Made by a program: the position numbers and the translations under genes
In this document: one piece after another, positions 1 through 64,000 of the stretch
Layout of the letters: the number at the start of each line of letters is the position of its first letter
Numbering within the stretch: position 1 is the first letter of the stretch
Notes under the pieces: model-generated
The model's input: the letters and a program-made list of their open reading frames with translations, nothing else
What the model was told of the DNA's origin: nothing
Database searches by the model: none
Assembly: GCA_038064975.1 (NCBI GenBank)
Contig: JBBTRX010000007.1
Span: 59,026-123,025 of the forward strand
Direction: 5' to 3'
DNA: 64,000 nt
DNA from: Patescibacteria group bacterium
GTDB lineage: Bacteria > Patescibacteriota > Minisyncoccia > UBA6257 > 1-14-0-10-40-38

Positions 1-254
1 AAAAACTTCATTGATGTCTGGAGCTACTTGGGCTGTTAAATTTTCGCGCGGAACAAAAGAAAGGTGTTCCCATCCGCGAAAAAAGAAAAAAGAAAATCCT
101 GCAATAAAAATCGCAAGAAAAAGAAAAAATGGCGCGAGAGGATGATTCTTCTGCATTGCCTTCAGTATATACGCATATTTATATTTGCCTCATATAAAAT
201 TGTTAATAACTTAGTAACTGAATACTATTTCTCGCTTGATTCCTAGTATTTATA

Positions 255-287
255 GAAAACAAAATAAAAACTCCACACAAGGTGGAA
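255..287 (-). terminator. Rho-independent terminator after a tRNA-fragment relic
   Basis: Minus-strand hairpin CCACCUUGUGUGG followed by a U-run (plus-strand A-run 256-270). Confidence 0.5.
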
Positions 288-296
288 TTTTTATTT

Positions 297-350
297 TGCT
301 CCCGAGCCAGGCCTGCCTGCCGGCAGGCAGGCAGGGATCGCCTCTCATTC
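297..350 (-). pseudogene. Degenerate 3' fragment of tRNA-Asn with a 24-nt palindromic insertion
   Basis: Minus strand reads GAGAGGCGA-UCCCUG-[CCUGCCUGCCGGCAGGCAGGCCUG]-GCUCGGGAGCAAAAU. The last 15 nt match the 3' end of the intact tRNA at 871-885. The variable loop and T-arm 5' half are missing. No 5' half is found upstream. Confidence 0.45.
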
Positions 351-829
351 AGTAGAATGACCTACTGGGTCGATCTTCTGACCTCGAAACCTTCAGCTCC
401 TCCTCGGAGCTTGCGGCCCGCGGTTCGATTCCTAACACAGGAAATTTTCAAACCCTGTCTTGTACGGGGTTTTAAAATTTACTCCCTCTGTTGGATACGT
501 TTAGAACTATGCAGTGGATTAAAATAGCTAATGAATTAGAAGTATCTGGTTTTGTATAAAAAAGGAGACCGCCGTCGATACAGAACGGAAGACCACCGTT
601 ATTTTCCGGGACGGCTTGCGAATGTTGCCTTGAGGTTATGACTAGACTCTAACAACTAAAAGAACCCCGACAACGATAGCAGCGACCGCAGAAATTACCT
701 GTGAATACTTAAACGGAAAAAAATGACTGATACCGAAAGCGAGAAAAAACACAACTTCTGCAATGGTAAGTATTGACATCGAATATGATCAATTAAATTT
801 AATGAACGACCTTTTATTCATTCTAACAA

Positions 830-858
830 AGAAAAATAAAACACCCCAGCACGTGGGG
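830..858 (-). terminator. Rho-independent terminator after tRNA-Asn
   Basis: Minus-strand hairpin CCCCACGUGCUGGGG followed by UGUUUUAUUUUU. Confidence 0.6.
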
Positions 859-908
859 TATTCTATTTTGCTCCCGAGCCAGGGATCGAACCTGGGACCG
901 TCGCCTTA

Positions 909-1459
909 CACTTGTCCTACTATTACTAATAGGGGTGGACTATATCATCGCCCATGAAGGGCGCGAGGTACTTCGCCTGCATCAATTAATATTTGATCGG
1001 CTACTCCCTTGCGGGATAGTCTCTACACCTTCTCTGATTACTATCAGAGCTTGGCTCGGGATTGCCCTTGGAAAGGGGTTTCCCCGAATTCACCTCGTTT
1101 GCAACCTAGATTGCTCTAGGAGGCTGCGTTATGCCGGCTTCCACTTCGCGATGACAATTGGCGCATATCAGGATACATTTATCGAGTTCTGATCTCACCC
1201 TCTCCCATGATCTGGTATAACCTTTATCTCCTACGCCGAAATCTTTTTCAGCTGGATTCAGGTGGTGAAAATCAAGAGCTCCTTGATATTTTTCGTATCC
1301 GCATATCTGGCATTGCCCGCCTTTGTAGGCAATAGCCATTGTTTTGATTTTGCGCCGGCGTTTTGCCACTGCACGAATAAGTTCTTCTCGCCGATCGGCA
1401 TATGTCCGCTTGTCAGCCATATATGGTAATTTTACCATTTTATAAGCCAAAGCGTGTTC
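909..1459 (-). mobile_element. Group I intron (551 nt) in the tRNA-Asn anticodon loop, with an HNH homing-endonuclease ORF
   Basis: It lies between U35 and U36 of the tRNA and ends with a 3'-terminal G. About 200 nt of ORF-free sequence at 909-1105 is long enough for a catalytic core. Confidence 0.6.
1106..1450 (-). CDS. HNH homing endonuclease (intron-encoded)
   Basis: Translation has CQICGY...HHLNP...CANCH, an HNH/zinc-finger nuclease motif. The ORF starts 9 nt inside the intron. Confidence 0.7.
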   Translation of the reverse strand: MAYKMVKLPYMADKRTYADRREELIRAVAKRRRKIKTMAIAYKGGQCQICGYEKYQGALDFHHLNPAEKDFGVGDKGYTRSWERVRSELDKCILICANCHREVEAGITQPPRAI

Positions 1460-1559
1460 ACAGGGCGCCGCTCTACCGCTGAGCTACTCGGGAATATTGA
1501 GTTATAGGCTGTTTTGTAAACAGCGTTACTATTATAATGAACTATACTTAAATCGCAAT

Positions 1560-1838
1560 ATGTTCAAACACATTAACGTTTCAATCATCGGGGATGTCCA
1601 GGGAGTATTTTTCCGCCGGACGGTCAAGCACGAGGCGAGCCGGCAAGGCATTAGTGGCTTTATTCGGAACGAGCAGGATGGAACGGTATACATGGAAGCT
1701 GAAGGACCAGAAGAAATCATTGATATTTTTTCGGCGTGGCTCAAGAGCGGAGCTGGCGAAGGAACACACGCGATTAAAACTATTGATATCGTAGATGGAT
1801 CATTCAAGGCATTTGAAGGATTTGAGATTAAAGAATAA
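1560..1838 (+). CDS. acyP: Acylphosphatase
   Basis: VQGVFFRR and GFIRNEQDGTVYMEAEG motifs. Internal Met start is in frame with ORF 1497..1838. Confidence 0.75.
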   Translation: MFKHINVSIIGDVQGVFFRRTVKHEASRQGISGFIRNEQDGTVYMEAEGPEEIIDIFSAWLKSGAGEGTHAIKTIDIVDGSFKAFEGFEIKE

Positions 1839-1874
1839 GAAGCTTCGCCGCAGGCCTGGCTTGGAAGCCAATAC

Positions 1875-2609
1875 ATGAAGAACCCTCTTATCATAATCGC
1901 GATTGTAATCCTCGTTATCGTTGCCTATGATGCGATTCGGATATTTTTTCTATCTCAAAAAACGGCGACTTTAGAGCAATCCCCTTTTAATCGCAAGATC
2001 AGAAACGCCATATTTAGGATCCTGGTGCTGGGCGATAGCACGGCTGTAGGGATAGGAGCCGAGAGGCCCGAGGACTCGACTGCAGGCAGGCTTGCTCAAC
2101 TGTATCCTGGCGCTGAAGTTATAAACCTTGCTATGAGCGGACAGCGCATTTCAGGTCTTGAGGAAATTTTAGCAAAAAGAGAAGATGAGCATTTTGATAT
2201 CGTACTTATACAAATAGGAGCAAATGACATTATACGACTGACCTCGATGGAAGATATTGAGTCGGGAATCGAGAGTATACTTACAAGGAGCAAGAAGTTT
2301 GGTGGCAAGATTATCTTTCTTCATTCTGGCAACGTTGGAGATGCAAAATTTTTTCCTTGGTATGTGCGGCCCATTCTTTCAAAGAGAAGTTTACAGGTCC
2401 GAGATATATATAAAAGAAAAGCTTCCGTGCACGGGGTCCTGTACGTTGACCTCATTGACTCTCAGGTTTCAGAAAAATTCAAAGAGAGTCCTGATCTATA
2501 CTATGCAAGCGATTTATTGCACCTCTCAAGTGAAGGATATGCTCTCTGGTATGAAGAAATAGCAAATAAACTCCAGGCGGACGGTAATGAAAGCGGCCGA
2601 GAGCAATAG
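1875..2609 (+). CDS. SGNH/GDSL-family hydrolase with N-terminal TM anchor
   Basis: VLGDSTAVGIG (GDS block) and C-terminal DLLHLSSEGY (DxxH block). Confidence 0.65.
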   Translation: MKNPLIIIAIVILVIVAYDAIRIFFLSQKTATLEQSPFNRKIRNAIFRILVLGDSTAVGIGAERPEDSTAGRLAQLYPGAEVINLAMSGQRISGLEEILAKREDEHFDIVLIQIGANDIIRLTSMEDIESGIESILTRSKKFGGKIIFLHSGNVGDAKFFPWYVRPILSKRSLQVRDIYKRKASVHGVLYVDLIDSQVSEKFKESPDLYYASDLLHLSSEGYALWYEEIANKLQADGNESGREQ

Positions 2610-2623
2610 CACGAAACTGATAT

Positions 2624-3043
2624 ATGGCAGAATTAAAAACAAAAGCTACAAAAGAAAGTGTTACAAGATTTTTGAATTCTATCGAACCTAAAGAAAAACG
2701 ATCCGACAGCTTTGTCCTCGTTGGACTGTTTCAAAAAATTACAGGCGAAAAGCCAGTTATGTGGGGGTCAAGTATAGTAGGTTTTGGAACGTATCACTAT
2801 CAGTCGGAAAGAAGCACGCAGAAAGGCGACTGGCCTTTGGCAGCATTTTCGCCGCGAAAACAAAGTCTGACGCTGTATGTTATGGAGGGTAATAAAGATA
2901 GTCAAGAATTATTTAAAAAATTAGGGAAATATAAAACAAGTCTTGCTTGTCTATATATTAATAAACTTTCTGATGTAAACCAAAAAGTACTTATAACACT
3001 TATCAAAAAATCATTTCAATATATGCAGAAGGTTCATAAATAA
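2624..3043 (+). CDS. DUF1801 (YdhG-like) domain protein
   Basis: Size and conserved-block pattern resemble DUF1801. The adjacent YdeI-like partner is the commonly seen pairing. Confidence 0.4.
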   Translation: MAELKTKATKESVTRFLNSIEPKEKRSDSFVLVGLFQKITGEKPVMWGSSIVGFGTYHYQSERSTQKGDWPLAAFSPRKQSLTLYVMEGNKDSQELFKKLGKYKTSLACLYINKLSDVNQKVLITLIKKSFQYMQKVHK

Positions 3044-3051
3044 TAATCCTC

Positions 3052-3303
3052 ATGGATCCCAACCCAACCAAAAAAGGCTCGGTCCACAAACTGCCGACGG
3101 ATTTACGAAAGGCTATTACTTCTTCTTCGGCAGCGCGAACACTATGGGAGGATATTACACCACTTGCACGTAATGAATGGATCTGCTGGGTCATCTCCGG
3201 CAAAAAAGCGGAGACGAGAAATATCCGTATAGAGAAAGCACTTTCAAAGCTTAAAGGCGGAATGCGTAGGCCTTGCTGTTGGGCCGGTTGCCCCCATCGT
3301 TAA
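3052..3303 (+). CDS. YdeI/OmpD-associated family protein
   Basis: LPTDLRKAI...WICWVISGKKAETRNIRIEKALSKL matches the YdeI/OmdA pattern. Confidence 0.55.
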   Translation: MDPNPTKKGSVHKLPTDLRKAITSSSAARTLWEDITPLARNEWICWVISGKKAETRNIRIEKALSKLKGGMRRPCCWAGCPHR

Positions 3304-3343
3304 AAATAGAATTGTTGTATGTAGAAAAAACCGACGCGAATTT

Positions 3344-6300
3344 TTAAGGAATAACGTTGTAAAACGAATGAATGCTGTTTTGTGTTTCTGCGTCTACTAT
3401 GCCGGTTTCGGATAATTTATTTTTCTTTTGGAAACGAATCACTGCCTGGCGCGTCAGATTGCCATAGTACCCGCTCACCGTTCCCTCGGGATAGATAATT
3501 TTATTTTGCGCCAAATACAGTTGAAGGAGCATTACGTCCTCACCGGAGGAACCCACTAGTAATACCCGTGAGAATGGCTTATCGGTAAGTCCTCCCCCTT
3601 TGCACCCTAATGTATTCATATACATTCGTGTTGAAGCGCCAAAAATTCCCGTCCCCCCTCCTGCAGGAATACCAACCGGAATAAGGATTTCTGTCGCATG
3701 CGTATTTTGAAGTTCTTTTAAAGCAGCTGCAGTTAGTGAACCGAAGAACGTTGTCTCCTTACCCGACGATCCTGTACCAGAAGAAGCTATGATGAATCCT
3801 TGTGCATTTAAACATTGTTGGAGAACTTTCACATCGTTTCCTGTATCCCCCGTTCGCAAACTACGTGTAAATGTAAACGAACCTCCGGCACTTTTAGTCG
3901 TCGCATCAATGACGTTTGAATATTCAGAATCTCCCGCACTGTTGTATGCGCGAATGCGAAAGTAGTACTTCGTGTTAGCGGTAAGACTTTTCTCGTTCCA
4001 GAAATAATAATGCGGCGGCAAGTCGCGGATTTGCGCGAAGTTCGTTCCATTAGTACTCATTTCAAGCTTATATCCCGTTTGCCCTTCCGAACCGCCTTTC
4101 CAAAACAAGCGAATCTCGTTTTCTGAAATAGCATAAGCAGTCACGTTACTCGGTGACTCCGAAAGAATTGAGTTTACGGGCGGAGGAAGCAAAGCTGTGT
4201 CGCAATTTTGAGTAGGAGTGAACGCCACTATTTCCGAATACGCTTGCGCTGCGGAATAGAGCACGCGCACGGAATACGATTGCCCGCTTACCAATACGAG
4301 CGGCTGGGTTATCACCGTCGGCACGAAGCCCTGAGGCACAATCGCCACGAGCGTCCCTGCCGGAACAAATTTATACCAAAAGCCATTCACCCAATTTCCA
4401 TCAGTATCAATATCAACATAAAATCCTTGCGCGCCAGAGGATCCGTTTTCTAGCCATGAAACTGTTGCTTCCGTTGCGCTTCCGGAACAGAACGTGGACA
4501 CCGTGGGCGGAGAGAGTGGATCTCCCGGTGGCGGAGGTGGTGGAGGTGGTGGTGACGGAGCGCTATCGTTGTCTAATAGAGTAACTGTCCCCGTATTTGA
4601 AGAACTGGTTGTATACCCAGCGCTTGGCACAATCATTACCGTCACGCTTTCCGTATTCTCAACATTCACATCATTAATCGGAATGACATCAACTAAAACA
4701 GATGATTGATTGGCAGCAATCACAGGTGAAGTAATAATTGTCTGATAGTCCACACCATTCGTTGCTGTTCCACTAATGGAAATGACGATAGGCAGAGCGT
4801 TTGCAGTGCTTCCTGTGCGCGAAATAGTGAATAGTCCGGTATCCGAGCCAGCTTCTGATGCAGTCGCGTCTGTTGTAGAGATAGAAACAGCCGGTAAAGA
4901 AACCGCTGTTTCAAATCCAGAGCGAATGTAATTGTTTACGTTTGCTGCAGTATACGCATCATTCCAATTCCCTTTTGATTGTTGGAGAGCTCCAGTAATA
5001 AACGCGCTGTAAGTCCCCACTCCGCCTATGCTTGCGTTATACGTTGCAACGGAACGCATTGGGTCCAAGTAGGTTTGCTTCAACACTCCTGACGTAGTAT
5101 CTCCCACTTGGTTTTTCCAAAAGCCAAGCGTTTGAAGTGTTTGGTTTATCGTCGTCCACTTTGTAGCGCCACTATCGGGAGTACTAGAATAAAAAGTATT
5201 ATTACTACTATTAAATTCGCTAAAGCCACCAGACTGCTGATGGTCAAGATGGGGAGTAGTTAAAGAAGAATGTTGGAAATTGTTTCCGCTCAGGGAAATA
5301 TTAGTGACTCGCGGAGCTACACCATCAATCTGCAGGCCGCCACCCCATTCATAGATCGTATTATTCTGAAGAGCGAGATTATGAATACCAAAATCCAATT
5401 GACCATTCTCGCCTTTATGCATCCCTTGCATCGCGATGGCAACGGGCTGCGTACCTAGTACGTTGTTTGCGATGATATTATCCGCGATAGTTCCGGAACT
5501 CACGTTTGAGATAACCATTCCCCATCCACGCTTCTCTGAGGAGTTAATATTTTTTCCATCCAGAATAACATTATCTTGAATATCAATCATTACCCCATTT
5601 GCCGCTGGACTATTACCTCCACCTGCAACAAATGCAATACTATTTCGAACAAAAAGATTATTTTCTATCACGCCGCCCGAACGCATTTGTGCGCCATGAG
5701 AAGATCCGTCCGCTATAATGTTTCCGCGCAAGATGACGCCCGAGTTGCCGTTATCAATATAAATATTATGGCTAAAGATATCCGCACCGGCACCCGCAAC
5801 CGTTTCGCTCCAGCCATTGTGATAAAAAACATTTTCTTCCATCAACAAACCCTGCACGTCATATGCATACATTCCCTGTGAGCTTCCGTTCACCGAATGC
5901 ACGGTATAAGAATTCAGGATGACCGAGCGCCTCAATGTATAATTTTGAAGACTTCCGCCAAAACCCTGAAAAACAATGCCGGTACGATATCCTTCAATTT
6001 TGAAGTCTTCAAAAAGAATATTAGAACCAGGTTGCAGGAAAGACACTCCAGCCTCATTACCATTTGCTCCATCATAGGTATCGGCTAAAAAATGTAATCC
6101 CGTAAAAGCGACATTAGTAATAGTAGGCGGAGAGCCGCCTCCGTTATTAGTCCACACTGCCCCTCCAGTACCAGTCTTAAGCAAAGGCCGCACTGAACTC
6201 ACGCCATAGGAAGATATGAGCATTGGCTCTGATGCAGATCTTCCGGACATTTTCCATTGCCCGAGCGATTCATTAAAAACATCTCCTCTTTTCAGTAACA

Positions 6301-6586
6301 GCCCATCAGGATAGCCATGTCGCAACAAGGATTTACCTGCGCTGATTGTCTTTTTTGCCGTTCCTTCGCTTAACCCATCATTTGTATCGCTTCCCGTAGA
6401 TGAGCTCACATACACAACTCTTGTGTCCGCGCTCGGAGAAAATTCTGTCCATCCGGAACCGGACGACGAACCTAATTGAGCGAGAAGCACCTCATTGCCA
6501 TTTGGAAAACTAGAAACGTAAGTACTATAGAGAAAGGCCACGACACCGATTATGGCTACGAATGTTAAATTTTTCCGGTTAACCAT
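3344..6586 (-). CDS. Large secreted/surface protein: parallel beta-helix, Calx-beta-like, poly-Pro linker, FN3, two C-terminal peptidoglycan-binding (PG_binding_1) domains
   Basis: N-terminal TM/signal. Beta-helix repeats (NNIIANNV, NNLFVRN, Gly/Asn ladders). Calx-beta-like LFTISRTGSTANALPIVISISGTATNGVDYQ. PPPPPPPPPG linker. FN3 (YAISENEIRLFWKG...YYFRIRAYNSAGDSEYS). Two PG-binding repeats (DVKVLQQCLNAQGF; DVMLLQLYLAQNKI...LTRQAVIRFQ). Confidence 0.65.
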   Translation of the reverse strand: MVNRKNLTFVAIIGVVAFLYSTYVSSFPNGNEVLLAQLGSSSGSGWTEFSPSADTRVVYVSSSTGSDTNDGLSEGTAKKTISAGKSLLRHGYPDGLLLKRGDVFNESLGQWKMSGRSASEPMLISSYGVSSVRPLLKTGTGGAVWTNNGGGSPPTITNVAFTGLHFLADTYDGANGNEAGVSFLQPGSNILFEDFKIEGYRTGIVFQGFGGSLQNYTLRRSVILNSYTVHSVNGSSQGMYAYDVQGLLMEENVFYHNGWSETVAGAGADIFSHNIYIDNGNSGVILRGNIIADGSSHGAQMRSGGVIENNLFVRNSIAFVAGGGNSPAANGVMIDIQDNVILDGKNINSSEKRGWGMVISNVSSGTIADNIIANNVLGTQPVAIAMQGMHKGENGQLDFGIHNLALQNNTIYEWGGGLQIDGVAPRVTNISLSGNNFQHSSLTTPHLDHQQSGGFSEFNSSNNTFYSSTPDSGATKWTTINQTLQTLGFWKNQVGDTTSGVLKQTYLDPMRSVATYNASIGGVGTYSAFITGALQQSKGNWNDAYTAANVNNYIRSGFETAVSLPAVSISTTDATASEAGSDTGLFTISRTGSTANALPIVISISGTATNGVDYQTIITSPVIAANQSSVLVDVIPINDVNVENTESVTVMIVPSAGYTTSSSNTGTVTLLDNDSAPSPPPPPPPPPGDPLSPPTVSTFCSGSATEATVSWLENGSSGAQGFYVDIDTDGNWVNGFWYKFVPAGTLVAIVPQGFVPTVITQPLVLVSGQSYSVRVLYSAAQAYSEIVAFTPTQNCDTALLPPPVNSILSESPSNVTAYAISENEIRLFWKGGSEGQTGYKLEMSTNGTNFAQIRDLPPHYYFWNEKSLTANTKYYFRIRAYNSAGDSEYSNVIDATTKSAGGSFTFTRSLRTGDTGNDVKVLQQCLNAQGFIIASSGTGSSGKETTFFGSLTAAALKELQNTHATEILIPVGIPAGGGTGIFGASTRMYMNTLGCKGGGLTDKPFSRVLLVGSSGEDVMLLQLYLAQNKIIYPEGTVSGYYGNLTRQAVIRFQKKNKLSETGIVDAETQNSIHSFYNVIP

Positions 6587-6749
6587 AAATAGATGTGAGA
6601 GAATTCGAGGACGCTTGTCGTTTCTACCAGCATAACTCTTATCTATCGCTTTCCATATTTTTAATATGCACAGTTATGAATATTCGTTTCACGTCGGAAA
6701 AATATGTATAATAAAACATATGAGTAACCACACTAATCAAGGAGGAAAT

Positions 6750-6896
6750 ATGGTTTATTGTTTAGGGCTTATCGGCGCTCTCATTTATTTTATCGGTCAA
6801 GCAACAACATTTTGGATGGGAGTTATAGGAGCTTTGAAAGCTTTGGTATGGCCTGCATTTTTTGTGTATTATGCGTTGGATTTCTTATTTAAGTAA
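6750..6896 (+). CDS. Small 2-TM membrane protein (hypothetical)
   Basis: AAGGAGG Shine-Dalgarno at 6739-6745, 5 nt before the ATG. Two hydrophobic helices. Confidence 0.5.
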   Translation: MVYCLGLIGALIYFIGQATTFWMGVIGALKALVWPAFFVYYALDFLFK

Positions 6897-6902
6897 CTCT
6901 CC

Positions 6903-7445
6903 CTATCTCATCTGCTTCTCTTTACTATCCACTACGCTAATTATTGTTGATGGTTTTCCGTTCAGTTCTCCCTTATCAATAATGAATGATACATTTGCGC
7001 CAAAGTATTTTTTTGCTTCTTCAATAGTTTTCGCCGGCGGCTCACCCTCCAGGTTTGCGCTTGGAGCAACGATGGGGCCCGTTTCCCGCAGGAATTCAAT
7101 AAGCCATTTTTGTTTAGGTAAACGGAAAGCGATACTTCCGGTTCCCCTATGCAGATATGAAAAAGATTTGCTCTCGCACGGTACAACGATACTTACCGGT
7201 CCAGGCCAATATTTTTTAAAAATTTCTTTGGTTACTGCATCAGGTTTAATATTGAACTTTTCTATATCACTCTCTGTACTGATTAATACAATGAGAGGCT
7301 TACGCGAATCTCTTTTCTTAAGCTGATAGATCCGTTCAACTGCCGAAGGTGAAAACGCAGAACAAACCAGACCGTAGATCGTGTCGGTCGGGATAACTCC
7401 AATTTCTCCATTTTTAATCAGTTCAACCTCTTTGCTGTATTCCAT
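6903..7445 (-). CDS. tsaC: L-threonylcarbamoyladenylate synthase (YrdC/Sua5 family)
   Basis: GVIPTDTIYGL and SANLEGEPP motifs; about 180 aa YrdC-type length. Confidence 0.8.
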   Translation of the reverse strand: MEYSKEVELIKNGEIGVIPTDTIYGLVCSAFSPSAVERIYQLKKRDSRKPLIVLISTESDIEKFNIKPDAVTKEIFKKYWPGPVSIVVPCESKSFSYLHRGTGSIAFRLPKQKWLIEFLRETGPIVAPSANLEGEPPAKTIEEAKKYFGANVSFIIDKGELNGKPSTIISVVDSKEKQMR

Positions 7446-8114
7446 ATATATAGCGATCCTAGCAAAGCAATCTATGTGGCGTCTACTGGGGAGTTCTAAT
7501 TCCGTAAGTATTTGGTGTTAGAATTTTTTAAGCGGATATGATACTTTCAAATTAGTTCCCCCACCACTGTACAACCAGGAGCATAGCGATGTGCGGAAGA
7601 GACAATGATGTAGTCGAGCGTCGCTGTAGCGTTTGCCATCAAACGTATTATGGAAGTTTGGGACACATAGGTTGTCCCGCTCAAAGGAGGAAAAACCCCC
7701 AACAAGCGGCGGAACAAGAGCAAGGACTATCAGTTCTCGAAATCGATGAAGCCCTCGATAAGGCGGTGAGGAGAGTCACTGGACCACCCCATCATCACTA
7801 GTCTTCTCAGTTTTCTCAATGAGCACCTGGCTGACCATGTGCTCTTTTTTTTATCTTCACAGATTTTTTATCTTTCATTGGTAATCTTTAATTCATGAAA
7901 ACAGTTACCACAATTCTCATTGTTGTAATAGTACTCGGTTTCGGATATTGGCTTTTTAGCCGTTATCTCGTCTCCAAACTAGACGGCAGTGGAGTTCGTA
8001 TTGAACAAATACGGACATATGTTTAGTAACTGCCTTCTCTAGGGAAATATATCAAGAAGATAAAATTCACGGCCGATTCACTCGTTAAGAGCTATACATT
8101 GAAGACCTAGGATC

Positions 8115-8984
8115 ATGAACAGGATCTTCCATCATCGGTTATTCTTCCCCATAGCACTTATCGTGCTTGTTGCTGTTTATTCTCTTGTCGTGTGGGGACC
8201 GGCCTTGGGAGAGCAATCAGATCCGCCATCTTTTCCAGCAAATATTGCGGAAAAGCAGGAAGACGACTCAATCACTATTCCATCTACTCCAAAACCAGTA
8301 CTTTTCCGCTACGTAGAAATTATAGATAGCTGTGGGCCCCATTATAATGGAGCCTGCGTTAATATGCGTTCCGGACCCGGAGAAACCTATCCCGTCGTTA
8401 GCAAACTCCGTACTGGCATGGTGCTGAAAGTTAAAGACAGCGTTACCACAGAAGGAGGTAAGACCTGGTACGAACTTCTACCCGATGATCATGTACGCTA
8501 TCCGGAACGGGTAACGTCAGATTGGTATGTCTCCGCTGAGGTCGTGCGCGTATTTTATGATGACGGAAGTCATACGCTTCAACGAGGAGGAACCGGATCA
8601 ACGATCGTAAAAACTATCGTTATCAATCGTTCTCTTCAAGAGCTCTACGCGTATGAAAATGGAACTTTAGTAATGCAAATACCTATTTCCACCGGAAAGG
8701 AATTTACTCCCACTCCTCGCGGCACATTTACGGTATACAAGATGACACCGAGCCGCTACATGCAGGGCCCATTGCCTGGCATCAGCGATCAGTACTACGA
8801 CTTGCCCGGCGTCCCTTGGAATCTGTACTTTACGAACGGCGGCGCAGCTATTCACGGCGCGTATTGGCACGATAATTTTGGGCAACCTTGGTCACACGGA
8901 TGCGTCAATCTTCCGCTTGACAAAGCGAAAGAACTTTACCTTTGGGCTGAAGCTGGCATGTCCGTGACGGTGAAAGATTCATGA
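8115..8984 (+). CDS. L,D-transpeptidase (YkuD domain) with SH3b-like domain
   Basis: Signal/TM. SH3_3-like block (YNGACVNMRSGPGETYPVVSKLRTGMVLKV). C-terminal HGAYWHDNFGQPWSHGCVNL catalytic His/Cys. Confidence 0.7.
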   Translation: MNRIFHHRLFFPIALIVLVAVYSLVVWGPALGEQSDPPSFPANIAEKQEDDSITIPSTPKPVLFRYVEIIDSCGPHYNGACVNMRSGPGETYPVVSKLRTGMVLKVKDSVTTEGGKTWYELLPDDHVRYPERVTSDWYVSAEVVRVFYDDGSHTLQRGGTGSTIVKTIVINRSLQELYAYENGTLVMQIPISTGKEFTPTPRGTFTVYKMTPSRYMQGPLPGISDQYYDLPGVPWNLYFTNGGAAIHGAYWHDNFGQPWSHGCVNLPLDKAKELYLWAEAGMSVTVKDS

Positions 8985-9024
8985 AGAAACTTGCTCATAA
9001 TTTCTACATGTGAAAGCATGATGA

Positions 9025-9768
9025 ATGCTATCATTTATCATCGCAATATTCACACTTTTAGGTACAATATTTCCCACTCCAGTTCCCGCACAAAGTATCC
9101 CCGTTCCTGCAACTCAAACTATAACAACTTCGTCTACTTCTACTCCGACTATCCCCGTCTCTCCATCTCAAAAAATATCAGCTTCCTCCACGACTCCTCC
9201 CGTTTCAACCACACCACAGCCCATTCCAGTAAAAAAGATTACATCGGGAACGCCCTCTACGAGCACTGTTCCTCATGTGCCATTTTATTCCCAATTTAAA
9301 GACATTACTTCCGTAGAATGGAAAAAAGTTGGATGCGGTATTGCGAGCTTAGCGATGGTATTGGATTACTATAAGCCCGCAGTTTCCGTAAATACCCTAC
9401 TCCAACAAGGCATTGATTCAGGAGCATATTTGAAAAATGCCGGCTGGACCTACAAAGGCTTGATTGGCGTAGCAAAAAGACACGGTTTAGATGGCACAAG
9501 TTATGACCTTGGGAAATCAGGCAAAGCGATAGCGTTTGAACAATTCAAAAAACAACTCGCGAATGGTCCCGTTATCGCATCGGTACATTATAAGTTTGAT
9601 CCGCAGAGTACCATTCCCCACCTCGTGGTTATTAATGGTATGAGTGGTGACTCGGTCTACTACAATGATCCGGCTGCAAACGGCGGGGAAAAGATAATTT
9701 CTTCCGATACATTCCTCAAAGCTTGGAAAAAAAGATTTATCGTTATACGGCCGGTAGATAAGGTTTAG
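9025..9768 (+). CDS. Secreted peptidase C39-like (C39_2) domain protein
   Basis: Signal peptide, Ser/Thr/Pro-rich linker, then VGCGIASLAMVLDYY (Cys) ... HLVVINGM (His) ... YYNDP. Confidence 0.6.
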   Translation: MLSFIIAIFTLLGTIFPTPVPAQSIPVPATQTITTSSTSTPTIPVSPSQKISASSTTPPVSTTPQPIPVKKITSGTPSTSTVPHVPFYSQFKDITSVEWKKVGCGIASLAMVLDYYKPAVSVNTLLQQGIDSGAYLKNAGWTYKGLIGVAKRHGLDGTSYDLGKSGKAIAFEQFKKQLANGPVIASVHYKFDPQSTIPHLVVINGMSGDSVYYNDPAANGGEKIISSDTFLKAWKKRFIVIRPVDKV

Positions 9769-9818
9769 TGATTAATCTTCATTAATACTTTAGATACCAA
9801 CATGCTAGTATTTTAGTA

Positions 9819-10679
9819 ATGAAGAACAGTATTGGATTAGCTATATTTTCTGCACTTATCTTTTTTTCTTATACCACCGTATCAGCAATTGATTCGGCTT
9901 CTATTATTATTTCTCCCGTGACGGTTATCCAGGGAGAGCCGATACTGATAGCTGTTTCAAATGCAGATGCGTCTGAAGTACAGAAGATTTCGTTTGATAC
10001 TGTTTCGCTCGGCATTTTTACGTATCAGAATAAGCCCACTGCAATCGTGGGAATAGATCTTTATAAAAAGCCAGGGACGTATCCCGTTTTAGTTACGTTA
10101 GCCGATGGCCAGATTCTTGAAACGAAAGTTATTGTAGGTACACGAGAAAAGATAGAAGCGCCACTTGGCATTCCAGAAAAGCTCGGCGGAAATACTCCTG
10201 CAAGCCAGACTAAGCTCGTCACTTCCCTTGCCGCGGAAAACAAAAGTTTGGTAAAGCTCCGCACCGGAACAAAATCATTTTGGAAGGAAGCGTTCAGATT
10301 TCCACTCAAAGAAATCACGATTACGGACGACTATGGCTACTCCAGAACAACCGGAGCATATTCCATAGCTCACAAAGGCACTGATTTTCGCGCGAAGGAA
10401 GGCACAGCAATCAAGGCTATTAATCGTGGCGTGGTCCGCGTCGCGAAAGAATATCGGAACTACGGCAAGACGGTCGTCGTAGATCATGGACTAGGCCTAA
10501 CTTCCCTCTACATGCATCTTTCTAAAATCAAAGTAAACGTTGGCGAGCTTGTTTTGCCTGGACAAGTTATTGGTCTCAGCGGAAAGACGGGCTATGCCAC
10601 GAGTCCACATCTCCACCTTAGCGTGCGCCTCAACGATATTTCCATTGACCCGCTAAAGTTTTTTGAGCTTTTTAAATAA
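9819..10679 (+). CDS. M23 (LytM-type) peptidoglycan endopeptidase
   Basis: HKGTDFRAKEGTAI ... DHGLGLTSLYMHL ... SPHLHLSV: HxxxD and HxH zinc-ligand blocks. N-terminal signal. Confidence 0.8.
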   Translation: MKNSIGLAIFSALIFFSYTTVSAIDSASIIISPVTVIQGEPILIAVSNADASEVQKISFDTVSLGIFTYQNKPTAIVGIDLYKKPGTYPVLVTLADGQILETKVIVGTREKIEAPLGIPEKLGGNTPASQTKLVTSLAAENKSLVKLRTGTKSFWKEAFRFPLKEITITDDYGYSRTTGAYSIAHKGTDFRAKEGTAIKAINRGVVRVAKEYRNYGKTVVVDHGLGLTSLYMHLSKIKVNVGELVLPGQVIGLSGKTGYATSPHLHLSVRLNDISIDPLKFFELFK

Positions 10680-10823
10680 ATTTCGTATTTTTTTCTTCTT
10701 GCAGGAAACGCGGATACTTTTTTGACGAGCTTTTAAATGTTATCCACTTATTTTGAAATTATTTTTCTAGTACCCATGGTATTCTATTTTTAGTACTCAC
10801 CCAACGTACCGGAGGAGGTATGT

Positions 10824-11099
10824 ATGGCACAACAAGAACCCCTTTCCGTTCCGAGAGAATTGGAACAGGCAATAGAGCAATTGAAATGCCATTCACATAT
10901 TTCCGAAGTTGTTCGCGGGGTCTCTGTAAACTGTCTTCATCATCATAGGTCAGGTACCGTAGTATTTGAAAGAGAAAATCCCTACGGAATACGCGCGAGC
11001 GCGTACACAGAAAACAGAGTCTTGACGCTCTATCTGCACGTAGAACACTCGCATCGAGAAGAGATCAAACGATTCCTTTCGACGCTTACGCACGGATAG
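10824..11099 (+). CDS. Hypothetical His/Cys-rich protein in a GC-rich islet
   Basis: SD GGAGGAGG 5 nt upstream. CHSH/CLHHH/HVEHSH clusters. Followed by a terminator. Confidence 0.45.
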   Translation: MAQQEPLSVPRELEQAIEQLKCHSHISEVVRGVSVNCLHHHRSGTVVFERENPYGIRASAYTENRVLTLYLHVEHSHREEIKRFLSTLTHG

Positions 11100-11106
11100 C
11101 TGTGAG

Positions 11107-11140
11107 CCGCCACGCCCTTCGGGACGGAGGCGGTTTTTTA
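11107..11140 (+). terminator. Rho-independent terminator
   Basis: GCCGCCACGCCCTTCGGGACGGAGGCGG followed by TTTTTTA. Confidence 0.6.
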
Positions 11141-11151
11141 TTGTAGAAATA

Positions 11152-11179
11152 TTGACAATCCATAGTATTCTGCTATAAT
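11152..11179 (+). promoter_or_regulatory. Consensus sigma70-type promoter
   Basis: TTGACA (11152-11157), 16-nt spacer, TATAAT (11174-11179), about 50 nt upstream of the GTG start at 11230. Confidence 0.55.
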
Positions 11180-11229
11180 TTGCAACGGATCATTTTTACC
11201 CCCCAATACTTCAACGAGGAGAACTACAG

Positions 11230-11577
11230 GTGCAAAATCTCGGCGAACTACTCAAGGAAGCCGGCGTTCCAGGAGCCAGAGCAAAAACTGCGAAACCCCT
11301 GGAAAACGTACCTAAAGTGACTAGTCAAGAACTCGCGCAGATGACTGGCGGGAACTTTAATCTCGTGAGTGCGTCTGCGAGTCTTTTCCTGTCCTTTCCT
11401 GTGGACACTCGGGGCCGGTACATAGGTGCCTTTTGCCGAAACACGCCGGACGGGAAAAAGGGCCATGAGTTGTGGCTTGAATTCGAAACTCGCCAGCGTC
11501 GCAGTCCAGTGAAGCCCTATGTCTTCACGAATTTCGGGAGAGAAGTCCTCGCCGACGCAGGCTATCCGGTGGAGTGA
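11230..11577 (+). CDS. Hypothetical protein (GTG start) in a GC-rich islet
   Basis: GAGGAG SD 6 nt upstream of the GTG. Stop overlaps the next start (GTGA). Confidence 0.45.
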   Translation: MQNLGELLKEAGVPGARAKTAKPLENVPKVTSQELAQMTGGNFNLVSASASLFLSFPVDTRGRYIGAFCRNTPDGKKGHELWLEFETRQRRSPVKPYVFTNFGREVLADAGYPVE

Positions 11578-11789
11578 ATTCCTACAGAAAGGCAACCGTG
11601 CTACACAAGCGCACGACGGACTCGACTCAAGCAGCAGCTAACATCGCCGATCGTGAATACGATGTTGCGTGGAGAGATGCCGCATATCAAAAACAGGTAT
11701 ACGGTTTCACCTCCATCGACCCCGATGAAACATGGACGCACGTCTATCACGAAGTTCTGCAAGAACTCGTGGGATACTGCCCTTCCTGA
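11574..11789 (+). CDS. Hypothetical protein, translationally coupled to the upstream ORF
   Basis: GTGA start/stop overlap. Followed by a strong terminator. Confidence 0.4.
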   Translation: MNSYRKATVLHKRTTDSTQAAANIADREYDVAWRDAAYQKQVYGFTSIDPDETWTHVYHEVLQELVGYCPS

Positions 11790-11796
11790 TTCCCTT

Positions 11797-11840
11797 GCGC
11801 CGCCAATCCCTTACCGGATAGGCGGCGCTTCTTTTTTATT
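11797..11840 (+). terminator. Rho-independent terminator
   Basis: GCGCCGCC...GGCGGCGC followed by TTCTTTTTTATTTT. Confidence 0.6.
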
Positions 11841-11933
11841 TTCTAATGTAAATTAAATGTCCATCGCACTTTACTAAGTCACGATGTCTTCGTCGCTCCT
11901 CGCTCCTTGAGAAGTGCGTGGTACACTAGATTT

Positions 11934-12218
11934 ATGGACCAACTTATGAAAGCAGATATTTTCTTTTTTATATCTTCTATAGCAACTGTTGTGCTTACAG
12001 CGCTAGTTTCTATTCTTCTTTTCTATCTTATTAAAGCCGGAAAAAATCTTTCTGAACTTTCAGAGGTACTGAAAGGTAATATAAAAGAATCAAAAGAATT
12101 TATTCAAGATCTTAAGGAACGCTTAGAAGACAATATTGTATTTCGGCTCTTTTTTCCTTCACCACGGAAAAGAAAAGAAACTTCAGCGAAAAATCATAAA
12201 GGAAAGAGCAATACTTAA
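11934..12218 (+). CDS. Small membrane protein (hypothetical)
   Basis: One long hydrophobic helix then a charged coiled-coil-like tail. Start site uncertain (ORF opens at 11907). Confidence 0.4.
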   Translation: MDQLMKADIFFFISSIATVVLTALVSILLFYLIKAGKNLSELSEVLKGNIKESKEFIQDLKERLEDNIVFRLFFPSPRKRKETSAKNHKGKSNT

Positions 12219-12245
12219 CTATTACTCATAATTTTAAAAAAACCT

Positions 12246-12635
12246 ATGCCAAAGAAAACTACAGCAAACGGTGGTGGAAATGTAGCACTCATGGGAGCAA
12301 CGCTCGCGGGAATCGCGGCAACGGCTTATTTCTTCCTCGGGCCGAAGGGAAAGAAACACCAAAAACAAGCAAAGGCTTGGGCGATAAAGATGAAAGGCGA
12401 AGTTGTAGAAAAGCTGGAACGTGCTAGAGAAGTCAGCGAACCGATTTACCACCAAATCATTGATACGGTTGCAGCAAAGTATGGTGAAGAAAAGGATGCT
12501 AACCGTAATGAAATACGCGAATTAACAGAGGATTTAAAAAAACATTGGAAAACCTTAAGCGGCAAAGCGGGTGCCGTAAAGCACAAGGTAGTACGAGGCG
12601 CGAAGAAAGCTACGGCGAAAGTGACAAAAGAATAG
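12246..12635 (+). CDS. YtxH-like (DUF948) protein
   Basis: N-terminal MGATLAGIAATAYFFLGPKGKK followed by charged helices, typical of the YtxH family. Confidence 0.55.
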   Translation: MPKKTTANGGGNVALMGATLAGIAATAYFFLGPKGKKHQKQAKAWAIKMKGEVVEKLERAREVSEPIYHQIIDTVAAKYGEEKDANRNEIRELTEDLKKHWKTLSGKAGAVKHKVVRGAKKATAKVTKE

Positions 12636-13438
12636 GCGTGGAATCGCAATAGAAAAATGCCATCGTATGATGGCATTTTTCTTGCAAGAATCTAGTACAA
12701 CGCTCCGCCACTCTAGTTTTGGCTGCCGCTGTTGCTTCCGCTATTACTGCCGTCGTTGCTTCCGCCTGGCAAGTTCAGATCCACGTTAATATCGTTTGTC
12801 CCGTCATTGGGGGTCGTATCCGCGCGAACCGCAAACCACCAAACTCCGAATCCTACGAGAAGAAGGAGTACGATTACTATAAGGATAGTATTGGTACTGG
12901 ACACATTGTTATTCTCTTCCATGGTAATGTAATGGTTTTTTAATAGATATCGACCACTAATTCAGATATCTGAACGTTTTTCCCTAGCTTTTATAATGCG
13001 CCTAGGCGCATTAAGATGCTGTGAATTTCAAATAATAAAGAATGGACAATGAATAATAAAAATTAGCTGAAGTTAATATTTTTTGTTATGCTTCATTATA
13101 AGTTAATCCTTTTTCTACGATCATAAATATTATGAAATCAAGCTTTACTCCTTCCATCTTGAGCGTCATCCCGTTAGAAATTTTGTCCCACTCGCCATAT
13201 ACTATATCTATGAATCACCATAAATATAAACCAGCCCTACGGGGACTATTTCTAACGAAATGAGCAAACACAATAAAGACCAGTTCAATAATCCTGTTTC
13301 AAAAAAAGATATTGAAATGAAAAATATGCATCGCACGGTAGCCGCACGTTTGAATCCTGACGCGCATAGCTTTAATTTGAAACCCGTACGCAAACCAAAA
13401 GCGAGCGGTAAAAAAGGAAATAGATAACTCCCACTTAA

Positions 13439-13470
13439 AAGACCGCAAGATTCACTCAGCGGTCTTTTTT
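13439..13470. terminator. Bidirectional hairpin terminator
   Basis: AAAAGACCGCAAGATTCACTCAGCGGTCTTTTTTG. Confidence 0.5.
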
Positions 13471-13489
13471 GTATAGCCAGTAGTAATAC

Positions 13490-13518
13490 TTGACATTATT
13501 ACTATTGTATGCTATTAT
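13490..13518 (+). promoter_or_regulatory. Sigma70-type promoter for the 13566 gene
   Basis: TTGACA, 17-nt spacer, TATTAT. AGGAGGTG SD before the GTG at 13566. Confidence 0.5.
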
Positions 13519-13565
13519 TAAAGAGTTAGAAACTCCCCAAAACAAGCCTAGAAAGGAGGTGCGGA

Positions 13566-14147
13566 GTGAGCACTTTAACAATCGCAGGTTGCATCATTGG
13601 CCTTTCGGTCTATGTGCCTCTCTGCATTCAAGTTCTCTCAGGCAGAGCAAAACTCAATTTTGCCACCTGGATACTGTTCGCGATCCTCGATGGCATCACT
13701 GCGGGTGCAATCTACTACGCAGGAGGTAGCTACTTTCTACCAGCAGCCTATACTCTCGGAAGCCTGGTAACGTCGGTATGCGTTCTGAAATCCAAGAATT
13801 TCTCGTGGACGCGGTTCGAGACGATGGTCACGTTTCTCGTAGTCACGTGTCTCGTTGTCTGGATCATCTCTGGTCCGACCGTTGCTACAGTAGCAGGGAC
13901 AACAGCAGTTGCGATCGCCTGCATTCCTCAGTTCATCGATACTTATCGAGAACCGTGGAAGAGTCCCCTTTTGAGCTGGAGCGGATTTATGATCGCGAAT
14001 GCTCTTGTTACTGCAGGCGGCGCGGAATGGTCCATTGAAGAGAGACTTTACCCAGCGGTCTGCACGTTGCTTACGACCGCAGTCGTCCTTCTCACTGTCC
14101 GGCGGTACTGGACGAAAGAGCCTTCCACTATGGAATCAAACATCTAG
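13566..14147 (+). CDS. PQ-loop repeat family membrane protein
   Basis: Six or seven TM helices. Two loop motifs (PLCIQVLSG and CIPQFIDTYR) resemble duplicated PQ-loop signatures. Confidence 0.45.
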   Translation: MSTLTIAGCIIGLSVYVPLCIQVLSGRAKLNFATWILFAILDGITAGAIYYAGGSYFLPAAYTLGSLVTSVCVLKSKNFSWTRFETMVTFLVVTCLVVWIISGPTVATVAGTTAVAIACIPQFIDTYREPWKSPLLSWSGFMIANALVTAGGAEWSIEERLYPAVCTLLTTAVVLLTVRRYWTKEPSTMESNI

Positions 14148-14169
14148 AGTTACTCGCTCTGTACACTGA

Positions 14170-14212
14170 ACGAGCAGGAGCCCACTACTTCGGTCGCGGG
14201 CTCCTTTCTTTT
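14170..14212 (+). terminator. Rho-independent terminator
   Basis: GGAGCCCACTACTTCGGTCGCGGGCTCC followed by TTTCTTTTTTAT. Confidence 0.6.
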
Positions 14213-14253
14213 TTATATATTATTTGACAGTTATCCTCCTAAGCAGTAATTTT

Positions 14254-14904
14254 ATGCCAGATCCTCTCATCTTTCTCCAGTCCTTAACTCAAGGAGTTTC
14301 CGTGGACGCCTATCGCAAAAACGCACTACTCTCCGTTTACGACAAAGAAGGCATCGTAGAATTCGCCTGGGGACTCATTGATTTGGGATGGAATCTGTTT
14401 AGTTCAGGTGGAACTGCCAAAGTTCTCCAAGAAGCCGGTCTCGCCGTCACTGACATCGGTACCATTGTAGGACCGCCTATTCTCGGTCACCGTGTTGTCA
14501 CGCTCTCACGAGAACTCCATGCCGGACTTCTCGCGCGGAACACGCCGGAAGACCTTGCTGAACTTCAGCGGATCGGCGCGCCATACTTTGACCTTGTTTG
14601 CGTGGACCTGTATCCGCTTCAAGCGGAAACGGAACGTGAAGGGGCAACCATGGAAAGCGTGATTGAGAAAACCGACATCGGCGGACCGACTCTTCTTCGT
14701 TCTGGCGCAAAAGGTCGGCGTCTCGTCATTTCAAATCGTGAATCGCGAGAACTTGTCCTTCGACACCTTCAGGAAGGTACCGGCGACGATCCCGACCTTC
14801 GCCATATGTTTGCAATGGAAGCCGAACGGTTGGTCTCACGTTACTGTGATATCTCAGTACGATTTCTCGACTCTCACTTCGAGACCCTTCCTTCGGTTTC
14901 CTGA
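14254..14904 (+). CDS. Stand-alone MGS-like domain protein resembling the IMP-cyclohydrolase half of PurH
   Basis: ALLSVYDKEGIVEFAWGLIDLGWNLFSSGGTAKVLQEAGL...DLVCVDLYP...IEKTDIGGPTLLRSGAKG parallels the PurH N-terminal domain. No AICAR-transformylase half follows. Confidence 0.55.
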   Translation: MPDPLIFLQSLTQGVSVDAYRKNALLSVYDKEGIVEFAWGLIDLGWNLFSSGGTAKVLQEAGLAVTDIGTIVGPPILGHRVVTLSRELHAGLLARNTPEDLAELQRIGAPYFDLVCVDLYPLQAETEREGATMESVIEKTDIGGPTLLRSGAKGRRLVISNRESRELVLRHLQEGTGDDPDLRHMFAMEAERLVSRYCDISVRFLDSHFETLPSVS

Positions 14905-14960
14905 AAGGAAACACGCTCCGCCCCCCCGCACGACCCCTCGGTCGTGCGGCTTTTTTATTC
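14905..14960 (+). terminator. Rho-independent terminator
   Basis: CCGCACGACCCCTCGGTCGTGCGG followed by CTTTTTTATT. Confidence 0.6.
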
Positions 14961-15075
14961 ATCTCATTATTTCTTCATTGTTTAAGAAATACTATGAGCT
15001 TAGCTCCCATTATCTCTTGGGTAGCCATATTCATTTACATACGACAACATTACAACCAACCTGAGGAGTGGCACC

Positions 15076-16032
15076 ATGACAAACGTAGTCTGCTTTGGCG
15101 GAGGCACCGGCCTCCCCGTCCTTCTTTCGGGACTGAAGAAAAATCGTGATCTTGAAATATCTGCGATTGTGACTATGTTTGACAACGGAGGAAGCTCTGG
15201 TGAGCTCCGAAACCAATTTGGCATTCTCCCACCAGGAGATATCCTAAAATGTCTTCTTATGCTCTCTGAAAATGCTAAAGAAGAATCAATCCGAGATTTG
15301 TTTTTGTACCGCATTGAAGACGGCGACCCCCCGAATCACACCCCAGGCAATATGATGCTCGTTGGTCTCCAACAGACCTACGGAATCATGAAAGCCGTAA
15401 AGATATTACAAAAGATCTTTCGGACGAAAGGAAATGTTTATCCTGTTGCGATAGGATCAAGCCACCTGTGTTGCGCATATACAGATGGGGATGTCGTGCA
15501 TGGAGAGACAGAAGTGGATGAAGGGATCCGTAAAGGAAAGACTCCTCAACGCCTCTACCTTATGCCAACAGTACAACATAACGAGGATATTCAAGAAGTT
15601 ATCGGCAGTGCAGATGCTTTTTGTGTCGGTCCGGGGAGTTTGTACACCAGTATTATCCCTAATTTTCTTCCTCATGGAGTGAAGAGGATGCTCATGGATT
15701 CTACGGCACCTATCATATTCGTGAGCAACCTACTCACGGAAGGTAAGGGTATGACGAGTAGCGCTCTCCATCATCAGATAGAGATCGCTGAACAATACAT
15801 CGGCCGCGAAGTGACGGCGATCATCGCAAATACCAAACTTCCTCACGAAATGTCTTCGGAGATTCTGGAAAAGTATGCCAAGGAAAAAAAGTACCCCATT
15901 CTCTGCAATGGAGAACATGATCCGAGGTACGTCAAACGTGCCCTATGGACAGAACCGACGCTCGCACGGCATGATTCCAAGCTCCTCTCTTGTGCCGTTC
16001 ACGACGCGCTCAACCAACTTTGTCCCGCATAA
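15076..16032 (+). CDS. YvcK/CofD-family (UPF0052) gluconeogenesis-factor-like protein
   Basis: VVCFGGGTGLPVLLSGLK ... MFDNGGSSGELR ... ILPPGD: family-defining motifs. Confidence 0.7.
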   Translation: MTNVVCFGGGTGLPVLLSGLKKNRDLEISAIVTMFDNGGSSGELRNQFGILPPGDILKCLLMLSENAKEESIRDLFLYRIEDGDPPNHTPGNMMLVGLQQTYGIMKAVKILQKIFRTKGNVYPVAIGSSHLCCAYTDGDVVHGETEVDEGIRKGKTPQRLYLMPTVQHNEDIQEVIGSADAFCVGPGSLYTSIIPNFLPHGVKRMLMDSTAPIIFVSNLLTEGKGMTSSALHHQIEIAEQYIGREVTAIIANTKLPHEMSSEILEKYAKEKKYPILCNGEHDPRYVKRALWTEPTLARHDSKLLSCAVHDALNQLCPA

Positions 16033-16043
16033 GGACAAATAAC

Positions 16044-16086
16044 GCCGCCAAGGATTTCTCTAGAAATCCGAGGCGGCTCTTTTTTT
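16044..16086. terminator. Bidirectional terminator between convergent genes
   Basis: GCCGCCAAGGATTTCTCTAGAAATCCGAGGCGGC flanked by A- and T-runs. Confidence 0.55.
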
Positions 16087-16101
16087 AAAAAAGGAACTTA
16101 C

Positions 16102-17475
16102 TTAACTAGTATATAAATCAAAAATAGCTTTAAGATCCGCGAGACTCGCGGGCTTTGTAAGGTGGTGATTAAACCCCGCCCGTTGGGCACGCATTTTATC
16201 TTCTTCCTGTCCAAAACCAGTAAGTGCAATAAGAACAACGTCCGAAAGCTGGGGATCTGTCCTTAATTTTGTCGCCACAGCATAGCCATCCAATTCCGGC
16301 ATTCTGATATCCAATAAGACAATGTTCGGCTTCTCACGAAAAACTGCAGTCAAGGCTTCACGCCCCGAATAGACCGCAGAAGCATTGAAGCCGGCGAACC
16401 CTAAGAGCTTTTTCATTGCGTCCGCCGCGTCTTTATTGTCGTCAACGATGAGAATATTTTGCGTCATTAAAATTTTTACCCCCCCTTCGGTACTATTGCC
16501 GTTCATCATAGTACGAACAGGAATGAGTGGCAATTTCACCGTGAATATACTCCCCTTTCCTAATCCCTCGCTCTTCGCTGAAACCGTGCCACCATGGAGC
16601 TCCACAAGTGAGCGTACGAGTGCAAGCCCAATTCCCAATCCTCCTTTGAAATGAGCTGAAGGAGTTTCTTCTTGAGTAAACAAATTAAATATTTGAGAGA
16701 TCATCTGCCTACTAATTCCCCTCCCGGTATCCTGAACTTCTATGATCGTTGATCCATTTTCTAAACGGACACGAAGCCAAATTGTTCCGCCTGATTCGGT
16801 ATATTTTATAGCATTAGAGAGTAGATTTACAATAATTTGCTCAAGCCGTAGAGAATCTGCTATAAGCACCACGGGCTGGTCCGGCAATGAAATCTCGAGC
16901 GTATGCCGGGCTTCTTCAAGAAGCGGATTTATGGAATTGACCGTGTGATCAATCAATTCTTGCAGGCGTATTTCACTTACGTTCAGTTGGAGCTTATTTG
17001 AACTAATACGCGCAACGTCAAGAAGTTCCTTTAAAAGGCGCGTAAGCACTCCGAATTGGTGCTCAATCATAGCGATACTTCCCTTGAGCTCCTCGTCTTC
17101 AATACCGCGAAGTTTTATGTATTCCAAAGAACTCGTAATCGGAGCCATGGGGTTACGAAGCTCATGAGAAAGGATGGCTAAAAATCTGTTTTTAGCCGTA
17201 ATTTCATCCTGCAGATCTTCAAGAATGTTGATAACTGCTTTTTGTGTTTCTGTGTTGCCACTGCGTTCAAGCTCCAGGTCTTCGAAAATATTCATCATCG
17301 CCTGCTGCAAATATTCCGCATCCATGCGTGCGCGCTTCCGCTGCATTCCTAATGATGCCATAAGGCGCATCGTATCCGGAGAAGTATTTGCAGTAAACAA
17401 ATCGGACTGTAATCGAGATATTGATTCAGCCAATCTTTGTTTCGCGGATTGTATTTTTTGTTCTTTAATTTTCAT
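16102..17475 (-). CDS. Hybrid sensor histidine kinase (coiled coil, HisKA, HATPase_c, C-terminal receiver)
   Basis: H-box SHELRNPMAPI. G-box GGLGIGLALV. Receiver ILIVDDNKDAADAM...DIRMPELDGY...LTGFG. Confidence 0.75.
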   Translation of the reverse strand: MKIKEQKIQSAKQRLAESISRLQSDLFTANTSPDTMRLMASLGMQRKRARMDAEYLQQAMMNIFEDLELERSGNTETQKAVINILEDLQDEITAKNRFLAILSHELRNPMAPITSSLEYIKLRGIEDEELKGSIAMIEHQFGVLTRLLKELLDVARISSNKLQLNVSEIRLQELIDHTVNSINPLLEEARHTLEISLPDQPVVLIADSLRLEQIIVNLLSNAIKYTESGGTIWLRVRLENGSTIIEVQDTGRGISRQMISQIFNLFTQEETPSAHFKGGLGIGLALVRSLVELHGGTVSAKSEGLGKGSIFTVKLPLIPVRTMMNGNSTEGGVKILMTQNILIVDDNKDAADAMKKLLGFAGFNASAVYSGREALTAVFREKPNIVLLDIRMPELDGYAVATKLRTDPQLSDVVLIALTGFGQEEDKMRAQRAGFNHHLTKPASLADLKAIFDLYTS

Positions 17476-18809
17476 GCTTCGTGGGATAACTTTCTTAATT
17501 CTTCAATTTCTCTTTTAAGTTCAATCATTTTAAGTTCTCTTCCCACGGTAAGCCGTTGGAACCTTTCCAATTCTACGACCTTTCCTTCAAGGCCTTGCGC
17601 ATATTGCGCGAGCTTTTTTTCTAGCTGTTTACGTTCGGTGATGTCTTGACCCACGCCAATAACACCGATGATGTTGCCTTGCACATCACGGCGAGTCGTA
17701 GCGTTGAGTAGTACGTCACGGCGATCTTTGCGTTTTGTATATAAAGGGAATTCGTAGTTCGCGGTTTCCATACCCGTGAGCGCTTTGTCCAAAACTTCAC
17801 GTACAGCAGTCCTATGCTCTTCGGTGATAAATTCTTCCACGAGATTCCTACCTAACGTCTCTGCCTTCTCATAGCCGGTGATAGCAACAGCGGTGCGGTT
17901 CCACTCCGTTACGCGGCCGTTCTTGTCGATGCCGAAGATTGGAGCATTTACGGTATCAATAAAGTTTGCGAGCTCTTGGGCGATACGAGCAGATTCAACT
18001 TCAGCTTTTTTACGTTCAGTAATGTCTTGACCCACGCCAATAACACCGATGATGTTGCCTTGCACATCACGGCGAGTCGTAGCGTTGAGTAGTACGTCAC
18101 GGCGATCTTTGCGTTTTGTATATAAAGGGAATTCGTAGTTCGCGGTTTCCATACCCGTGAGCGCTTTGTCCAAAACTTCACGTACAGCAGTCCTATGCTC
18201 TTCGGTGATAAATTCTTCCACGAGATTCCTACCTAACGTCTCTGCCTTCTCATAGCCGGTGATAGCAACAGCGGTGCGGTTCCACTCCGTTACGCGGCCG
18301 TTCTTGTCGATGCCGAAGATTGGAGCATTTGCGGTATCAATAAGGTTTGTGAGCTCTTGGGCAATACGAGCAGATTCAACTTCAGCTCTTTTACGTTCAG
18401 TTATATCGCTTAACGCTACAAACGTACCGATGATCTTACCGTTCTCATCTTTTTGAACAGTGGCATTATAGAGGACGTCTGTAAATCTTTTATTGCTTGT
18501 ATGGCGGACGGTAAGCTGGTAATTTGCGATGGACCCGTCTTTGAGCGCCCGGCGATACACGGCCTGGGATTTTGCGGGTTCAGTAAAGTAGTTAGAAAAA
18601 TTAGTATCAATAATTTGCATTCTTGGAACTCCAGTTATTTTTACCGTAGCGTCATTTACGTCAATAACCCTTCCTTCCGAGTTGATAGTAATTAAAGGAT
18701 CAAGGCTCGCCTCAATAAGGCCACGAGCGTATTGCGAGGTATGGGATGAATTGTCTTTTGCGGTTTCGTGATGATGTATTTTTATAAGGGCTTTCTTTAG
18801 CATATACAT
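17472..18809 (-). CDS. Triple-PAS sensor protein; ATGA overlap with the downstream kinase
   Basis: Three PAS-like modules; the second and third are near-identical. C-terminal coiled coil. Its stop overlaps the ATG of the hybrid kinase. Confidence 0.6.
   Translation of the reverse strand: MYMLKKALIKIHHHETAKDNSSHTSQYARGLIEASLDPLITINSEGRVIDVNDATVKITGVPRMQIIDTNFSNYFTEPAKSQAVYRRALKDGSIANYQLTVRHTSNKRFTDVLYNATVQKDENGKIIGTFVALSDITERKRAEVESARIAQELTNLIDTANAPIFGIDKNGRVTEWNRTAVAITGYEKAETLGRNLVEEFITEEHRTAVREVLDKALTGMETANYEFPLYTKRKDRRDVLLNATTRRDVQGNIIGVIGVGQDITERKKAEVESARIAQELANFIDTVNAPIFGIDKNGRVTEWNRTAVAITGYEKAETLGRNLVEEFITEEHRTAVREVLDKALTGMETANYEFPLYTKRKDRRDVLLNATTRRDVQGNIIGVIGVGQDITERKQLEKKLAQYAQGLEGKVVELERFQRLTVGRELKMIELKREIEELRKLSHEA
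17625..18386. repeat. Near-perfect direct tandem duplication, 2 x 381 bp
   Basis: DNA at about 17643-18003 recurs at about 18023-18383 with a handful of mismatches. It encodes two 127-aa PAS repeats (AEVESARIAQEL...DITERK). Confidence 0.8.
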
Positions 18810-18961
18810 TAAGCACTTACACTATAGATATACGACCCGGGATATGCAAGGTCAACGATAATTCCAGGATAATTTTCTCCTTATGAAGCTCAAATGAAGA
18901 TAACCTCATCATTCTCTCTTCATGCATCTCAAACTACAGTAGTACTTTACTAAACTCATAA

Positions 18962-19342
18962 ATGGCACATAAAAAATATTCAATTCTTATCGTGGACGAC
19001 GACAAGAGTGTTGCCCATTTGATGCATACGTTAGTTCGCGGACTTGGACACGAAGCACACTGCGTCTATGACGGCAGTGAGGCGATTTCGGCATTCCGCA
19101 CCCGCAAGCCGAAGGTAATCCTCTTGGATATCGGACTCCCTACCATGGACGGCTACGAGGTCGCTCGGACCATCCGCAATCAGAATCACGAAGATCCGGT
19201 AATCATTGTGGCGGTGACCGGGTACGGTCGGAGAGTTGAAAAAATTAAGTCAGAAGAAGCCGGATTCAACTATCACCTAACCAAGCCCGTCTCCATAGAG
19301 GCGTTGAGGCATATTATTGACCCACCTGATGAAGAATTTTAA
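18962..19342 (+). CDS. Single-domain response regulator (CheY-like receiver)
   Basis: ILIVDDDKSVAHLM...LLDIGLPTMDGYEV...VTGYG. No output domain. Confidence 0.75.
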   Translation: MAHKKYSILIVDDDKSVAHLMHTLVRGLGHEAHCVYDGSEAISAFRTRKPKVILLDIGLPTMDGYEVARTIRNQNHEDPVIIVAVTGYGRRVEKIKSEEAGFNYHLTKPVSIEALRHIIDPPDEEF

Positions 19343-20115
19343 TCAGCAGAAGGAAGCTTCACTACTAAAGACGTACCATGGGTATCTCCGCTTTCAATAG
19401 AAAGCGTTCCGCGATGCCAGTCAATTATCTTTTTTGCAATAACCAGCCCTAAACCGGAACCCCGTTTTAACTCGGAATCTGTGCGAGGAAATTTCTGAAA
19501 GTTTACAAACGTAGCTGCAGGATTTTGAGAAAAGACGGACTCTCCCCCATGCTCTATGCGAAGTTCCGTAGTGCGATTCAATTTTTCAACTTTTATTTTT
19601 ACGGCTCCTCGATTAGGAACCTGCGCGAGCGCGCGTATCAAAATATTTTCAACCATTTCTTCTATATCGCTCGCGCTTCCCACGACGAGTGCTGCCTCTT
19701 TAGCAGAAACGATAATCTCCACACCGGTACCCGCAAACGCCGACTTTATCCGCTCAACGATTTTCCGTACGAGTGCAGCAAGATCTATTTTTGATTTTGA
19801 AACTTGGCGCATATCCTCGTTGAAATAGATCACCCGTAAAAGATCTTTCATGGTTTGTGCCATGAGATCTACTTCTTGATTCATATCCTTAATATAGGCT
19901 TCCAAAAGCTTTGCCGGACCAGCAGGCATACCTTTATGCTCATACAAGAGAACTTCCGAGCCTGATTTAATGATCGCAAGTGAGGAAGAAATTTCGTGCA
20001 GCATATCGCCTATCATTTTCTTCTGATGTTTCATCGCGGCCTGAAATCTCAGAAACAAAACAATATAGGCGATAAGAAGAGTAATTGCTATCCCGAAAAA
20101 AAGTAATGAAGTCAT
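19339..20115 (-). CDS. Sensor histidine kinase (single N-terminal TM)
   Basis: N-terminal TM. H-box region. HATPase G-box GSGLGLVIAKKIIDWHRGTLSIES. Confidence 0.65.
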   Translation of the reverse strand: MTSLLFFGIAITLLIAYIVLFLRFQAAMKHQKKMIGDMLHEISSSLAIIKSGSEVLLYEHKGMPAGPAKLLEAYIKDMNQEVDLMAQTMKDLLRVIYFNEDMRQVSKSKIDLAALVRKIVERIKSAFAGTGVEIIVSAKEAALVVGSASDIEEMVENILIRALAQVPNRGAVKIKVEKLNRTTELRIEHGGESVFSQNPAATFVNFQKFPRTDSELKRGSGLGLVIAKKIIDWHRGTLSIESGDTHGTSLVVKLPSAD

Positions 20116-20164
20116 GCGAGGTTTCTCAATAGAATGTTCCGCTTTCCTTAGAAATTTAAATTTC

Positions 20165-20845
20165 TTATCCTTTCAAACGATACCCCACTCCCTGAATGGT
20201 TTCAATGAAATCGCGATGATCTCCTTTCGCTTTGAGTTTCTTGCGCAAATTTTTAACGTGGACGTCGATAACGTTGCTAAAATTATTTGAATTAAAATCC
20301 CACAACTGGCTATAGATCTGCTCGCGGTTCAGCACCTGATTAGGATGCCGCATAAAATATTCCAACAAACTAAACTCTTTCAAGGTAAGAGAAACTTCTT
20401 CCCTATCCAGGAAAACGCGCCGGCTCGCGGTATCCAGCACTAAATTATCTATAGAAAGTTGAGGAGGTAATACTTGATCCGGCCGCCGTAGGAGCGCCCG
20501 AATGCGGGCGAGTAATTCGTCAATTGAAAAAGGCTTCGTAAGATAATCATCGGCACCCAAATCAAGCGCCTGTACTTTATCTTTCATGGTGTGAAGCGCT
20601 GTAAGAACAATGACGGGAAGTTTAATATTTTTTTCCCGAATCTCTTGCATCACTTCAAAACCAGTTTTCTGAGGAAGCATAAGATCTATAATTGCCAAAT
20701 CATATTCTTCGCGGTGAAGCGCGAGGCGCCGCTCCCCAACATCCCCGTCTAACACATAGTCCACGGTGTGGCCATGCTGTTCCAAACCCTGCTTTAACGA
20801 CCGAACCAATTTTTCTTCGTCCTCTATGATAAGAATCCTCGCCAT
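20165..20845 (-). CDS. OmpR-family response regulator
   Basis: Receiver (ILIIEDEEKL...DLMLPQKTGFEV) plus winged-helix output (LTLKEFSLLEYFMRHPNQVLNREQIYSQLW). Confidence 0.8.
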   Translation of the reverse strand: MARILIIEDEEKLVRSLKQGLEQHGHTVDYVLDGDVGERRLALHREEYDLAIIDLMLPQKTGFEVMQEIREKNIKLPVIVLTALHTMKDKVQALDLGADDYLTKPFSIDELLARIRALLRRPDQVLPPQLSIDNLVLDTASRRVFLDREEVSLTLKEFSLLEYFMRHPNQVLNREQIYSQLWDFNSNNFSNVIDVHVKNLRKKLKAKGDHRDFIETIQGVGYRLKG

Positions 20846-21222
20846 GATTTTTTAATGTCCCCGCTTTGGGAAGAAATATCCTCCCTAGCCATGAGTAATT
20901 TTTAATAATTCACATTATTCCCTGAATTGGGAATGCAGTGATGCTTTTTGAATGATAAAGCCTTGAAAATGAAGGCTTCATGAAGAACGATGAAGATAGA
21001 TTTTATAAGCCATTTTGCTTATCTTTATCGCAAAATGTTTTTTTCAAAAACACCTTTTTTCCCCATGTTCATGATTCACTAACGTTTCACTCGTAAGCCT
21101 CTAAAATGCATAGGTCGCTCGTTGCGTGAAGCATATACCCCACTTCAGATATACGCAATGCGACTGCGCAAGAAAACTAGGCGCACAAAGGTCGACATCA
21201 TAAACCTAACCATATAAACATT

Positions 21223-21435
21223 ATGAATATAACTAATAATAAAGATGACATTAAGCAAGGTGGTCAGGGAGGTTCTCACGAAGGCGGAGGCTCACGAGAA
21301 CGAGGGGGTTCTGATGACAGTGATTCCCGCGAAAAAGGAGGTGGAGGATCACGCGAGAAAGGCGATGATTCTAGCGAACGAGGGAGTGGCTCACGGGAAC
21401 GGGGAGGTTCGGATCGCGGAGGAAGTTCTCGGTAA
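21223..21435 (+). CDS. Gly/Ser/Arg/Glu-rich low-complexity small protein, KGG-repeat-like
   Basis: Repeats of GGS(R/H)E(K/R)GG. DNA is a degenerate period of about 45 nt. Frame choice uncertain (alternative ORF 21245..21475). No clear SD. Confidence 0.3.
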   Translation: MNITNNKDDIKQGGQGGSHEGGGSRERGGSDDSDSREKGGGGSREKGDDSSERGSGSRERGGSDRGGSSR

Positions 21436-21697
21436 CATCTATTACTCTCTCCCCGAGGCAACAACCCGCGACTAAAACTGACCACGGCCTGGTATGTGGC
21501 ATGTGGAAAAGAGGAAAAAAGGATATCTAAAATAGCAGAATGGCCATAAGACGCGATAAAAAACTATTATCGCGCCGCCCCCGACATCCTCATGATTGCC
21601 ATAACCACATACTGAGAGATTCACGGCAACCCATAGTACAAACAATATCCGCCCATATGGGCGGATATTGTTTGTAAAGAATTGTACAACCCTACGA

Positions 21698-23332
21698 TTA
21701 GAGAGAAAGAACTTTGTAATCCGTAACTTCAACATCCATAAAATCAGTGCGAATTCCGAGACCGTGACTTCCGGTAACCGGCGTACCGCCTGTTGCGCCC
21801 GTATCAAGAGCTTGAGCAATAAGCGTCCACGTTCCTGTTTTGCCCTGATCCATATAGAGTTTAATGTCTACGCCAGCTGGTGTATCTTTCACTATAGTTT
21901 TTATGCCTAGCCACTGGTTATGCGGAAGAAGATTAGGATTGGTCGTTGCGTTGTACGTGCCGGGAAAGACCGTTGCAAACGCAAGCGAAGTATATGTCCC
22001 ATTTCTTTTTTTCTTGATTACTGCCTTGCCGTCAACGCGAAGGCCGGCGTAATAGAGATTTTGCCCATCTTGATAACGATTAAAGAGTAGAAGCGCATTA
22101 TGTTCAGCTTGATTCGGACTGTTGCTTAGATTATCGGCAACGATATTAAAATATGCTGACTGCTCGTAATTCTGCCAAAACTTCTTTGTAACGAGCCGAA
22201 AGATATTTTGGGGATAGAAACCGTTGTCGGTATCTATAGGATTGTTCGCAGCGTAGAGTAATTTCCAGGGATCATTCGCGGGAAGACTCCCGATAATCGT
22301 GCGGCCTACGCCGTTTGCAATATTAAAGTAAGCTCCAGAATTTACCCACCACTCCGCATCAGCGCTCTGAGAAGGAGACGAAGCTTCTATAACGGTCCGG
22401 TTAGTAGAAAGCCCATAGAGAGAACCATCACCTCCACCGTTGCCTCCACTACCACTACTGCCGGATGCGGGCCCTCCTACCAAACGATAGGTGTCCATTT
22501 CTATATCCATGAAGTCACTTCGGATGGCAGGCTTTCCTTCCGCGGTAATGGGAGCGCCATATTTTGAACCGTCATCAAGCGCTTCCGCGACAAGTTTCCA
22601 CGTGCCAGTATTGCCTTGGTCAAGATAGAGTTTCACGCGAACCGCGCCCGAGGTTTCGGTTAATGTTTCTGTCCTCAAACCCATCCAGGTATTTATAGGA
22701 ATAAGGTTCGGCGTCGTTGCCGCATTATACGTACCCGGGAAAACTTTTGAAGAAGCCATCGTGTAGTACGTATTGCCTAATTTCTTTTTAATCACAACTC
22801 CTCCATCCATCCGGATACCTGCGTAGTAGAAAATTTCGTTATTTTGGTAACGCGAAATAAGAGAGATGCCATGATAGGGCTTACGATTTGTGGCATTATC
22901 AAGATTATCGCCTTTGATTCGTGCATAGATTGACTGATCAATATTTTGCCATTTGGTTCGAAAGAAGACTTGAAAGAGATTCTGAGGATGAAAGCCATTA
23001 TCGCTTGCTTGCGGCTGGGAAGCTGCATATATCGCCTTCCACGGATCATTCGCGGGAAGATCTCCTGAAATAGTTTTGCCTACGCCGCCGCTTAATATGA
23101 AGCGGCCACCGGAGGGAAGCCACCAATAAGGACTAGTACTTTGATTCTCTGTATTTGTCTGAACAAGAGTGCCGTTTATATTAAAATTATATGTAAACGG
23201 CGATGTTACTGTTGCCGCCTCACTCGCTTGCACTTCCGTTGTAAGAGTTCGGGAAGGGAACAGGGTTACAGTCGCGATTGCCACAACTAAAGCAATCTTT
23301 CCGAAAAACGCTGCAGAATTTCTAATAATCAT
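21698..23332 (-). CDS. Secreted protein with two tandem jelly-roll (DUF1080/ConA-like lectin-glucanase-like) modules
   Basis: Signal peptide. Internal duplication (WW.NSG...LP.NDPW...NGF.PQN.F...RYQ...YYAG.R.DG..VIKKK...NL.P.N.W.G...G.GIR.DFMD.E) joined by a Gly/Ser linker. Confidence 0.5.
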   Translation of the reverse strand: MIIRNSAAFFGKIALVVAIATVTLFPSRTLTTEVQASEAATVTSPFTYNFNINGTLVQTNTENQSTSPYWWLPSGGRFILSGGVGKTISGDLPANDPWKAIYAASQPQASDNGFHPQNLFQVFFRTKWQNIDQSIYARIKGDNLDNATNRKPYHGISLISRYQNNEIFYYAGIRMDGGVVIKKKLGNTYYTMASSKVFPGTYNAATTPNLIPINTWMGLRTETLTETSGAVRVKLYLDQGNTGTWKLVAEALDDGSKYGAPITAEGKPAIRSDFMDIEMDTYRLVGGPASGSSGSGGNGGGDGSLYGLSTNRTVIEASSPSQSADAEWWVNSGAYFNIANGVGRTIIGSLPANDPWKLLYAANNPIDTDNGFYPQNIFRLVTKKFWQNYEQSAYFNIVADNLSNSPNQAEHNALLLFNRYQDGQNLYYAGLRVDGKAVIKKKRNGTYTSLAFATVFPGTYNATTNPNLLPHNQWLGIKTIVKDTPAGVDIKLYMDQGKTGTWTLIAQALDTGATGGTPVTGSHGLGIRTDFMDVEVTDYKVLSL

Positions 23333-23574
23333 ACGAATAAACTCGGCTCTTTGATAAAAACCTAGAGAAACTCTTTGTTAGAGAGTACTAATCCCGGTAG
23401 AAAGAGAAGTCCGATACTACAGAATTAATTTGTTTTTATTATTAATGCGCGCGTGCTGTCCTCCAAAGGTTTGCGACAATTATTCCTAGGGGAACCTAAG
23501 TACCCTAGCAAGAAGAAATGAAGTGCAAGCCATGATATGTGGATAACTTATGAAGGATTTTTTAGAATATCAAA

Positions 23575-23603
23575 AAACCCCTATTGTATAGGGGTTTTTT
23601 GGT
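23575..23603 (-). terminator. Hairpin terminator between the CBM-CE4 gene and the two-lectin gene
   Basis: AAAAAACCCCTATTGTATAGGGGTTTTTTGG; symmetric. Confidence 0.55.
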
Positions 23604-23627
23604 CTACTTCAATGATCTATTTCTTCA

Positions 23628-24887
23628 TTAACGCTTCATAATTTTAGTGCCTTCCGCAACAGTAACGACCGGAACGTTATTTGCTTTTATGTAGTCGGTA
23701 ATTTCCTGAAGCATCGCCGGAGTGGTGCTATAAGGGCCACCGGTAGTATCAATATTATGGAATACTAAGATCTGCCAGCGTTTATTCTTAACAGCATCGT
23801 CTATCCATCCTTTGACCTGCGTCATTGTTACACCAGTCTGGACAGCTCTCCGCTCCAAAAGAAGCGGATCCTCGTTTTTATCCGTCACTCCTCCGTTTGA
23901 GGTTCGTGTTCCTTCGTAAATTTGTTTTACTAAAGCGTTTGTCACCCTATTATAGGCACCGAAAGGATACACAAACGTTGTAACGGAGCGAACCCCAATC
24001 GCGAGAAGATCTTCGCGAGAACCCGCAATTTCTGAATGCAGTTCAGATTGCGAAAGCGTTGTCAGATCTTTATGCGTTCGTGAGTGCGATCCGATTTCAT
24101 GTCCGGCTGCCTGCATGTTGAGCACTTCCTGTTGATTCACATATCCGGGAAATCCAAAGTTTTTGGTGATAATATAGAAGCTCGCTTTGAGTCCCGCATC
24201 GGTTATGATCGGAAATCCATAGTCATATGCGTTTCTATGTCCATCGTCAAAATTCAACGAAATCATGCCGGTCGGAAATTTTGACGGATCAGCGTCAGCT
24301 GTTTCGGCAAAACTATAATTATCAACTGTGAGAGATCCGACGCTTTTGATTACGTGGAAAACGCTGATACTTGTAACATCCGCTGGCATCGTGAAGACTT
24401 TTACAAACTGTTGCCAGTCCGCCGAAGCTTCTGGCTTTCCGATATCCATATATTGGAATGTGCCGTTCGTCTTCGTTAAACGCACCGTTAGGTAACTCTG
24501 AACGTTAGAGTTATAGTAGTTGGAGAATTTATAAACCTTGCCCGAGACTACCGGTACGTCCGTGAAATACCATTTTGCATCACCGGTCGTATAATTCGTA
24601 ATTTCAACTTTTGCTGCTTTCTCACTGTTATATCCGGGACTCACGGGATAGGTAAATACTCTCGTATTGCTTCCCCATCCGCCCTTCGCCCAGTTAGCAG
24701 GATTGCCGTTGGCGGCAGCTGTTTCAAACGAAGGATTCTGGATAAGATTAGCCGCATCCTCTGCTGCATCAGCGCTCATGGGATGCAAGCTCACGGAAGA
24801 AATTATTGCTACTACGAAAGCACTGGCGATCGCGCGCCATGCCGCGGTTTTAAGAAATCTGGTGAGTGGTGTATATATACTTCTCAT
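23628..24887 (-). CDS. Secreted CBM-like domain plus polysaccharide deacetylase (CE4/NodB homology)
   Basis: Signal peptide. N-terminal beta-sandwich CBM4/9-like block (NLIQNPSFE...NYSF). C-terminal NodB motifs ISLNFDDGH...HEIGSHSRTHKDL. Confidence 0.65.
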   Translation of the reverse strand: MRSIYTPLTRFLKTAAWRAIASAFVVAIISSVSLHPMSADAAEDAANLIQNPSFETAAANGNPANWAKGGWGSNTRVFTYPVSPGYNSEKAAKVEITNYTTGDAKWYFTDVPVVSGKVYKFSNYYNSNVQSYLTVRLTKTNGTFQYMDIGKPEASADWQQFVKVFTMPADVTSISVFHVIKSVGSLTVDNYSFAETADADPSKFPTGMISLNFDDGHRNAYDYGFPIITDAGLKASFYIITKNFGFPGYVNQQEVLNMQAAGHEIGSHSRTHKDLTTLSQSELHSEIAGSREDLLAIGVRSVTTFVYPFGAYNRVTNALVKQIYEGTRTSNGGVTDKNEDPLLLERRAVQTGVTMTQVKGWIDDAVKNKRWQILVFHNIDTTGGPYSTTPAMLQEITDYIKANNVPVVTVAEGTKIMKR

Positions 24888-24972
24888 AGTGGTAATGGAA
24901 TGTGATTAGTTATCTTGGATTATGAAACTCATTATTTTCTTAAGCATAGTGATAAGAAAATCGTAAACGAAG

Positions 24973-25977
24973 CTACCCTCCAGGGTCGCTAAAGACCATC
25001 TGCCTAAATTCTAGATCCATAAAATCAGATCGGATTCCCGCGTGACCCGATTCCAAAATTGGAGAGCCCGTATCTGACTTCTCGCTGTCCTCAATGGTAA
25101 GTACTTGGACCCACTCTCCCTTATTCTCCTTATCTAATGAAAGCGTGATACGGACAGTGCCATTATCTGTATCCTCCACTCTACTCATGATTCCTATCCA
25201 GCTGTTTTGTGGAAGAAGATTCTCTCCCGTTCCGCTCCACTCCGGTTTGTACGCGAGTGTGTAATATTTCCCGTTTAATTTTTTCTTGATAACGGCAGCG
25301 CCATCAACACGAATACCAGCCAGATATAATGTAGCTTCGCTCTGGTAACGCCCCAATAGGAATATTCCATTTGAATCGTTTCTATTCGGACTTGGCGTTT
25401 CGTTGTAGGAAAGGATCCTCACGTACATCTTTTCTTCAACGTTTTTCCACGTATCCCGTGTAAGTAGGCGGAATAAATTTTGCGGACGATAACCCTGATC
25501 AGTATCAATAGGATTTGTAGACGAATATGCCCTCCTCCATGGAGATGCTTCGGGTAATGTGCCGGTATTTGTTCTCACGATGTCGCCGTCAATTTCAAAA
25601 AGAGCTCCTGAATTTAACCACCACATCGAATTTACACTTTTCTCTTCAATTTCTGTTTCTTCTATGACGTTCGCTCTAAGTATTGGTACTACAGAAACAG
25701 TGGAAGCTGCCTCAGGTTGCTTAGCCACCGGAACTTGCTGGATTGGAATTTGTTGATTGGTAATTTTTGCTAGTGCGGTTTTTTTGATTTGAGACTCCTC
25801 AGCAGTAGAAACTTGTGATTTAACTCCTTCTTCAACTGGCTTATTTGAAGGTGCAGCACTATGACTAACCGAATTACTGCGCGGTGCTTTAAAAAACATA
25901 CCGGCCGCCGTAAGCAGGAAAAAGAATATGAGGAGTGGAAGAATTACAACAAATGATCTGGTTCTTTTCATATGCAT
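24973..25977 (-). CDS. Secreted jelly-roll lectin-like (DUF1080-like) protein, paralog of the 21698..23332 modules
   Basis: TM/signal, Ser/Pro/Gln-rich linker, then MWWLNSG...LPEASPW...PQNLFRL...GRYQ...YLAGIRVDGAAVIKKK...GIRSDFMDLEF. Confidence 0.5.
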   Translation of the reverse strand: MHMKRTRSFVVILPLLIFFFLLTAAGMFFKAPRSNSVSHSAAPSNKPVEEGVKSQVSTAEESQIKKTALAKITNQQIPIQQVPVAKQPEAASTVSVVPILRANVIEETEIEEKSVNSMWWLNSGALFEIDGDIVRTNTGTLPEASPWRRAYSSTNPIDTDQGYRPQNLFRLLTRDTWKNVEEKMYVRILSYNETPSPNRNDSNGIFLLGRYQSEATLYLAGIRVDGAAVIKKKLNGKYYTLAYKPEWSGTGENLLPQNSWIGIMSRVEDTDNGTVRITLSLDKENKGEWVQVLTIEDSEKSDTGSPILESGHAGIRSDFMDLEFRQMVFSDPGG

Positions 25978-25985
25978 AGATGAAA

Positions 25986-27608
25986 TTAAAGTAATTCTTG
26001 GACGCTCACATCACGGATGATGAGCTCGCTATTATTAAACTCAGCGTCCCACGTTTTAAACCCTATGCCGCCTTCGCTCAGGCTCTCGTCCAAAAATTCC
26101 GTTGCCACGAGAACTTCGCCGTTCAGCAAACATTCAATAGTCCGACCATGTGCGCGCATGCCAATTTCAAACCCTTCTTCGGGGAATATATTATCGTGAG
26201 TTTCTCCGCGAATAACTTTCACCTTGCCGCCTCCTACAACCTGTTCAACATGAACGAGAGACTTTCCAAAATTGCATGCCGCATAATTGCCACTGTCTTG
26301 CACGCGACCCCAGAGATAAATATTGCTGCCTTTTGGCCACACGACGTCAGCTTTAACTTCGTAATTTTTCCAGAGACGCGATCCGTCCAAAATTGCCACG
26401 CTCCCCGACCCTTCAGAGCGCGCGGCGAGCCGCAATCGCGAAGGGAAAAATTCCACAACCCCCCAGTTCGTGCTTGCCCAGCCACGATCAGTAGAAAAAT
26501 TATCATGATGAGGAAGAGGTTTTGCAGCGCCCGTTTCTAGAACGTGGAGCAATTTCTCTCCTGTCCAATTTGCGTCCACGCCGATACGTTTTACTAATGT
26601 CCCCTCATCGCTCCCGCCGACGCTTCCTCCAGTATAAATTTGGCTGTAAAAATAGTTCTGGCTGTAAATTTTCCCCGTTGCAAATTGGAAAAATAAAATA
26701 GAATATATCTGCCGCGCCCGTTCAATCACGATACCGGCAACTTCCGGAAAATTAACGGTTCGTTCTCCAAAGTCACCAAATGGAAACGCAAAGCTTATAA
26801 TCGGTTTATCCAATAAGTTTTCCAGACGCTTACGGGAATCAATTAAATCTTTAGTTATGCGCGCAGTAAATTCATCGCTCTCCTCCAGGCGCCCACCGCT
26901 TATAAGCTCTGGCTGCGAAAGCCAACGGAGATTGCTAAAAAACGGAGCGCTCTCGCCCTGGTTATCAATCTCAATACTTCCATGGCCATTCACGCTATGT
27001 GATCCAATTGTCCATCTGCCGCTCCTTTCCATTTGTTCAATTTCTCTTGAACTAAGATAATAACTGCTTTTTTTGAGGTCTAACGTGTTCGTAATAATGA
27101 AGATCGTTGCTTCATAGTTCAGCGCTTTTAAAATGGGATCCACAGGGTAATAACTGTCTTTTCTGCCATCATCAAATGTAAGGAGAAATGATTTGGTTGG
27201 CAGATTTTTATTCCCTTTCAAAAAATCATAAAAATCTTCCAAGCTCACCGTTTCATAGCCTGCGCTTTTCAGCGTGAACATGTGTTCCCTGAATCTGCTG
27301 ATATTAATATTTTCATCGTCAGCTTCTTCCATTACACCGTGATACAGAAGGACGGGAACGGAAAGCGTTGGAGAAAAATGGTACGTAACGTTATACGAAG
27401 GGAATAAGCTTTTGGGATCTCCAAAAATACCTGAAGCTAAAGCATAGTCATAGGTCGGCAAATATACTTCCGTAAGATATGAAAGGCGCAAATTTGAAAA
27501 CCAATGTTCGCGCACATAAAACCCGTATACTAACGCTCCTTGGATCGCCAGCATACAAATAAAAATAGCTAGGTTTTTGTATTTAAGTCGTAATCTCGTG
27601 GTATTCAT
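25986..27608 (-). CDS. Membrane-anchored polysaccharide deacetylase (CE4, PgaB/IcaB-like) with C-terminal DUF1080-like lectin domain
   Basis: N-terminal TM. VPVLLYHGV...FLLTFDDGRKDSY...GSHSVNGH NodB blocks. C-terminal jelly-roll (...GGIGFKTWDAEF...IIRDVSV). Start taken at the Met 6 nt after the GT2 stop; the longer ORF to 27704 would overlap GT2 by 90 nt. Confidence 0.6.
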   Translation of the reverse strand: MNTTRLRLKYKNLAIFICMLAIQGALVYGFYVREHWFSNLRLSYLTEVYLPTYDYALASGIFGDPKSLFPSYNVTYHFSPTLSVPVLLYHGVMEEADDENINISRFREHMFTLKSAGYETVSLEDFYDFLKGNKNLPTKSFLLTFDDGRKDSYYPVDPILKALNYEATIFIITNTLDLKKSSYYLSSREIEQMERSGRWTIGSHSVNGHGSIEIDNQGESAPFFSNLRWLSQPELISGGRLEESDEFTARITKDLIDSRKRLENLLDKPIISFAFPFGDFGERTVNFPEVAGIVIERARQIYSILFFQFATGKIYSQNYFYSQIYTGGSVGGSDEGTLVKRIGVDANWTGEKLLHVLETGAAKPLPHHDNFSTDRGWASTNWGVVEFFPSRLRLAARSEGSGSVAILDGSRLWKNYEVKADVVWPKGSNIYLWGRVQDSGNYAACNFGKSLVHVEQVVGGGKVKVIRGETHDNIFPEEGFEIGMRAHGRTIECLLNGEVLVATEFLDESLSEGGIGFKTWDAEFNNSELIIRDVSVQELL

Positions 27609-27613
27609 ACTTT

Positions 27614-28981
27614 TTAGCGTGTTCCCCATCGCGGATCCTTTAACGTCATCATTGCCCACGGCAGCTGCCACATAAGAGCAAGTGTGTAGATAATTGCGAA
27701 GCAAACTCCATATATCCAGTATTTATCCCTGGTGTAGACGTAATAATAAATTCCGTAACACAATGCCATTAAGAAAAGTCCGATAATATAAAACCAGGGA
27801 GCATTACCTGTCAGGAACGGCTGCCAGATAAGGGCGCGCAACGCAACAATAGGTGAAACTAAAGGCAAAATGGCGCCCAAATAAAACGAGATACTCATAA
27901 TCGGATTGCGCTTCCAAATGAAAAGCCCGGCTTTGAGCGTTTCTTTAGTCCACGATTTCTTCCACCGCAACTGCTGGCGCATGAACTGACGAAATGTATC
28001 CGGTACGATGGTGTAAATTTTCGCCTTTGGAGCATAAAGCGTGATATAGCCGTCTCGAAGCAAAAAATTAGTGAGACTCCTATCGTCACCATACGTGCAC
28101 TGTTGACCTAAAAATTTCTGATACCGCCACTCATCAAGAACTTTCATCATGTACGTACGCCTATACGCAGAGCCGCAGCCCGAGCAACACGTCACTGTTC
28201 CAAACAGAGACTCCGCTGCTTTGTACGCCTTGAATGCCACAAAATACCGAACATCCTGCATTTTGGTAAGAGCATTTGTATCGGCATTCGCGACAAAACC
28301 GTGGCCAGCCACCGCCCCCACTCTTGGATCAATAAAATATTTCACCAGTTCTCGGAGTGTATCTTCGACAACAAAACTATCTGAATCAATAAATACGACG
28401 AGCTCGTTTTTTGAACGCAAGGTACATTCCGCCATACCCTCGCGTTTACCGCGATTTTCCTCCCAATGAACAACCTCTACTTCTACGCCGATACGTTTCG
28501 CAAGTTTTTTAGCTTCGAGCATCTCCGCTAATGTAGCGTCAGTTGAGCCATCATTTACCGCTACGATATCAAATTTGTGCTTTGGATAATCGCTCTCCGC
28601 GATTTTCATGATTGTTTCCCGTATATTTGCGCCTTCGTTTTTTGAAGGCACAGCAAACGTGACAGTCGGCTCATAACCTTCACTATTTCCTGTGGGCACA
28701 GGATCATAAAGATATGCCAGAGCAAATCGACTCAAGATATAGAGAGAAACTAATATGCTGTAAGCCCCAAAAAGAATACCGTCATCTAATTCCCGTATCG
28801 TGACGAACTTAAGCACGAGAATAATGTAGACGATAAAATAAAATATGGCCCACGCATTGATATGATGCGATTTCCAGTATTCCACAACCGCGTTCAACCA
28901 TTTCTTCCATCCGGAAGAAATGGTTGAAGAAAGTGGTTTCTTTTTAGCGAATTGTAGCGAGTTTGGAATTATATCTTTCAT
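27614..28981 (-). CDS. Processive family-2 glycosyltransferase (PgaC/IcaA/NodC-like polysaccharide synthase)
   Basis: Multiple TM helices flank a cytoplasmic GT2 domain with VAVNDGSTD, DSDS (DxD) and QQLRW (QxxRW) motifs. Confidence 0.7.
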   Translation of the reverse strand: MKDIIPNSLQFAKKKPLSSTISSGWKKWLNAVVEYWKSHHINAWAIFYFIVYIILVLKFVTIRELDDGILFGAYSILVSLYILSRFALAYLYDPVPTGNSEGYEPTVTFAVPSKNEGANIRETIMKIAESDYPKHKFDIVAVNDGSTDATLAEMLEAKKLAKRIGVEVEVVHWEENRGKREGMAECTLRSKNELVVFIDSDSFVVEDTLRELVKYFIDPRVGAVAGHGFVANADTNALTKMQDVRYFVAFKAYKAAESLFGTVTCCSGCGSAYRRTYMMKVLDEWRYQKFLGQQCTYGDDRSLTNFLLRDGYITLYAPKAKIYTIVPDTFRQFMRQQLRWKKSWTKETLKAGLFIWKRNPIMSISFYLGAILPLVSPIVALRALIWQPFLTGNAPWFYIIGLFLMALCYGIYYYVYTRDKYWIYGVCFAIIYTLALMWQLPWAMMTLKDPRWGTR

Positions 28982-29022
28982 GAGAGAATCCTTATCTATT
29001 TTTTACTGCGATACCGCCTACA

Positions 29023-29883
29023 TTATTTACGCACCTTAGATTGACTGTTTGTGATCCGAACAGATTCCCGTTCCCGAGCAGGCATTGAAAGTTTAACTTC
29101 GCTCTTTTCACTTTTGCCATTCTTTTCGTATAAGTGATTCCGGCTTTTTACGAACTCACAAATTTCATCTTCAAGAAGTTCGCAATTAGGAATCACACAG
29201 TGACCGCCTATCACTCCTTCCATAGGCAAGAGATTCGTTCTGTTAAAACGATACTCGCCGATGGTTGCATAGCCATGGTTATAAATCGTATTCCACTGGG
29301 TATAAATCTCATGGAACGGAACATTGAATTCCTGCGCGATCCGCACCATTTCCTTCATTTTGACGAGATCAAGAGCGTACTGGATGGAAGTGCAACAAAT
29401 TTTTGCCACCTCCGAAGACTCGGGGGATGAAAAAATTTGAACGCTTAAACCAGCCTCAGTTAAGAACTGATATGCCTGATATACCTTATAGGCATTCATA
29501 CCTGCCACAACTTTGCTGAATGCCCGGATGTGCGGCACTAAATCTGGATGGCGGCCGTTCACTGGCGAATGTACCGCAAGCTTTCCAATCGCCCGTGTCG
29601 TGCCGGGTTTCACGGTTGAATGAACGATGACAAGCTTCGGTTGATACTGCTTGATATAATTTTTCGTAATATCAACAAACTGCTCCGAGTAGGGATAACA
29701 AATATTCAGTACATCAAACTGTCCTGAGATAGAAGAGACAACATCTCTAATATGGACTTCATAGGTATCATTCAAAATCTCTGCCATTGATCTGCCGATT
29801 TCTCCGTTCCCGATGACTAATGTTTTCTTTTTTGATTTGCCGGTATTTACCACATCGATCTCCGCGGTAATTTTTTGTCTCAT
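29023..29883 (-). CDS. NAD(P)-binding Rossmann-fold dehydrogenase (possibly sugar-nucleotide dehydrogenase-like)
   Basis: VIGNGEIGRSMAEIL glycine-rich loop. HSTVKPGTT and GGHCVIP blocks resemble UDP-sugar dehydrogenases, but the protein is short (286 aa). Family assignment is tentative. Confidence 0.35.
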   Translation of the reverse strand: MRQKITAEIDVVNTGKSKKKTLVIGNGEIGRSMAEILNDTYEVHIRDVVSSISGQFDVLNICYPYSEQFVDITKNYIKQYQPKLVIVHSTVKPGTTRAIGKLAVHSPVNGRHPDLVPHIRAFSKVVAGMNAYKVYQAYQFLTEAGLSVQIFSSPESSEVAKICCTSIQYALDLVKMKEMVRIAQEFNVPFHEIYTQWNTIYNHGYATIGEYRFNRTNLLPMEGVIGGHCVIPNCELLEDEICEFVKSRNHLYEKNGKSEKSEVKLSMPARERESVRITNSQSKVRK

Positions 29884-30184
29884 GATTGAGGATTTTTATG
29901 TTAGGGGTGAATAAAAAATGCGACGCTATAACCATTACGAGAAGCTTCGACCTTTACTCCCGATTCTTCTCTCGCAGAAAAGAGATCGGGTGTTTCTAAA
30001 CTTTTTTTATAGAATATAGAGATAGTTGTGTAGTTTCTATGAATAGAAACGTTGAATACTTTCATCCCCACCTCATGTACTCATACCTAAAATTCATCTG
30101 TACTTCAGTATTTTTAATCCCTATGAGAAGTGCCACAAAAAATTCTCCGCCCTGTTGGCGGAGAATTTTTATCTGCTACGCACA

Positions 30185-30433
30185 CTACTTACTCACCATT
30201 CTTACAATACCGATCAAGAGGACTGATCCTAGAAGTGCCACGAGAAGACTATAGAGGTTAAAACCAGTTACACCACCTTCGCCAAAAAAGCTCATGACCC
30301 AGCCTCCAAGTATTGCGCCTACGATACCAACAACAACATTTAAGATTACTCCCTGTTGGGCGTTTGTGCCCATGATCATGGAAGCAATCCATCCCACCAA
30401 CGCTCCAAAAAGAATCCAAATAAGGATGTTCAT
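30185..30433 (-). CDS. GlsB/YeaQ/YmgE-family transglycosylase-associated membrane protein
   Basis: MNILIWILFGALVGWIASMIMG...GIVGAILGGWV is the classic family signature; 82 aa. Confidence 0.8.
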   Translation of the reverse strand: MNILIWILFGALVGWIASMIMGTNAQQGVILNVVVGIVGAILGGWVMSFFGEGGVTGFNLYSLLVALLGSVLLIGIVRMVSK

Positions 30434-30454
30434 AATTAAGTAATAAATGATTTG

Positions 30455-30811
30455 TTATTTATCTTCTTGGTCCAATTTCGCCGCGGCTTCCGGCGTGGAC
30501 ACTGATTTACTCATGACGAAAACTTTAATAATTGCGAGTGCGATGAGCCAATAGACGAGCATCGCAAGGAGCGTCGTCCATTCAAAGATACTACCTTCCA
30601 CTTTTGAGATCCGGAATACGTTCAGAAACGGAGCAACGAAGGGATACGTTACTCCATACATGAAGCTAGTAAATCCGGCTGCGGGGTTAGCGCCAAGCAG
30701 TTTCAGAACGAACCGAAACGCCATGAGCGCCTCCAAAACCCCAATGATATACCAAACAACTTGAGTGCCTCGGTATAACGGCTTAGTTGTGGGGGAACTG
30801 TATGAGTCCAT
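30455..30811 (-). CDS. YggT/YlmG-like integral membrane protein
   Basis: TM pattern with FRFVLKLLG ... YPFVAPFLNVFR ... resembles the YggT family. Confidence 0.45.
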   Translation of the reverse strand: MDSYSSPTTKPLYRGTQVVWYIIGVLEALMAFRFVLKLLGANPAAGFTSFMYGVTYPFVAPFLNVFRISKVEGSIFEWTTLLAMLVYWLIALAIIKVFVMSKSVSTPEAAAKLDQEDK

Positions 30812-31162
30812 ATGTTATGTGCTTCTTACTCAACGTAGAAGCTTCGACCTTTTAAATCACTAGGCCTCTAAAAAATAGCTATATTCTGACTTCCTTATGA
30901 TGGCTATTTGATTATGTGAATTCTATGAATGGGAATAGACTTTTTTGAAAAAATAATCATTTGGAAAACAATGGAGCTATGCATACGTCTGCAAACGAAA
31001 GGTTCGTCGCATTTTAATAAACTGCGACATCTTCGTTGCTTTTTACTCCTCGAAATATCCCCAAGTGTGTCTTGATTTTTTTATACCTCCTTGCTATTCT
31101 TATAGATAGCACCGAGCGCATTCGCGCTTGGCATCATCGGTCCTTTCTAGGAGATGTTTCCC

Positions 31163-31252
31163 ATGGATCACGACAGCTACGTCCGACCCGTCACCAACGC
31201 TCCCAACGAAGCCGCCAACCACTTCCAGGAGGCCGACGTCCAGATCACCTAG
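31163..31252 (+). CDS. Candidate 29-aa acidic small peptide (MDHDSYVRPVTNAPNEAANHFQEADVQIT)
   Basis: AGGAG SD 9 nt upstream of the ATG. GC-rich. Followed 30 nt later by a strong terminator. Not in the ORF track (under 60 aa). Confidence 0.3.
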   Translation: MDHDSYVRPVTNAPNEAANHFQEADVQIT

Positions 31253-31284
31253 AGCGAGCAAGCTCTCCGAGTGACTTGGACAAA

Positions 31285-31333
31285 GCTCCACCGCAACGAC
31301 CAATCTCGGTCCCTGCGGTGGAGCACTTTTTTA
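31285..31333 (+). terminator. Rho-independent terminator
   Basis: GCTCCACCGCA...TGCGGTGGAGC followed by ACTTTTTTATTT. Confidence 0.6.
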
Positions 31334-31367
31334 TTTCCCTATCAGAGGGTTATTAAATAGCTACCTT

Positions 31368-31934
31368 TTATAAAAACTTCGCCATAAATACGAGATCATC
31401 AAAACCATTTTCTGTAACTACGGCATTCTTTCGAGTTCCTTCCACGGCGTATCCGAATTTTTTATACAGTTTAATTGCCCGTTCATTTTCACCGAATACC
31501 TCTAACTCCATACGACGCACATTGCGCGAGCGGCCAAAATCTTCTGCTGCGGAAAGCAGTTTACTCCCGATACCCTTTCCGCGATGAGAGGCTTTTACTG
31601 ACATAGAAAGGTACGCATTGCCTTTCAGGCGCGCGAACTTGGGGAAAAGAAGAGTGAGATACCCAACGAATGTTCCGTTCTCACGGGCAATGAGGGTTTG
31701 TATGCGATTTCTGGTAATCAGGGTTTTTGCGAGCACATGGGCGATGGTCTCTTTGCGTTCTCCGGATTTTGCTACGAGATGTTCTGCGGTAGACTCAATT
31801 TCATTCCGTAGGCGGATAAAAAGAGATGTTTCCCAAAGCCGTAAGGGTTGAATAGCTATATCGGGCTGTCCAATATTAGTCAGGAGCTGCGGAGAATACA
31901 CTTCTCTAAGATTCTCTTGTATCTTTTTCACCAT
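31368..31934 (-). CDS. GNAT-family N-acetyltransferase
   Basis: HRGKGIGSKLLSAAEDF ... RMELEVFGENERAIKLYKKFGY: acetyl-CoA-binding motifs A and B. Confidence 0.75.
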   Translation of the reverse strand: MVKKIQENLREVYSPQLLTNIGQPDIAIQPLRLWETSLFIRLRNEIESTAEHLVAKSGERKETIAHVLAKTLITRNRIQTLIARENGTFVGYLTLLFPKFARLKGNAYLSMSVKASHRGKGIGSKLLSAAEDFGRSRNVRRMELEVFGENERAIKLYKKFGYAVEGTRKNAVVTENGFDDLVFMAKFL

Positions 31935-31998
31935 AAAGGCAAGTATAAACGATTTTGGCGTTAAGGTGTACCGCTATGCTAGGATAAGCCGAACACGC

Positions 31999-32961
31999 AT
32001 GCTTATTGATGATATTTCCATTTCAGTTTCAGCTGGAAAAGGCGGCAAAGGGGCCGTTTCTTTTAGCGATATCAAAATGTCCCTGGGACCAACGGGGGGA
32101 GGTGGAGGAAGAGGTGGTAGCGTCTATTTAGAGGCCGTCGCCGATCTTGGAGCACTCCGGCAGTTCCGCTCGCATAAAAGATTCCCTGCAGAAGACGGGA
32201 GGGATGGGCGCTCCGCGTTTCGGGATGGGCATAACGGCAAAGATCTGATCCTCAAGGTTCCGCGCGGAACTGCAGCAACGAAAATATCAACCGGAGAAAC
32301 GTATGAACTTACTAAATTAGGTGAGGTTATTATGGTAGCTCGAGGCGGAAGAGGAGGAAAAGGAAATTTCCTTTACCGCTCCGCACATAATACTTCTCCC
32401 CGTGAGTTTCAACCGGGACTCCCTGGAGAATCAATTGATCTCCGACTAGAGTTAAAACTCATCGCAGACATCGGACTCATCGGACTCCCCAATATCGGAA
32501 AATCAAGTTTCTTGAACGAAGTCACAAACGCCGAGAGCCGCGTCGCGAATTATGCGTTTACAACGCTTGATCCGCACCTTGGCACGTATCACAACCTTAT
32601 CCTCGCTGATATTCCAGGTCTCATAGAAGGGGCGTCTTCAGGCAAGGGGCTCGGCATTAAATTTTTACGCCACGTGGAACGCACTACGACACTTTTCCAT
32701 TTCGTAAGCGCGGAAAGTACGACTCCAATCGCCGATTACAAGACGGTACGTAAAGAACTTAAGGCATATAATCCAAAACTCTTAAAGAAAAAGGAATATG
32801 TCATCATTTCAAAAACGGATACCATAGATAAGAAACAATTAAAGGTAATGATCGCAAAGTTTAAACCGCACAGTAAAAATGTGATTCCGATTTCCATCTA
32901 TGACCCTGAGGCTATAGAGCATATCCGCACCGTATTAAACAAGATGAGTTCGCAAATTTAA
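31999..32961 (+). CDS. obg: GTPase Obg
   Basis: Obg fold glycine-rich N-terminus (AGKGGKGAVSF, GPTGGGGGRGG). G-domain GLPNIGKSSF, DIPGLIEGAS. Start placed at the internal Met typical of Obg. Confidence 0.8.
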   Translation: MLIDDISISVSAGKGGKGAVSFSDIKMSLGPTGGGGGRGGSVYLEAVADLGALRQFRSHKRFPAEDGRDGRSAFRDGHNGKDLILKVPRGTAATKISTGETYELTKLGEVIMVARGGRGGKGNFLYRSAHNTSPREFQPGLPGESIDLRLELKLIADIGLIGLPNIGKSSFLNEVTNAESRVANYAFTTLDPHLGTYHNLILADIPGLIEGASSGKGLGIKFLRHVERTTTLFHFVSAESTTPIADYKTVRKELKAYNPKLLKKKEYVIISKTDTIDKKQLKVMIAKFKPHSKNVIPISIYDPEAIEHIRTVLNKMSSQI

Positions 32962-33171
32962 TAAAAAAGAATCTAGAATCTAGTATTTAGAAATTAGTAT
33001 ATTGAATAAGAATTTTTAATTCACAAAAAGGAAGTGGGTAGAATATTTAAAAAGGCCATTCTTATAACTTTTCACGTCAAAGCGAGTCTTATTGTTTGAA
33101 AGGGTCATTCTGATAGCATTTCAAACAATAAGGCGAGAGGTATTTTATCCATTGTTTATTATTCATTCTTG

Positions 33172-34353
33172 CTACACAATTTTTGCTTCCTGCTCAATCG
33201 CGCGTAGGCGGTTATATTTCGCTATTCGTTCCGGAGCCCGGGGGACTCCAAGCTTAAGCCCGTAAGCCCCCACCCCATAGGCAAAATCGGCGATAAAATC
33301 GTCTAGCGTTTCTCCGCTCCGATGAGAAGCGACAATATGCCATCCCCACTCTTTTGCCTGTCGCACAGCTGCGATAGTTTCCGTTACTGTGCCGATCTGA
33401 TTCGGCTTTATTACTATTCCCGTAATAGCCCCTTCACTATGTGCACGCTTCATGCGCTTTATATTTGTTACCGTAAGGTCGTCTCCAAGAATACGCTTAG
33501 TACCAAGCTTTTTCTGTAACGCACGGAACGAAACGAAGTCTTCTTCAAAAAAAGGATCTTCAATATAAGAGAGGTGCTGCCGATAGGCAAAATCTTCATA
33601 CAACGACAATAATTTTTCTTTTCTTATGTGTACATTACTTGCAGCTGCATCCAATCCGTAGTCCATCCGATCCGCTAGCCCGATATTTTCTGCCGCGGCA
33701 TGAAGAATCTGAAACGGTTCTTCGTTATTACTAAAGTTCGGTGCAAATCCCCCTTCGTCACCCATAGGAAGAGCATGATTGCCATGCCGATGCTCAAGTA
33801 AAAATTTAGTTTCTAAATATATTTTTTGAGCGGCATCAATTGAAGAGCCGAGCGTTTGCGCACGCGGGATAACAATATATTCCTGGAAGTCCAGATTATT
33901 ATTCGCGTGCAATCCGCCGTGGATCACGTTTACAAAAAGACGCGGGAATGAAAACTCCGATACGACACATCCGCTTAGATTTCTAATATGCTTCCAGAGC
34001 GGAATGTTCCGTTCGTGAGCAGCAAGCCGCGCGACGGCAATAGAAACCGCAAGGATAGCATTCCCGCCCAGGCGCGATTTCTCATGAGTGCCATCAAGTT
34101 CGCACATTTTTTCATCAATGCGTTCCTGATCATTCGGACTCATCCCTATAATCGCAGGAGCGATGATATCCCGAATATTCCAAACCGCGATCTCTGGCTT
34201 CTCTACAAACGCTTCATAGGCCCCCACACTCTTCCCCTGGGGAACGGACGCCGAAACACGCATCCCATTTGAGGATACAATTTCAAGAGCGACCGTTGGG
34301 AGTCCGCGAGAATCGTTAATTACACTACCTTTAAGTGATACGATTTTATTCAT
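33172..34353 (-). CDS. eno: Enolase
   Basis: SRGLPTVALEI ... IKPNQIGTVTETIAAV ... SHRSGETLDDFIADFA: enolase signatures. Confidence 0.85.
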   Translation of the reverse strand: MNKIVSLKGSVINDSRGLPTVALEIVSSNGMRVSASVPQGKSVGAYEAFVEKPEIAVWNIRDIIAPAIIGMSPNDQERIDEKMCELDGTHEKSRLGGNAILAVSIAVARLAAHERNIPLWKHIRNLSGCVVSEFSFPRLFVNVIHGGLHANNNLDFQEYIVIPRAQTLGSSIDAAQKIYLETKFLLEHRHGNHALPMGDEGGFAPNFSNNEEPFQILHAAAENIGLADRMDYGLDAAASNVHIRKEKLLSLYEDFAYRQHLSYIEDPFFEEDFVSFRALQKKLGTKRILGDDLTVTNIKRMKRAHSEGAITGIVIKPNQIGTVTETIAAVRQAKEWGWHIVASHRSGETLDDFIADFAYGVGAYGLKLGVPRAPERIAKYNRLRAIEQEAKIV

Positions 34354-35371
34354 GCTGCTCTACGATGTTTTTGGGCGTACCGGCAATAAATCCAGCAACA
34401 TCGTGAAGCGTAGTATTTAAAATCCTTTGACGAGCTTCTTTAGTATTGAATGCGTTATGCGGAGTAACGACAACGTTCGGAAGATCAACGAGAATATGAT
34501 TCTCAAGCGCTATTTTTAAATTTTCTGCGTTCGGATGCCCGTGCACGAGAAATCCTAACTCATCTTTTACGATTCCTTCTTCCTCCAGCACGTCTAAACC
34601 TGCTCCGCCTAATATTCCGCTCTGAAGTGCCCGCACCATTGCATCTGTATCTACTACCGCCCCTCTACTCGTATTAATGAGATACGCGCCTTTTTTTACT
34701 TTTCCAAATGCAGCTTCATTCAAGAGATGATGCGTTGCTTTCATATATGGAATATGGATGGTCAGCACATCGCTCTTTGCTAAAAGCTCATCAAGGGAAA
34801 CATAGGTAAAGCCAAGCGATCCAGCAAGTTCTTGATTCGGATATGGATCGTATCCCACGACCTCCATACCAAATCCTTTTCCCATCTTAATTGCGTGGCG
34901 GCCGATTCTTCCGGTACCGAGAACTCCCAGAGTTTTTCCTGCAAGATCAAATCCTTCCAATCCTTGTTGACTAAAACTTCCTGTTTCACGGATGCGGTCA
35001 TATGCCAAATGTACTTTGCGCGAAAGTGTTAAGAGTAACGCGAAAGCATATTCCGCGACGGTATTCTCTCCGTAAGAAGGGACATTAGATACGACAATAT
35101 TGCGCTCGCGGGCCGCGGCAAGATCAATATGGTCAAAACCAGTAGATCGCGTAACAATGCATTTTAAGTTTGGCATTCCTTGTATCGTTTCCCGATTTAC
35201 TACCGAATCAACGAACACTGATAATATTTCTGCATCAGAAGCAGGGGGAATAACACCTGCTTTAAGTGCTTCAGGCAAAAATATTGCATCAATCGTAATA
35301 TTCAATTCCTTTATTTTATTCTCAAGATATTCTTTTTCTTCTCCCGCGGAACCGTAAAATAATATTTTCAT
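34346..35371 (-). CDS. D-isomer-specific 2-hydroxyacid dehydrogenase (D-lactate/phosphoglycerate dehydrogenase family)
   Basis: GVLGTGRIGRHAIKMGKGFGMEVVGYD NAD-binding motif. Catalytic His/Glu region. Start placed at internal MKILFYG. Confidence 0.7.
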   Translation of the reverse strand: MKILFYGSAGEEKEYLENKIKELNITIDAIFLPEALKAGVIPPASDAEILSVFVDSVVNRETIQGMPNLKCIVTRSTGFDHIDLAAARERNIVVSNVPSYGENTVAEYAFALLLTLSRKVHLAYDRIRETGSFSQQGLEGFDLAGKTLGVLGTGRIGRHAIKMGKGFGMEVVGYDPYPNQELAGSLGFTYVSLDELLAKSDVLTIHIPYMKATHHLLNEAAFGKVKKGAYLINTSRGAVVDTDAMVRALQSGILGGAGLDVLEEEGIVKDELGFLVHGHPNAENLKIALENHILVDLPNVVVTPHNAFNTKEARQRILNTTLHDVAGFIAGTPKNIVEQHE

Positions 35372-35463
35372 GTGTATCCTAATTATGAAGCAAATCTTTG
35401 AATATACAACTGGTGCGAATCCCCTCATCTTAAGCCCTACAAGCTCTATTCAAATTAAAAAAG

Positions 35464-36231
35464 ATGATGTACTATATCCCTATTATGGAAAACATAGAAA
35501 ACGAACAAAAGCCGACGAGCCGCGAAAAATGGGAAGTTCGTCAGCAAAAGAAACTTGAGGAACGGACATCACAATCCCAAACTCGCCTTATGAAGAAAAT
35601 AGGGTTCTTTACTGCAGTTGTGATAGGCGTAGCAGGGCTCGGATTCTTAGTAACAATTGCCCTTCGTGCAATTCCGCCAGCCGGACAGACGGCCTCACTT
35701 GCGGATATCGTAACCACATCAGATTGGCAAAAAGGAAATCCGAACGCACCGGTTACTATTGTTGAATACAGCGACTTCCAATGCCCTGCGTGCGCATATT
35801 ATTACCCGATCATTAAAGAAACGTTAGAAAAAACAGGTGAGTCTGTCCGTTTTGTATATCGGCATTTCCCTCTTACGTCCGTCCATCCTAAAGCAGAACC
35901 TGCTGCGCTCGCTGCGGAAGCTGCAGGCATGCAAGGCAAATTCTGGGAAATGCATGACCTTCTTTTTGAAAATCAAAAAGCATGGTCTGAACAGCGGAAT
36001 GCTAAAGAATTTTTTATGAATTATGCAGCCACACTCGGTCTTGATGTTGATGCATTCGAAGAAGATCTGGATGCCCGAGCATCTAAACAAAAGATTGAAA
36101 GCCATGTTGCGGGAGCATTCGCTTCTGGCGTTCAGGGAACTCCTACGTTTTTCATTAATGGAACGCCGATACAAAATCCGCAATCCGTAGAAGAATTTGA
36201 GATCCTTATTGCCGCAGCACTTACGGAGTAG
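35464..36231 (+). CDS. DsbA-like thioredoxin-fold thiol:disulfide oxidoreductase, membrane-anchored
   Basis: TM anchor, then VTIVEYSDFQCPACAYYYP (CxxC) and cis-Pro region. Confidence 0.7.
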   Translation: MMYYIPIMENIENEQKPTSREKWEVRQQKKLEERTSQSQTRLMKKIGFFTAVVIGVAGLGFLVTIALRAIPPAGQTASLADIVTTSDWQKGNPNAPVTIVEYSDFQCPACAYYYPIIKETLEKTGESVRFVYRHFPLTSVHPKAEPAALAAEAAGMQGKFWEMHDLLFENQKAWSEQRNAKEFFMNYAATLGLDVDAFEEDLDARASKQKIESHVAGAFASGVQGTPTFFINGTPIQNPQSVEEFEILIAAALTE

Positions 36232-36257
36232 CACTTAAAAACGTTTTATACAAAAAA

Positions 36258-36285
36258 AGGACTGTCAGTCCTTTTTTTGTTTCTC
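36258..36285 (+). terminator. Rho-independent terminator
   Basis: AAAAAAAGGACTGTCAGTCCTTTTTTTG. Confidence 0.6.
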
Positions 36286-36303
36286 TTCATGTATACTAAA
36301 GAT

Positions 36304-36516
36304 ATGCTAAATACATTTTTTGAAAACAATACATTCCTTATCCTCGTACTCATAGTGCTTTGGACTTTGCCGTGGAAGGGCATCGCCCTTTGGCATGCAG
36401 CACGCCGCAAAGAACGCAACTGGTTTATCGCGCTTCTTATCATTAATACATTCGCACTTTTAGAAATTTTCTATCTCGCATTTTGGATTAAACGGCATCC
36501 GAAACAGGAAAATTAA
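36304..36516 (+). CDS. Small 2-TM membrane protein (hypothetical)
   Basis: Two hydrophobic helices separated by WHAARRKERNW. Confidence 0.4.
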   Translation: MLNTFFENNTFLILVLIVLWTLPWKGIALWHAARRKERNWFIALLIINTFALLEIFYLAFWIKRHPKQEN

Positions 36517-36545
36517 CTCGCAGTAGAGACGCGTCATTTGAAAAC

Positions 36546-37850
36546 ATGCAATTCTTCTCTAGAAATAGCAGAGTCTCCCCGGAGGAGTTTGAAACTATTG
36601 AACAAGCGATTACTCCTTATGGAGAGCATCTTAAAACCGTTGTAGAGAAGGGCGGATACAGTAAGACAGAAAGCTCACTCTGCCTTCCCAGCGATGAAAA
36701 ACTCTTACGCCTTTCAGAAGAGGCCGTGAATGTAAAATCATCCCCTGCGCTCCGTTATATATTTGTCGTGGGTATTGGAGGATCAGACTTAGGAACAAAA
36801 GCTGTCTACGACGCTATATTTGGATACTATGATGGAATAGAACCGCATCGATTCCCTAAAATAATTTTCCTTGAAACTGCGGATGCAACGCATCTCCACC
36901 GCATGCAGGGCGGCCTTTCGCTTTCTGAACTTAACCCCAAGGAATTTGTCGTCGTTATTGTAAGCAAATCAGGAACAACGACAGAGACAATCGCAAACAG
37001 CGAAGTGCTTATTCATTTTTTAAAAGGGCGAGAATCTGAACTTCTCCATCGTATCGTTGTTATTACGGAACTTGATTCAATATTATGGAAAGCAGCTGAA
37101 GCTCAAGGGATTACAACGCTCCCCATTCCTAAAACCGTTGGAGGAAGGTATTCCGTTTTCTCTCCAGTAGGAGTGTTTCCTCTCATGATGTGCGGCATTG
37201 ATGTGCACGATCTTTTGGAAGGAGCACGCGATATGAGAGAGCAGTGCTTGAAACCACAACATAAGGAAAATCCCGCTCTCGCGTCAGCTGCCGTATTGTT
37301 CACCTACTATGAGCAAGGACTTGTAGTGCACGACAGTTTTTTCTTCCATCCTGCATTAGAGTCTCTTGGAAAATGGTATCGCCAACTTGTCGGCGAAAGT
37401 TTGGGTAAAGAAAATATAAAAAAATCTCCCGTTGGCATTCTCCCTACAGTTTCTCTCGGATCAACAGATTTACATTCCGTGGGCCAACTCTATTTTGGCG
37501 GACCCAAGCGATCCGTCACTACTTTTATTTCTGTAATCAATGAACCGGCAACCGCAATTCCCACTTCCCGCTTGTTCCCCGAATTGGAACCCCGGCTTGC
37601 GAACAAGCGGATGAACGATGTTCTACTCGCTACCTTAAAAGGCACAAAGCTCGCATATCAAAATCATGGCTTGCCGTTTCTTGAAACAGAACTCTCTGCC
37701 GTTAACGCACGCGAACTTGGCAAATATTTAATGTGGAAGATGATGGAAGTCATGTTTCTTGCACAATTATTGGAGGTAAATGCATTTGATCAACCAAATG
37801 TTGAAGCATATAAGAAAGAAACGCGCGCTATCTTGGACTTTCACGAATAA
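36546..37850 (+). CDS. pgi: Glucose-6-phosphate isomerase (short bacterial/archaeal-type)
   Basis: VVGIGGSDLGTKAV, VVIVSKSGTTTETI, SIS-domain pattern; about 434 aa. Confidence 0.8.
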   Translation: MQFFSRNSRVSPEEFETIEQAITPYGEHLKTVVEKGGYSKTESSLCLPSDEKLLRLSEEAVNVKSSPALRYIFVVGIGGSDLGTKAVYDAIFGYYDGIEPHRFPKIIFLETADATHLHRMQGGLSLSELNPKEFVVVIVSKSGTTTETIANSEVLIHFLKGRESELLHRIVVITELDSILWKAAEAQGITTLPIPKTVGGRYSVFSPVGVFPLMMCGIDVHDLLEGARDMREQCLKPQHKENPALASAAVLFTYYEQGLVVHDSFFFHPALESLGKWYRQLVGESLGKENIKKSPVGILPTVSLGSTDLHSVGQLYFGGPKRSVTTFISVINEPATAIPTSRLFPELEPRLANKRMNDVLLATLKGTKLAYQNHGLPFLETELSAVNARELGKYLMWKMMEVMFLAQLLEVNAFDQPNVEAYKKETRAILDFHE

Positions 37851-37962
37851 CCGGCTGTGCATGAAGATGAAGACAATATCCGTTATAATGAAGATATTGA
37901 AAAAAGGTCGATTACTAAGCCATTAAAAGAATACGGATACTATGAAAGGAAAAGGATTACAC

Positions 37963-38172
37963 ATGATAGCGTTCTTGCTCGTCATTGTTGGCGGCTTGAA
38001 TTGGCTTTTACTCGCTGTTTTCGGTACCGACATTGGCACATGGATCGGCGGAATGGAATCAATTCAGGCGAAAGTTGTTTATGTTCTTGTGGGCCTTTCA
38101 GCAATTTATTTGCTCGTCGGCCATAAGAAGAATTGCAAGATGTGCTCTATGGGAAATGGCATGGGCCAATAA
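37963..38172 (+). CDS. DUF378-family small membrane protein
   Basis: MIAFLLVIVGGLNWLLLAVFG ... VYVLVGLSAIYLL is typical of DUF378. Confidence 0.6.
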   Translation: MIAFLLVIVGGLNWLLLAVFGTDIGTWIGGMESIQAKVVYVLVGLSAIYLLVGHKKNCKMCSMGNGMGQ

Positions 38173-38537
38173 GCAATTTAGTTTCTTTTAATAAAAACGA
38201 TCTGTGTGAGGCAGATCGTTTTTATTTTGCGCGTAAAAATATTGAGTGATAAAAAAATCATTTTATTTTCATAATTAATAATACAAAATAATATTAATTG
38301 CGTGCGTAAAAAAGTTTTTGCACGAAAAAATACAAAAAATATTTTTCTGTGGATAAATTCCCTAGGTTATTTTGTAGAAAGTGCATATACTTTATGTGAG
38401 GGGAGAATTTTTGAAAAAAATTCACATATCCAATTGGATACATTTGCAATCTCGTGCGCAACTCTTCTCTTCTCACGTCGCACGAAACGCACAAAGGTCG
38501 ATCCCAATCATTAGTACTACGTTATACAATTAATTTT

Positions 38538-38642
38538 ATGGCAGCACGCAAACGAAAAAAGACAGCGAAGAAACGGACAGTAAAACGAACTACTCGCCGC
38601 AAGACATCAAAGAAAAAGACTTCTCGCCGCAAGCGGAAGTAA
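38538..38642 (+). CDS. Very basic 34-aa peptide (MAARKRKKTAKKRTVKRTTRRKTSKKKTSRRKRK)
   Basis: Terminator immediately downstream (38661-38692). No recognisable ribosomal-protein match. Weak SD. Confidence 0.3.
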   Translation: MAARKRKKTAKKRTVKRTTRRKTSKKKTSRRKRK

Positions 38643-38660
38643 GATTCTTAGATACTAATC

Positions 38661-38692
38661 CAATAAAACCCCTTACGTTAAGGGGTTTTATT
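38661..38692 (+). terminator. Rho-independent terminator
   Basis: AAAACCCCTTACGTTAAGGGGTTTTATTG. Confidence 0.6.
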
Positions 38693-38727
38693 GCGCTTCA
38701 CAAGGAACCACATATACACTAGAGAAT

Positions 38728-39354
38728 ATGGATACTACGCAACTGAAGAAAAAGGCGCTTACTATTAATAGAGAGCTGAAACGCTTGCATCCAGATGCTG
38801 TAATCGCATTACAGTTTAAAAACCATTGGGAACTGCTCGTCTCGGTCATTCTCTCCGCGCAATGCACGGATAAAAAAGTAAACGAAGTTACGGCAAAACT
38901 TTTTAAGAAATATAAAACACTCCAGAGTTACGTCACCGCGAACCCCAAGGAATTTGAACAGGATATCTATCAGACCGGATTCTATCGCGCAAAGACGCGC
39001 AACATTCTGCGTGCCGCAAAAATGATTAAAGAAAAATTTGGAGGTAAAATCCCGAATACTATGCGTGAAATATTGGAATTACCCGGCGTCGCGCGTAAAA
39101 CAGCCAACGTTGTATTAGGTAATGCCCATAATGTCGTTGAAGGGATTGCTGTGGACACTCACGTAAAACGCCTTACACGTCTTTTCGGCCTGACGCGGCA
39201 TCACGATCCGGTAAAAATAGAGCAGGATCTTATGGCACTACTCCCTCAAAAAGAATGGTTCGGATTCACATATCGCATTATTGATTACGGACGTGCGCAT
39301 TGCACGGCACGATGCAAACATGTATCATGTCCATTACACAAGTACATCGCTTAA
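38728..39354 (+). CDS. nth: Endonuclease III
   Basis: HhH-GPD block (LPGVARKTANVVL). Catalytic Lys/Asp region. C-terminal four-Cys [4Fe-4S] cluster (C..RC...C.L..Y). Confidence 0.8.
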   Translation: MDTTQLKKKALTINRELKRLHPDAVIALQFKNHWELLVSVILSAQCTDKKVNEVTAKLFKKYKTLQSYVTANPKEFEQDIYQTGFYRAKTRNILRAAKMIKEKFGGKIPNTMREILELPGVARKTANVVLGNAHNVVEGIAVDTHVKRLTRLFGLTRHHDPVKIEQDLMALLPQKEWFGFTYRIIDYGRAHCTARCKHVSCPLHKYIA

Positions 39355-39532
39355 TATCATGAACAAAAAAAGAAAGGCCGCTCAGAAAAAGCGCCGCAAA
39401 CGGACAGGAAAGCAAATTTCCTTGCGGCATCGATAGATAGTTTCAAACACTATCGTCTGTGAGTGGACTCTGGGACACGCCTTCTCCGGGGTTTTTCTCT
39501 ATACTACTACTCCATATTAGGGGTCATATACT

Positions 39533-40675
39533 ATGTTTTCATTCACGATAGGAAAAAAATCAAAAAAAAGTTTTGCCCGCCTCGGAACAATCACGACGCC
39601 TCATGGAGTAATCCAAACACCTGCGTTTATTCCTGTTGCAACGCTAGGGGTCGTAAAGGGTGGATTGGACATGGAGGAAACCGAGCGATCCGGAATCCAA
39701 TGCCAAATCACCAACACATTTCATTTCCTTGATTTAAATGCAGTTGATCTTGTCAAAAAAGCAGGAGGATTACACAAGTTTTTTCAATTTTCAAAACCAA
39801 TATTTACCGATTCCGGCGGATTCCAGGTTTTTAGTTTGGGCAAAGGAACGGAATATGGATTCGGTAAGATCGTTTCATTTTTCCCCGAGAAACAGGATCT
39901 ACAAAAACGCAAAGAAGGATTTGTTAAAATCACAGAAGACGGCGTTACCTTTCGCTCTCCACGCGACGGACGAACTATCATACTTCGACCAGAGGATTCC
40001 GCTGCTACACAAAAATCACTTGGAGCAGACTTTATATATTTATTGGATATTTGCGGAACGGTGCTTGATGATAAAGCAGAAACAAAACGAGATCTTGAAC
40101 GGACGAACCGGTGGTTCAAGCGTTTCTTGGATACAAAAATTTCACCCACGCAAGCCACGTTTGGCATTATCCAAGGCGGAACGTTTCGGGATTTGCGAAA
40201 GGAATCAGCAAAAGCAGTGAGTAATCTTCCGGTCTTCGGTATTGCAATCGGCGGAGCGCTCGGGAAAAGCAAGGCGGACGTAAAGCGCGTGCTTTCATGG
40301 GTAAATGAATATATTGATTGGGAAAAGCCGCACCATATGTTGGGTATTGGAGACTTAGAATCAATCCCCGAAATGATAAAAGGTGGTATCGATCTTTTTG
40401 ATTGCGCGCTCCCCACTCGCATAGCACGGCATGGTACTGCACTTACCACGCGAGGATACCTCCAACTCAAAAAGGCTGAGTTTAGAAATGATATGAAGCC
40501 GATTATTCCTTCATGTATATGTTTTACTTGTTTAAACTATTCGCGCGCACATCTCCACTTTTTGCTTAAAGGATACGAACTATTGCCGTTAAAACTCCTG
40601 ACCATACATAATCTAGGCCTTATGGAGCAGTATGTTGCTAACATTCGAGAGAAAATTGCAGCGGGGAAAATATAA
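39533..40675 (+). CDS. tgt: Queuine tRNA-ribosyltransferase
   Basis: TPAFIPVAT, FTDSGGFQVFSL, and zinc site CICFTC...H. Confidence 0.85.
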   Translation: MFSFTIGKKSKKSFARLGTITTPHGVIQTPAFIPVATLGVVKGGLDMEETERSGIQCQITNTFHFLDLNAVDLVKKAGGLHKFFQFSKPIFTDSGGFQVFSLGKGTEYGFGKIVSFFPEKQDLQKRKEGFVKITEDGVTFRSPRDGRTIILRPEDSAATQKSLGADFIYLLDICGTVLDDKAETKRDLERTNRWFKRFLDTKISPTQATFGIIQGGTFRDLRKESAKAVSNLPVFGIAIGGALGKSKADVKRVLSWVNEYIDWEKPHHMLGIGDLESIPEMIKGGIDLFDCALPTRIARHGTALTTRGYLQLKKAEFRNDMKPIIPSCICFTCLNYSRAHLHFLLKGYELLPLKLLTIHNLGLMEQYVANIREKIAAGKI

Positions 40676-40697
40676 TAAATAATGATATACTAAATCC

Positions 40698-41729
40698 ATG
40701 CCACTGAAGGATTCTCATCGTTTTCTCGTTGCCGTTCTTCTCTTCTTTTTTGCGTTGTTCGTTTTTGTTCTCAGCGGGTTTTTAGCCCCTGTGGTGTTAG
40801 GTTTTTTACTCGCAGCACTTAGTTTTCCACTCTATCACTTTCTTGCGAAGCGCATTCATGCCAATCTCGCCGCCCTTGTAGTAACTATTCTTGTTGTTCT
40901 TATTATTATCATCCCTGTGAGTGCCGCCCTTTTTGCGCTTACCAGTGAAGCGGTAAGTTTTGCGAATATCGCCCGAACCCAAGGTGTGAATGAAGGAACG
41001 GTCTTTGATGTCATAGAAAAAATCGCCTTAAAGTTTGGGATTTCTGCGATCGATCAGATTGAACAGAATATTTCTCTTGCACTCCGCAATATCGGCACCT
41101 TTCTTACTCAAGAGATCGGAACGGCTCTCTCCAATGCGTTTCGATTTGGCATCAATTTCTTTGTCATGCTTATTACCCTTTTCTATGTCCTTCGCGACGG
41201 GAAGGCATTTGGATCGTTCGTTATGTTTTTCAGTCCGCTTAAATCCCAGGATGAACTTCTTATTTATCGGACATTCCGTGAAACTGGAAAGGCAGTAGTT
41301 ACGAGCACATTCGCGGGAGCACTTCTCCAAGGAGTATTGGGTGGATTAGCATTCACTTTTGCTGGGCTTGCCTCCCCTGTTTTTTGGGGATCGCTTATGG
41401 CTTTTTTGGGTCTTATCCCATTTTTAGGGCCTTTTATTGTGTTTGTTCCTGCGGCCCTTTATCTTTTCTTTATTGGCAAAACCGGTATTGCCATACTCTT
41501 TTTGCTTTTTAATATTCTTATTGTTTCCTCGGTTGATAACCTCATCAAGCCATTTATTATGGGAGGGCAAGCGCATATCCATCCACTTCTTAGCCTACTC
41601 GCTATCCTCGGAGGAATTACCGCATTTGGTATTATAGGAATTGTCTATGGTCCGCTTATCTTTGCAATTTTCCTTGCATTGCTTAAAGTATATGAAGAGT
41701 CGTCAAAATCATCTCATACCCATTCATGA
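40698..41729 (+). CDS. AI-2E family (UPF0118/PF01594) transporter
   Basis: Eight predicted TM helices with AI-2E topology; about 340 aa. Confidence 0.55.
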   Translation: MPLKDSHRFLVAVLLFFFALFVFVLSGFLAPVVLGFLLAALSFPLYHFLAKRIHANLAALVVTILVVLIIIIPVSAALFALTSEAVSFANIARTQGVNEGTVFDVIEKIALKFGISAIDQIEQNISLALRNIGTFLTQEIGTALSNAFRFGINFFVMLITLFYVLRDGKAFGSFVMFFSPLKSQDELLIYRTFRETGKAVVTSTFAGALLQGVLGGLAFTFAGLASPVFWGSLMAFLGLIPFLGPFIVFVPAALYLFFIGKTGIAILFLLFNILIVSSVDNLIKPFIMGGQAHIHPLLSLLAILGGITAFGIIGIVYGPLIFAIFLALLKVYEESSKSSHTHS

Positions 41730-41897
41730 AAAAATTTAAAAACATATTAGTTATTGTCGTTATCAGCCTCATTATTATTGCGTTCATCGCTCCTCTCTTC
41801 CTGGGATACGGATTCTAAGCCGGATTCTTTGTGTGTAGAGGCGAAATTTGATAGAATAGAGTAAGGAAACGTCGTAATCATCATTTACTTTAATAGT

Positions 41898-42059
41898 ATG
41901 GAACAAAATAAGAACTGCGAGCATTGCAAAAAAGAAGATTGTAAGACGTGTGTAACGGATTCAGGTAAAACGTTTTGCTGCCAAAACTGCTGCGACGAAT
42001 ATAAGGAGAAATCCCACGAAGAGAAAAAAGAACCCGCAAACGTTTGTAAATTTTGCTAG
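41898..42059 (+). CDS. Cysteine-rich 53-aa protein (metal-binding, metallothionein/TRASH-like)
   Basis: MEQNKNCEHCKKEDCKTCVTDSGKTFCCQNCCDEYKEKSHEEKKEPANVCKFC has 11 Cys in CxxC/CC pairs. It ends 12 nt upstream of the P-type ATPase. Confidence 0.45.
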   Translation: MEQNKNCEHCKKEDCKTCVTDSGKTFCCQNCCDEYKEKSHEEKKEPANVCKFC

Positions 42060-42071
42060 GTAATTGCCGTT

Positions 42072-44657
42072 ATGCCAAAAATTGATTGGCATTCCCAAAC
42101 ATTCCCCGAGACCATCACTTCGCTCAAAACCAATCCTAACGGATTGGATGAGACCGAAGTAAAAAGGCGTCTCGGGGAATTTGGTTTGAATAAGCTCGCC
42201 GAAGAAAAGAAATTAGGGTGGCTTCGCCTGCTTCTTAGGCAATTTCAAAGCCCGCTCGTATACCTCTTATTTATTGCTGGTGGGGTAACTATTTGGCTCC
42301 ACGAAACAACGGATACTATCGTCATTCTTCTCTCTGTTGCCGTAAATACGGGCATAGGATTCTATCAAGAATTCCATTCTGGAAACGTTTTTGACTCCCT
42401 CAAGAAAACGGTAAAAACGACCGGAATCGTAATGCGAAACAATGAACCGAGAGAGATTCTTGCGGATCAAATTGTTCCTGGAGATATTATTCTGCTTAAA
42501 ACCGGCCTCAAAATTCCTGCTGACGCGCGCCTCATTTCCGAACGGGATCTAAATATTGACGAATCTTTGCTTACCGGAGAGTCAAAGCCCGTTTCTAAAA
42601 CGACTGATCCGCTCTCTCCTCAAACTCCTCTCGCAGATCGCTCAAATATGGTTTTTATGGGAACAGTAACAGAACGTGGAGAAGGCGTTGCTGTTGTAGT
42701 AACTACGGGATCGCAGACTGAAATTGGAGCAATAGCAGAACTGACACGTAAAGTTGAAGACGAATCAACGCCCCTTCAGGAGCGTATTAGCCGACTCGGG
42801 CAAACCCTTATCGCTATATCCGTATCTGCAATTCTTCTCATCTTTGCACTTGGGATTCTGGAAGGACGGGGCTTTGCGGAAATGCTTACGACGTCCGTCG
42901 CCATAGCTGTTGCAGCAATACCCGAAGGCTTGCCCGCCGCAATTGCCGTCGTACTTGCCGTTGGCGCACAGCGCGTCTACCGCAAAAAAGGACTTATTAG
43001 GAGACTTGTCGCCGCAGAGACCTTGGGATCAGTTTCGGTAATTTGCACCGATAAAACAGGGACGCTCACCGAAGGGAAAATGAAGCTTGAGAAACTACTT
43101 CTAGGGGACGCAAACGAATCTGATAAACAAATCGCCATGTATGCTCTTGGACTTTCTAATGAAGCCCTTCTTGAAACACAGGACGGCAAAAGTACAATCA
43201 ACGGAGATTCAACCGATCAGGCGAAAATGGTGTATTTTCTAGGAGCGGGGAATCGGCTCCAGACCGTACTTACCGAGCTACCTCGCATCACTCTTCTTTC
43301 ATTTAGTTCTGAAACAAAATACCTCGCGTCATTCCATAATGATAAAGGTAAAACAAAAATCTTTATTACCGGAGCTCCCGAAGTACTGCTTAAAATTGCA
43401 GATGGCGCGGACAGCGGGTATTGGTTGAGTCAAAACAATGAACTTGCAAGCCAAGGATTTCGGATTATCGGAATTGCTGAAAAAACGTTAGACAATCTTA
43501 TTCCCGCAAACGCTGATCAGGTTAATTTACAAGATCAAATTCACGGCATCCGTTTCCTCGGTATTGCAGCAATCAGAGATCCGATTAGACCCGATGTCAA
43601 AGAAACGATCCAAAAAACACGGGGAGCCGGCGTTACGGTCGTTATGATCACCGGAGACAATCGCCTTACCGCTCGAGCGATTGGAAAAGAGCTTGGCTTT
43701 CTAGATAACTCTGAATCAATTATTGATGGCGAGGAATTGGATCGTTTAAGTGAGGATGAGTTTATAAAACGCATCAGATCCCTTGCTATCTATGCTCGTG
43801 TTTCGCCGGCGCATAAAATGCGCATTGTACAAGCATGGCAAAAGATCGGAGAAACGGTTGCGATGACGGGAGACGGAGTAAACGACGCACCCTCGCTCAA
43901 GGCCGCAGATATCGGTATCGGAGTGGGAGGTGGCACTGATGTCGCCAAAGACGCGAGCGATCTTATCCTTATTGATAACAGTCTTACTACGATAACCGCC
44001 GCTATTGAACAGGGACGTATTGCTTTTGATAATATCAGGAAGGTTGTTGTTTTCCTTTTAAATGGGACGTTTACGGAAGTTTTGATTATTTTGGGCGCCC
44101 TTCTTTTTAAACTTCCATTACCACTTACTGCAGTACAAATCTTATGGGTAAATCTTATAGAAGATGGCTTACCGAATTTCGCGCTCGCATTTGAACCCGG
44201 AGAACCGGATGTTATGAACCGTCCTCCGCTCCCCCGCAAAGCTCCGATTATTAATAAAGAAAGTGCCTGGATTATTTTCTTTGCTGGTATCGTGAGCGAT
44301 GTTCTTCTTGTTGGACTTTTTATCCAATTGGATTTACATAGCATCTTTTCTCTCGCCGAAGTGCAAACTATCTTTTTTGCGGCCGTCGGATCTGATGCCT
44401 TGTTTAATATTTTTGCCCTTAAATCATTAAAACAACCGCTCTATCGCACTAAATTCGGCAATAATCCTTATCTTCTTTTTGCCGTCGGTATTGGAGCCGT
44501 TATTATGATTCTTTCCATCTATACTCCCTTTTTAAATGCATTCCTTCATACTGCTCCACTTGGTCTTGCAGGTATCAGTATCGTTCTTGGGTATCTTGTC
44601 TTCCGAACAATACTCATTGAGCTTATTAAGTGGAAGTTCCGGTCTTCCCATGAGTAA
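42072..44657 (+). CDS. P2-type cation-transporting P-type ATPase (Ca2+/Mg2+ class)
   Basis: DKTGTLT phosphorylation motif, TGDN, GDGVNDAPSL, and PEGLPA in TM4 (P2-type). No CPC heavy-metal motif. Confidence 0.85.
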   Translation: MPKIDWHSQTFPETITSLKTNPNGLDETEVKRRLGEFGLNKLAEEKKLGWLRLLLRQFQSPLVYLLFIAGGVTIWLHETTDTIVILLSVAVNTGIGFYQEFHSGNVFDSLKKTVKTTGIVMRNNEPREILADQIVPGDIILLKTGLKIPADARLISERDLNIDESLLTGESKPVSKTTDPLSPQTPLADRSNMVFMGTVTERGEGVAVVVTTGSQTEIGAIAELTRKVEDESTPLQERISRLGQTLIAISVSAILLIFALGILEGRGFAEMLTTSVAIAVAAIPEGLPAAIAVVLAVGAQRVYRKKGLIRRLVAAETLGSVSVICTDKTGTLTEGKMKLEKLLLGDANESDKQIAMYALGLSNEALLETQDGKSTINGDSTDQAKMVYFLGAGNRLQTVLTELPRITLLSFSSETKYLASFHNDKGKTKIFITGAPEVLLKIADGADSGYWLSQNNELASQGFRIIGIAEKTLDNLIPANADQVNLQDQIHGIRFLGIAAIRDPIRPDVKETIQKTRGAGVTVVMITGDNRLTARAIGKELGFLDNSESIIDGEELDRLSEDEFIKRIRSLAIYARVSPAHKMRIVQAWQKIGETVAMTGDGVNDAPSLKAADIGIGVGGGTDVAKDASDLILIDNSLTTITAAIEQGRIAFDNIRKVVVFLLNGTFTEVLIILGALLFKLPLPLTAVQILWVNLIEDGLPNFALAFEPGEPDVMNRPPLPRKAPIINKESAWIIFFAGIVSDVLLVGLFIQLDLHSIFSLAEVQTIFFAAVGSDALFNIFALKSLKQPLYRTKFGNNPYLLFAVGIGAVIMILSIYTPFLNAFLHTAPLGLAGISIVLGYLVFRTILIELIKWKFRSSHE

Positions 44658-44680
44658 GGGGTGATATACTTAAAAGCACT

Positions 44681-45688
44681 ATGCCGTTTGCGCAAAAAAA
44701 AGAGGAGTACGCAGATTTACCAGCTCATGCTGCCGGAAGATTGATGGCGCAAAATATTCCGATTATCCGCCCGGATGACACCATTGCGAGCGCGGAAAGA
44801 TTCCTTATGGAACATGCGAGAGATCTCGCAACCATTAATTATCTCTATGTTGCAGATAAGGAAAGACTAGTTGGAGTACTTTCTATTAAAGAGGTTTTTC
44901 GCTCGCTTAAAACAACTCCGGTTGCTGATTTAATGAGACGGGAACTTATAACGGCCCGCCCTCATACTGAAGCAGGCAGAATCGCGCTTCTTGCAATTGA
45001 ACATAATTTAAAAGAAATCCCTATTGTAAACGGGGAAGGAAAACTTTTGGGCTCGGTCGGATCCGATATGGTTCTCCATATTCTTCACGAAAAACATGTA
45101 ACAGAAATGCTCTCGGTGGCCGGAGTTCATGGGTTTCAGGATTCACAAAAGCTTGCCTCTGCGTCTATTGGTTTATTACTCAAAAAACGCCTTCCCTGGC
45201 TTCTTCTGGGGCTCGGCGGAAGTATTATTGCCGCAGCCATTATTGGATCGTTCCATACAGAAATTCAAGCAACAATTCTTCTTGCTGCTTTCATTCCAGC
45301 AGTAACATATATCTCGGGAGCGGTAGGGGCACAGGGCAATTCTATTTTTGTAAGAACACTTGCTCTGGATAGAAATTTTAAGTTCGGAGCCTATATCCGT
45401 CGGGAGATTCAGATTTCTTTCAGTATTGCCATCCTTCTTGCTATCACGATGGGATTTGTTTCTTTTCTCGTCTGGCAGAACCAAGTCTTGAGCATCATTC
45501 TTGCCTCATCCTTTCTTATCTCCATACTCGCTTCTTCCGTGATTTCAATATTTTTGCCTTGGATTTTTTTGAAATATAAAGTTGACCCTGCACTAGTGAG
45601 CGCTCCTTTTGATACCATTCTTTCCGATATTGTAAGTATTACTATTTATTTTGCCCTTGCCTCATTCATTCTGCGTATCTCCGCATAA
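44681..45688 (+). CDS. mgtE: MgtE-type magnesium transporter (CBS pair plus MgtE TM domain)
   Basis: Two CBS motifs, then a five-TM domain with GAVGAQGNSIFVRTLALD. Confidence 0.65.
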   Translation: MPFAQKKEEYADLPAHAAGRLMAQNIPIIRPDDTIASAERFLMEHARDLATINYLYVADKERLVGVLSIKEVFRSLKTTPVADLMRRELITARPHTEAGRIALLAIEHNLKEIPIVNGEGKLLGSVGSDMVLHILHEKHVTEMLSVAGVHGFQDSQKLASASIGLLLKKRLPWLLLGLGGSIIAAAIIGSFHTEIQATILLAAFIPAVTYISGAVGAQGNSIFVRTLALDRNFKFGAYIRREIQISFSIAILLAITMGFVSFLVWQNQVLSIILASSFLISILASSVISIFLPWIFLKYKVDPALVSAPFDTILSDIVSITIYFALASFILRISA

Positions 45689-45690
45689 AT

Positions 45691-45756
45691 CCCGTTAGAA
45701 ACATCCTGCTTCTAACGGGATAAATAAAATCCCCGCCGAACGCGGGGATTTTATAA
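45691..45756. terminator. Two hairpin terminators between convergent mgtE and ftsZ
   Basis: CCCGTTAGAAACATCCTGCTTCTAACGGG, and CCCCGCCGAACGCGGGG flanked by A- and T-runs. Confidence 0.6.
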
Positions 45757-45766
45757 TTTCCTAGCG

Positions 45767-46930
45767 TTATTTCTTTCGTTTTCTCAAGAATGCTGGGATA
45801 TCCCAAATGTCTTCCTCAGCTTTTTTGGCAGCTTCCTTTATAGACGGTTCTTCTACTTTCGGCTCTTCTCGATGAAACGCCTTAGGTGGCTCATCTACCG
45901 TAAAGAGCGTTGGAGATGGTGCAATATCCATACTGCGGGAAAAATTCGCATTAAATCCGGTCGCGATAAGGGTAATCTTAATCTGTCCGGGTTTTAACTT
46001 CCTATCATGATAAGCACCGAAGATGATTCTCGCGCTCGCGTCTACCGATGCCGCTATCGTTTTTGCCACGTCATTAATTTCAGTCATCCTCAAATCCTTA
46101 CTTCCAGCTATTCCAAAAAGAACTCCTCGTGCGCCTTCTATGGAAACTTCCAAGAGCGGAGAATTCACCACTTGGCTTACAGCATTCACCGCGCGATCAG
46201 GGCCGCTCCCAATACCAATGCCGACGAGCGCTGAGCCTGCATCTTGCATGATAGCTCGAACGTCCGCGAAGTCCACGTTGATAATACCCGGCATCGCGAT
46301 AAGTTCAGAGATGCCTTGTACCGCGGATCTGAGTACATCATCAATATATTCAAATGCCTTAAGAAGCGGGGTATCCTTGCGGATGATACTAAAGATCCTG
46401 TCGTTTGGGACAACAATCAGCGTATCTACTTTTTCTTTAAGCCGCATAAGGGCACTTTCTGCAATCTTCATGCGCTGAGACCCTTCAAACCCAAAAGGCT
46501 TTGTTACTACACCAACAGTGAGCGCTCCTGCCTCTCTGGCCGCTTCAGCGACAAGCGGACTTACACCAGAGCCCGTTCCTCCGCCAAGCCCTGCGGTAAT
46601 AAAAACAAGATCTGCGCCTTTCAAGGCTTCAACAATTTCTGATTTATTTTCTTCCGCCGCCTGCCTACCAATCTCCGGATTCATACCGGTACCCAAGCCA
46701 CGCGTTAAATTTCTTCCGATATAAATTTTCTTTCTCGCCTCGCAATAATCCAAATCCTGCGCATCAGTATTAATGGCGATAAACTCAAGGCCTCGAATAT
46801 TGATACTTTGAACCATCCGCGATACGGCATTTCCGCCTCCACCGCCAACTCCCACTACTTTGATTTTTGGGGTATAAATCTGCGAAGTAGTAGTTAATTC
46901 TCGTTTAGTTTTTTTCATATGAGAACCCAT
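45767..46930 (-). CDS. ftsZ: Cell division protein FtsZ
   Basis: GGGTGSG tubulin signature. VVTKPFGFEG. Confidence 0.9.
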   Translation of the reverse strand: MGSHMKKTKRELTTTSQIYTPKIKVVGVGGGGGNAVSRMVQSINIRGLEFIAINTDAQDLDYCEARKKIYIGRNLTRGLGTGMNPEIGRQAAEENKSEIVEALKGADLVFITAGLGGGTGSGVSPLVAEAAREAGALTVGVVTKPFGFEGSQRMKIAESALMRLKEKVDTLIVVPNDRIFSIIRKDTPLLKAFEYIDDVLRSAVQGISELIAMPGIINVDFADVRAIMQDAGSALVGIGIGSGPDRAVNAVSQVVNSPLLEVSIEGARGVLFGIAGSKDLRMTEINDVAKTIAASVDASARIIFGAYHDRKLKPGQIKITLIATGFNANFSRSMDIAPSPTLFTVDEPPKAFHREEPKVEEPSIKEAAKKAEEDIWDIPAFLRKRKK

Positions 46931-47200
46931 CTTAACAATCCCGCTCTATCGCGTTGCAACTCGTTTTTTGACGAGCGCAAGGCGCGACGAGAAGAGTGGA
47001 GTTTACGCTCCCTCGACGAGAAGCAACGAAGCGATTCGACAAAAACGAGCGCAACCCTTCGGGATAGGGCCAATATACCCACCCCCTGCGTCGCTCCGCC
47101 TCGGAGTAGTTTTTCACTACACCTTCGTTGTCGCTCCTTGTGATGTACCTATATTGGCTCATATCGCGTTAAGTGGGGTTGTTAAGATGAGTTCTACTAG
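46921..47200. repeat. GC-rich ftsA-ftsZ intergenic element bounded by about 29-bp imperfect inverted repeats
   Basis: Left arm CATCTTAACAATCCCGCTCTATCGCG versus the reverse complement of the right arm CATCTTAACAACCCCACTTAACGCG (24/29 identical). Internal short repeats ACGAGCGCAA x2, GTCGCTCC x2. Confidence 0.4.
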
Positions 47201-48435
47201 GGAGCAAAGTATTTCCAGGCTTTTTTGAGCAATGATGTTGCTCCCCCTAAAGGAATATTGAATTTCTTTGATTCCCCTATACTATCATATCCCATAAGCA
47301 ACAAGCCAAGACCCGCGGTAAGCTCCGGATCATCCAGCATTGTAGCGTCTTCAGAGTTCCTAATATCATATGAAGCAAGGTCCGGATTCGCTATTTGAGC
47401 CGCAAGGTGCAGTTCTTGTTTTGCGAGTTCTATAATTGAAGGGATTTTAGCTCCCCCTCCAGTAAGCACTACTCCACCCGGGAGTTGTCCTGCTTTTTTA
47501 AGATAGCCAAGTTCGTTGTTTACAAACTTAAAAATTTCCGCGAGGCGCGCTTCGATAATTTCAGCGATGTACCGTTTAGTAATATGCCCCTTTGCTCCGG
47601 GATCAATTTTTGAAAGCTCAATGTTTTCCCGCGCAGGAATCTCTTTCGCTATAGCAGATCCGTACGAAAGTTTCACCCGCTCCGCGAAATGCACCGGGAT
47701 TTTGAGCCCGATCGCAAGATCGTTAGTAATATTAGACGCTCCCACGGGAAAAACGGCGGCATGGACAATTTTACCCTCTTCATAAACACACATGCTCGTT
47801 TTTCCATAACCGATATCCACGAGCACTACACCGAGCTCGCGCTGACTTTTTGTGAGTATTGCACGAGCATCTGCGAGCGGCTGGAGAATAAGTTTTCTAA
47901 CTTCTCCCCCTAACATCTCAACGCACTTCATTAAATTTTTTATATTGGGAGCAAACGCATCAATGATTAAACTATTCACCTCCAAGCGATTGCCAACCAT
48001 CTCAACGGGGTCGCGAATATCACGAACGCCGTCAACGATATATTCTCTAACTATGGAATGGAGCACGAGGCGGTTTGCCGGAATATTAATTGCCTGGGCA
48101 CTCTGCATGGCCCGTTTAACGTCGTCTTCATTGATCTCATAATCTGCACGGGAAACAGCGACGATACCGATAGAAGATTGGACTTTAATATCGCTTGATC
48201 CGATACCGAGAAAAATCTCGGCAAGAGCGTCTTTGCTGAACTTTTTTACCTCAGCGAGTACGGGAGAAAGGGACTGCGTAAGCTCTGCGATATCATGCAC
48301 GACGCCCTTTCTAATACCCTGCGAGGGATGTTTCATAACACGAAGGACGGTGATGCCACCGTCTCGCCTTATTTCTCCAATAACTGTTTTAATAGTGGAC
48401 GATCCAACGTCCAATCCTACAATAAACCGAGGCAT
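47197..48435 (-). CDS. ftsA: Cell division protein FtsA
   Basis: Actin-like ATPase. LDVGSSTIKTVIGE phosphate-1 motif. Followed by ftsZ. Confidence 0.85.
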   Translation of the reverse strand: MPRFIVGLDVGSSTIKTVIGEIRRDGGITVLRVMKHPSQGIRKGVVHDIAELTQSLSPVLAEVKKFSKDALAEIFLGIGSSDIKVQSSIGIVAVSRADYEINEDDVKRAMQSAQAINIPANRLVLHSIVREYIVDGVRDIRDPVEMVGNRLEVNSLIIDAFAPNIKNLMKCVEMLGGEVRKLILQPLADARAILTKSQRELGVVLVDIGYGKTSMCVYEEGKIVHAAVFPVGASNITNDLAIGLKIPVHFAERVKLSYGSAIAKEIPARENIELSKIDPGAKGHITKRYIAEIIEARLAEIFKFVNNELGYLKKAGQLPGGVVLTGGGAKIPSIIELAKQELHLAAQIANPDLASYDIRNSEDATMLDDPELTAGLGLLLMGYDSIGESKKFNIPLGGATSLLKKAWKYFAP

Positions 48436-48447
48436 AGTTTTATAGTA

Positions 48448-48852
48448 TTACAAATTCTGAAACTGAGATTCTTTGAGACGCTCTTCAAAGATCTTTTCTT
48501 TTTGCTCCATCACTATTCTATCATGGGTACGCACATGGTCATATCCTAGGAGATGCAAAAAACCGTGGATAACCATAGTGAGAAGACTCTCTCCCGCCCG
48601 TTTGATATAAAATGGATTTATATACACCTCTCCCAAAAATTCGCCTGGCATATCAGGACGAGGAGTGCCTTTGGTGTGAGGGAAGGAGAGAACGTTTTTA
48701 TTCATGAATTTGCTTCCCACAAGATATATAAAAAAAGAACCCTCCCGTTTTCCGGAGAGCACAAGTAAGCGTTCAGCTGCCGCTTGCACCGCTTTTGCGT
48801 ATTGTGCGGCACGCTTATCCCCTACAACCACTACAACGCGAGATTGCTTCAT
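48448..48852 (-). CDS. ybeY: rRNA maturation endoribonuclease YbeY
   Basis: HGFLHLLGYDH zinc-binding motif. Confidence 0.85.
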   Translation of the reverse strand: MKQSRVVVVVGDKRAAQYAKAVQAAAERLLVLSGKREGSFFIYLVGSKFMNKNVLSFPHTKGTPRPDMPGEFLGEVYINPFYIKRAGESLLTMVIHGFLHLLGYDHVRTHDRIVMEQKEKIFEERLKESQFQNL

Positions 48853-49295
48853 TACTCGTTAAAAGCACGCTTTATGGCATCGCTTATAATCCTACCGTCA
48901 GCCTTACCCTTCAATTCTGCCATCACCGCTTTCATTGCGGTTACAAAATCCTTTGCGCCTGATACGCTTACAATCTTTGAGACTTGGCGTTCAACCTCCT
49001 CATCGCTCATCTGTGCGGGAAGATATTGTTTTAGTATTTTTAATTCTTCTTTCTCCTTATCAGCAAGATCTGTTCTTCCGCCATCCGTAAACATGCGGAT
49101 AGAATCTTCCCGTTTTTTCGCTTCGGAGTTTATGATTGCTATTACTTTATCGTCAGGAAGATTATCGGATATTTTTTCTGCTATAGCCTTATTCTTTATC
49201 ACCGACAAAACCATGCGAAGAACGAGCAACGTCCTTTCGTCGTGCGCCCTAAGGGCGGTTTTTAAATCTTGATCAATGCGTTCTCGTAAGGTCAT
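48852..49295 (-). CDS. GatB/YqeY domain protein
   Basis: About 147 aa all-helical. LVLRMVLSVIKNKAIAEK matches the YqeY family. Confidence 0.65.
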   Translation of the reverse strand: MTLRERIDQDLKTALRAHDERTLLVLRMVLSVIKNKAIAEKISDNLPDDKVIAIINSEAKKREDSIRMFTDGGRTDLADKEKEELKILKQYLPAQMSDEEVERQVSKIVSVSGAKDFVTAMKAVMAELKGKADGRIISDAIKRAFNE

Positions 49296-49482
49296 GGAAT
49301 ATCAACAATAAACAATAAGAAATGGATAATGAAGAAGCTAAAATCTAGAAAATAGTAAGTAGAATTTGGAAATGCAATAGAAGTTACAATGTATTGTAAA
49401 TTCCCTTTCCTTATTTTTGAGATTTGATTTTTGAGATTTTAATTGTTCTAGCCCCTATTCCCTAACCTCTATACCCTAATTT

Positions 49483-49701
49483 CTACGCCGAACCCATCTT
49501 TTTTGCGCGCTCAAATTCTTTCTTCTTCGCATCCCGATGAATCGCGGAGAGTCGGCGTTTAATACGGCTCTTCGGACGGGAACGAAAACGACGCTTGCGC
49601 GCCTCTCGCAAAACTCCACTCTGTTTTGTCCGCTTCGTAAAGCGGAAGATAAGAGCATTAGGAGATTCGCCTTCGCGTTTTTTTACTTGTATTCTGCTCA
49701 T
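49483..49701 (-). CDS. rpsU: 30S ribosomal protein S21
   Basis: Basic 72-aa protein. VKKREGESPNALIFRFTKRTKQSGVLREARKRRF parallels S21. Confidence 0.7.
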   Translation of the reverse strand: MSRIQVKKREGESPNALIFRFTKRTKQSGVLREARKRRFRSRPKSRIKRRLSAIHRDAKKKEFERAKKMGSA

Positions 49702-49704
49702 AAA

Positions 49705-50106
49705 TTATCGTAATTCTTTAGCTAAATTTTTGATCGACTTCTCTGGAGGATTATTAACAACGGAATGCAGCGAACCTCCTCCATCGTTCGCATACCGTGG
49801 AATAACATGCACGTGGACATGATCAACCGCCTGCCCCGCAACTTTGCCATGGTTAATGCCTATAGTAAATCCATGTGGATGTAAGCGGCGATCCAATATC
49901 TCTGTGACATTCTTTACTGCAAGAAAGAGCGGCTTAATAGCTTCGTCCCCAAGGTCTATAATATTTTCTGCATGAACCTTAGGGATAATAACGCTATGCC
50001 CAAGCGACCGCGGATGGATATCTAAAAAAGCAACTACCGCATCATTTTCATAGAAAATCTCTGCGGGAATGGCTTTTTGAGCTATATTGCAGAATAAACA
50101 ATTCAT
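49705..50106 (-). CDS. HIT-family (histidine triad) protein
   Basis: HVHVHVIP triad motif. Confidence 0.85.
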   Translation of the reverse strand: MNCLFCNIAQKAIPAEIFYENDAVVAFLDIHPRSLGHSVIIPKVHAENIIDLGDEAIKPLFLAVKNVTEILDRRLHPHGFTIGINHGKVAGQAVDHVHVHVIPRYANDGGGSLHSVVNNPPEKSIKNLAKELR

Positions 50107-50115
50107 CGCCTTTTT

Positions 50116-51417
50116 TCAAGCGTCTACCTCTTTCAGCTTCTTTTTCACGCTTTCGGCGAGTTTTGCGAGAGGAATTGTTTCCTGAGCTCCCGTCTTCAGA
50201 TCCCGAATAATAATACTCTCCTCAAATGCCTCTTTTTGCCCGAAAATTAAGGCGAGCGGAGAACCAAGTTTGTCCGCAACCCTCAGTTGGGCGTTTAATG
50301 ACTCCTTTCCTAAAGATTCGGCAACATCAATATGATTTCTCCTCATTTCCTCAATGAGCAGTAAACTTCTCTTTTTTGCTAAATCACCGATGTAAATCAA
50401 GAATATTTTTGGTTTTTCCCGAAGGCCAAGATTGATTTCCTGCAATCGAATCACATCAATAATACGCTCCATGCCTGCCGCAAAGCCGACTGCAGGAACA
50501 TTCTTTCCTCCTAGGAGTTCAACGAGATAATCATACCGACCACCGCCTCCCAAAGCTTGTCCGTACCCCTCCACGACAATTTCAAAAACAGTACGGGAAT
50601 AATAATCTAATCCTCGTACGAGACGATGATCAAGAGCATACGGCAATTTTAATTCCTCCAAGTAATCCAATACAGATTTAAAGTGATTTCTACACGACGT
50701 ACAAAGCTCATCAACGATAATCGGAGCATCGGCTTTGAGCGGAGCACATTGTTCTTCTTTGCAATCTAGGAGGCGAAGTGGATTCGTTTCTAGTCGGCGG
50801 AGACAATCTTTGCAGAGCTGACTTTTTTTCTGCTTGTAGTATGTCTGCAGTTTTCTGCGATATCCAGGACGGCAATTTTTGCATCCGATACTGTTTACCT
50901 TAATAGTAATATTTTTTATTTTAAGCGATTCAAGAAGACGCGTGAAAACGAGCATGAGTTGGGCGTCATAAATCGGATCTGATTCATTGCTCAAAATTTC
51001 AAAATTCAGCTGGTGAAACTCGCGGTACCGCCCTGCTTGCGGCTGTTCATACCGAAACATCGGACCTTCCAAATAAAGTTTAAGAGGGCTTCCTAGCTGA
51101 CTCATGCCATTTTCAATGAACGCGCGAGCGATGCCCGCTGTAGCTTCCGGACGGAGCGCAAGCTTTTCATTACCTTTTGCAACAATCGTGAACATTTGTT
51201 TCTCAATTACATCCGTCCCTTCTCCTACGGATCGCTCAAAGAGCTCCATGCGTTCCAGGAGTGGAATTTCAATGGGGCTGAAATTATAAAACTCCGCGAT
51301 ATCTCGTGCGTTCTTTTTAATCTTCTCCCAGATTGGCTGTTCGTGCGGAAGAATATCATGCATCCCCTTTGGGCGCTGAACAGGCTGTATTTTTTGAGTT
51401 TTTGGTTTTGTAGGCAT
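50116..51417 (-). CDS. hisS: Histidine--tRNA ligase
   Basis: Class II motifs: GPMFRYEQPQAGRYREFHQ (motif 2) and GGGRYD (motif 3). Confidence 0.85.
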   Translation of the reverse strand: MPTKPKTQKIQPVQRPKGMHDILPHEQPIWEKIKKNARDIAEFYNFSPIEIPLLERMELFERSVGEGTDVIEKQMFTIVAKGNEKLALRPEATAGIARAFIENGMSQLGSPLKLYLEGPMFRYEQPQAGRYREFHQLNFEILSNESDPIYDAQLMLVFTRLLESLKIKNITIKVNSIGCKNCRPGYRRKLQTYYKQKKSQLCKDCLRRLETNPLRLLDCKEEQCAPLKADAPIIVDELCTSCRNHFKSVLDYLEELKLPYALDHRLVRGLDYYSRTVFEIVVEGYGQALGGGGRYDYLVELLGGKNVPAVGFAAGMERIIDVIRLQEINLGLREKPKIFLIYIGDLAKKRSLLLIEEMRRNHIDVAESLGKESLNAQLRVADKLGSPLALIFGQKEAFEESIIIRDLKTGAQETIPLAKLAESVKKKLKEVDA

Positions 51418-51978
51418 TTACTTAACGGGATACGACGGAGCTTCAAAAACATCAAACTGGCTAAAGGGGAAGATTCTAATTCTTGCGATACCGATAATAT
51501 CTTCACGATCTACAGCTCCCCAATTCCGAGAGTCAAAACTATGGGCACGATTGTCCCCCATAGCAAAATACTGATTTGCGTGAAGCGTAATATCAAAATT
51601 GCCGTTTTCGGAGTCATCGCTGGGCAGATACGGCTCGTTAAGCGTGATCGTTTGATTATCACTTATGATCTGGATTGAACCGTTGCGAGAAACAACGCGC
51701 TCTCCGGGAATGCCAATGATGCGTTTAATAAAAAAGACTTCCTTATCAAGAGGATAGCGAAACACGATTATTTCACCCCGTTTCGGCTCACGAAGATGAT
51801 ACGTTATTTCATCCACTAGCAAATAATTCCCGTTTGAAAAATTGGGCTCCATAGACGCTCCAGATACCAAAAAGGGCTGTACTAAGAACGTTCTAATAAC
51901 AAAGACTGTTATGCTTGCCACAAAAATGACCTCAAGCACCTCCCATGCGGATAGGACAATTTGTTTCAGCTTTTTCAT
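51418..51978 (-). CDS. lepB: Signal peptidase I
   Basis: SGASMEPNF (catalytic Ser), GDNRAHSFDSR box. Confidence 0.85.
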   Translation of the reverse strand: MKKLKQIVLSAWEVLEVIFVASITVFVIRTFLVQPFLVSGASMEPNFSNGNYLLVDEITYHLREPKRGEIIVFRYPLDKEVFFIKRIIGIPGERVVSRNGSIQIISDNQTITLNEPYLPSDDSENGNFDITLHANQYFAMGDNRAHSFDSRNWGAVDREDIIGIARIRIFPFSQFDVFEAPSYPVK

Positions 51979-52042
51979 GGTATGGTAAAAGGAATAAAAC
52001 TACAGATTAGGAGTATTCTACTATAATAAAGAGCATAAAGCA

Positions 52043-52573
52043 ATGGGAATTAAACTCATAATAAGCATTGGAAATCCGGGAAAAGAGTACGAACGGTCGT
52101 ATCATAACGCGGGCCACATTGCACTCCGCATTTTGAAAGAAAAAGTCGGTTCAACGGTCCCCCTCCTTGCCTCTTCAGAATTTATGAACCGATCTGGGTC
52201 TTTTGTAGGGCGAGAAGCGCGGCAGAAGGGTGTAAAAGCACAACAAATTCTCATCCTCCACGACGATAGCGACCTTCCCCTAGGAACCGCAAAGCTTGAT
52301 TTTAATCGGGGTGCCGGAGGGCATAATGGAGTCGCAGATATTATTGCGACGCTTCAAACCCAAGAATTTTATCGCCTTCGCATCGGAGTACGCAAAAAAA
52401 CATGGTTCTGGTCCAGACGCAAAAAAGCGGGAGAATTTGTTCTAAAACAGATGCCAAAGAAAGACGAGGAGATGTTGCGAGATAGTATTGAATCCAATAT
52501 AGAAAAAATCACTCGTCTTCTTTCGCAGTCAAACTCACCCCAAACGAATACGTTCCATCAGGATTCGCTTTAA
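52043..52573 (+). CDS. pth: Peptidyl-tRNA hydrolase
   Basis: LIISIGNPGKEYERSYHNAGH N-terminal signature. Confidence 0.85.
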   Translation: MGIKLIISIGNPGKEYERSYHNAGHIALRILKEKVGSTVPLLASSEFMNRSGSFVGREARQKGVKAQQILILHDDSDLPLGTAKLDFNRGAGGHNGVADIIATLQTQEFYRLRIGVRKKTWFWSRRKKAGEFVLKQMPKKDEEMLRDSIESNIEKITRLLSQSNSPQTNTFHQDSL

Positions 52574-54017
52574 TATTAGCTAAAGGAAGAAGAACCTCGC
52601 TGAAAATACCGCTTTTCTCCAATCGTTCTTTGAACGCAATAACCTCTGGTTCGCTTTTTGTAAATCCGTTTATGAGTAAATCTTTTCCCTCCACGGAAAC
52701 TCTAATCAAGGCCACTCCCTGACTAAGAGTAAGAATATTATTCAAAGACTCCGAAACAGATACCGCTTCATTATTTGCATTTTCAATTCGCGAAGCAAAA
52801 GAATTAAATTCTTTTGCTTCTGCTTGAAGTCGTACTATTTCAGCTTTATCCGCAGGATTTCCATCTAGTATATTTTTTTTAACATCGTTTAATTTTTGAA
52901 TAATAAAAGCATCCCCAATGCCAAAAAATAATGTGAGGATCGCAAATGTAGCAACAGCAACGCTTCTCCATGCGTGAATAAATGCAATAACACGCGTTTC
53001 TTCATAACGCTCACGGACAGAGTGATCAGCAAGACTAAGGAAGGAATCCTCATTGCGAGGCATAGTGCCTCGCAAAGCAGACCCCAAGAGAGGAAGCCAT
53101 GCATGAGGAATGCCCTGAAACGCTGGGAGTGTAAGGGCTTCTACAGGAACACCAAACGTATCTTTGAGTCCATCAATTATTTTCCCCGTCATCTCATCAG
53201 CGGCAACGAAGAGGGAATCTACGGGTTTACCCCATCTGCTTTGATAGAAATTCAAAACCTTTTGAGCTTCGCTTGCAATGAACGCTTGAAAATCGTTTTG
53301 AGAAAGATCTTTTCCTCCATACTCTTCGCGGAGCGTGAGCCAACTATGGGATTGGCTAAAATAGAGATTTCCCTTTTGAGCAATGAGAAACAGTACCCCT
53401 TCTCCCGAAACATGAATAATACATAATGATTGCCGAGGGTCGTCTTTAGGAAGCCCTTCACTTATTGAGCGAGCAAGAGCAAGACCGGGAAACTCAACTG
53501 CCGTCGCAATAAACCCTGCTTCTTCCGCGGTTTTTGTATATGCATCAACAAATTCTCGTTCTGCGACCGCTCCTAAAAGATCTACTTGTGCGGTTCCTAA
53601 AAATCGCTCACCTATCTTCTGCCAACCGGAATATACGTGAGAGAAATCTGTCGGAGAGAGCATTTGCAGATTCAGTAGCGCCGACTCTTCCATCTTTGAT
53701 TCTTCTAAAAACGGCATGGAGAATGGCTGAGTGTATACAATTTCTTCCGGAAGGAGAAGAATAATATTTTGCATTGCACGTCCGCCTCCAATTTGGCTAC
53801 GGAATTTTTTTAATGCCGCGACAAGCTTAGCAGAATCCTTAACCTTCCCCTTCTCAATAATCCCTGGAGGCAAGCGGAGTGCGGAAGTAGTCGGTTTTTT
53901 AACGCCCGGTTGCATTAAGAGAAACCGAATGCCTGCATCAGAAAAAGCCAATCCTCCGATTTCCGGGGCTGGGTTAATCATTTTTTGTACTCTAGAAAGA
54001 AATAGATTACCTCTCAT
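52509..54017 (-). CDS. Type IV pilus assembly protein, fused PilM-like (actin-fold) and PilN-like (TM plus coiled coil) modules
   Basis: Cytoplasmic actin-like region, single TM around residues 335-360, periplasmic coiled coil. First gene of the pilus operon. Confidence 0.5.
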   Translation of the reverse strand: MRGNLFLSRVQKMINPAPEIGGLAFSDAGIRFLLMQPGVKKPTTSALRLPPGIIEKGKVKDSAKLVAALKKFRSQIGGGRAMQNIILLLPEEIVYTQPFSMPFLEESKMEESALLNLQMLSPTDFSHVYSGWQKIGERFLGTAQVDLLGAVAEREFVDAYTKTAEEAGFIATAVEFPGLALARSISEGLPKDDPRQSLCIIHVSGEGVLFLIAQKGNLYFSQSHSWLTLREEYGGKDLSQNDFQAFIASEAQKVLNFYQSRWGKPVDSLFVAADEMTGKIIDGLKDTFGVPVEALTLPAFQGIPHAWLPLLGSALRGTMPRNEDSFLSLADHSVRERYEETRVIAFIHAWRSVAVATFAILTLFFGIGDAFIIQKLNDVKKNILDGNPADKAEIVRLQAEAKEFNSFASRIENANNEAVSVSESLNNILTLSQGVALIRVSVEGKDLLINGFTKSEPEVIAFKERLEKSGIFSEVLLPLANIKANPDGTYSFGVSLTAKEDE

Positions 54018-54496
54018 AGCGATATTTCATAAATTGCAACCGGCCGAACTTCTCCCGTATGAGGGTCAACATCAAGCGTAGCACGCAAACGACGGCGTTT
54101 TGTAAGCGCTTGCCCATCAGAAACTATTTCTCTTTTACCAACGCTGATAGCGCACGATGGAGATCCATTGCATATTACCGTGTTATTGCATGAGGCATCA
54201 CTATCATCACAAATTTCAATCGTCGCCCCAGAAGGAATAGTATAAGGGTCATCGTCGCTATATTGATTACGAATGACTCGTAATATCGCATCCTGAATAC
54301 CAGACTCTGCATCCGCGTATGCCTGTGCTGAAAGCCGAAAACCATAATTTGTATTATTCGCAATGAATACAATAAACATGCCCACAAGCGCGATATCAAC
54401 AATGATCGCCCCAATAAGAAGGATTGCGCTCAACGACGCAACTCCCTGCTTGTCAGATTTGAGATTTAATATTTGATTTTTGATATTGAAACTCAT
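54014..54496 (-). CDS. Pilus-associated membrane-anchored protein (PilO/minor-pilin-like, hypothetical)
   Basis: Single N-terminal TM. Translationally coupled (4-nt overlaps) to both neighbours. Four Cys in the exodomain. Confidence 0.35.
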   Translation of the reverse strand: MSFNIKNQILNLKSDKQGVASLSAILLIGAIIVDIALVGMFIVFIANNTNYGFRLSAQAYADAESGIQDAILRVIRNQYSDDDPYTIPSGATIEICDDSDASCNNTVICNGSPSCAISVGKREIVSDGQALTKRRRLRATLDVDPHTGEVRPVAIYEISL

Positions 54497-55551
54497 TTAC
54501 TCCAATTAATAATAACATCTTCCACTATAGGACCTGCGGAGGGAGTGCAGGTTGGAATATTACATGGCGTGAAATTAAGCCGATATTTGAAATAACGAAT
54601 ATTAGAATGAGCAATAAGACTGGTTGTTGCATAAGGAGCGATAGCTCCCAAACCAATAGACTGAAAAGCCCATCCAAGCGTAGTACAATTCGGTGGTACA
54701 TCTCCCACATCAGCACAATCCGTTGCTATCTGAGCAGTAATTTGAGCAGGAGCGCTTGGTAATGCTCCGTGCCATACAAATGTATTTAGTTGTGATCCGC
54801 ATAATACGCCCGGCGCAAGATTGGGGCACGTATCAAAAACACTTGATTCTAAAATCGCTGTGGGCAGTGTAGGAGGAATAGGAGACCATGTCGTTTTTAC
54901 TTTATAGTCTACCGTCGCACAAGTATCTATTGGATTAGAACAATTAAAACTAATCCAACCTACAATATCGTTCCATGCCCAGCCACTAAACTCCCCTTCT
55001 GCTGGAGAAGAACTATCAACATTAATAACTACTTGATATGTTGGCGATACCGGACAATTCCACGACAACGTTCCGGGATTCCAAACCGACCCCCCGCTCG
55101 CATTCCCGCAAAAACTAATCCAGCCAATACTATCGTTCCATGCCCAACCTGCAAGATTTGAAATTCCTGTTATTGCATAGTTCGTAAAATCGTTTGAAAC
55201 GAAAAAATTTGATGTCCCACAGATATTTATAGTATTCGGATTTGCATTATCACAATTCAAAGCAATGAATCCAACCGAAGAGCTCGCATATCCACGAAGT
55301 TCAATGTCAGTCACTTCAACATTCGAATTATCTGTATATACAAAATCAATCCATCCAATCACATCATTCCACGCCCAATGATTTGGTTCTGCAATATCGA
55401 TGTTTGGAGTCGTCGGACCGATTCCAGCCATTACTTGTAAAGTAAAAAATCCTGTTATAAAAACAACAGCAAAGAACAAACCTACTATAATATTGATTCG
55501 TAATTTCATGTTATGGCTCAAGAATCTGTACCGCTCCTGGAGTCGTTTCAT
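54493..55551 (-). CDS. Secreted Cys-rich repeat protein with three W-A-W-N-D...GWI.F motifs (candidate pilus tip adhesin)
   Basis: N-terminal TM/signal. Repeats NHWAWNDVIGWIDF, AGWAWNDSIGWISF, SGWAWNDIVGWISF. 19 Cys. Confidence 0.4.
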   Translation of the reverse strand: MKRLQERYRFLSHNMKLRINIIVGLFFAVVFITGFFTLQVMAGIGPTTPNIDIAEPNHWAWNDVIGWIDFVYTDNSNVEVTDIELRGYASSSVGFIALNCDNANPNTINICGTSNFFVSNDFTNYAITGISNLAGWAWNDSIGWISFCGNASGGSVWNPGTLSWNCPVSPTYQVVINVDSSSPAEGEFSGWAWNDIVGWISFNCSNPIDTCATVDYKVKTTWSPIPPTLPTAILESSVFDTCPNLAPGVLCGSQLNTFVWHGALPSAPAQITAQIATDCADVGDVPPNCTTLGWAFQSIGLGAIAPYATTSLIAHSNIRYFKYRLNFTPCNIPTCTPSAGPIVEDVIINWSK

Positions 55552-56206
55552 GATCTATCTCATCCGACTCCGCCATATCATAAACTGAGATAGAGCTCGT
55601 TGCGGAATACGACACACTCACTCCATTCCCCCCACTCCAATCTGTCTGGCGCATCACCACATTATTATGCCTTGTGAGATATTTACTAAACTGCACCTGC
55701 CCTCCATCCGGCCATGAAACAGTTACGATAACGCGCTGTGTTGAAGGATCTTCGTTGAGAGAGTTGAACGTCGTCTCGATATTGTCCTGAGGGTCTCTTG
55801 ATACATTTTGTTTCTGAAAAAAACGCGTATATACAATACCATCGCTACCTGTTACCGATTCTGTCCCTGATCTCCATATAAATGGAGCCGTGGGGGCTGT
55901 TTTCCTCAAATAATAATCCTCATCTTCAGTTAGATTATAAAGACCCTGATTTAAGCCAGTCCCTTCACAAGGAGCGCTTACACAATACCACTTGGTTTGA
56001 GCATAGATCGTAAGACCCTCTAAAAGTTCCTGACCTAGAAATGTCGCGCTTTGGAGATATTTATTTTGCTGGCTAATACGAAGCGTTACGGTAAGCACAA
56101 GCACTGCGGACCCAATAATAATAATGCCAACCGTAATACCAATTAAGATCTCTATTAAAGATTGGCCTTTTCTGCTATTGAGCAAGCGTAATTGTTCCAT
56201 TAGCAC
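55511..56206 (-). CDS. Type IV minor pilin/pseudopilin
   Basis: Prepilin leader ...RKGQSLIEILIGITVG (Gly then Gln-Ser-Leu-Ile-Glu, Glu at +5). Confidence 0.65.
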   Translation of the reverse strand: MLMEQLRLLNSRKGQSLIEILIGITVGIIIIGSAVLVLTVTLRISQQNKYLQSATFLGQELLEGLTIYAQTKWYCVSAPCEGTGLNQGLYNLTEDEDYYLRKTAPTAPFIWRSGTESVTGSDGIVYTRFFQKQNVSRDPQDNIETTFNSLNEDPSTQRVIVTVSWPDGGQVQFSKYLTRHNNVVMRQTDWSGGNGVSVSYSATSSISVYDMAESDEIDHETTPGAVQILEP

Positions 56207-56687
56207 TTATAGTTATAGTTTTTGTTTCCGCTCCGGAAATGATACCAAGCACAACACTCTGGGGAGTACCACCAGGAGAACCTTTTAAGGTAGAAAATGC
56301 TATATCCTGAATACTTCTATCGACTAACCCTACCCAATAAATATCATTCTTTAATTTATATACTTCTCGAACCAGAGCAGCAGGAGCAGCAGATCCAGGA
56401 GGAGGATATATAGTGCTCGTAAGCGTAGAGCTTGAGGCATATACAAGCTTCATTATGTCGCCAGTTACGAGTTTCTCAAGACGCACACCCCACATACTAC
56501 CGTTTTCTTGAGTGATAGAACGTTGCTGTGCGTCACGGAGAAACGACTCAACTCGTTTTGCATCAGAATCAAGATTCTGAACTACTCTCTGACGAATTAC
56601 ACCGAATGTGGTAAATCCAAAAATAACACTACCAATTGCAATCGTTATCATAAGTTCTATGAGCGTAAATCCTCGGTTATTCTTCAT
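56175..56687 (-). CDS. Type IV pilin-like protein
   Basis: MKNNRGFTLIELMITIAIG: canonical class III signal / N-methylation motif. Confidence 0.75.
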   Translation of the reverse strand: MKNNRGFTLIELMITIAIGSVIFGFTTFGVIRQRVVQNLDSDAKRVESFLRDAQQRSITQENGSMWGVRLEKLVTGDIMKLVYASSSTLTSTIYPPPGSAAPAALVREVYKLKNDIYWVGLVDRSIQDIAFSTLKGSPGGTPQSVVLGIISGAETKTITISANGTITLAQ

Positions 56688-56816
56688 AGTAGAAAGAAGT
56701 AAGTATAAAGCATAAAGTGAACAGAAAAAATCATTAATGAATTAAAGTCTATTGTTTTTTTAATTTTGCATTGTCACTTTCATCTTTGAGATTTTATTTT
56801 TGAGATTTGATTTTCT

Positions 56817-58013
56817 TTAGAACTGCCCTACAAGCTGATAAATAGGGACGATAATAGAGAGCGCGATCATCGCAACGACAAGACCGATAACTATAAGAAG
56901 TGCTGGCTCAATAAAAGCCACGAGAGTCTTCACTGATTCGTCAATTTCTTTTTCATAGAAATCGCTCAACGTTTGCAAAATATCATCAAGATGCCCCGCT
57001 TTCTCTGAAATGGCGATGAGGTTAGTCACAATAAGTGGGAGTGTCGTTTCTTTCTTAAACGCCTCTCCCAGAGTAATACCACGAGATACTCCTTCGCGAG
57101 CAACGCGCTGGAGGGACTTCTCTAACCGATCATCGCCCACTGCACTCGCCGTTGTTTCTAGCGCCTCAAGAATGGGGAGTCCTGATTTCAAGAGCGCAGA
57201 AAGTGTGCCTGCAAATCGCTGAAGAGCCAGCTTTTGAGTAACATTTTTAACAAGAGGGGTTTTACGCAGAAACATTCGAAAAACCCGTTTCCCTGTATTT
57301 GTTCTAAAAAAGAAAAATCCGATAGTGATCAACGCCACGCCAGATCCTAGAAAAATCCAAACATATTTCCCAACAAAAAGACCGACTCCAAAAACGATGC
57401 GCGAGAAGATAGGCGGTTCTACACCCCCACCAGAAAAGACATCCGCAATTTTTGGCAACGCAAATGTAACTAAAAAAGTAAGAATGCCGATTGCCATAAC
57501 AACAAGTATGACGGGGTAAATAAAAGCGGCTTTCAGTTTACCCTGCAACTCACCCTCTTTTTCCAGAGATTTATTTAAATCATCCAGAGTTCTATCAAGA
57601 CCGCCGGAGGATTCTCCCGCCTTCAAGAGACTTACGAATACCGGAGAGAAATACTGCGGATATTGTGCGAAGGTTGCATGGAACGGTTTTCCCCGTTCAA
57701 GACCGCTCCTGATTTCAAGCAAGAGATTTTTAACTCCGGGCTTATTAAAATCTTCAATCAAAATATCAATTGCTTTAAAAAGATCAGTACCTACTCGCAA
57801 CATCAATCCAAGATACTTAGTAAGAAATATTTTGTCCGTGAGAGTTATTTTTCCACCACTCTTCTTGTTACCTATCGCCTCAAACGTATGAACCGAAATA
57901 GGACGAAGACCTTTACTCCCTAGAAATTGAAGCACCTGACTTTGATTGTCGGCGTCAATACTTCCTTCCACTATTTTTCCGTCCGGTTGATATGCACTGT
58001 AGCGAAATCGCAT
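56817..58013 (-). CDS. pilC: Type IV pilus platform protein PilC (GspF family)
   Basis: Two T2SSF repeats, three TM helices; about 400 aa. Confidence 0.8.
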   Translation of the reverse strand: MRFRYSAYQPDGKIVEGSIDADNQSQVLQFLGSKGLRPISVHTFEAIGNKKSGGKITLTDKIFLTKYLGLMLRVGTDLFKAIDILIEDFNKPGVKNLLLEIRSGLERGKPFHATFAQYPQYFSPVFVSLLKAGESSGGLDRTLDDLNKSLEKEGELQGKLKAAFIYPVILVVMAIGILTFLVTFALPKIADVFSGGGVEPPIFSRIVFGVGLFVGKYVWIFLGSGVALITIGFFFFRTNTGKRVFRMFLRKTPLVKNVTQKLALQRFAGTLSALLKSGLPILEALETTASAVGDDRLEKSLQRVAREGVSRGITLGEAFKKETTLPLIVTNLIAISEKAGHLDDILQTLSDFYEKEIDESVKTLVAFIEPALLIVIGLVVAMIALSIIVPIYQLVGQF

Positions 58014-58066
58014 GCATTAATTAACTATAAACAATGGATAATGGACAATAAACGATGATGGATAAT

Positions 58067-58429
58067 CTACAGACTCTTTGCTCTTTTTTTTAATCCTCCC
58101 ATCTGCCTTGAGACGCTGTTCAGTTGTTCTACTATTCCAGCAAATTCCTGTTCGGTTATAAGTTTATTATAACGGAAAATATCAACTCCAGCTAATGTTT
58201 CATAGAGAGACCCTTGAGCTATATCAATAAAACGACAAAATTCTTTATGTGAGCTTCTACCGCTTCCTTCGGCAATATTTAATGTTATGGAAAAAGCAGA
58301 TCTAATTAGTTGATTGCCAAGTATAAAACGATATTCTTGGGGCAATTCTTTTACTATTCGCAATATTACAAGAGATAATTCTCGCGATTCTTGATATACC
58401 GGCCATTTAAGAAAGCCGAACTTCTCCAT
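58067..58429 (-). CDS. Four-helix-bundle protein (TIGR02436, '23S rRNA intervening-sequence protein' family)
   Basis: LGNQLIRSAFSITLNIAEGSGRSSHKEFCRFIDIAQGSLYETL matches the family core (NIAEG.GR.S..EF..F..IA.GSL.E). Confidence 0.75.
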   Translation of the reverse strand: MEKFGFLKWPVYQESRELSLVILRIVKELPQEYRFILGNQLIRSAFSITLNIAEGSGRSSHKEFCRFIDIAQGSLYETLAGVDIFRYNKLITEQEFAGIVEQLNSVSRQMGGLKKRAKSL

Positions 58430-58464
58430 TGTTCATTATTTATTATCTATTGTTTATTATTTTT

Positions 58465-60183
58465 CTATTCTCGAATAACTCGAAGCACTTCTTCCAGAGT
58501 CGTCATGCCGCGCTCTGCTTTTTTTAGTCCGTCTTCAAACATTGAAATATATCCTGATGCTCGGGCAATTTCTTTCATCTTATCAAGGGTAAATTGCGTT
58601 CCAACGATGTATTTACGCACATCTTCAGTAACATTCAGAATTTCATGAATACCCATACGGCCGCGGTATCCGGAATGATTACATGAATTACATCCTTGCC
58701 CTCTAAACATTGTTTTTGGAATGATATAGGACACATCAAGCTTTAATTCCTTTAACTGCCTCTTTAATGATTCTTCAATATCGGGCGATATTTTATAGGA
58801 CGTAATGCACGACATGCAAATTCTGCGTACAAGACGCTGTGCCATGATCATATTCAAAACTGCCGCAACCAAAAACGGAGCGATGTGTAAGTCAATTAAA
58901 CGCGGGATGGTCGTCGGAGCGTCGTTTGTGTGGAGCGTTGAAAGCACTAAGTGTCCGGTAAGCGCCGAGTGTACGGAGATTTCTGCTGTTTCTTCATCTC
59001 TAATTTCTCCCACCATGATGACGTTTGGATCTTGGCGAAGAATTGCGCGAAGTCCATTAGCAAAAGTAATACCTGCTTGCACATTAACTTGAGTCTGATT
59101 TACATATTTCATGTAATATTCAACCGGGTCTTCAACAGTAACAATATTTACCTCAGGTCGGTTCAGTGCATTTAAAATAGAATAAAGCGTAGTCGTTTTT
59201 CCTGAGCCTGTCGGGCCGGTTACCAAAATCATGCCGAAGGTTTTTTTCGCATTGTCTCGAATGAGTGCAATATTTTCTTGCGAAATACCAAGCTCTTCAA
59301 AAGACATTGGGCGTTCGCTTGCCGATAGCAAGCGCATTTCTACCTTTTCCCCATAAAATGTCGGCATTACAGAAACACGAAGGTCGATCATGTCGTGTCC
59401 CACCCGATGGCGAAACCGGCCGTCCTGCGGCTTATAGTGTTCGTCTAATTTCATTCCAGAGAGTAATTTAAAACGTGCTGCGATAGCCGCGTGCACTTCC
59501 CGGGGCATGCGCATGACTTCACGCAAGATGCCGTCAATACGAAAACGAACAAGAATATCGTTTTCTAAAACCTCCAAATGCACGTCAGAGGCTCGAACCG
59601 CCATGGCGTATGAAACCAGATTGTCTGTAAGCTGAACAACAGGAAGGTCGGTAGCCGCTTCTTGTGCCTCCTTCTCACCAATACGCGCGCGCATTGATGC
59701 CTGAATGTTATCGTCAATTGTTTTTCTAAAATTCTCTGTAATCGTTTCCGCGTAAAATGTCAGTCCTCGGTTAAAATCGTCTTGTGTAGCAAGAAATGGT
59801 TTTATTTTTGATTTGAAGCGATTCGTTAAAAATTCAATCGCCACCAAATCATTCGGATCCAGCATCGCGACTTGAAGCGCACCATCCTGTTCCCTTCCGA
59901 AAAGAATTATTCCTTTTTGGCGAGCAACATCTTCAGGGAGTAATTTTAAAACATTATCATCAATTTTCCTTCCTTTTTCAAAGTTTGCAAGTTCAATACC
60001 ATAAAACCGAGCCGCAATGCCATAGTAATACTCTTCGGTAATTGCGTTCTGTTCCAAGAGAATAGAAGCAACTCCACGATTCATACGGCGAGAATCTTGT
60101 AATGCAACCTGAAATTTCTCTTCCGTAACAAGATTGTCTTGTAAAAGCAGTTTTTTAAATTCTTGTTCAGGAATCTGTAACAT
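58465..60183 (-). CDS. pilB: Type IV pilus assembly ATPase PilB (GspE family)
   Basis: N-terminal GSPII_E_N domain. Walker A GPTGSGKTTTLYS. Asp box, Walker B. Tetracysteine CMSC...CNSC. Confidence 0.9.
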   Translation of the reverse strand: MLQIPEQEFKKLLLQDNLVTEEKFQVALQDSRRMNRGVASILLEQNAITEEYYYGIAARFYGIELANFEKGRKIDDNVLKLLPEDVARQKGIILFGREQDGALQVAMLDPNDLVAIEFLTNRFKSKIKPFLATQDDFNRGLTFYAETITENFRKTIDDNIQASMRARIGEKEAQEAATDLPVVQLTDNLVSYAMAVRASDVHLEVLENDILVRFRIDGILREVMRMPREVHAAIAARFKLLSGMKLDEHYKPQDGRFRHRVGHDMIDLRVSVMPTFYGEKVEMRLLSASERPMSFEELGISQENIALIRDNAKKTFGMILVTGPTGSGKTTTLYSILNALNRPEVNIVTVEDPVEYYMKYVNQTQVNVQAGITFANGLRAILRQDPNVIMVGEIRDEETAEISVHSALTGHLVLSTLHTNDAPTTIPRLIDLHIAPFLVAAVLNMIMAQRLVRRICMSCITSYKISPDIEESLKRQLKELKLDVSYIIPKTMFRGQGCNSCNHSGYRGRMGIHEILNVTEDVRKYIVGTQFTLDKMKEIARASGYISMFEDGLKKAERGMTTLEEVLRVIRE

Positions 60184-60207
60184 ATCTTAAATATCAAATC
60201 TAATATC

Positions 60208-60576
60208 TCAAATCTTCCCTTTCCCTCTCATAGTTATGATACTTGATGCTAAAATTTTTGCTATCTCTACGGTTTCCTTTAATAATTCTTCCGACTCCTT
60301 ATTATCGCATTTTTGAGCGTCTTTTATAAGATGAATCCAGAATTCTGACTCATTAGCTGATTTTAAAGCATGATTATAAAAATTGATGTAATCTTTCTTA
60401 GAACTGGCTGACTTAGCTTCAAAAATATTCGCCGCCACTGAAGTACCACTACGCAATAATTGATTAGTGAGTACTCCTGATGAGGAATCTTTTCTTATTT
60501 TTTCAACGAATATAACGATATTGAGAGCATATGTATACAATCTTTTATAAAAATCATCTTTACTAAATTCTGACAT
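60208..60576 (-). CDS. Four-helix-bundle protein (TIGR02436 family), second copy
   Basis: LTNQLLRSGTSVAANIFEAKSASSKKDYINFYNHALKSANESEFWI has the same family core. Divergent paralog of 58067..58429. Confidence 0.7.
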   Translation of the reverse strand: MSEFSKDDFYKRLYTYALNIVIFVEKIRKDSSSGVLTNQLLRSGTSVAANIFEAKSASSKKDYINFYNHALKSANESEFWIHLIKDAQKCDNKESEELLKETVEIAKILASSIITMRGKGKI

Positions 60577-60634
60577 AAAAGATCATATTTTGAATTAAGC
60601 TGTAGATTTGAGATTTAAGATCCGAGATTTGCTA

Positions 60635-61234
60635 TTAGAACCTAAAACTCGCCCACCATCCTTGATTGCCCGCCCATAAAGCAACTAAAAGAGTAGTGAT
60701 TATCGCAGAAGGCATCCAGAAGTAGTAGAGCGGTAATCGTTCGTTCTTTTTTACAAGAAGCGCAGAACTAATAGCGGCAAGGAGAAGAACTAAAACTATA
60801 TAGAAAAGAAAAGCAGGATATCCGGTTATGAGAATACCAAGCGCAATAATATAAAGCTCGTCGTGTTCAAAATGGACTTGTCCGCGCTTTTTATCTAAAT
60901 ACGCCGAAACCCAAAAGAGAAGCAATGCAACGATGAATGAGACGAGGTACGTATTCCAAAAATGGAATCGGGCGTAGCTGAAAAAGTACTTCAAACCATC
61001 CACCGTACCGATCGTATATGAGAGTGGACCGCTTTGAAATGCCTGATATTGGAAATAAGATAGTATTCCTGCATAGCTAAAAAGAAGTAGAGCAGTTAAC
61101 CAAAAAATTGGTTTAATAGTTTTAAGTAAAAGCTCACGTTTTTGAAACTGTAAGAAAAAAACAATGCTCGGTATTACAATAGTGGAAACAGGAATAATAT
61201 AAGGCATCACATTCATATAGTTAAATAATATCAC
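60635..61234 (-). CDS. Polytopic membrane protein in the pilus operon (function unknown)
   Basis: Six or seven TM helices. No recognisable A24 prepilin-peptidase Asp motifs. Confidence 0.35.
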   Translation of the reverse strand: MILFNYMNVMPYIIPVSTIVIPSIVFFLQFQKRELLLKTIKPIFWLTALLLFSYAGILSYFQYQAFQSGPLSYTIGTVDGLKYFFSYARFHFWNTYLVSFIVALLLFWVSAYLDKKRGQVHFEHDELYIIALGILITGYPAFLFYIVLVLLLAAISSALLVKKNERLPLYYFWMPSAIITTLLVALWAGNQGWWASFRF

Positions 61235-61303
61235 ATTTCATAAGTGAAGGAACAAAAAAACAACCCAGCAAAGCCGGATTGTTTTTTTGTTAGAAATCAA
61301 CGA

Positions 61304-61873
61304 TTAGAGATTTAAACCTGGATCGGTTCCAATTTCATACCAGCAGGTTGCATCAACGAATGTACCAGTGCAAGTATTGTCATCTCCTCCATCGTTTTGC
61401 ATTAAGGCACGGTGTTTTTCAGATTCAAGACGAGCATTCAATTCAAACGTTTTTGCCGAATTATTACCAGCATAGGCAAAGTAATAGTTACCAGTATTTG
61501 TTGGATCAATAGGAAGTGTGGAAAGAGTAGATCCTCCAGATGTTCCGTTAAGATCTACAGCAAGCCATCCTGATCCACCAACCGTTCGTAAAACGTTAGC
61601 TAGTGGTGTTGTGCATGCACCGCCGCTAAATCCACTCACAATACCCAGGGTACAAAAAGGACCTGGTGTAAAAGTAACTGTTGTTGAAGCAGTTGCGAGT
61701 AAAAGCCCAACCGCTGACTGCACCGAACCTAAATCAGAGATTCTTTGCGTATCTCGAGATTCTTGCAAAATTTGCGCTGGGTTCAAAACCAAAACGACAG
61801 TTGTCGCGAGAATTGCAAGAATACCAATAACGATAAGAAGCTCAATAAGAGTAAAACCTTTCTTTGCTATCAT
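61304..61873 (-). CDS. Type IV major pilin (PilA-like)
   Basis: MIAKKGFTLIELLIVIGILAILA prepilin motif. Gly/Thr-rich globular domain with two Cys pairs. Confidence 0.8.
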   Translation of the reverse strand: MIAKKGFTLIELLIVIGILAILATTVVLVLNPAQILQESRDTQRISDLGSVQSAVGLLLATASTTVTFTPGPFCTLGIVSGFSGGACTTPLANVLRTVGGSGWLAVDLNGTSGGSTLSTLPIDPTNTGNYYFAYAGNNSAKTFELNARLESEKHRALMQNDGGDDNTCTGTFVDATCWYEIGTDPGLNL

Positions 61874-62161
61874 TTTTTTAATTATGTATTAAATATATTC
61901 GACTGAATAATCACTTATTTTTCATTGTATCGACCAGCTGGTTGTCTCTAACGCTACCTTACTAGTATACAGAATTCTGGCTGTTTCGGTAGTAAAAGAG
62001 CTGTGGATAATATATCGCTCGCATTCTTTTCAAAAAGTTATAAGAGCTGCTCGTACACTCTTAAAAGAGCTATAAGAATGACCTTTTTAAAGAGTGTACT
62101 CGCTTAGATTACGATTAGTTTTGAAAAAAGAATACTCGCTTCTAGTGACGTAAGTTGTTAG

Positions 62162-62539
62162 TTATTTTTTAATGTAACTCCCCACCTTATTAGCAAGATC
62201 GTCTATGGAAATACGGGCTTTTACAAAATAATCAACAACTCCCAATTCTCTCCCTCGTTCCATATCGCTTTCTTGGCCTAAATTGGAAATGACAACGACA
62301 GGAATATTTACTTTATTTTGGAGTTGCGGATCTGCTTTTAATTCTTCCAATACTTCAAAACCTGATTTTCCGGGAAGAATAAGGTCTAACAAAATGATAT
62401 CCGGAGTATTATTTCGCAACGCTTCAATTGCTTCATTGCCGTCATGCGCAACTATAATTTCATATCCGTCTTTTTCAAGACGGTTTTTCAGCAATGATGA
62501 AAGAAATTTGTCGTCCTCTACAAGAAGTACTTTAGCCAT
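62162..62539 (-). CDS. Single-domain response regulator (CheY/PilH-like) heading the pilus operon
   Basis: KVLLVEDDKFL...LLDLILPGKSGFEV...VISNLG. Confidence 0.75.
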   Translation of the reverse strand: MAKVLLVEDDKFLSSLLKNRLEKDGYEIIVAHDGNEAIEALRNNTPDIILLDLILPGKSGFEVLEELKADPQLQNKVNIPVVVISNLGQESDMERGRELGVVDYFVKARISIDDLANKVGSYIKK

Positions 62540-62649
62540 ATGTATTTATAATACCATAATGTGTTGTGCTCAATTATTGTTGCATGTTGAAAATTTGTAT
62601 ATGAACTCGTATTCTTAGTATTAGCACGTTCTCGCGAAGGAGGCACGAC

Positions 62650-62841
62650 GTGACGAAACGTAAGAAAGTCATCGCAAACCGACAAAACAGTCCCAAGAAG
62701 AAACGAGATCGTTCTCGAAGAACTCGCAAAGAAATTGAAGCATTTTGGAAGGGAGTTGTTGATAAATTATGCGAAGGCATTGACGAGAGTACTCGCCTTA
62801 CTGCAAAAGATTACAACATCACCATCAATTATCGGGAGTAG
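62650..62841 (+). CDS. Small basic hypothetical protein (GTG start)
   Basis: AAGGAGG SD 7 nt upstream of the GTG. Bidirectional terminator directly after the stop. Confidence 0.45.
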   Translation: MTKRKKVIANRQNSPKKKRDRSRRTRKEIEAFWKGVVDKLCEGIDESTRLTAKDYNITINYRE

Positions 62842-62844
62842 AAA

Positions 62845-62880
62845 ACCAAAGAAGACCCTTGCGGGGGTCTCTTTTTATTA
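62845..62880. terminator. Bidirectional hairpin terminator
   Basis: GAAGACCCTTGCGGGGGTCTC flanked by A/T runs. Serves the plus-strand small gene and the minus-strand 16S. Confidence 0.55.
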
Positions 62881-63165
62881 TTACCTAACTATGAGTGCTT
62901 GCCTTACAGTTGCCCCAATCTTACGCGGTCCGACAAATGCCGAACTGACGCATCGTGACTTTAAGGCTCCACGACGAACACCTTCAAATGAAAATGAATC
63001 GACACCGACTATTCTCTTTAAAAAAGAAGAATAATCAAAGTTTAATTGATCCACGAGCAGCTTCCGCTACCCGTGCCTTGTTACGACTTAGCCCTTGTCA
63101 CCGAACCTACCCTAATCCAGCAAGCTGAACTTTAGGTATTCCCGGCTTCCTTGACTTGACGGGCG

Positions 63166-63700
63166 AATATTTTCTCAAAAACTGAGAATGAATGTTCCCA
63201 CTGCACAGACGGATTTCCCGTATGCAGCGAGCTCAATGCATCGTTTGCTTTAATGTGAGCAAGCTTTGTAAGCCTGAGTCGGTAAGATGTTCCCCTTCTT
63301 TGATTGCATCCATAATTTCGCAGAAAACTTTGAAATCATGCCTCTTAGATGGAAAACGTAACGGATATTTCTTGAAAAACGGAATAATAATGTTTTCCAA
63401 GTCTTTCCGATTAGCGACTTCAAACCGGTAGCAATGCTGGTGATTTTTTCTACTATCTTTCTGGAAATATACATTTCCACACTGGAAAAAATCTTTTACA
63501 GCATCAAGGACTGTCTTGTCTTTTTCTACCAGCTTGATATAGAACCGTGGTTCTATTCTTGCTCGCCTGATTCGTTCCGTAGATTCATTGATATTGCGAA
63601 CATACGCAGTAAAGCTTCCTTCGCCATCAACTAATCCAACGATATAATCAGGATTAAACATTGTATTGAGTGAGGGCCTTCTTCCGACCTTATATCGGAA
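63166..63700 (-). mobile_element. Intron-like insertion (probable group I intron) in 16S near E. coli position ~1395; 5' boundary uncertain
   Basis: Canonical 16S sequence resumes at CGCCCGUCA (plus 63165 downward). The insertion contains a complete LAGLIDADG ORF. Confidence 0.5.
63233..63661 (-). CDS. LAGLIDADG homing endonuclease (single-motif, I-CreI-like size)
   Basis: N-terminal YIVGLVDGEGSF LAGLIDADG motif; 142 aa. Confidence 0.75.
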   Translation of the reverse strand: MFNPDYIVGLVDGEGSFTAYVRNINESTERIRRARIEPRFYIKLVEKDKTVLDAVKDFFQCGNVYFQKDSRKNHQHCYRFEVANRKDLENIIIPFFKKYPLRFPSKRHDFKVFCEIMDAIKEGEHLTDSGLQSLLTLKQTMH

Positions 63701-64000
63701 TACTATGCCTCAGCTGACTTCTGACGCTGCGTTAGTTTTTATGATACCACGGCATCTTGCCATGGACAGCCATCAGATCTCCACAGGTCACGTAATATAC
63801 TATTCCAAACATCCGAGACGAACCTTTTCCCGTGATCTTCCTTATCCTCACCGCCCACTGATAAGTCGATCGATTCTCCGCGTGTTGCGGATACGTCTTG
63901 GCTGTTTTTTGCCGACAGATCCTCCATCTCGCCCCTTCACAGAGGCGGACTATCTTTGGCTACGCTCCGACTAGACTTCATCGGAGGAGTGGATTCAAAC

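Follow-up and report, generated by a model that had tools for sequence, protein, structure and literature searches.

A partial copy of the tRNA-Asn 3' end forms one arm of an imperfect palindrome near an intron-bearing tRNA-Asn gene in a Paceibacteria genome

Nanoarchaeum equitans has split tRNA genes, and template switching at quasi-palindromes, like the extension of palindromes at hairpins, is an established mechanism of replication error. The att repeats found at tRNA genes are said to follow a sublocation scheme that Williams set out in 2002. In Patescibacteria, group I introns are known at position 35/36 of tRNA-Asn(GUU), and a small number of these introns contain HNH genes (Nakagawa et al., mSystems 2026, PMC13011429). 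A term search of the paper turned up neither duplicated tRNAs nor tRNA pseudogene copies, and a tRNA-derived element downstream of an intron-bearing tRNA-Asn gene, of the kind we describe here, appears to be undescribed in it.

We analyzed a stretch of 64 kb (“the window”) from a Patescibacteria/Paceibacteria genome, which belongs to a 121.5-kb contig of a groundwater metagenome (Hainich H51; ENA ERZ1292627). Window position 1 corresponds to position 8127 of L001, and 8.1 kb of left flank taken from L001 brought the total to 72 kb. A preliminary description of the window had reported a relic copy of the tRNA-Asn 3' end and had read it as a scar. Rather than standing alone as a scar, this tail copy proves to be the sense arm of an imperfect palindrome of ~150 nt (442-292), hereafter X. 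Our main reading, to which we assign a probability of roughly 0.45, is that X is an old, vertically inherited palindrome derived from tRNA-Asn and located in the trailer of that gene in one Paceibacteria subclade, and that its sense arm has been homogenized with the live gene.

All relevant features of the locus lie on the minus strand. Their order is tRNA-Asn 5' exon, group I intron, 3' exon, terminator T0 and ORF45 (a gene for a 45-aa membrane protein), followed by a spacer of ~160 nt, a hairpin (479-442), X, its terminator T2, and downstream of T2 a gene for a 2279-aa surface protein that starts at about 156. The tRNA-Asn gene had been described as intact, but it is interrupted, with exons at 1493-1460 and 908-871 split by an intron at 1459-909. 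A covariance model built from six tRNA-Asn sequences of the window’s clade (R1) matches both exons. The 5' exon of tRNA-Asn(GUU), through U35, was placed by the match at 1402-1493 (21.8 bits) and by reading the sequence, and it ends in U, as expected ahead of a group I 5' splice site. The 3' exon, with its discriminator G at 871, is matched at 868-935 (26.2 bits). The intron, 551 nt at anticodon position 35/36, is recognized by Rfam RF00028 (59.3 bits, 916-1184) and contains an ORF for an HNH endonuclease at 1420-1106 (Pfam HNH, E 5e-4; its 20.6 bits fall slightly under the curated cut-off of 21.4). ARAGORN reports zero tRNAs across the whole window; it misses tRNA-Asn because the intron interrupts the gene. 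The gene is thus of the same type as the intron-bearing tRNA-Asn(GUU) genes of Patescibacteria (PMC13011429), with its 35/36 intron, its HNH gene and its invisibility to standard finders. Its terminator T0 (833-869) has 16 pairs and a U-run in the terminator scan.

All contigs of the window’s species are identical across the tRNA-Asn/X locus. The neighboring GDSL lipase yielded no relative among GTDB representatives as a synteny anchor, and its homologues, at 54-65% identity, lie in contexts unrelated to the window locus.

The sequence CCTGGCTCGGGAGCAAAATA occurs exactly twice in the window, on the minus strand at 292-311 and 864-883, where shuffles lead one to expect 0.02 matches. It consists of the last 15 nt of the tRNA-Asn gene and 5 nt of trailer. 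The second copy of the gene’s last 15 nt in the preliminary description is therefore real, although the exact repeat is 20 nt long, and the spacing, given there as ~520 bp, is 572 nt from start to start. We call the copy at the gene (883-864) A0 and the sense arm of X (292-340), the former “relic,” A2. The latter is made up of CGATCCCTG (340-332) and CCTGGCTCGGGAGCAAAATA (311-292), split by an insertion; with the 24 nt at 312-335 deleted, it is identical to the gene at 25 of 25 positions, a stretch that begins at the T-loop CGA and ends 5 nt beyond the tRNA-Asn gene. As had been noted, the variable loop and the T-stem 5' strand are absent from the copy, and the anticodon stem is missing too. 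The AGGCGA that had been taken for an anticodon-stem strand is present at 340-345, but its descent from the anticodon stem or from the T-loop GTTCGA is ambiguous, because both end in CGA.

The insertion itself was described correctly. It comprises the perfect 20-nt palindrome CCTGCCTGCCGGCAGGCAGG at 312-331, which is found once in the window against 0.00 occurrences expected, and a 4-nt duplication (CAGG/CAGG on the plus strand, CCUG on the minus). The homologous copy in a related genome (L048/L049, below) is uninterrupted and has no counterpart of the palindrome, so the 24 nt are a private, lineage-specific insertion in the window’s lineage. In the minimum free energy (MFE) structure, the palindrome forms a 10-bp hairpin of its own and leaves the helix between the two arms of X undisturbed; it may be tolerated because it adds just a side hairpin.

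Each copy is followed by a hairpin terminator (869-833; 260-276/282-298). These had been called different, and they are not the same sequence, but they can be aligned and so are not unrelated. T2 (260-298) is an inverted repeat with 17-nt arms (I3, 94%) that is also seen in the fold. An alignment of A0 plus T0 with A2 plus T2 runs on through the terminators, over 53 columns with a score of 62 against 15.9 +/- 3.0 in shuffles, and T0 and T2 are now about 65-75% identical. Soft local alignments of 230-800 with the tRNA and intron region returned nothing but the 3' end and the terminator. Between ORF45 and X, 442-517 may hold a decayed third module of tRNA end plus terminator, consisting of AGTTCTAAACGTATCCAACAGAGGGAGTAAAT and the hairpin at 479-442 (seen in the fold). 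Its similarity to A0 plus T0 is weak (score 23 versus 15.0 +/- 2.4, p about 0.009), and it is 82.5% identical over 40 nt to positions 1578-1617 of L047, upstream of the ORF45 there. The third module and its relatives in L047 suggest more than one round of duplication.

Could the copy be half of a tRNA gene? The preliminary description had offered this as an alternative, in which the product would join a separately encoded 5' half. As in N. equitans, there is a stand-alone piece with a tRNA 3' acceptor strand; here that strand is exact, includes the discriminator, and is followed by a terminator of its own. The window copy differs from the archaeal split tRNA genes in having no T-arm, no anticodon stem, no partner half and no complementary leader, and in coexisting with a complete gene. 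With R1, the tail copy (296-337) scores 4.7 bits (E 1.7), far from the 26.2 and 21.8 bits of the true exons, and neither ARAGORN nor Rfam (to E 10) finds anything there. The complete tRNA-Asn gene, intron included, is 572 nt distant; the 72 kb contain no 5' half that has a complementary leader, UCCCGAG being confined to the real gene and its intron; and the host is a bacterium with a group I intron rather than an organism with the archaeal splicing system. We therefore give a half-tRNA gene next to no credence. A2, as first described, reproduces just part of the tRNA-Asn 3' end; it is non-functional and has no tRNA activity.

Read along the tRNA strand, X consists of an antisense arm A', a hairpin H1, a variable hairpin H2, A2 with its insertion, and T2. 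A' (UCCUGUGUUAGGAAUCGAACC, 422-442) is complementary to the T-loop, T-stem and acceptor 3' strand of the tRNA. It lies in the inverted repeat I1 (414-442 versus 872-900, 29 nt, 72%), and by count from the sequence 20 of 24 positions can pair with the 3' half of tRNA-Asn, three of them as G.U. The T-loop-like motif that had been noticed on the plus strand, GGTTCGATTCC at 422-432 (+), indeed has no T-stem; it sits in A' and is thus part of the same tRNA-derived material. A search for a plus-strand remnant of a tRNA, tmRNA or tRNA-Ser at 370-445 scored this 11-nt motif alone. H1 spans 383-432 and H2 (GAUCGACCCAGUAGGUCAUUCUACUGAAUGAGAGGCGAUC), taken from the MFE structure, spans 336-375; 32 nt of the latter region (373-342) are 84% identical to L020 2350-2381. 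We also considered a likeness of 375-332 to a tRNA 5' half (CCC-AGTAGGTCA...GAGAGGCG), which is marginal (p 0.015 by shuffles, 0.004 by genomic windows), and rejected it, the covariance model being blind to it and L048 lacking it.

In the MFE structure, A' pairs with A2 at 311-300, and this helix closes a predicted four-way junction that holds H1, H2 and the palindrome hairpin, with the terminator directly after it. The folding z-score of 296-445 is -4.55 and reaches -8.1 with both flanking hairpins. X is present once in the window and its flank (72 kb). No promoter for it was found; it begins directly after a terminator. At permissive thresholds (to E 10), Rfam has no family for X in the window or at four related loci.

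We found X in four genomes: the window, L048/L049 (two independent assemblies of a related Paceibacteria genome whose ORF45 is 86% identical to the window’s), L016 and L012. It is strongly structured, with folding z-scores of -4.55 in the window, -5.5 in L012 and -4.35 in L048. In L048/L049, a tRNA-Asn gene with an ORF-less group I intron is followed by a terminator (T1), an element of ~110 nt, a second terminator (T2) and ORF45. H1 is the best-conserved part, with 88.2% identity over 51 nt between L048/L049 2294-2344 and window 432-383 (E 4e-12), compared with 79% for ORF45 DNA and 69% for the intron; the remaining intergenic DNA is unalignable. H2 is replaced in L048 by a short CCGCAGCAGCGG hairpin. 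In L048 the sense copy, GAGAGGCGAATCCAGCTCCCAGAGCATCGACATAGAAAA, ends the element and agrees at 31 of 33 positions with the end of the tRNA-Asn and its trailer in that genome, CGAATCCAGCTCCCGGAGCATCGACATAAAAAA. As in the window, the copied stretch opens with the CGA of the T-loop, and GAGAGG stands directly before it (junction GAGAGG|CGA). No palindrome interrupts the L048 copy; on these sequence features, the window tail copy is homologous to the copy in L048/L049.

Antisense motifs equivalent to A' are present in L048, L016 and L012. In L016, X consists of a T-arm motif in antisense orientation (UUAGGGAUCGAAAACCU), a hairpin rich in A/U with an ACC...GGU closure, and a sense copy that has decayed; on the far side of its ORF45, this genome also has a direct repeat of 64 nt (about 90%) that comprises the last 6 nt of the tRNA and the terminator. 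The hairpins of L016 and L012 are of unrelated sequence and have the same position and the same ACC...GGU closure. L012 shows a comparable junction fold, and there the inverted copy agrees at 13 of 13 positions with the acceptor strand and 6 nt of the trailer, so that the terminator hairpin is simply extended outward into a single long quasi-palindrome centered on the terminator loop. The gene order def-fmt-hpf-tRNA-Asn-X-ORF45 is common to L016 and L048; X therefore predates their split and has been vertically inherited. The order tRNA-X-ORF45 of these two genomes becomes tRNA-ORF45-X in the window, with other outer neighbors, and the window lineage is the rearranged one. Conservation in relatives had been named beforehand as a point against a scar if it took the form of a functional split tRNA; the arrangement is conserved in related genomes, but not in that form.

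These genomes also bear on the proposed connection with intron homing, in which repair of a break made by the HNH endonuclease at tRNA-Asn would have produced the extra copy and the palindrome as by-products. The window’s tRNA-Asn does carry an HNH-encoding intron, and the tRNA-Asn genes of L012 and L048 carry introns as well. Yet the tRNA-Asn in front of X in L016 is intron-less, and the intron of L048 encodes no endonuclease. The copied part of the gene starts in the T-loop, some 20 nt away from the 35/36 insertion site, and no duplicated intron sequence was found. We regard an origin in homing as very improbable and have dropped the link.

The predicted folds invite a further reading, in which X would be a functional structured RNA derived from the tRNA-Asn trailer. 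Its A':A2 helix (12-17 bp) would mimic an acceptor/T-stem minihelix with the 3' end of the tRNA; X could then be cut and CCA-tailed by the enzymes that process tRNA ends and act as a decoy or regulator, for instance if A' could switch between the tRNA and A2 as pairing partners. Consistent with this are the retention in A2 of the exact 3' end and discriminator, the three G.U pairs that the window’s closing helix has on the tRNA strand, the predicted four-way junction with its z-score of -4.55 in the window and -5.5 in L012, and the shared ACC...GGU closure of unrelated hairpins at one position in L016 and L012. The strongest argument is that H1 is conserved above the neighboring gene. It forms 13 of 13 pairs in both the window and L048, one pair having changed at both positions (A-U to G-C, a compensatory change) and another at one (G.U to G-C), but such covariation between two sequences has no statistical power, 253 of 500 shuffles doing equally well. 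The better-folding strand varies, being the tRNA strand in the window and L048 and the opposite strand in L012 and L016, and this inconsistency leaves an RNA-level role of X unproven. L048 has a weak closing helix (8/13 by count), its MFE structure favoring other pairings, and the sense copy of L016 has decayed; the missing promoter, with X starting right behind a terminator, and the missing Rfam family count against the reading too. On balance, we think a functional RNA of this kind quite unlikely.

On our main reading, X would have arisen by local duplication of a module running from the T-loop to the trailer and terminator, one copy being direct and one inverted. The inverted copy may have formed by template switching at the terminator hairpin, which would need no integrase-borne element. 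The continuation of the repeat through the terminators and the presence of a homologous X behind the intron-bearing tRNA-Asn of L048/L049 support duplication, and the L012 quasi-palindrome is the product that template switching at a hairpin predicts. X resembles known quasi-palindrome template-switch mutations in that the L012 inverted copy prolongs the terminator hairpin into the acceptor strand (13/13) and the window insertion is a perfect palindrome on a CCTG repeat; it differs in being kept across genomes with a conserved H1. The window’s palindrome could stem from slippage at the CCTG repeat followed by fold-back copying, and recombination among the repeats would have shifted ORF45 relative to X. 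That H1 is better conserved than the adjoining protein gene is an observation that counts against passive duplication; its conservation above ORF45 points, at the level of sequence identity, to function or recent transfer.

A2 matches its own tRNA-Asn at 20/20 positions in the window, 19/20 in L048 and 17/21 in L012, compared with 13-17/20 for foreign tRNA-Asn across the genomes, whose acceptor and T-stem sequences vary. X being ancestral, A2 has followed the lineage-specific changes of the live tRNA-Asn. In the comparison of these four genomes, gene conversion from the constrained gene and selection on A2 would both fit. Under the main reading, A2 would be maintained by concerted evolution: the tRNA gene, which is under selective constraint, would overwrite A2 by gene conversion in short tracts, and the terminators, free of such constraint, would drift. 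Gene conversion over tracts of 20-33 nt is inefficient and is assumed here, which counts against concerted evolution. As for a role, X would probably be at most a fail-safe second terminator or insulator before the promoter of the 2279-aa gene, and it may also hold A' off the tRNA in read-through transcripts.

ORF45 (642-779), which lies between tRNA-Asn and the tail copy, is a genuine gene: it is among the gene calls of the source contig and encodes a predicted two-helix membrane protein with no Pfam family; the 41 homologues are 67-100% identical and nearly all 45 aa long (42-47), with 12 invariant columns, and an extended -10 element (TTTGTTAGAAT) lies about 45 nt upstream. A profile search gave 29 loci in species-representative genomes and 5 in metagenomes, X being present in none of the latter. 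An intron-less tRNA-Asn lies directly upstream of ORF45 on the same strand in L016, L021 and L035. The contexts of P0123, P0126, P0127, P0128 and P0138 show no tRNA-Asn neighborhood.

The company that ORF45 keeps is relevant to integration, the first explanation given for the copy. A specific form of this idea is a degenerate att array, in which small cassettes without an integrase of their own (cis-mobilizable remnants) were inserted by a tyrosine recombinase at the tRNA-Asn T-loop. A0, the decayed middle module and A2 would then be att repeats, the 5' part of X (A', H1 and the GAGAGG junction) the element-side attP arm, and ORF45 a second cassette. Conservation of the element-side junction GAGAGG agrees with this, and conservation of H1 is expected of recombinase arm sites. 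Module orders vary as well: with A for the tRNA-end repeat, the window reads A-ORF45-A-X-A, L016 A-X-A-ORF45-A and L048 A-X-A-ORF45. In L031, genes are separated by three copies of an element that is related to X but distinct from it, and a tRNA gene lies within about 600 nt of ORF45 at 8 of about 35 loci. Where these are tRNA-Ser, -Tyr or -Leu genes, however, ORF45 is not flanked by copies of those tRNAs.

The search for the machinery of integration came back empty. The preliminary description had suggested looking for an integrase to the left of the window; there is none in the 8.1 kb of left flank, where two unannotated proteins give no such match. The precomputed Pfam list for -8.1 to +12.6 kb contains no recombinase, ORF45 alone lies between the repeats, and the loci of L048, L016 and L012 have no integrase either. 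H1, the whole interval and ORF45 all return nothing from viral and phage collections. There is also no sign of presence/absence polymorphism or foreign DNA, since the contigs of the species are identical and the arrangement is syntenic. The def-fmt-hpf-tRNA-Asn-X-ORF45 synteny of L016 and L048 marks the arrangement as old and stable, the homologous terminators fit a duplicated unit, and an antisense arm is not an att feature. X thus resembles attL/attR pairs and integrase-less remnants in its direct repeat of a tRNA 3' end, from the T-loop to past the end (25/25 in the window, 31/33 in L048), bounding small modules in tandem; it differs in having no recombinase, a unit of only about 110-570 nt, old and syntenic placement, duplicated terminators and an antisense copy inside. 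This block from the T-loop CGA past the mature 3' end has the shape of a classical integrase att repeat, an observation that counts against the duplication reading. A recent scar of integration or excision at tRNA-Asn is not supported; a very old att origin of the tail copy is possible, and the att array as a whole is to us a doubtful, if serious, explanation.

Repeat families offer a last comparison. Like REP/BIME and MITE-like repeats, X is an imperfect palindrome of about 100-150 nt just past terminators, and a related element occurs three times in L031. It differs in being single-copy in 72 kb and in its arms, which reproduce the host’s tRNA-Asn and not a constant element sequence; nor did we see a target-site duplication around X as a whole. 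We thus found neither dispersed copies nor fixed termini, the arms following each host’s tRNA. By inspection for integron attC sites (RYYYAAC ... GTTRRRY), GTTAGGA in the window and GTTAGGG in L016 fail the final Y, and the motif is absent altogether from L012 and L048.

Partial tRNA copies are routinely taken as footprints of integrated elements, and here such a copy is inherited with the tRNA gene. The tail copy keeps pace with the lineage-specific sequence of the gene and so provides a clean, small case, from a reduced genome, of either concerted evolution or mimicry of a tRNA. We think it unlikely, though worth stating, that X is an undescribed functional element linked to tRNA-Asn in Paceibacteria, an RNA or a recombination site built of antisense and sense tRNA copies around a conserved hairpin. 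In that case it could conceivably be a tRNA-minihelix mimic that controls maturation or read-through of the single tRNA-Asn gene or else a recombination core that shuffles small cassettes such as ORF45. If the hairpin and its antisense and sense arms are functional, they would constitute a new cis element that goes with an intron-bearing tRNA present once in a patescibacterial genome, and they would offer a way into the study of the 45-aa membrane protein, which is widespread but unannotated. If they are not, the locus is a caution that such copies alone are no basis for calling genomic islands in these genomes.

In the related-genome locus L031, we find an element of 68-135 nt in three copies (1598-1687, 2960-3049 and 3746-3813, the last reaching about 3885) that are mutually 87-89% identical. 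The element includes the T-loop-like sequence TTCGAACCC and has the terminal sequence AAATCG(G/C)GAGCA, and every copy (3/3) is preceded by a gene terminator. Two of the three copies bracket the gene for the 45-aa membrane protein (ORF45) together with one other gene. Part of the same element is carried in inverted orientation by a second related locus, L020 (91% identity over 33 nt). A separate 77-nt direct repeat was observed in locus L040 (2230-2306 and 4018-4095), where the copies lie 3' of tRNA-Glu and of tRNA-Val, with ORF45 and neighboring genes between them.

The two-helix ORF45 protein (window 642-779, minus strand; loci L012-L054) is strongly conserved throughout Paceibacteria and has no Pfam family. 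A tRNA gene (Asn, Ser, Glu, Tyr or Leu) lies within about 600 nt of ORF45 in 8 of approximately 35 loci. The locus in the window is flanked on both sides by very large secreted proteins with fn3 and PG_binding_1 domains, both on the minus strand: one of 1080 aa (3344-6586) and one of 2279 aa (contig L001, 1443-8282, corresponding to window <1-156).

Between the acylphosphatase and lipase genes, GCAGGCCTGGCTTGGAAGCCAA (1850-1871, plus strand) matches the junction of the palindrome and the partial tRNA-Asn copy, GCAGGCCTGGCTCGGGAGCAAA, at 19 of 22 positions on the opposite strand (E about 0.01, a rough estimate); it could be an additional fragment or a chance match.

At the other end of the window, a 16S rRNA 3'-end fragment (Rfam positions 1390-1520) and a match to the group II intron domain RF01998 (40.8 bits, exceeding the Rfam gathering score) lie about 500 nt apart on the minus strand (63052-63166 and 63675-63751), with a 142-aa ORF between them (63233-63661). 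No group II introns in Patescibacteria are reported in PMC13011429.

The tRNA-Asn(GUU) gene (871-1493, minus strand) carries, at 35/36, a group I intron of 551 nt that contains an HNH endonuclease ORF (1420-1106, minus strand); ARAGORN, applied to the entire 64-kb window, found no tRNA. Group I intron-split tRNA-Asn genes of this type have already been published, with only four HNH-bearing examples (PMC13011429). Logan contigs that were assembled independently from this organism (L002-L004 and L006) start at window positions 1455-1458 and 1030, that is, at the tRNA-Asn 5' exon/intron junction and in the intron interior. These breaks could stem from a population in which some variants have the intron and others lack it, or from a branch in the assembly graph at the tRNA.

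Follow-up and report, generated by a model that had tools for sequence, protein, structure and literature searches.

The window analysed here, a 64-kb stretch of DNA (64,000 nucleotides), most probably carries a functional tRNA-Asn(GUU) gene interrupted between tRNA positions 35 and 36 by a self-splicing group I intron, with an HNH homing nuclease encoded in the P1 loop of that intron. We put the probability of this reading at about 0.85. The number of intron-split tRNA types known in bacteria rose from the four classical ones to 21 with the work of Williams (2020; bioRxiv 10.1101/2020.01.27.920355), and according to Nakagawa et al. (mSystems 2026; PMC13011429) one of those types is 'Asn.4Ug', which tFind sometimes miscalls as Thr.2Ug. 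Among 95 complete genomes of Patescibacteria, Nakagawa et al. report 15 tRNA-Asn(GUU) genes that a group I intron splits at 35/36; they place these introns in subgroup IA, and find that four tRNA-Asn introns of more than 500 bp encode HNH (PF01844) endonucleases. Using introns from genomes other than that of the window, they obtained self-splicing in vitro at 35/36 and sequenced the product, and a mutant with omega-G changed to C lost ligation. Because this class has been described and tested by these authors, the present locus, read correctly, is of a kind already known; it is an ordinary further copy of the published class. An earlier note on this DNA had remarked that the case differs from the textbook introns of tRNA-Leu and tRNA-fMet, which is correct, and the case has since been published (PMC13011429).

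Both exons, the intron and the HNH ORF are encoded on the minus strand of the window (Table 1). Read as RNA, the 5' exon is UCCCGAG UA GCUC AGCGGUA GAGC G GCGCC CUGU and the 3' exon is UAA GGCGA CGGUC CCAGG UUCGAUC CCUGG CUCGGGA G. Joined in silico, they give a 72-nt tRNA that ARAGORN calls tRNA-Asn(gtt), with a 7-bp acceptor stem without mismatch (U1-A72), G73, normal D and T arms, and an anticodon stem of five positions with a single G27.A43 mismatch; CCA is not encoded at the 3' end. The two halves had been recognised in the earlier note as a tRNA-Asn with a perfect acceptor stem, G73 and D and T arms, and ARAGORN's acceptance of the spliced 72-nt molecule agrees. At default settings, ARAGORN reports zero tRNAs across the 64-kb window. 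The intron-aware search that the note had proposed recovers the 551-nt intron, at c[870,1493], though it calls the product Thr(UGU), i(33,551), with the intron two bases further upstream. Default tRNA finding therefore misses this split tRNA-Asn, and intron mode returns it as Thr. A tRNA-Asn missed in this way affects estimates of genome completeness in Patescibacteria, as Nakagawa et al. have noted before (PMC13011429). A promoter-like and a terminator-like sequence bracket the split gene, each a pattern match only from a consensus scan.

Table 1. Features of the split tRNA-Asn gene, its intron and the HNH ORF in the window. Percentages of standard pairs were counted by projecting the window's helices onto a MAFFT alignment of 72 loci and are lower bounds, since that alignment blends two core variants.
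Feature	Position	Strand	Basis
Promoter-like TTGCGA-16 nt-TATAAT, some 38 nt before the tRNA 5' end	1531-1558	(-)	Consensus scan, 10/12 matches; pattern match only
tRNA-Asn 5' exon, nt 1-35 in standard numbering, ending C32 U33 G34 U35	1460-1493	(-)	Sequence; ARAGORN on spliced product
P1 5' strand, C1463 U1462 G1461 U1460 / G1459; splice after U1460	1459-1463	(-)	Pairing with 1128-1124; conservation
Group I intron, 551 nt, omega-G at 909	909-1459	(-)	RF00028; ARAGORN intron mode; terminal G in 72/72 loci
HNH endonuclease ORF, 104 aa, in the P1 loop, extending over the guide sequence and into P2	1106-1420	(-)	Pfam HNH E = 5e-4; homologues; codon-position identity
Internal guide sequence (P1 3' strand) CGCAG, in Thr-Gln codons of the HNH ORF	1124-1128	(-)	GCAG in 72/72 loci
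P2 hairpin CCUAGA-GCAA-UCUAGG	1105-1120	(-)	97% standard pairs in 72 loci; several compensatory pair types per position
Ribozyme core, P9 with GUAA loop	916-1097	(-)	Rfam alignment; pair counts in 72 loci; fold z-score
P3	1097-1092/969-964	(-)	80% standard pairs, 72 loci
P4	1087-1082/1061-1056	(-)	99% standard pairs, 72 loci
P5	1077-1073/1069-1065	(-)	Rfam alignment
P6	1055-1053/1029-1027	(-)	92% standard pairs, 72 loci
P6a	1049-1043/1038-1032	(-)	Rfam alignment
P7	1021-1016/943-938	(-)	96% standard pairs, 72 loci
P7.1	1015-1006	(-)	99% standard pairs with covariation, 72 loci
P7.2	about 1001-975	(-)	Extra hairpin between P7 and P3'
P8	963-949	(-)	77% standard pairs, 72 loci
P9	933-916	(-)	83% standard pairs, 72 loci
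tRNA-Asn 3' exon, U36 to G73	871-908	(-)	Sequence; ARAGORN
Terminator-like hairpin and U-run, directly 3' of the tRNA	833-869	(-)	Consensus scan; pattern match only

Relatives of the ORF were found in 134 species-level genomes, nearly all labelled Patescibacteria, and 80 genome loci were fetched from these. In 71 of the 80, a split tRNA of the same kind encloses the ORF, so the arrangement is not a product of chance. Six further loci run into contig ends, with the 5' exon still present in four of them, and three (L017, L067 and L078) are arranged otherwise. Comparisons over 72 loci are of the window and the 71 other loci. The closest tRNA exons, 88-89% identical, belong to three Candidatus Harrisonbacteria MAGs and differ from those of the window by base changes in the acceptor and T stems that compensate each other; the nearest HNH copy is also in a Candidatus Harrisonbacteria MAG.

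The group I core is readily recognised. Rfam RF00028, a search suggested in the earlier note, scores 59.3 bits at 1184-916 on the minus strand, where the gathering score is 50 (E = 1.7e-12; 253 of 253 model positions), and thus places a core in the intron above threshold. The model alignment is correct from P3 onward and misplaces P1 and P2 inside the ORF; we rejected that placement, at 1184-1150, which has low posterior probabilities and lies away from the conserved guide sequence. Compensatory changes are seen across the 72 loci in P2, P3, P4, P7.1, P8 and P9. P7, GACUAU/AUAGUC, is nearly invariant and matches the family consensus AGACUA...UAGUC, its G-C pair being present in 72 of 72 loci, and it is the putative guanosine-binding site. 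Between P7 and P3' stand the two extra hairpins P7.1 and P7.2, which would fit the published assignment of the class to subgroup IA. The stretch between the guide sequence and the 3' exon has a more favourable fold than shuffled sequences (z = -2.89).

P1 is formed by C1463 U1462 G1461 U1460 G1459 pairing with G1124 A1125 C1126 G1127 C1128, with U1460.G1127 as the wobble. Both strands, CUGU (C32 U33 G34 U35) and GCAG (1127-1124), are the same in all 72 loci. The adjoining pair, between the first intron base and the base 5' of GCAG, is standard in 57 of 72 (G-C in 47, A-U in 8, C-G in 2) and mismatched in 15. At the 3' end of the ORF, GCAGC is invariant in every locus and precedes a hairpin with a freely covarying stem. 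The helix is short, at 4-5 bp, which counts against our explanation, and its strands are about 330 nt apart because the ORF lies between them. In the ORF-less homologues at L017, L067 and L078, where the introns measure 186-242 nt, P1 is a plain hairpin, CUGU/C..GGCAG, with the same GCAG (CCUGU/CGAGAAGGCAGC, CCUGU/CGGUUAGGCAGC and CCUGU/CAGAAGGCAGC, the slash marking the splice site). This plain hairpin identifies the HNH ORF as an insertion in the P1 loop. Another candidate for P1, a hairpin just after the splice site (UGUG with CACG), has a 2-nt loop and an A-U pair instead of the wobble, and was dropped given the ORF-less homologues.

The pairing of P10 is less clear-cut. In the window copy U36 and A38 alone find partners, A37 is mismatched, and AUAAC offers a partial partner for UAA; inspection by eye saw no conservation of P10 across the loci, and a 3-bp partner, UUA for the 3' exon UAA, occurs in loci with the Ile codon AUU. 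Of the P1 and P10 pairings that the earlier note had wanted folded, P1 is therefore found, with a distal GCAG, while P10 is weak and by eye unconserved. Given the weakness of P10, the exons are probably aligned by the anticodon stem, as in the Anabaena pre-tRNA. For the intron of that pre-tRNA, Zaug et al. (1993; cited in PMC3984707) reportedly described a requirement for exon pairing, the exons being held together by the anticodon stem.

The longest ORF begins with TTG at 1450, 9 nt past the splice site, and this is the start that the earlier note had given for its complete HNH ORF. The complete ORF stands, but the start common to all homologues is the ATG at 1420, 39 nt into the intron, which yields a protein of 104 aa; no obvious ribosome-binding site precedes it. 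Towards its other end the ORF doubles as ribozyme, with the Thr-Gln codons ACG CAG forming the guide sequence, later codons in P2, and the stop codon UAG (1108-1106) within the 3' strand of P2. The window protein alone scores 20.6 bits against Pfam HNH (PF01844), just under the curated cut-off of 21.4, and 26 of 30 family members match that model at E <= 0.01. In the 30-sequence alignment C37, C40, H52, H53, C86, C89 and H90 (104-aa numbering) are invariant and N88 is kept in at least 90%, so that CxxC...HH...CxNCH, together with the basic N-terminal segment AVAKRRRK, is invariant or nearly so. Homologues at E <= 0.001 form 1511 clusters at 90% identity. Pairwise identity averages 0.81, 0.90 and 0.46 at codon positions 1, 2 and 3, which indicates that purifying selection acts on the protein. 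An NCBIfam search with the protein gave no meaningful match. The RNA anatomy, its conservation and covariation, and the purifying selection on the protein are established by the present comparisons.

We propose a model where a single precursor transcript covers both exons and the intron, in a host that would be a groundwater Patescibacterium, most like Harrisonbacteria. The exon bases C32-U35 would pair with the guide GCAG (1127-1124), with U35.G as the wobble, and the P3-P9 core would fold. An external guanosine would attack after U35, the terminal G909 would then replace that guanosine, and ligation of the exons would produce the anticodon loop CUGUUAA. We expect the window copy to splice in this way by analogy with the homologues for which assays have been published. 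The HNH product would most likely act as a homing endonuclease, cutting tRNA-Asn genes that lack the intron and thereby spreading it, as its family membership and gene neighbourhood suggest.

The strength of conservation also lends itself to a different view of the HNH protein, namely that it is kept for a role other than homing, such as maturase-like help with RNA folding or a host function. Identity among the best 120 of the 1511 clusters is about 69-90% to the query over many Patescibacteria lineages, unusually high for a selfish nuclease; the AVAKRRRK segment is invariant and purifying selection is strong. With P1 split by the ORF a folding helper is conceivable, and the nearest solved relative in a PDB sequence search is, weakly (E = 0.0013), the HNH domain of a group II intron maturase. 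We nevertheless consider a non-homing role unlikely. Forms of the intron without the ORF exist, and homologous introns self-splice without protein (PMC13011429). The HNH family also stands free beside intronless tRNA-Asn genes in phage arrays, which fits a DNA-targeting mobile nuclease, and a conserved target, the anticodon region of the tRNA, would also explain a conserved protein.

Slightly less probable again is that the locus is a decaying relic, in which splicing of the intron has ceased or the tRNA is unused, another tRNA-Asn serving the cell. Introns with homing endonucleases commonly degenerate once fixed, and our view of this genome spans 64 kb. Against decay, the core helices, guide sequence, omega-G and tRNA stems are all intact, the HNH ORF is full length with every motif residue kept, and the promoter-like and terminator-like patterns are in place. 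Default ARAGORN adds no further tRNA for the window, and Nakagawa et al. (PMC13011429) report that a genome seldom has a given tRNA both with and without an intron.

Comparison across loci places the splice junction at position 35/36, that of Asn(GUU). At the Asn junction all 72 loci have G as the last base of the intron, whereas a Thr junction would require omega-G at a base that is A in 27 of the 72; the group I rule thus holds for all copies at the 35/36 junction only. ARAGORN alternates between Asn i(35) and Thr i(33) over the homologous loci, with Thr in most, and once the loci are set to a common register 68 of 69 spliced products come out as tRNA-Asn(gtt). Compared with phage tRNAs after masking of the anticodon, the window tRNA best matches a tRNA-Asn, and in that phage comparison set U1 is found in 44 of 53 tRNA-Asn against 0 of 17 tRNA-Thr, all 17 of which begin with G1. 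A tRNA-Thr(UGU) with its intron two bases further upstream (33/34), as ARAGORN's intron mode calls for the window and most homologous loci, and as the window copy, with U before the intron and G at its end at both junctions, would itself allow, is highly improbable and already close to refuted, given the omega-G counts, the P1 pairing of C32-U35 with GCAG that sets the wobble at U35 and not U33, the Asn-like tRNA body (U1-A72 and G73), and the identical ARAGORN/tFind miscall as Thr(UGU) at 33/34 documented for homologues whose spliced Asn product was sequenced (PMC13011429). The splice preferred in the earlier note, with loop CUGUUAA, is borne out by the omega-G in 72 of 72 loci and by the P1 pairing; its caution that the Thr form (CUUGUAA) could not be excluded from sequence no longer applies, the omega-G and P1 comparisons and the published sequencing of homologues having excluded it.

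[quoted passage not shown] Nothing essential sets the two apart; the window comes from a draft groundwater assembly and the published introns from 95 complete genomes. The Synechocystis PCC 6803 tRNA-fMet intron encodes I-Ssp6803I (Bonocora & Shub 2001, cited in PMC3984707). Unlike the window's intron, it interrupts tRNA-fMet at 33/34, its nuclease is of the PD-(D/E)XK and not the HNH type, and it belongs to subgroup IC3. The IC3 introns of Azoarcus tRNA-Ile and Anabaena tRNA-Leu resemble the window's in being small, of a self-splicing class and equipped with a short P1 made from anticodon-loop bases, and they rely on the anticodon stem to bring their exons into line (Zaug et al. 1993), but they have no ORF and no P7.1 or P7.2 and are inserted at 34/35 or 36/37. 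The core motifs of the window, AAUUCGGGGAAAC... and AAGGUGUAGAGACUA, are very similar to those of what we take to be the Azoarcus intron sequence.

What the window and its relatives add is small but concrete. Comparative sequence alone proves the Asn junction, and at least 134 species-level genomes have the HNH-bearing form, with 1511 clusters (90% identity) matching its protein, against four cases in complete genomes. Two points apparently go beyond the portions of PMC13011429 drawn on here: the HNH gene is mapped to the P1 loop, where it overlaps the guide sequence and P2, and the same nuclease family occurs free-standing and adjoins tRNA-Asn genes in phages.

Two variants of the ribozyme core are joined to an HNH ORF with identical guide sequence and P2. 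Variant A, ...CGAGGUGAAUUCGGGG..., has P7.1 and P7.2 and is the type of the window; variant B, ...UUCGGGAUAACGGUG..., is without P7.1. The loci set against the other genome loci for core variant are L001, L018, L021, L023, L024, L034, L035, L037, L040, L044, L047, L053 and L058. ORF-less introns are known for both variants. The pattern hints at recombination between an endonuclease module and a ribozyme module.

At the three loci arranged otherwise, the HNH gene stands free beside a tRNA-Asn with an ORF-less 35/36 intron, just upstream in L078 (L078:1494-2103) and L067 (L067:1502-2144) and just downstream in L017 (L017:1184-1818). These copies are without the C-terminal ITQ(L/P)P that overlaps the guide sequence in the intron-borne copies, which would fit an ending set by the RNA rather than by the protein. 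Their arrangement may be said to resemble the 'collaborative homing' of phages, as of T4 SegB in a tRNA gene cluster (PMC2330249; reviewed in PMC3984707), where the endonuclease is likewise free-standing beside its target. SegB is a GIY-YIG enzyme, whereas that of the window is HNH and its gene sits inside the intron.

The same HNH family, at 44-70% identity, is encoded on 131 IMG/VR viral contigs, many of them 100-470 kb long. In the 80 viral loci that were read (the L083-L161 series), the HNH gene lies in a phage tRNA array, and in 48 of the 80 the nearest tRNA is an intronless tRNA-Asn(GUU); as many of these phages are mutually related, the 48 are not independent events. There is often an overlap between the HNH stop codon and the first 9 nt of the adjacent tRNA-Asn, and several viral loci have a tRNA-Asn on both sides of the HNH gene. 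Together with the free-standing copies at L017, L067 and L078, this would fit an HNH lineage tied to the tRNA-Asn gene that moved into the intron. It is tempting to speculate, at somewhat less than even odds, that the enzyme is a nuclease specific for tRNA-Asn genes which travels between phage tRNA arrays and Patescibacteria. In that case, three stages in the invasion of an intron by a homing endonuclease gene would already be present in public data: free-standing by an intronless tRNA-Asn in the 48 of 80 phage loci, free-standing by a tRNA-Asn with an ORF-less intron in L017, L067 and L078, and in the P1 loop, with C-terminal codons recruited as guide sequence and P2, in the window and 71 other loci. 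Spread of this intron driven by the HNH nuclease would then be far commoner than the four complete-genome cases suggest.

Some labels sit oddly with the sequences that bear them. Four contigs with a Patescibacteria-type split tRNA-Asn (L003, L004, L067 and L071) come from MAGs labelled Peribacteraceae, Gammaproteobacteria or Simkania, through either mis-binning or spread of the element beyond the phylum. A 22-kb contig classed as viral (L082; IMGVR_UViG_3300001199_000352) carries a full split tRNA of the Patescibacteria type with the HNH gene in the intron (ARAGORN i(34,544)), and may be a misclassified cellular contig or a Patescibacteria phage.

A second insertion lies at the far end of the window, in the 16S rRNA gene; it has a LAGLIDADG ORF, as PMC13011429 describes for rRNA introns of Patescibacteria. 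The 3' end of the 16S rRNA (Rfam positions 1390-1520) is at 63166-63052 on the minus strand and is preceded by the insertion (region 63052-63751). A search of this insertion with RF00029 at E <= 1 gave no match. According to PMC13011429, no group II introns were found in Patescibacteria, and a group II-like 16S intron with a LAGLIDADG gene would therefore be an exception. The insertion holds a LAGLIDADG_1 ORF (63661-63233, minus strand; Pfam E = 1.3e-18), a match to Rfam group-II-D1D4-1 at 63751-63675 on the minus strand (40.8 bits against 35) and a possible domain-5-like hairpin at about 63225-63190.

Follow-up and report, generated by a model that had tools for sequence, protein, structure and literature searches.

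Predicted recent acquisition of a two-unit islet of small genes, one from an unnamed helical protein family, by a groundwater Patescibacteria genome

We identified, at positions 10811-11840 of the window (the whole 64-kb stretch of DNA that was analysed), an islet of three small genes, here called A, B and C, whose horizontal acquisition is supported by several independent signs in the sequence that agree with one another. Read directly from the data were the structures of the genes and their signals, the signatures of a foreign sequence, the assignment of B to its family and the differing surroundings of its homologues. Taken as a whole, the explanation that we favour, with moderate confidence, is that the islet was acquired recently and consists of two self-contained transcription units, in a host of the Parcubacteria/Paceibacterota type that lacks initiation based on Shine-Dalgarno (SD) motifs. 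Its similarities and its predicted fold show B to be a true member of a family of small all-helical proteins that is rare and has no name.

The host genome is a MAG of the Patescibacteria obtained from groundwater at Hainich, and the window lies in a contig that was identical across independent assemblies. All features of the islet were found on the + strand. ORF A (10824-11099) encodes 91 aa and is preceded by the SD motif GGAGGAGG (10811-10818), 5 nt ahead of its ATG. This first unit is closed by an intrinsic terminator (11104-11142), in which a hairpin of -19.2 kcal/mol (11104-11136) is followed by a T-run. The second unit begins with a sigma-70 promoter, TTGACA-16-(TGc)TATAAT (11152-11179), which agrees with the consensus at 12/12 positions, carries a TG before the -10 element and is the sole perfect match in 64 kb, where 0.04 would be expected. 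ORF B (11230-11577, 115 aa) starts with GTG, 8 nt after the SD motif GAGGAG (11216-11221), and ORF C (11574-11789, 71 aa) also starts with GTG. The stop of B and the start of C overlap by 4 nt as GTGA, which is consistent with translational coupling of C to B, and the two ORFs have in common one promoter and one terminator (11797-11842; hairpin of -24.1 kcal/mol at 11797-11828, then a T-run). The calculated pI is 9.2 for B (basic) and 5.4 for C (acidic). The preliminary description of this DNA had proposed three small ORFs of these lengths, a mono-cistron followed by a GTGA-coupled pair, a textbook promoter and a hairpin terminator for each unit, and all of this was confirmed. It had also called the product of A His/Cys-rich, which is correct for His (9 of the 91 residues) but not for Cys, of which there are only 2.

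In GenBank, A is annotated as MEK7612424.1 (AAB407_03725) and C as MEK7612425.1 (AAB407_03730). B is missing from the GenBank and the ENA annotations: PGAP omitted B only, and at ENA the identical contig was left without a gene call for any of these ORFs. The public gene lists of this MAG, and probably those of others, thereby lack a conserved gene. A separate 579-nt ENA contig had a coverage of 1, so that population SNPs were uninformative.

The stretch had further been described as clearly GC-richer than its surroundings and as deviating in composition. Its GC content is 50.4%, compared to a window mean of 43.3% (sd 2.8, 1030-nt windows), and only 0.9% of the 1030-nt windows reach this value. 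The excess is real but modest; the segment 13921-14950 is richer still (52.3%). It is confined to ORFs B (GC3 0.56, z = 3.2) and C (GC3 0.54, z = 2.7), where z is relative to host genes, and the trinucleotide deviation of B and C lies within the top 0.8%. ORF A is ordinary in this respect (GC 46%, GC3 0.435, z = 0.45). Because A has a host-like GC3 we concluded that this is not a uniform three-gene GC islet, and the description therefore holds for B and C but not for A. Under a host-trained Markov codon model A, B and C scored -2.2, -1.1 and -0.6, compared to +0.9 to +3 for native small genes. Each of the three ORFs scored best of all six frames in its own frame. A and C led by 3-4 units, and B led its antisense frame by less than 1 unit.

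The translation signals of the islet differ from those of the host. The 3' end of the host 16S rRNA reads GGAUCAAUUAAAC and is without CCUCC, the anti-SD; loss of the anti-SD has been reported for about half of the Parcubacteria (PMC9297842). An SD-like motif was present in 2/32 native genes, as opposed to the strong SD motifs at A and B, and ATG is the start codon of almost every native gene, as opposed to the GTG of B and C. Strong SD motifs in an SD-less host, together with GTG starts and atypical codon usage, point to a recent acquisition. The horizontal origin put forward in the preliminary description was thus borne out by the GC3 of B and C, the low codon-model scores, the SD motifs and the GTG starts. 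SD-led genes in an anti-SD-less genome would then constitute a simple marker of recent import in these lineages, and the ones found here would provide a natural test of how foreign mRNA is translated in anti-SD-less hosts.

No closely related genome without the islet was found, and the case for insertion is for this reason built on composition and signals. In the ten nearest genomes sampled, which carry M23 orthologues of 51-64% identity, there were no common downstream genes and no A, B or C; since synteny was lacking in these ten M23-bearing genomes, a comparison with an empty site is impossible. Neither an integrase domain, nor a tRNA, nor convincing flanking repeats were detected at the islet, and the flanking direct repeats considered as insertion scars were short, AT-rich and unconvincing matches.

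As the host has no anti-SD, genes with SD motifs and GTG starts may be poorly translated in it, and those of the islet could be silent passengers. In its full form this alternative takes the imported DNA for a decaying or silent passenger, with ORFs that are intact by chance or newly arrived, barely translated and functionless, and with A and/or C perhaps not being genes. We regard it as unlikely. The negative scores under the host model agree with it, as do the SD motifs that are unable to pair with the host 16S, the GTG starts that are unusual here, the lack of homologues of A and C among 5.8 billion clusters, and the behaviour of the gene callers, of which the one at ENA took none of the ORFs and PGAP skipped B. 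Against it stand a full-length B with every invariant residue of its family, an intact promoter, intact terminators and an intact B-C coupling. The ORFs also score best in their own frames, with the margins given above, and independent assemblies gave the identical contig.

According to the preliminary description none of the products had a recognisable family. This was correct insofar as Pfam, NCBIfam and PHROGs contained no family match for A, B or C, and PADLOC-DB v2 gave no match at E <= 1 for any of them. For B it did not hold, as an exhaustive HMMER search with B retrieved 26 homologues at E <= 1e-3, 5 of them at E <= 1e-10. The best homologue (E 1.1e-14) was 42% identical over residues 1-113, and tblastn added confirmation of the family in 14 further loci. 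The N-terminus of B, MQNLGELLKEAG, aligned with MQNLGKILAEAG of P0006. The family corresponds to an unnamed domain of ~85 residues, FCRNTPGGKKG..LW.EF…Y.F..FMREVLAEAGHP, and B shows significant full-length similarity to this RNTPGGKKG family. It carries the family motif F-C-R-N-T-P-x-G-K-K-G-x-x-L-W-x-E-F ... Y-x-F-x-x-F-x-x-E-V-L, and the pattern by which membership was assessed, F-x-R-N-T-P-x-G-K-K-G-x-x-L-W-x-E-F ... R ... Y-x-F-x-x-F-x-x-E-V, is present as well. Five columns of the alignment are invariant (F68, P73, L81, R88 and F102) and eight are near-invariant at >= 90% (T72, G78, W82, F85, Y97, F99, E105 and V106); B has the conserved residue in all of them.

This core of the family bears a conserved basic loop, RNTPxGKKG, on an otherwise mostly acidic domain. 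The AF2 model of B was helical and of high confidence (pLDDT 93.7, pTM 0.80). The fold had no match in libraries of solved and viral structures, and a PDB sequence search with the B profile returned nothing meaningful. A word-indexed homologue search with B also gave nothing; the family escapes word-indexed searches and all curated libraries. Its confident predicted structure, the lack of a solved or viral match and an unusual lifestyle as a cassette, with a GC content unrelated to that of the host contig, recommend it for inexpensive structural and functional studies of CPR biology.

In the window B belongs to a self-contained unit with its own sigma-70-like promoter, SD motif and terminator. 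The homologues elsewhere were mostly solitary or monocistronic, often on the strand opposite to their neighbours. Promoter-like matches of the form TTGnnn-N16-18-TAnnnT were found upstream in 10/15 loci, several of them near consensus, and SD-like motifs were found ahead of most members. A hairpin with a T-run was seen 3' of several members, where the downstream sequence was read and not folded. No neighbour common to different loci was found. Instead the genes sit beside ribosomal proteins, RpoA, Hsp70/GrpE, SmpB, GreA, aminoacyl-tRNA synthetases, Dus and a UvrD-like helicase. The GC content of the family genes (0.557 +/- 0.041) was hardly correlated with that of their contigs (0.34-0.57; r = 0.18) and exceeded it in 13/16 loci (Wilcoxon p = 0.004). 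In the comparison of GC3 with long host ORFs, of which a locus had to offer at least four, the gene exceeded its host ORFs in the window (z = 3.8), L027 (3.3; 0.54 vs 0.23), L029 (3.5) and L024 (2.8); no such excess was found in L016 and L030. The closest homologue of B lies in a run of ~18 small same-strand ORFs, 11/17 of which have an SD motif, on a contig of 54.5% GC with a few PHROG matches that resembles a phage gene array.

Phage morons are acquired single-gene cassettes that bring their own promoter and intrinsic terminator, deviate in composition and are located between unrelated genes. From the comparison of loci the B family appears to spread horizontally in a similar manner: the units of the islet have their own promoter and terminator, a composition unlike that of the host and unrelated neighbours, and the closest homologue of B lies in the phage-like array. 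Unlike morons, the islet is situated outside any recognisable prophage, insertion scars were not found, and the family was in none of the phage, IMG/VR or plasmid records searched. Specifically, B had no match among the INPHARED phages and the PLSDB plasmids by tblastn, and scans of IMG/VR with each of the three proteins and with the family alignment gave nothing either. As no phage or plasmid record searched contained B, the phage route is derived from a single phage-like contig.

At least five members of the family are fused to a cold-shock domain, several members are fused to it or to other domains, and one member has a divergent csp gene next to it. These fusions and the one adjacency suggest a link of the family to cold-shock proteins. 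CspA-family proteins (PF00313) with C-terminal accessory domains offer a parallel, and the fusions suggest a shared pathway. B in the window differs from them as it is without a cold-shock domain, and the B domain is helical, mostly acidic and not an OB-fold. A csp gene was not found in the window. The mostly acidic character of the domain argues against general nucleic-acid binding.

For the route of transfer, the expression in this host and the functions of the products we infer the following. B-family genes would be inserted as autonomous units among unrelated housekeeping genes, with a GC content of ~56% irrespective of the host contig. In the window, unit 2 would be driven by its consensus promoter, with B as its first gene. 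The repeated fusion of the domain to, and its single occurrence beside, a cold-shock domain is the indirect ground for proposing that B may be a small accessory or binding protein in processes related to cold-shock proteins or RNA, and neither an enzyme nor a toxin. C would be a fast-evolving partner translated via its coupling to B, and A an independent His-rich protein acquired with or near B-C. A bolder version would see in the B family a new class of self-promoted mobile small genes among CPR bacteria (Parcubacteria) and their phages, with a helical fold not seen before, which modulate the function of cold-shock proteins or RNA or else pair with C-like partners in addiction or anti-defence; the copies with SD motifs in anti-SD-less hosts would then be very recent invasions. 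We consider this version a long shot.

Lineage-specific orphan small proteins are abundant in CPR/Patescibacteria genomes. A and C resemble them in being short, without relatives or domains that could be found, and encoded in a CPR MAG; the islet differs from them in its SD motifs and codon usage, which are foreign to the host, and in B, which belongs to a multi-genome family. The word-indexed search of 5.8 billion clusters with A and C retrieved only the queries themselves, leaving A without a relative outside its own population, and PDB sequence searches with both gave nothing meaningful. In the curated libraries A reached only a sub-threshold match to DUF1949 (E 0.068), and its single-sequence AF2 model was unusable (pLDDT 46). 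As these searches gave no homologues of A and C, their status as coding genes is based on the frame-specific scores, the PGAP calls and the signals. We discarded a reading of A as a degenerate cold-shock domain, since Pfam gave no cold-shock match and hhalign against a cold-shock alignment gave a probability of 2.2%. A reading of C as a diverged C-terminal half of the B domain (EVLQELVGYCP vs EVLADAGYP) was not supported, with an hhalign probability of 0.7% and only a weak blastp match. Longer members of the B family have N-terminal extensions, and comparing these with A and C yielded nothing.

In 12/13 loci no C-like ORF was found downstream of the B homologue. The weak exception is L025, where an ORF of 71 aa located 15 nt 3' of the homologue has the blocks ADRx6RDA and WxxΦYH in common with C, at a weak overall similarity (pairwise E 0.019, shuffle p about 0.008). 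The search for the same trio in other genomes thus gave this one weakly C-like ORF and no locus in which A is conserved with B-C.

The islet had been presented as typical of toxin-antitoxin or defence/anti-defence modules and as the undescribed-system candidate of the window. B-C could be a type II toxin-antitoxin (TA) pair, or else a two-gene module of another kind for addiction or defence, in which one protein poisons, the other neutralises and the complex autoregulates the strong promoter, with A as an unrelated neighbour. In favour of this, B and C are small adjacent genes with a 4-nt overlap, predicted from promoter, overlap and terminator to be co-transcribed from a strong promoter of their own, with a basic and an acidic product and a foreign composition, as is seen in type II TA operons; the C-like blocks in L025 agree with it too. 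We nevertheless consider the reading improbable. In the libraries searched neither protein matched a toxin or antitoxin family, the predicted fold of B was unlike any known toxin or antitoxin structure among them, and B and C do not co-occur across genomes. Nearly all other homologues of B are solitary, and some are fused to cold-shock domains, which is unlike a free-standing toxin. The islet is surrounded by cell-wall and housekeeping genes (YkuD, C39 and M23 peptidases, Sua5, an MGS-like protein, CofD and a histidine kinase), and no defence island, mobile-element context or prophage genes were found around it. The claim of a TA or defence module was hence left without support, and in place of a new defence or toxin system we describe an acquired islet of hypothetical genes.

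High GC3 and a strong promoter could alternatively result from high expression. On that account the genes would be native and encode highly expressed small proteins, with GC3, promoter and terminators reflecting selection for expression rather than transfer. The perfect promoter, the strong terminators, the near-consensus promoters at B-family genes elsewhere and the host-like GC3 of A all fit it. As a native adaptation, however, SD motifs make no sense where the 16S is without an anti-SD and the genes are without SD motifs, the ten nearest genomes sampled show neither synteny nor a homologue, and across 16 loci the GC of the family is unrelated to that of the host contig (e.g. 0.54 vs 0.34). 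We therefore give a native origin little credence and retain the recently acquired islet. A last alternative, in which the GC-rich kilobase would be no set of protein genes but a regulatory element or a structured non-coding RNA, is very improbable and for B effectively refuted. In AT-richer genomes a GC-rich segment often turns out to be an RNA gene, and the gene callers disagreed on the islet, but no Rfam match was obtained in 10600-12000 even up to E 10 other than noise at E >= 1.4, the coding signal is frame-specific, and B has a confident predicted fold and a protein sequence that is conserved in 26 divergent clusters.

The homologues back the + strand, for which reason an antisense ORF of 115 aa (11248-11595) was taken for a shadow of B. 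Upstream of ORF A, the 12-mer CCATGGTATTCT (10774-10785, + strand) contains TGgTATTCT, an extended -10-like element. A second copy was found at 11160-11171, inside the spacer of the B promoter, and the window contains no other copy, as counted in a post hoc test. The 12-mer may be a candidate promoter or operator element.

On reading 10400-12300 and listing its ORFs, we found three small ORFs on the + strand of the islet (10811-11840): ORF A (10824-11099, 91 aa, ATG start), ORF B (11230-11577, 115 aa, GTG start) and ORF C (11574-11789, 71 aa, GTG start). The stop of B and the start of C overlapped in a GTGA. A promoter scan matched TTGACA-16-TATAAT at 11152-11179 in all 12 of 12 positions, with a TG directly before the -10 hexamer; the 64-kb window contained no second perfect match, 0.04 being the expected number. 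Each unit was closed by a hairpin followed by a T-run, at 11104-11136 for A (-19.2 kcal/mol) and at 11797-11828 for B-C (-24.1 kcal/mol). The preliminary description had claimed all of these elements, and in this respect it was accurate. Shine-Dalgarno (SD) motifs were located 5 nt 5' of the ATG of A (GGAGGAGG) and 8 nt 5' of the GTG of B (GAGGAG).

Two repeated elements were observed besides. The 12-mer CCATRGTATTCT had only two copies in 64 kb, one 5' of A (10774-10785) and the other inside the B promoter spacer (11160-11171). It was picked out in a post hoc test and may be a common operator or a -10-like element joining both units. The 5' arms of the terminators (11103-11119, TGAGCCGCCACGCCCTT; 11796-11812, TGCGCCGCCAATCCCTT) were alike at 14 of 17 positions, which could reflect shared origin, duplication or convergence. 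Both arms were followed by TTTTTTATT, so that the B-C unit is bracketed.

The islet had also been described as a GC-rich three-gene unit. Its GC content was 50.4%, compared with a window mean of 43.3% (sd 2.8). Of the windows of this size, 0.9% were as high, and the value at 13921-14950 was higher still (52.3%). The excess was limited to approx. 11200-11800 and was real for B (GC3 0.56, z = 3.2) and C (GC3 0.54, z = 2.7), but the claim was overstated, as A was compositionally ordinary (GC3 0.435, z = 0.45). The trinucleotide deviation of B and C together fell in the top 0.8%. A 3-periodic Markov model trained on 33 long ORFs from the window scored the annotated frame best for A, B and C alike, with scores of -2.2, -1.1 and -0.6, respectively, while native small genes scored +0.9 to +3.0. 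We concluded that the islet is a GC-rich gene pair with a neighbour, A, of ordinary composition but atypical codons. The margin of B over its own antisense frame was small (-1.07 against -1.82). An antisense ORF of 115 aa (11248-11595, - strand) mirrors B with a codon-model score close to that of B; since all homologues backed the + strand, we regarded it as a mere shadow of the GC-rich B.

The translation signals of the islet were compared with those of the host and gave a second indication of foreign origin, independent of composition. GGAG, GAGG or AGGA at -18 to -5 was present in 2 of 32 native long ORFs, at or under chance; native leaders were A/T-rich and nearly all native ORFs started with ATG. 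The window includes the 16S rRNA 3' end (63052-63166, - strand), which past helix 45 reads GGAUCAAUUAAAC and not GGAUCACCUCCUUA (63040-63166, - strand), so the anti-SD core CCUCC is absent. The SD-poor native ORFs agree with this absence, and approximately half of the Parcubacteria have been reported to lack the anti-SD motif (PMC9297842). Thus neither the strong SDs (A, B) nor the GTG starts (B, C) are of the host type, and they fit an SD-using donor; its SD also links A to B-C despite the ordinary GC3. The composition of B and C, the atypical codons, the non-host SDs and the GTG starts together supported the horizontal acquisition proposed earlier; of the readings considered, the best supported is that two autonomous transcription units were acquired as an islet. 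As the host is without the means to use these SDs, the islet may be a silent passenger.

An exact-sequence look-up traced the window to a Patescibacteria MAG, in which A has the accession MEK7612424.1 (AAB407_03725) and C the accession MEK7612425.1 (AAB407_03730); since these locus tags are consecutive, B has no entry. An ENA contig obtained from groundwater at Hainich (well H51) was 100% identical over 12.9 kb, and not one of the three ORFs was among its gene calls. Pfam, NCBIfam, PHROGs and PADLOC gave no match for A, B or C, and a word-indexed search of 5.8 billion clusters returned only A and C themselves and no match for B. To this extent the statement that the products have no recognisable family stood, but for B it did not: when 1.84 billion representatives were searched exhaustively with phmmer, 26 proteins were obtained at E <= 1e-3, the top one (E 1.1e-14) with 42% identity across residues 1-113 and sharing the N-terminus of B. 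One family member was annotated as Candidatus Paceibacterota. The alignment defined a core of approx. 85 residues (consensus ...GIFCRNTPGGKKGExLWxEFxxRR......YxFxxFMREVLAEAGHP) with F68, P73, L81, R88 and F102 invariant and T72, G78, W82, F85, Y97, F99, E105 and V106 conserved at >= 90%. B is thus a real gene, overlooked by the annotations, while for A and C these searches detected no relatives. Residues 4-15 of B (LGELLKEAGVPG) resemble the C-terminal motif of the family at 102-113 (FGREVLADAGYP), as was also seen in the B-family proteins P0006 and P0007; a subfamily may be marked by this resemblance, possibly a short repeat within the protein.

AlphaFold2 with the 26-sequence alignment predicted six helices for B (pLDDT 93.7, pTM 0.80), and a Foldseek search of this model against PDB and BFVD gave nothing at E <= 1e-3. 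The RNTPxGKKG motif formed the loop joining helices 58-70 and 78-91 in the model. The domain is mostly acidic in the family (pI about 5), so that the conserved basic loop would be a site of specific contact and not a surface that binds nucleic acids in general. For A, prediction from the single sequence gave no usable model (pLDDT 46).

We gathered 18 further loci with B homologues (within L013-L032). Only the B homologue was common to different loci. Neighbours varied by locus and were housekeeping genes (ribosomal proteins, RpoA, Hsp70/GrpE, SmpB, GreA, aminoacyl-tRNA synthetases, Dus, UvrD-like helicase, MurG-like and M23 proteins), usually on the minus strand around a single + strand B-family gene. 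The B-family genes had a promoter-like site of their own, in several cases near consensus, most members had an SD, and several were followed 3' by a hairpin-plus-T-run sequence, as judged by eye. Their GC was 0.557 +/- 0.041 regardless of a contig GC of 0.34-0.57 (r = 0.18), and exceeded contig GC in 13 of 16 loci (Wilcoxon p = 0.004). Among the loci with enough host ORFs for a GC3 comparison, an excess was detected in L029 (z = 3.5) and L024 (z = 2.8) and none in L016 or L030. The most extreme contrast in the family was L027 (6001-6366), with GC 0.54 and GC3 0.54 versus a contig GC of 0.34 and a host-gene GC3 of 0.23 (z = 3.3); the promoter of this gene was a perfect TTGACA-16-TATAAT, and its SD was GAGGAGG. 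The housekeeping neighbours in L024, L027 and L029 were mostly without SD, like the native genes of the window.

P0006, the closest homologue of B, lay among approx. 18 small, same-strand and often overlapping ORFs on the contig L032 (1-14574, an extension of L013). These were almost throughout without Pfam matches, the exceptions being a nucleoside 2-deoxyribosyltransferase-like and a WDGH-domain protein, and the run was followed by a 1725-aa domain-less ORF. With a few PHROG matches, SDs at 11 of 17 genes and a GC of 54.5%, equal to that of B itself, the contig resembles a phage that is so far unclassified; no relative was found in IMG/VR, INPHARED or PLSDB.

Pfam detected an N-terminal cold-shock domain in four family members and otherwise matched no family in any member; a fifth such fusion was found at L019. 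At L017 (775-1945), on a Candidatus Paceibacterota contig, a B-family gene of 242 aa had a divergent cspA-type gene 254 nt upstream, which with the fusions strengthens the tie between the two domains. B belongs to a rare family whose small helical proteins would spread among CPR genomes as promoter-gene-terminator cassettes, possibly via phages. The recurrent fusions and the divergent csp gene suggest an accessory role in processes of cold-shock proteins or RNA.

A conserved partner of B was sought at the same loci. At L025 (GCA_041476445.1, 1215-1732), in a stretch flanked by the genes of Dus and of a UvrD-like helicase, a 95-aa B homologue was followed 15 nt on by a 71-aa ORF sharing the blocks ADRx6RDA and WxxΦYH with C. 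The similarity was weak (BLASTP pairwise E 0.019; Smith-Waterman shuffle z = 3.4, p about 0.008), no comparable C-like downstream ORF was present at the other B-family loci examined, and A had no counterpart at the loci or genomes compared. The same trio was therefore not seen in other genomes; on these comparisons A-B-C is not a conserved module, and B-C would at most be conserved within a small subclade. The islet lay between YkuD, C39 and M23 peptidases upstream and small membrane or YtxH-like proteins, an MGS-like protein, CofD and a histidine kinase downstream, with no tRNA, integrase or defence gene found in its vicinity and no Rfam family within it. The earlier suggestion of a toxin-antitoxin or defence module, for which the architecture is the sole remaining support, fails on family membership, as PADLOC and the other libraries gave no match, and on the co-occurrence of partners. 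What emerged is a hypothetical-gene islet with one member newly assigned to a family.

Elsewhere in the window, a group I catalytic intron was matched over its full length (916-1184, - strand; 59 bits, E 1.7e-12), at a great distance from the 16S fragment and in surroundings where neither rRNA nor tRNA was detected. Approx. 500 nt upstream of the sole 16S fragment found (63052-63166, - strand; model positions 1390-1520) was a match to group II intron D1-D4 (63675-63751, - strand), which suggests that an intron or other insertion breaks the 16S gene near position 1390. Downstream of the fragment, the window contained no 23S rRNA gene. A second, stronger compositional outlier at 13555-14950 (+) had a GC of 52% and the highest trinucleotide deviation of the window, and spans a 193-aa membrane protein and an MGS-like ORF of 226 aa. 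The 193-aa gene carried GGAGG 6 nt 5' of a GTG start, as in the islet genes, and so may be a further import.

What the first reader, a model, noticed from the sequence alone, without database searches (positions are those of the whole stretch)
17625..18386. Near-identical 381-bp tandem duplication creating a PAS-PAS repeat inside a sensor protein
Two 381-bp units are identical except for a few substitutions, in frame, encoding duplicate 127-aa PAS modules. This indicates a very recent duplication. Tandem repeats of this length are contraction/expansion hot spots and could act as a contingency locus tuning a signalling input. They are also an assembly-collapse risk.
Basis: seen in the sequence. 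Interest (0 to 1): 0.55.

Follow-up and report, generated by a model that had tools for sequence, protein, structure and literature searches.

The report
Tandem PAS repeat, identity probably artefactual
A groundwater bacterium's sensor gene really does carry two tandem copies of a 127-residue PAS domain, but their near-perfect identity is most likely produced by the metagenome assembler, so it is not good evidence of a very recent duplication.

Summary
The repeat is real: 381 bp x 2 with 7 mismatches, in frame on the minus strand. It encodes PAS2 and PAS3 of a 445-aa PAS-only protein (17472-18809) that overlaps a hybrid histidine kinase gene by ATGA. All 7 differences lie in the first 77 nt of the unit (linker and N-terminal helix), and 309 bp are identical. 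An independent metaSPAdes assembly of the same Hainich groundwater Patescibacteria population is identical to the window over about 51 kb except for 66 mismatches. These are 33 changes, identical in both units, confined to a 174-bp core patch ("X" in the window, "Y" in the other assembly; 19% divergent, 28 synonymous). Exact stretches of 64 and 71 bp flank the patch. A simulation shows that a true X/Y gene forms a simple equal-length bulge inside a loop at k=55, which metaSPAdes collapses by design. Unitig-level contigs from single sequencing runs break at exactly the predicted forks. The units are therefore probably about 10% divergent (40/381), an ordinary older duplication. Relatives carry 1, 2 or 3 units, and a finished Halioglobus chromosome has three 99%-identical 381-bp units, so real homogenised repeats remain a rival explanation. 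Read linkage across 66 bp would settle it. Interest is low.

The parts
17472..18809 (-). Gene for a 445-aa cytoplasmic PAS-only protein: PAS1, PAS2 (unit A), PAS3 (unit B) and a 57-aa helical tail
   Evidence: ORF list; Pfam finds three PAS hits, PF00989 E=2.5e-54; identical to P0122 and to NCBI MEK7612434.1 'Patescibacteria group bacterium'
18408..18809 (-). PAS1 (aa 1-134), about 30% identical to the repeated unit; ends with the same DITERK linker motif
   Evidence: tblastn 29.8% identity; junction sequences
18027..18407 (-). Repeat unit A (PAS2), 381 bp / 127 aa. Sub-parts: capA 18331-18407, S1 18267-18330, core patch 18093-18266, S2 18027-18092
17646..18026 (-). Repeat unit B (PAS3), 381 bp / 127 aa. 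Sub-parts: capB 17950-18026, S1 17886-17949, core patch 17712-17885, S2 17646-17711
   Evidence: Logan contig L088 ends at 17711, L087 at 17670
18093..18266 (-). Core patch of unit A (unit nt 142-315). 'X' version in the window; 'Y' version (33 differences) in assembly ERZ1292627
17712..17885 (-). Core patch of unit B (unit nt 142-315). 'X' in the window and 'Y' in ERZ1292627, with the same 33 differences as in unit A
17472..17645 (-). C-terminal helical tail (DITERKQLEKK...RELKMIELKREIEELRKLSHEA) and stop codon; conserved in relatives P0003, P0140 and P0255
16102..17475 (-). Hybrid histidine kinase (HisKA, HATPase_c, receiver), no sensor domain of its own; start codon overlaps the PAS gene stop (ATGA)
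18962..19342 (+). Divergently transcribed single-domain response regulator

Best explanation
The gene carries a genuine but ordinary tandem duplication of a 127-aa PAS module together with its N-terminal linker helix. In the real genome the two units most likely have different cores, one 'X' and one 'Y'. That makes them about 10.5% divergent overall (40 of 381 nt), with short identical stretches (S1 64 bp, S2 71 bp) on either side of a 174-bp patch that is 19% divergent. At the largest default k of metaSPAdes (55), X and Y form two parallel edges of equal length between the same two graph nodes, inside the loop created by the tandem repeat. The assembler collapses this bulge onto one allele and then walks the loop twice. 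The contig therefore shows the same core in both units: XX in the window's assembly, YY in others. The cap differences survive because they sit on uniquely anchored edges. Shown: the two-cap tandem structure, the XX/YY discordance on a background with no other SNPs, the graph topology, and the fork positions in per-run unitigs. Inferred: that the window's contig was built the same way, and that the true arrangement is X/Y within one genome. Biologically, the protein is a PAS-only input module with phytochrome-type PAS domains. It is translationally coupled to a sensor-less hybrid kinase, which it presumably regulates through its helical tail.
For: (1) The window and the metaSPAdes contig Hain_H51_01um_R2_44 (ERZ1292627) align over 21,338 bp with exactly 66 mismatches and no gaps. 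All 66 are 2 x 33 at the same unit positions 142-315. A further 30 kb is 100% identical. That is 0 differences in about 51 kb outside the patches against 66 in 348 bp (Fisher P about 1e-146). (2) X and Y differ by 28 synonymous and 5 conservative changes, and each is partly ancestral relative to the outgroup L092 (X matches the outgroup at 11 sites, Y at 16, neither at 6). They diverged long ago and are not new mutations. (3) The simulation of a true A-X/B-Y gene gives this path at k=55: entry edge, shared S1 (10 k-mers), two parallel edges of 228 k-mers each, shared S2 (17 k-mers), then either the capB back-edge or the exit. At k>=77 the structure is fully resolved. (4) Logan k=31 contigs from single runs are 100% identical to the window and stop at unit A position 107, unit B position 357 and, in SRR32696705, unit B position 316, one base after the last X/Y difference. 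These match the predicted forks. (5) Each Hainich replicate was assembled separately with metaSPAdes v3.13 (PMC8672522), and metaSPAdes 'collapses larger bulges' to produce a consensus (PMC5411777). (6) X and Y differ at 5 of 101 core residues, the same range as the three units of relative P0003 (3-8), and units group by lineage.
Against: No contig or protein with the X-Y or Y-X arrangement is present in the 15-billion-protein collection, and no fragment links a cap type to a patch type. The arrangement is therefore inferred, not observed. A mixture of XX and YY haplotypes would produce the identical k-mer set. Near-identical 381-bp tandem units of this PAS type do exist in a finished chromosome (Halioglobus CP159826.1: 3 copies, 3-8 differences), so real homogenised units are plausible in this family. 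Even under this explanation, the true units are mosaic (0 differences in S1 and S2 against 19% in the patch), which itself requires past gene conversion or a patch import. The assembler used for the window's own contig is not documented here. The SPAdes bulge-length limit (about 3k+100) is recalled from memory, not verified.
Confidence: 0.65

Rival explanations
1. Both contig versions are real. The population contains two haplotypes, XX and YY, produced by intragenic gene conversion between the tandem units (concerted evolution caught in progress). Each assembly reports whichever haplotype was more abundant.
For: Units group by lineage in relatives. A finished Halioglobus genome has three 99%-identical 381-bp units, so homogenisation or recent amplification does happen in this family. 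S1 and S2 are identical between units although they are 20-30% divergent from the outgroup, which already implies some past conversion. No X-Y or Y-X protein is on record.
Against: This needs two independent conversions with identical boundaries, in opposite directions, both reaching high frequency, in a population with no other SNP over about 51 kb. It also needs near-balanced frequencies so that replicate assemblies flip. An X/Y fork is seen within a single unrelated run as well, which the one-genome model predicts automatically.
Confidence: 0.15
2. The locus really is XX (or YY), a true near-identical repeat. The other patch version comes from a paralogous PAS gene elsewhere in the same genome, or from a co-occurring relative that shares the S1/S2 k-mers. 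The assembler substituted it into both units in some assemblies.
For: This gives the same graph argument as the best explanation. This PAS unit type is widespread and is often multi-copy.
Against: There is no Y-like sequence elsewhere in the 64-kb window. No near-identical fragments from another context are in the collection. A foreign source that is 100% identical over S1 and S2 but 19% divergent in between is unlikely. An extra locus should add a third branch at the forks. Only 64 kb of the genome could be inspected.
Confidence: 0.12
3. One reading: a simple, very recent duplication. The contig is correct as it stands and the 7 substitutions arose after the duplication.
For: 98% identity over 381 bp with no indels.
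Against: The differences are clustered in 77 of 381 nt. This view gives no explanation for the YY version, which differs at 33 mostly synonymous sites in both copies on an otherwise identical genome.
Confidence: 0.04

Closest known systems
Tandem PAS-domain arrays in bacterial and archaeal multi-PAS sensor kinases ('PAS domain S-box' proteins)
   Same: Same domain family and the same 127-aa (381-bp) module consisting of linker helix plus PAS core, with the conserved 'GVGQDITE(R/L)K' junction. Homologs carry 2 to 6 or more such units, some of them near-identical (P0001, P0007, P0035, P0085).
   Different: Here the PAS array is a separate polypeptide from the kinase. The separation is conserved in three Patescibacteria lineages. 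In non-CPR homologs the units are fused directly to HisKA.
PAS-A domain of the C-terminal module of plant phytochromes A/B (e.g. PDB 7rzw, 9iuz, 8isk)
   Same: Best solved sequence match (E=3e-28, unit residues 12-133 against phyB 649-774) and top structural match of the AlphaFold model (rmsd 1.6-1.8 A over about 110 columns).
   Different: There is no bilin-binding PAS-GAF-PHY photosensory core in this protein or in its neighbours. It is a relative of the domain only, not a phytochrome.
De Bruijn-graph bulge collapse (consensus 'strain masking') in metaSPAdes
   Same: Two equal-length alternative paths between the same nodes are replaced by one, giving a consensus that need not exist in any molecule (PMC5411777). 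The topology is reproduced for this locus at k=55.
   Different: The procedure is designed for variation between strains. Here the two alleles are most likely the two paralogous copies of a tandem repeat within one genome, so the collapse creates false repeat identity.
Concerted evolution of tandem repeats by gene conversion or unequal crossing-over
   Same: Units are more alike within a genome than between genomes, and copy number is 1, 2 or 3 among relatives. S1 and S2 are identical between the units while they differ from the outgroup.
   Different: The extreme identity of the 309-bp core in this contig cannot be taken as evidence for it, because of the XX/YY discordance between assemblies.

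Membership tests
PAS domain (Pfam PF00989 / PF08448 / PF13426) | Profile match above the curated threshold | tested here: met
   Three stretches: PF00989 182.5 bits (cut-off 22.6) and PF08448 156.6 bits
PAS domain (Pfam PF00989 / PF08448 / PF13426) | Five-stranded antiparallel beta-sheet flanked by helices | tested here: met
   AlphaFold2 model, pLDDT 87.4: strands 30-34, 38-42, 88-96, 102-113, 119-128; helices 44-50, 54-57, 62-66, 69-83; N-terminal helix 2-24. PAS structures top the Foldseek list
Phytochrome | Bilin-binding PAS-GAF-PHY photosensory module | tested here: not met
   Only PAS families hit; there is no GAF or PHY in this ORF or its neighbours. The similarity is limited to the C-terminal PAS-A domain of plant phytochromes
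Sensor histidine kinase (single polypeptide) | HisKA and HATPase_c in the same protein as the sensor domains | tested here: not met
   The PAS ORF has no kinase domains. They are in the next ORF, 16102..17475, which overlaps by ATGA. The split is conserved in the P0003 and P0140 loci
Contingency (phase-variable) repeat locus | Repeat-number changes that switch or alter expression, seen as length heterogeneity within a population | not testable with these tools
   This needs reads. All three resolved assemblies show 2 units, but the loop traversal count is chosen by the assembler
Contingency (phase-variable) repeat locus | Short repeat units (1-10 bp) prone to slippage, usually shifting the frame | tested here: not met
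   The unit is 381 bp and in frame
Assembly bulge-collapse artefact | Independent assemblies of the same population differ only at the repeat, and both copies change together | tested here: met
   66 mismatches = 2 x 33 at identical unit positions; 0 elsewhere in about 51 kb
Assembly bulge-collapse artefact | Exact flanks at least k long, making the variant region an equal-length bulge within the assembler's limits | tested here: met
   S1 is 64 bp and S2 is 71 bp, both >= 55. Two parallel edges of 228 k-mers at k=55; resolved at k>=77
Assembly bulge-collapse artefact | The assembler used collapses such bulges | tested here: inconclusive
   metaSPAdes v3.13 is documented for the Hainich assemblies, including L001. 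The window's own assembly method is not documented, and is only inferred from the similar contig length (125,242 vs 121,540 bp) and the ENA source
Assembly bulge-collapse artefact | Reads link capA and capB to different patch versions | not testable with these tools
   No access to reads. k=31 unitigs cannot span the 64-bp S1
Concerted evolution by gene conversion | Paralogous units more similar within than between genomes | tested here: met
   Core residue differences: X-Y 5; P0003 units 3-8; between lineages 11-16
Concerted evolution by gene conversion | The homogenised state verified in single molecules | not testable with these tools
   Needs long reads or spanning reads

The most novel reading that the evidence does not exclude
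XX and YY are both real haplotypes coexisting in an otherwise clonal Patescibacteria population. In that case intragenic gene conversion between the two PAS modules would be fast enough to be seen within a single aquifer population, swapping a 174-bp sensor-core cassette in both directions.
Probability: 0.12. Interest if true: 0.5.

Novelty: new member of a known kind. Interest (0 to 1): 0.2.

Why it matters
Biologically this is a routine lineage-specific expansion of a PAS module in a two-component input protein. The value is mainly methodological. A tandem repeat in a short-read metagenome-assembled genome can look freshly duplicated, or homogenised by concerted evolution, simply because the assembler collapsed the paralogous differences. 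Comparing replicate assemblies of the same population exposes this without needing reads. Claims about recent duplication, gene conversion or contingency loci in such genomes should be checked this way. A secondary point is that this Patescibacteria clade keeps its phytochrome-type PAS array as a separate protein, translationally coupled to a sensor-less kinase.

Tried and rejected
(1) Exact look-up of the window protein and of P0121/P0122 in the gene-position index found nothing, so the window's own contig name and assembler could not be read. (2) Exact look-up of hypothetical X-Y and Y-X proteins (445 and 443 aa) found nothing in the collection. (4) The JGI metagenome scan with a PAS1-specific query gave at best 56-60% identity and no close relatives. 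(5) Protein searches with the N-terminal part and with a single unit, meant to find fragments linking cap type to patch type, returned no hit of 95% identity or more. (6) DNA of the three-unit relative P0003 could not be retrieved because the sample file is too large, so its units were compared at the protein level only. (7) The search for a Y-like paralog or donor cassette elsewhere in the window found none. (8) A diversity-generating or cassette-switching mechanism was considered and rejected, because 28 of the 33 X/Y differences are synonymous. (9) The promoter and terminator scans were at background level and uninformative.

Full report
OBSERVATION. Tandem Repeats Finder reports a single array at window 17628-18401: period 381, 2.0 copies, 98% matches, no indels, score 1499. 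It is the only tandem repeat scoring 80 or more in the 64-kb window. A direct offset-381 comparison shows 7 mismatches and a 309-bp exact stretch, 17641-17949 = 18022-18330. The coding strand is the minus strand. ORF 17472..18809 encodes a 445-aa protein with three Pfam PAS domains (PF00989, E=2.5e-54) and no other domain. In coding phase, unit A (PAS2) is 18027-18407 and unit B (PAS3) is 17646-18026.

CONTEXT. The PAS gene's stop codon overlaps (ATGA) the start of ORF 16102..17475, a hybrid kinase with HisKA, HATPase_c and receiver domains and no sensor domain of its own. A single-domain response regulator is transcribed divergently (18962..19342), and a second kinase/OmpR-type pair follows. 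The protein is identical to NCBI MEK7612434.1, 'MAG: Patescibacteria group bacterium'. The same genome appears in metagenomes from the Hainich groundwater observatory.

THE KEY COMPARISON. Contig Hain_H51_01um_R2_44 (ENA ERZ1292627, 121,540 bp) is syntenic with the window. Over 21,338 aligned bases there are exactly 66 mismatches and no gaps. All 66 lie in the repeat: 33 in each unit, at the same unit positions 142-315. Two further loci from that contig, covering window 1-16586 and 32072-54657, are 100% identical, as are unitig-level Logan contigs from four separate sequencing runs. About 51 kb therefore carries no difference outside the two 174-bp patches, and the patches are 19% divergent (Fisher P about 1e-146). 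I call the window's version X and the other version Y. The window is XX and the Hainich contig is YY. A second contig of 381,697 bp also encodes the YY protein. The cap differences that distinguish unit A from unit B are the same in both assemblies. X and Y differ by 28 synonymous and 5 conservative substitutions (A/T, H/Y, R/K, Y/F, K/R). Against an outgroup unit (L092), X matches the outgroup at 11 of the 33 sites, Y at 16, and neither at 6. X and Y therefore diverged long ago under purifying selection. They are not recent mutations.

WHY AN ASSEMBLY ARTEFACT IS THE BEST READING. Two haplotypes that differ only by the same 33 mostly silent changes in both repeat units, and nowhere else in 51 kb, are hard to produce biologically. 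They are easy to produce in an assembler. The source study assembled each filter replicate separately with metaSPAdes v3.13 (PMC8672522). The metaSPAdes paper states that it 'collapses larger bulges' to give a consensus of variants (PMC5411777). I simulated the graph for a hypothetical true gene with X in unit A and Y in unit B. At k=55, the largest default k for such reads, the gene gives the following path: a unique entry edge, a shared S1 segment (unit 78-141, 64 bp), two parallel edges of exactly 228 k-mers each (X and Y), a shared S2 segment (71 bp), then either the capB back-edge or the exit. That is a simple equal-length bulge inside a loop. Collapsing it and walking the loop twice yields XX or YY, depending on small coverage differences. 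The cap differences are preserved because they sit on uniquely anchored edges. From memory of the SPAdes configuration, the bulge-length limit is about 3k+100 = 265, which is above 228. I could not verify that number here. At k>=77 the simulated gene resolves completely.

The k=31 prediction for fork positions is met exactly by the Logan contigs. Those coming from upstream end at unit A position 107 (= 77 + 30). One coming from downstream ends at unit B position 357. One from an unrelated run (SRR32696705) ends at unit B position 316, one base after the last X/Y difference, which indicates an X/Y fork within a single run. These forks also show that the two-cap tandem structure exists in the raw data of several runs, so the duplication itself is real.

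WHAT THE TRUE GENE PROBABLY LOOKS LIKE. It probably has two units differing at 40 of 381 nt (10.5%) and 9 of 127 residues. That is in line with a relative, P0003, whose three units differ at 3-8 core residues, against 5 for X versus Y. Units group by lineage: X and Y differ from units of other lineages at 11-16 core residues. Related Patescibacteria genes carry one unit (P0140, 310 aa, on a Logan contig that runs through the gene without a break, with no tandem repeat found), two units (this genome) or three units (P0003, 572 aa). The module has therefore been amplified independently in different lineages, or homogenised within them. All three junctions (PAS1|A, A|B, B|tail) share the sequence GAyATnACyGAACGTAAA, encoding DITERK. 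This gives a plausible site for unequal recombination and explains the fixed 381-bp period. S1 and S2 are identical between the units yet 20-30% divergent from the outgroup, so some real gene conversion or a patch replacement has occurred in this lineage. The units are mosaic under any model.

WHAT KEEPS THE RIVALS ALIVE. A mixture of XX and YY haplotypes would give exactly the same k-mer set. No X-Y or Y-X protein is on record, and no fragment links a cap type to a patch type. A finished Halioglobus chromosome (CP159826.1) has three 381-bp units of the same PAS type that differ at only 3-8 nt, so truly near-identical repeats do occur in this family. The assembler used for the window's own contig is inferred, not documented. 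A Y-bearing paralog elsewhere in the genome cannot be excluded from 64 kb, although none is present in the window. I put the one-genome X/Y model at about 0.65, real XX and YY haplotypes at about 0.15, a real XX locus with a foreign or paralogous Y at about 0.12, and a simple very recent duplication at about 0.04.

FUNCTION. An AlphaFold2 model of one unit (50-sequence alignment A1; pLDDT 87.4) shows a long N-terminal helix (residues 2-24) followed by a canonical PAS fold. The cap differences (residues 7, 20, 22, 26) lie on this helix or at its end. In PAS proteins generally (established knowledge) this helix connects and couples neighbouring domains. The X/Y differences lie in C-alpha (48), the start of F-alpha (71, 72), G-beta (91) and the G-H loop (98), and all are conservative. 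The closest solved relatives are the PAS-A domains of the C-terminal module of plant phytochromes B and A, by sequence (E=3e-28) and by structure (rmsd 1.6-1.8 A). Eukaryotic homologs in diatoms, oomycetes and green algae also appear in the searches. There is no GAF or PHY domain, so this protein is not a phytochrome. Non-CPR homologs fuse the same units directly to HisKA (P0087, P0001, P0035). In three Patescibacteria lineages the PAS array is a separate gene immediately upstream of the kinase (ATGA overlap here, a 12-bp gap in the P0003 contig, a 20-bp overlap in L092). The most likely mechanism (inference) is a split sensor kinase: the PAS protein senses an unknown cytoplasmic signal and controls the kinase through its conserved helical tail.

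VERDICT. The 'very recent duplication' and 'contingency locus' readings are not supported. The feature is an ordinary member of a well-known kind, tandem PAS modules in two-component input proteins. The decisive test is simple and uses public reads: check the linkage between unit positions 58-77 and 142-156 in PRJEB36505, or reassemble with k>=77.

Noticed in passing
window 16102-18809 (-); L092 6001-8256; P0003 contig: Split sensor kinase. The PAS array and the kinase are separate genes that overlap or abut (ATGA overlap here, 12-bp gap in the P0003 contig, 20-bp overlap in L092) in three Patescibacteria lineages. Non-CPR homologs fuse the same PAS units directly to HisKA. In the window the kinase and receiver are fused (457 aa), while relatives have separate HK (324-325 aa) and REC (123-126 aa) genes.
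   Followed up: partly
window 17646-18407 (-): The repeated PAS unit's closest solved relative is the PAS-A domain of the C-terminal module of plant phytochrome A/B (E=3e-28; rmsd 1.6-1.8 A). Close homologs also occur in diatoms, oomycetes (Phytophthora, Aphanomyces), a cryptophyte and Pyramimonas.
   Followed up: partly
L093 1744-2882 (Halioglobus sp. Uisw_031 chromosome CP159826.1): Same 381-bp period: 3.0 copies, 99% identity (3-8 nt differences between units) in a finished gammaproteobacterial chromosome. P0085 also has two identical units. This suggests recurrent amplification or homogenisation of this PAS module in unrelated lineages.
   Followed up: partly
proteins P0129, P0123: The PAS1-type module ('SQYARSLIEASLDPL...') forms its own near-identical tandem arrays in other organisms.
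   Followed up: no
window 21698-23332 (-): A 544-aa ORF with no Pfam hit recorded for it on the matching Hainich contig. It contains an internal duplication: the two halves are 47% identical over 238 aa (E=1e-85).
   Followed up: partly
P0255 (JGI contig, 3,430 bp): A related gene fragment begins inside a repeat unit ('VIGVGQ|DITERKK...'). That is another metagenome assembly that broke at this type of repeat.
   Followed up: no
tool behaviour: In all three homologous-protein searches, every listed hit was at most about 1.75x the query length (779, 317 and 233 aa). Short queries therefore exclude longer homologs, including the parent protein itself.
   Followed up: no
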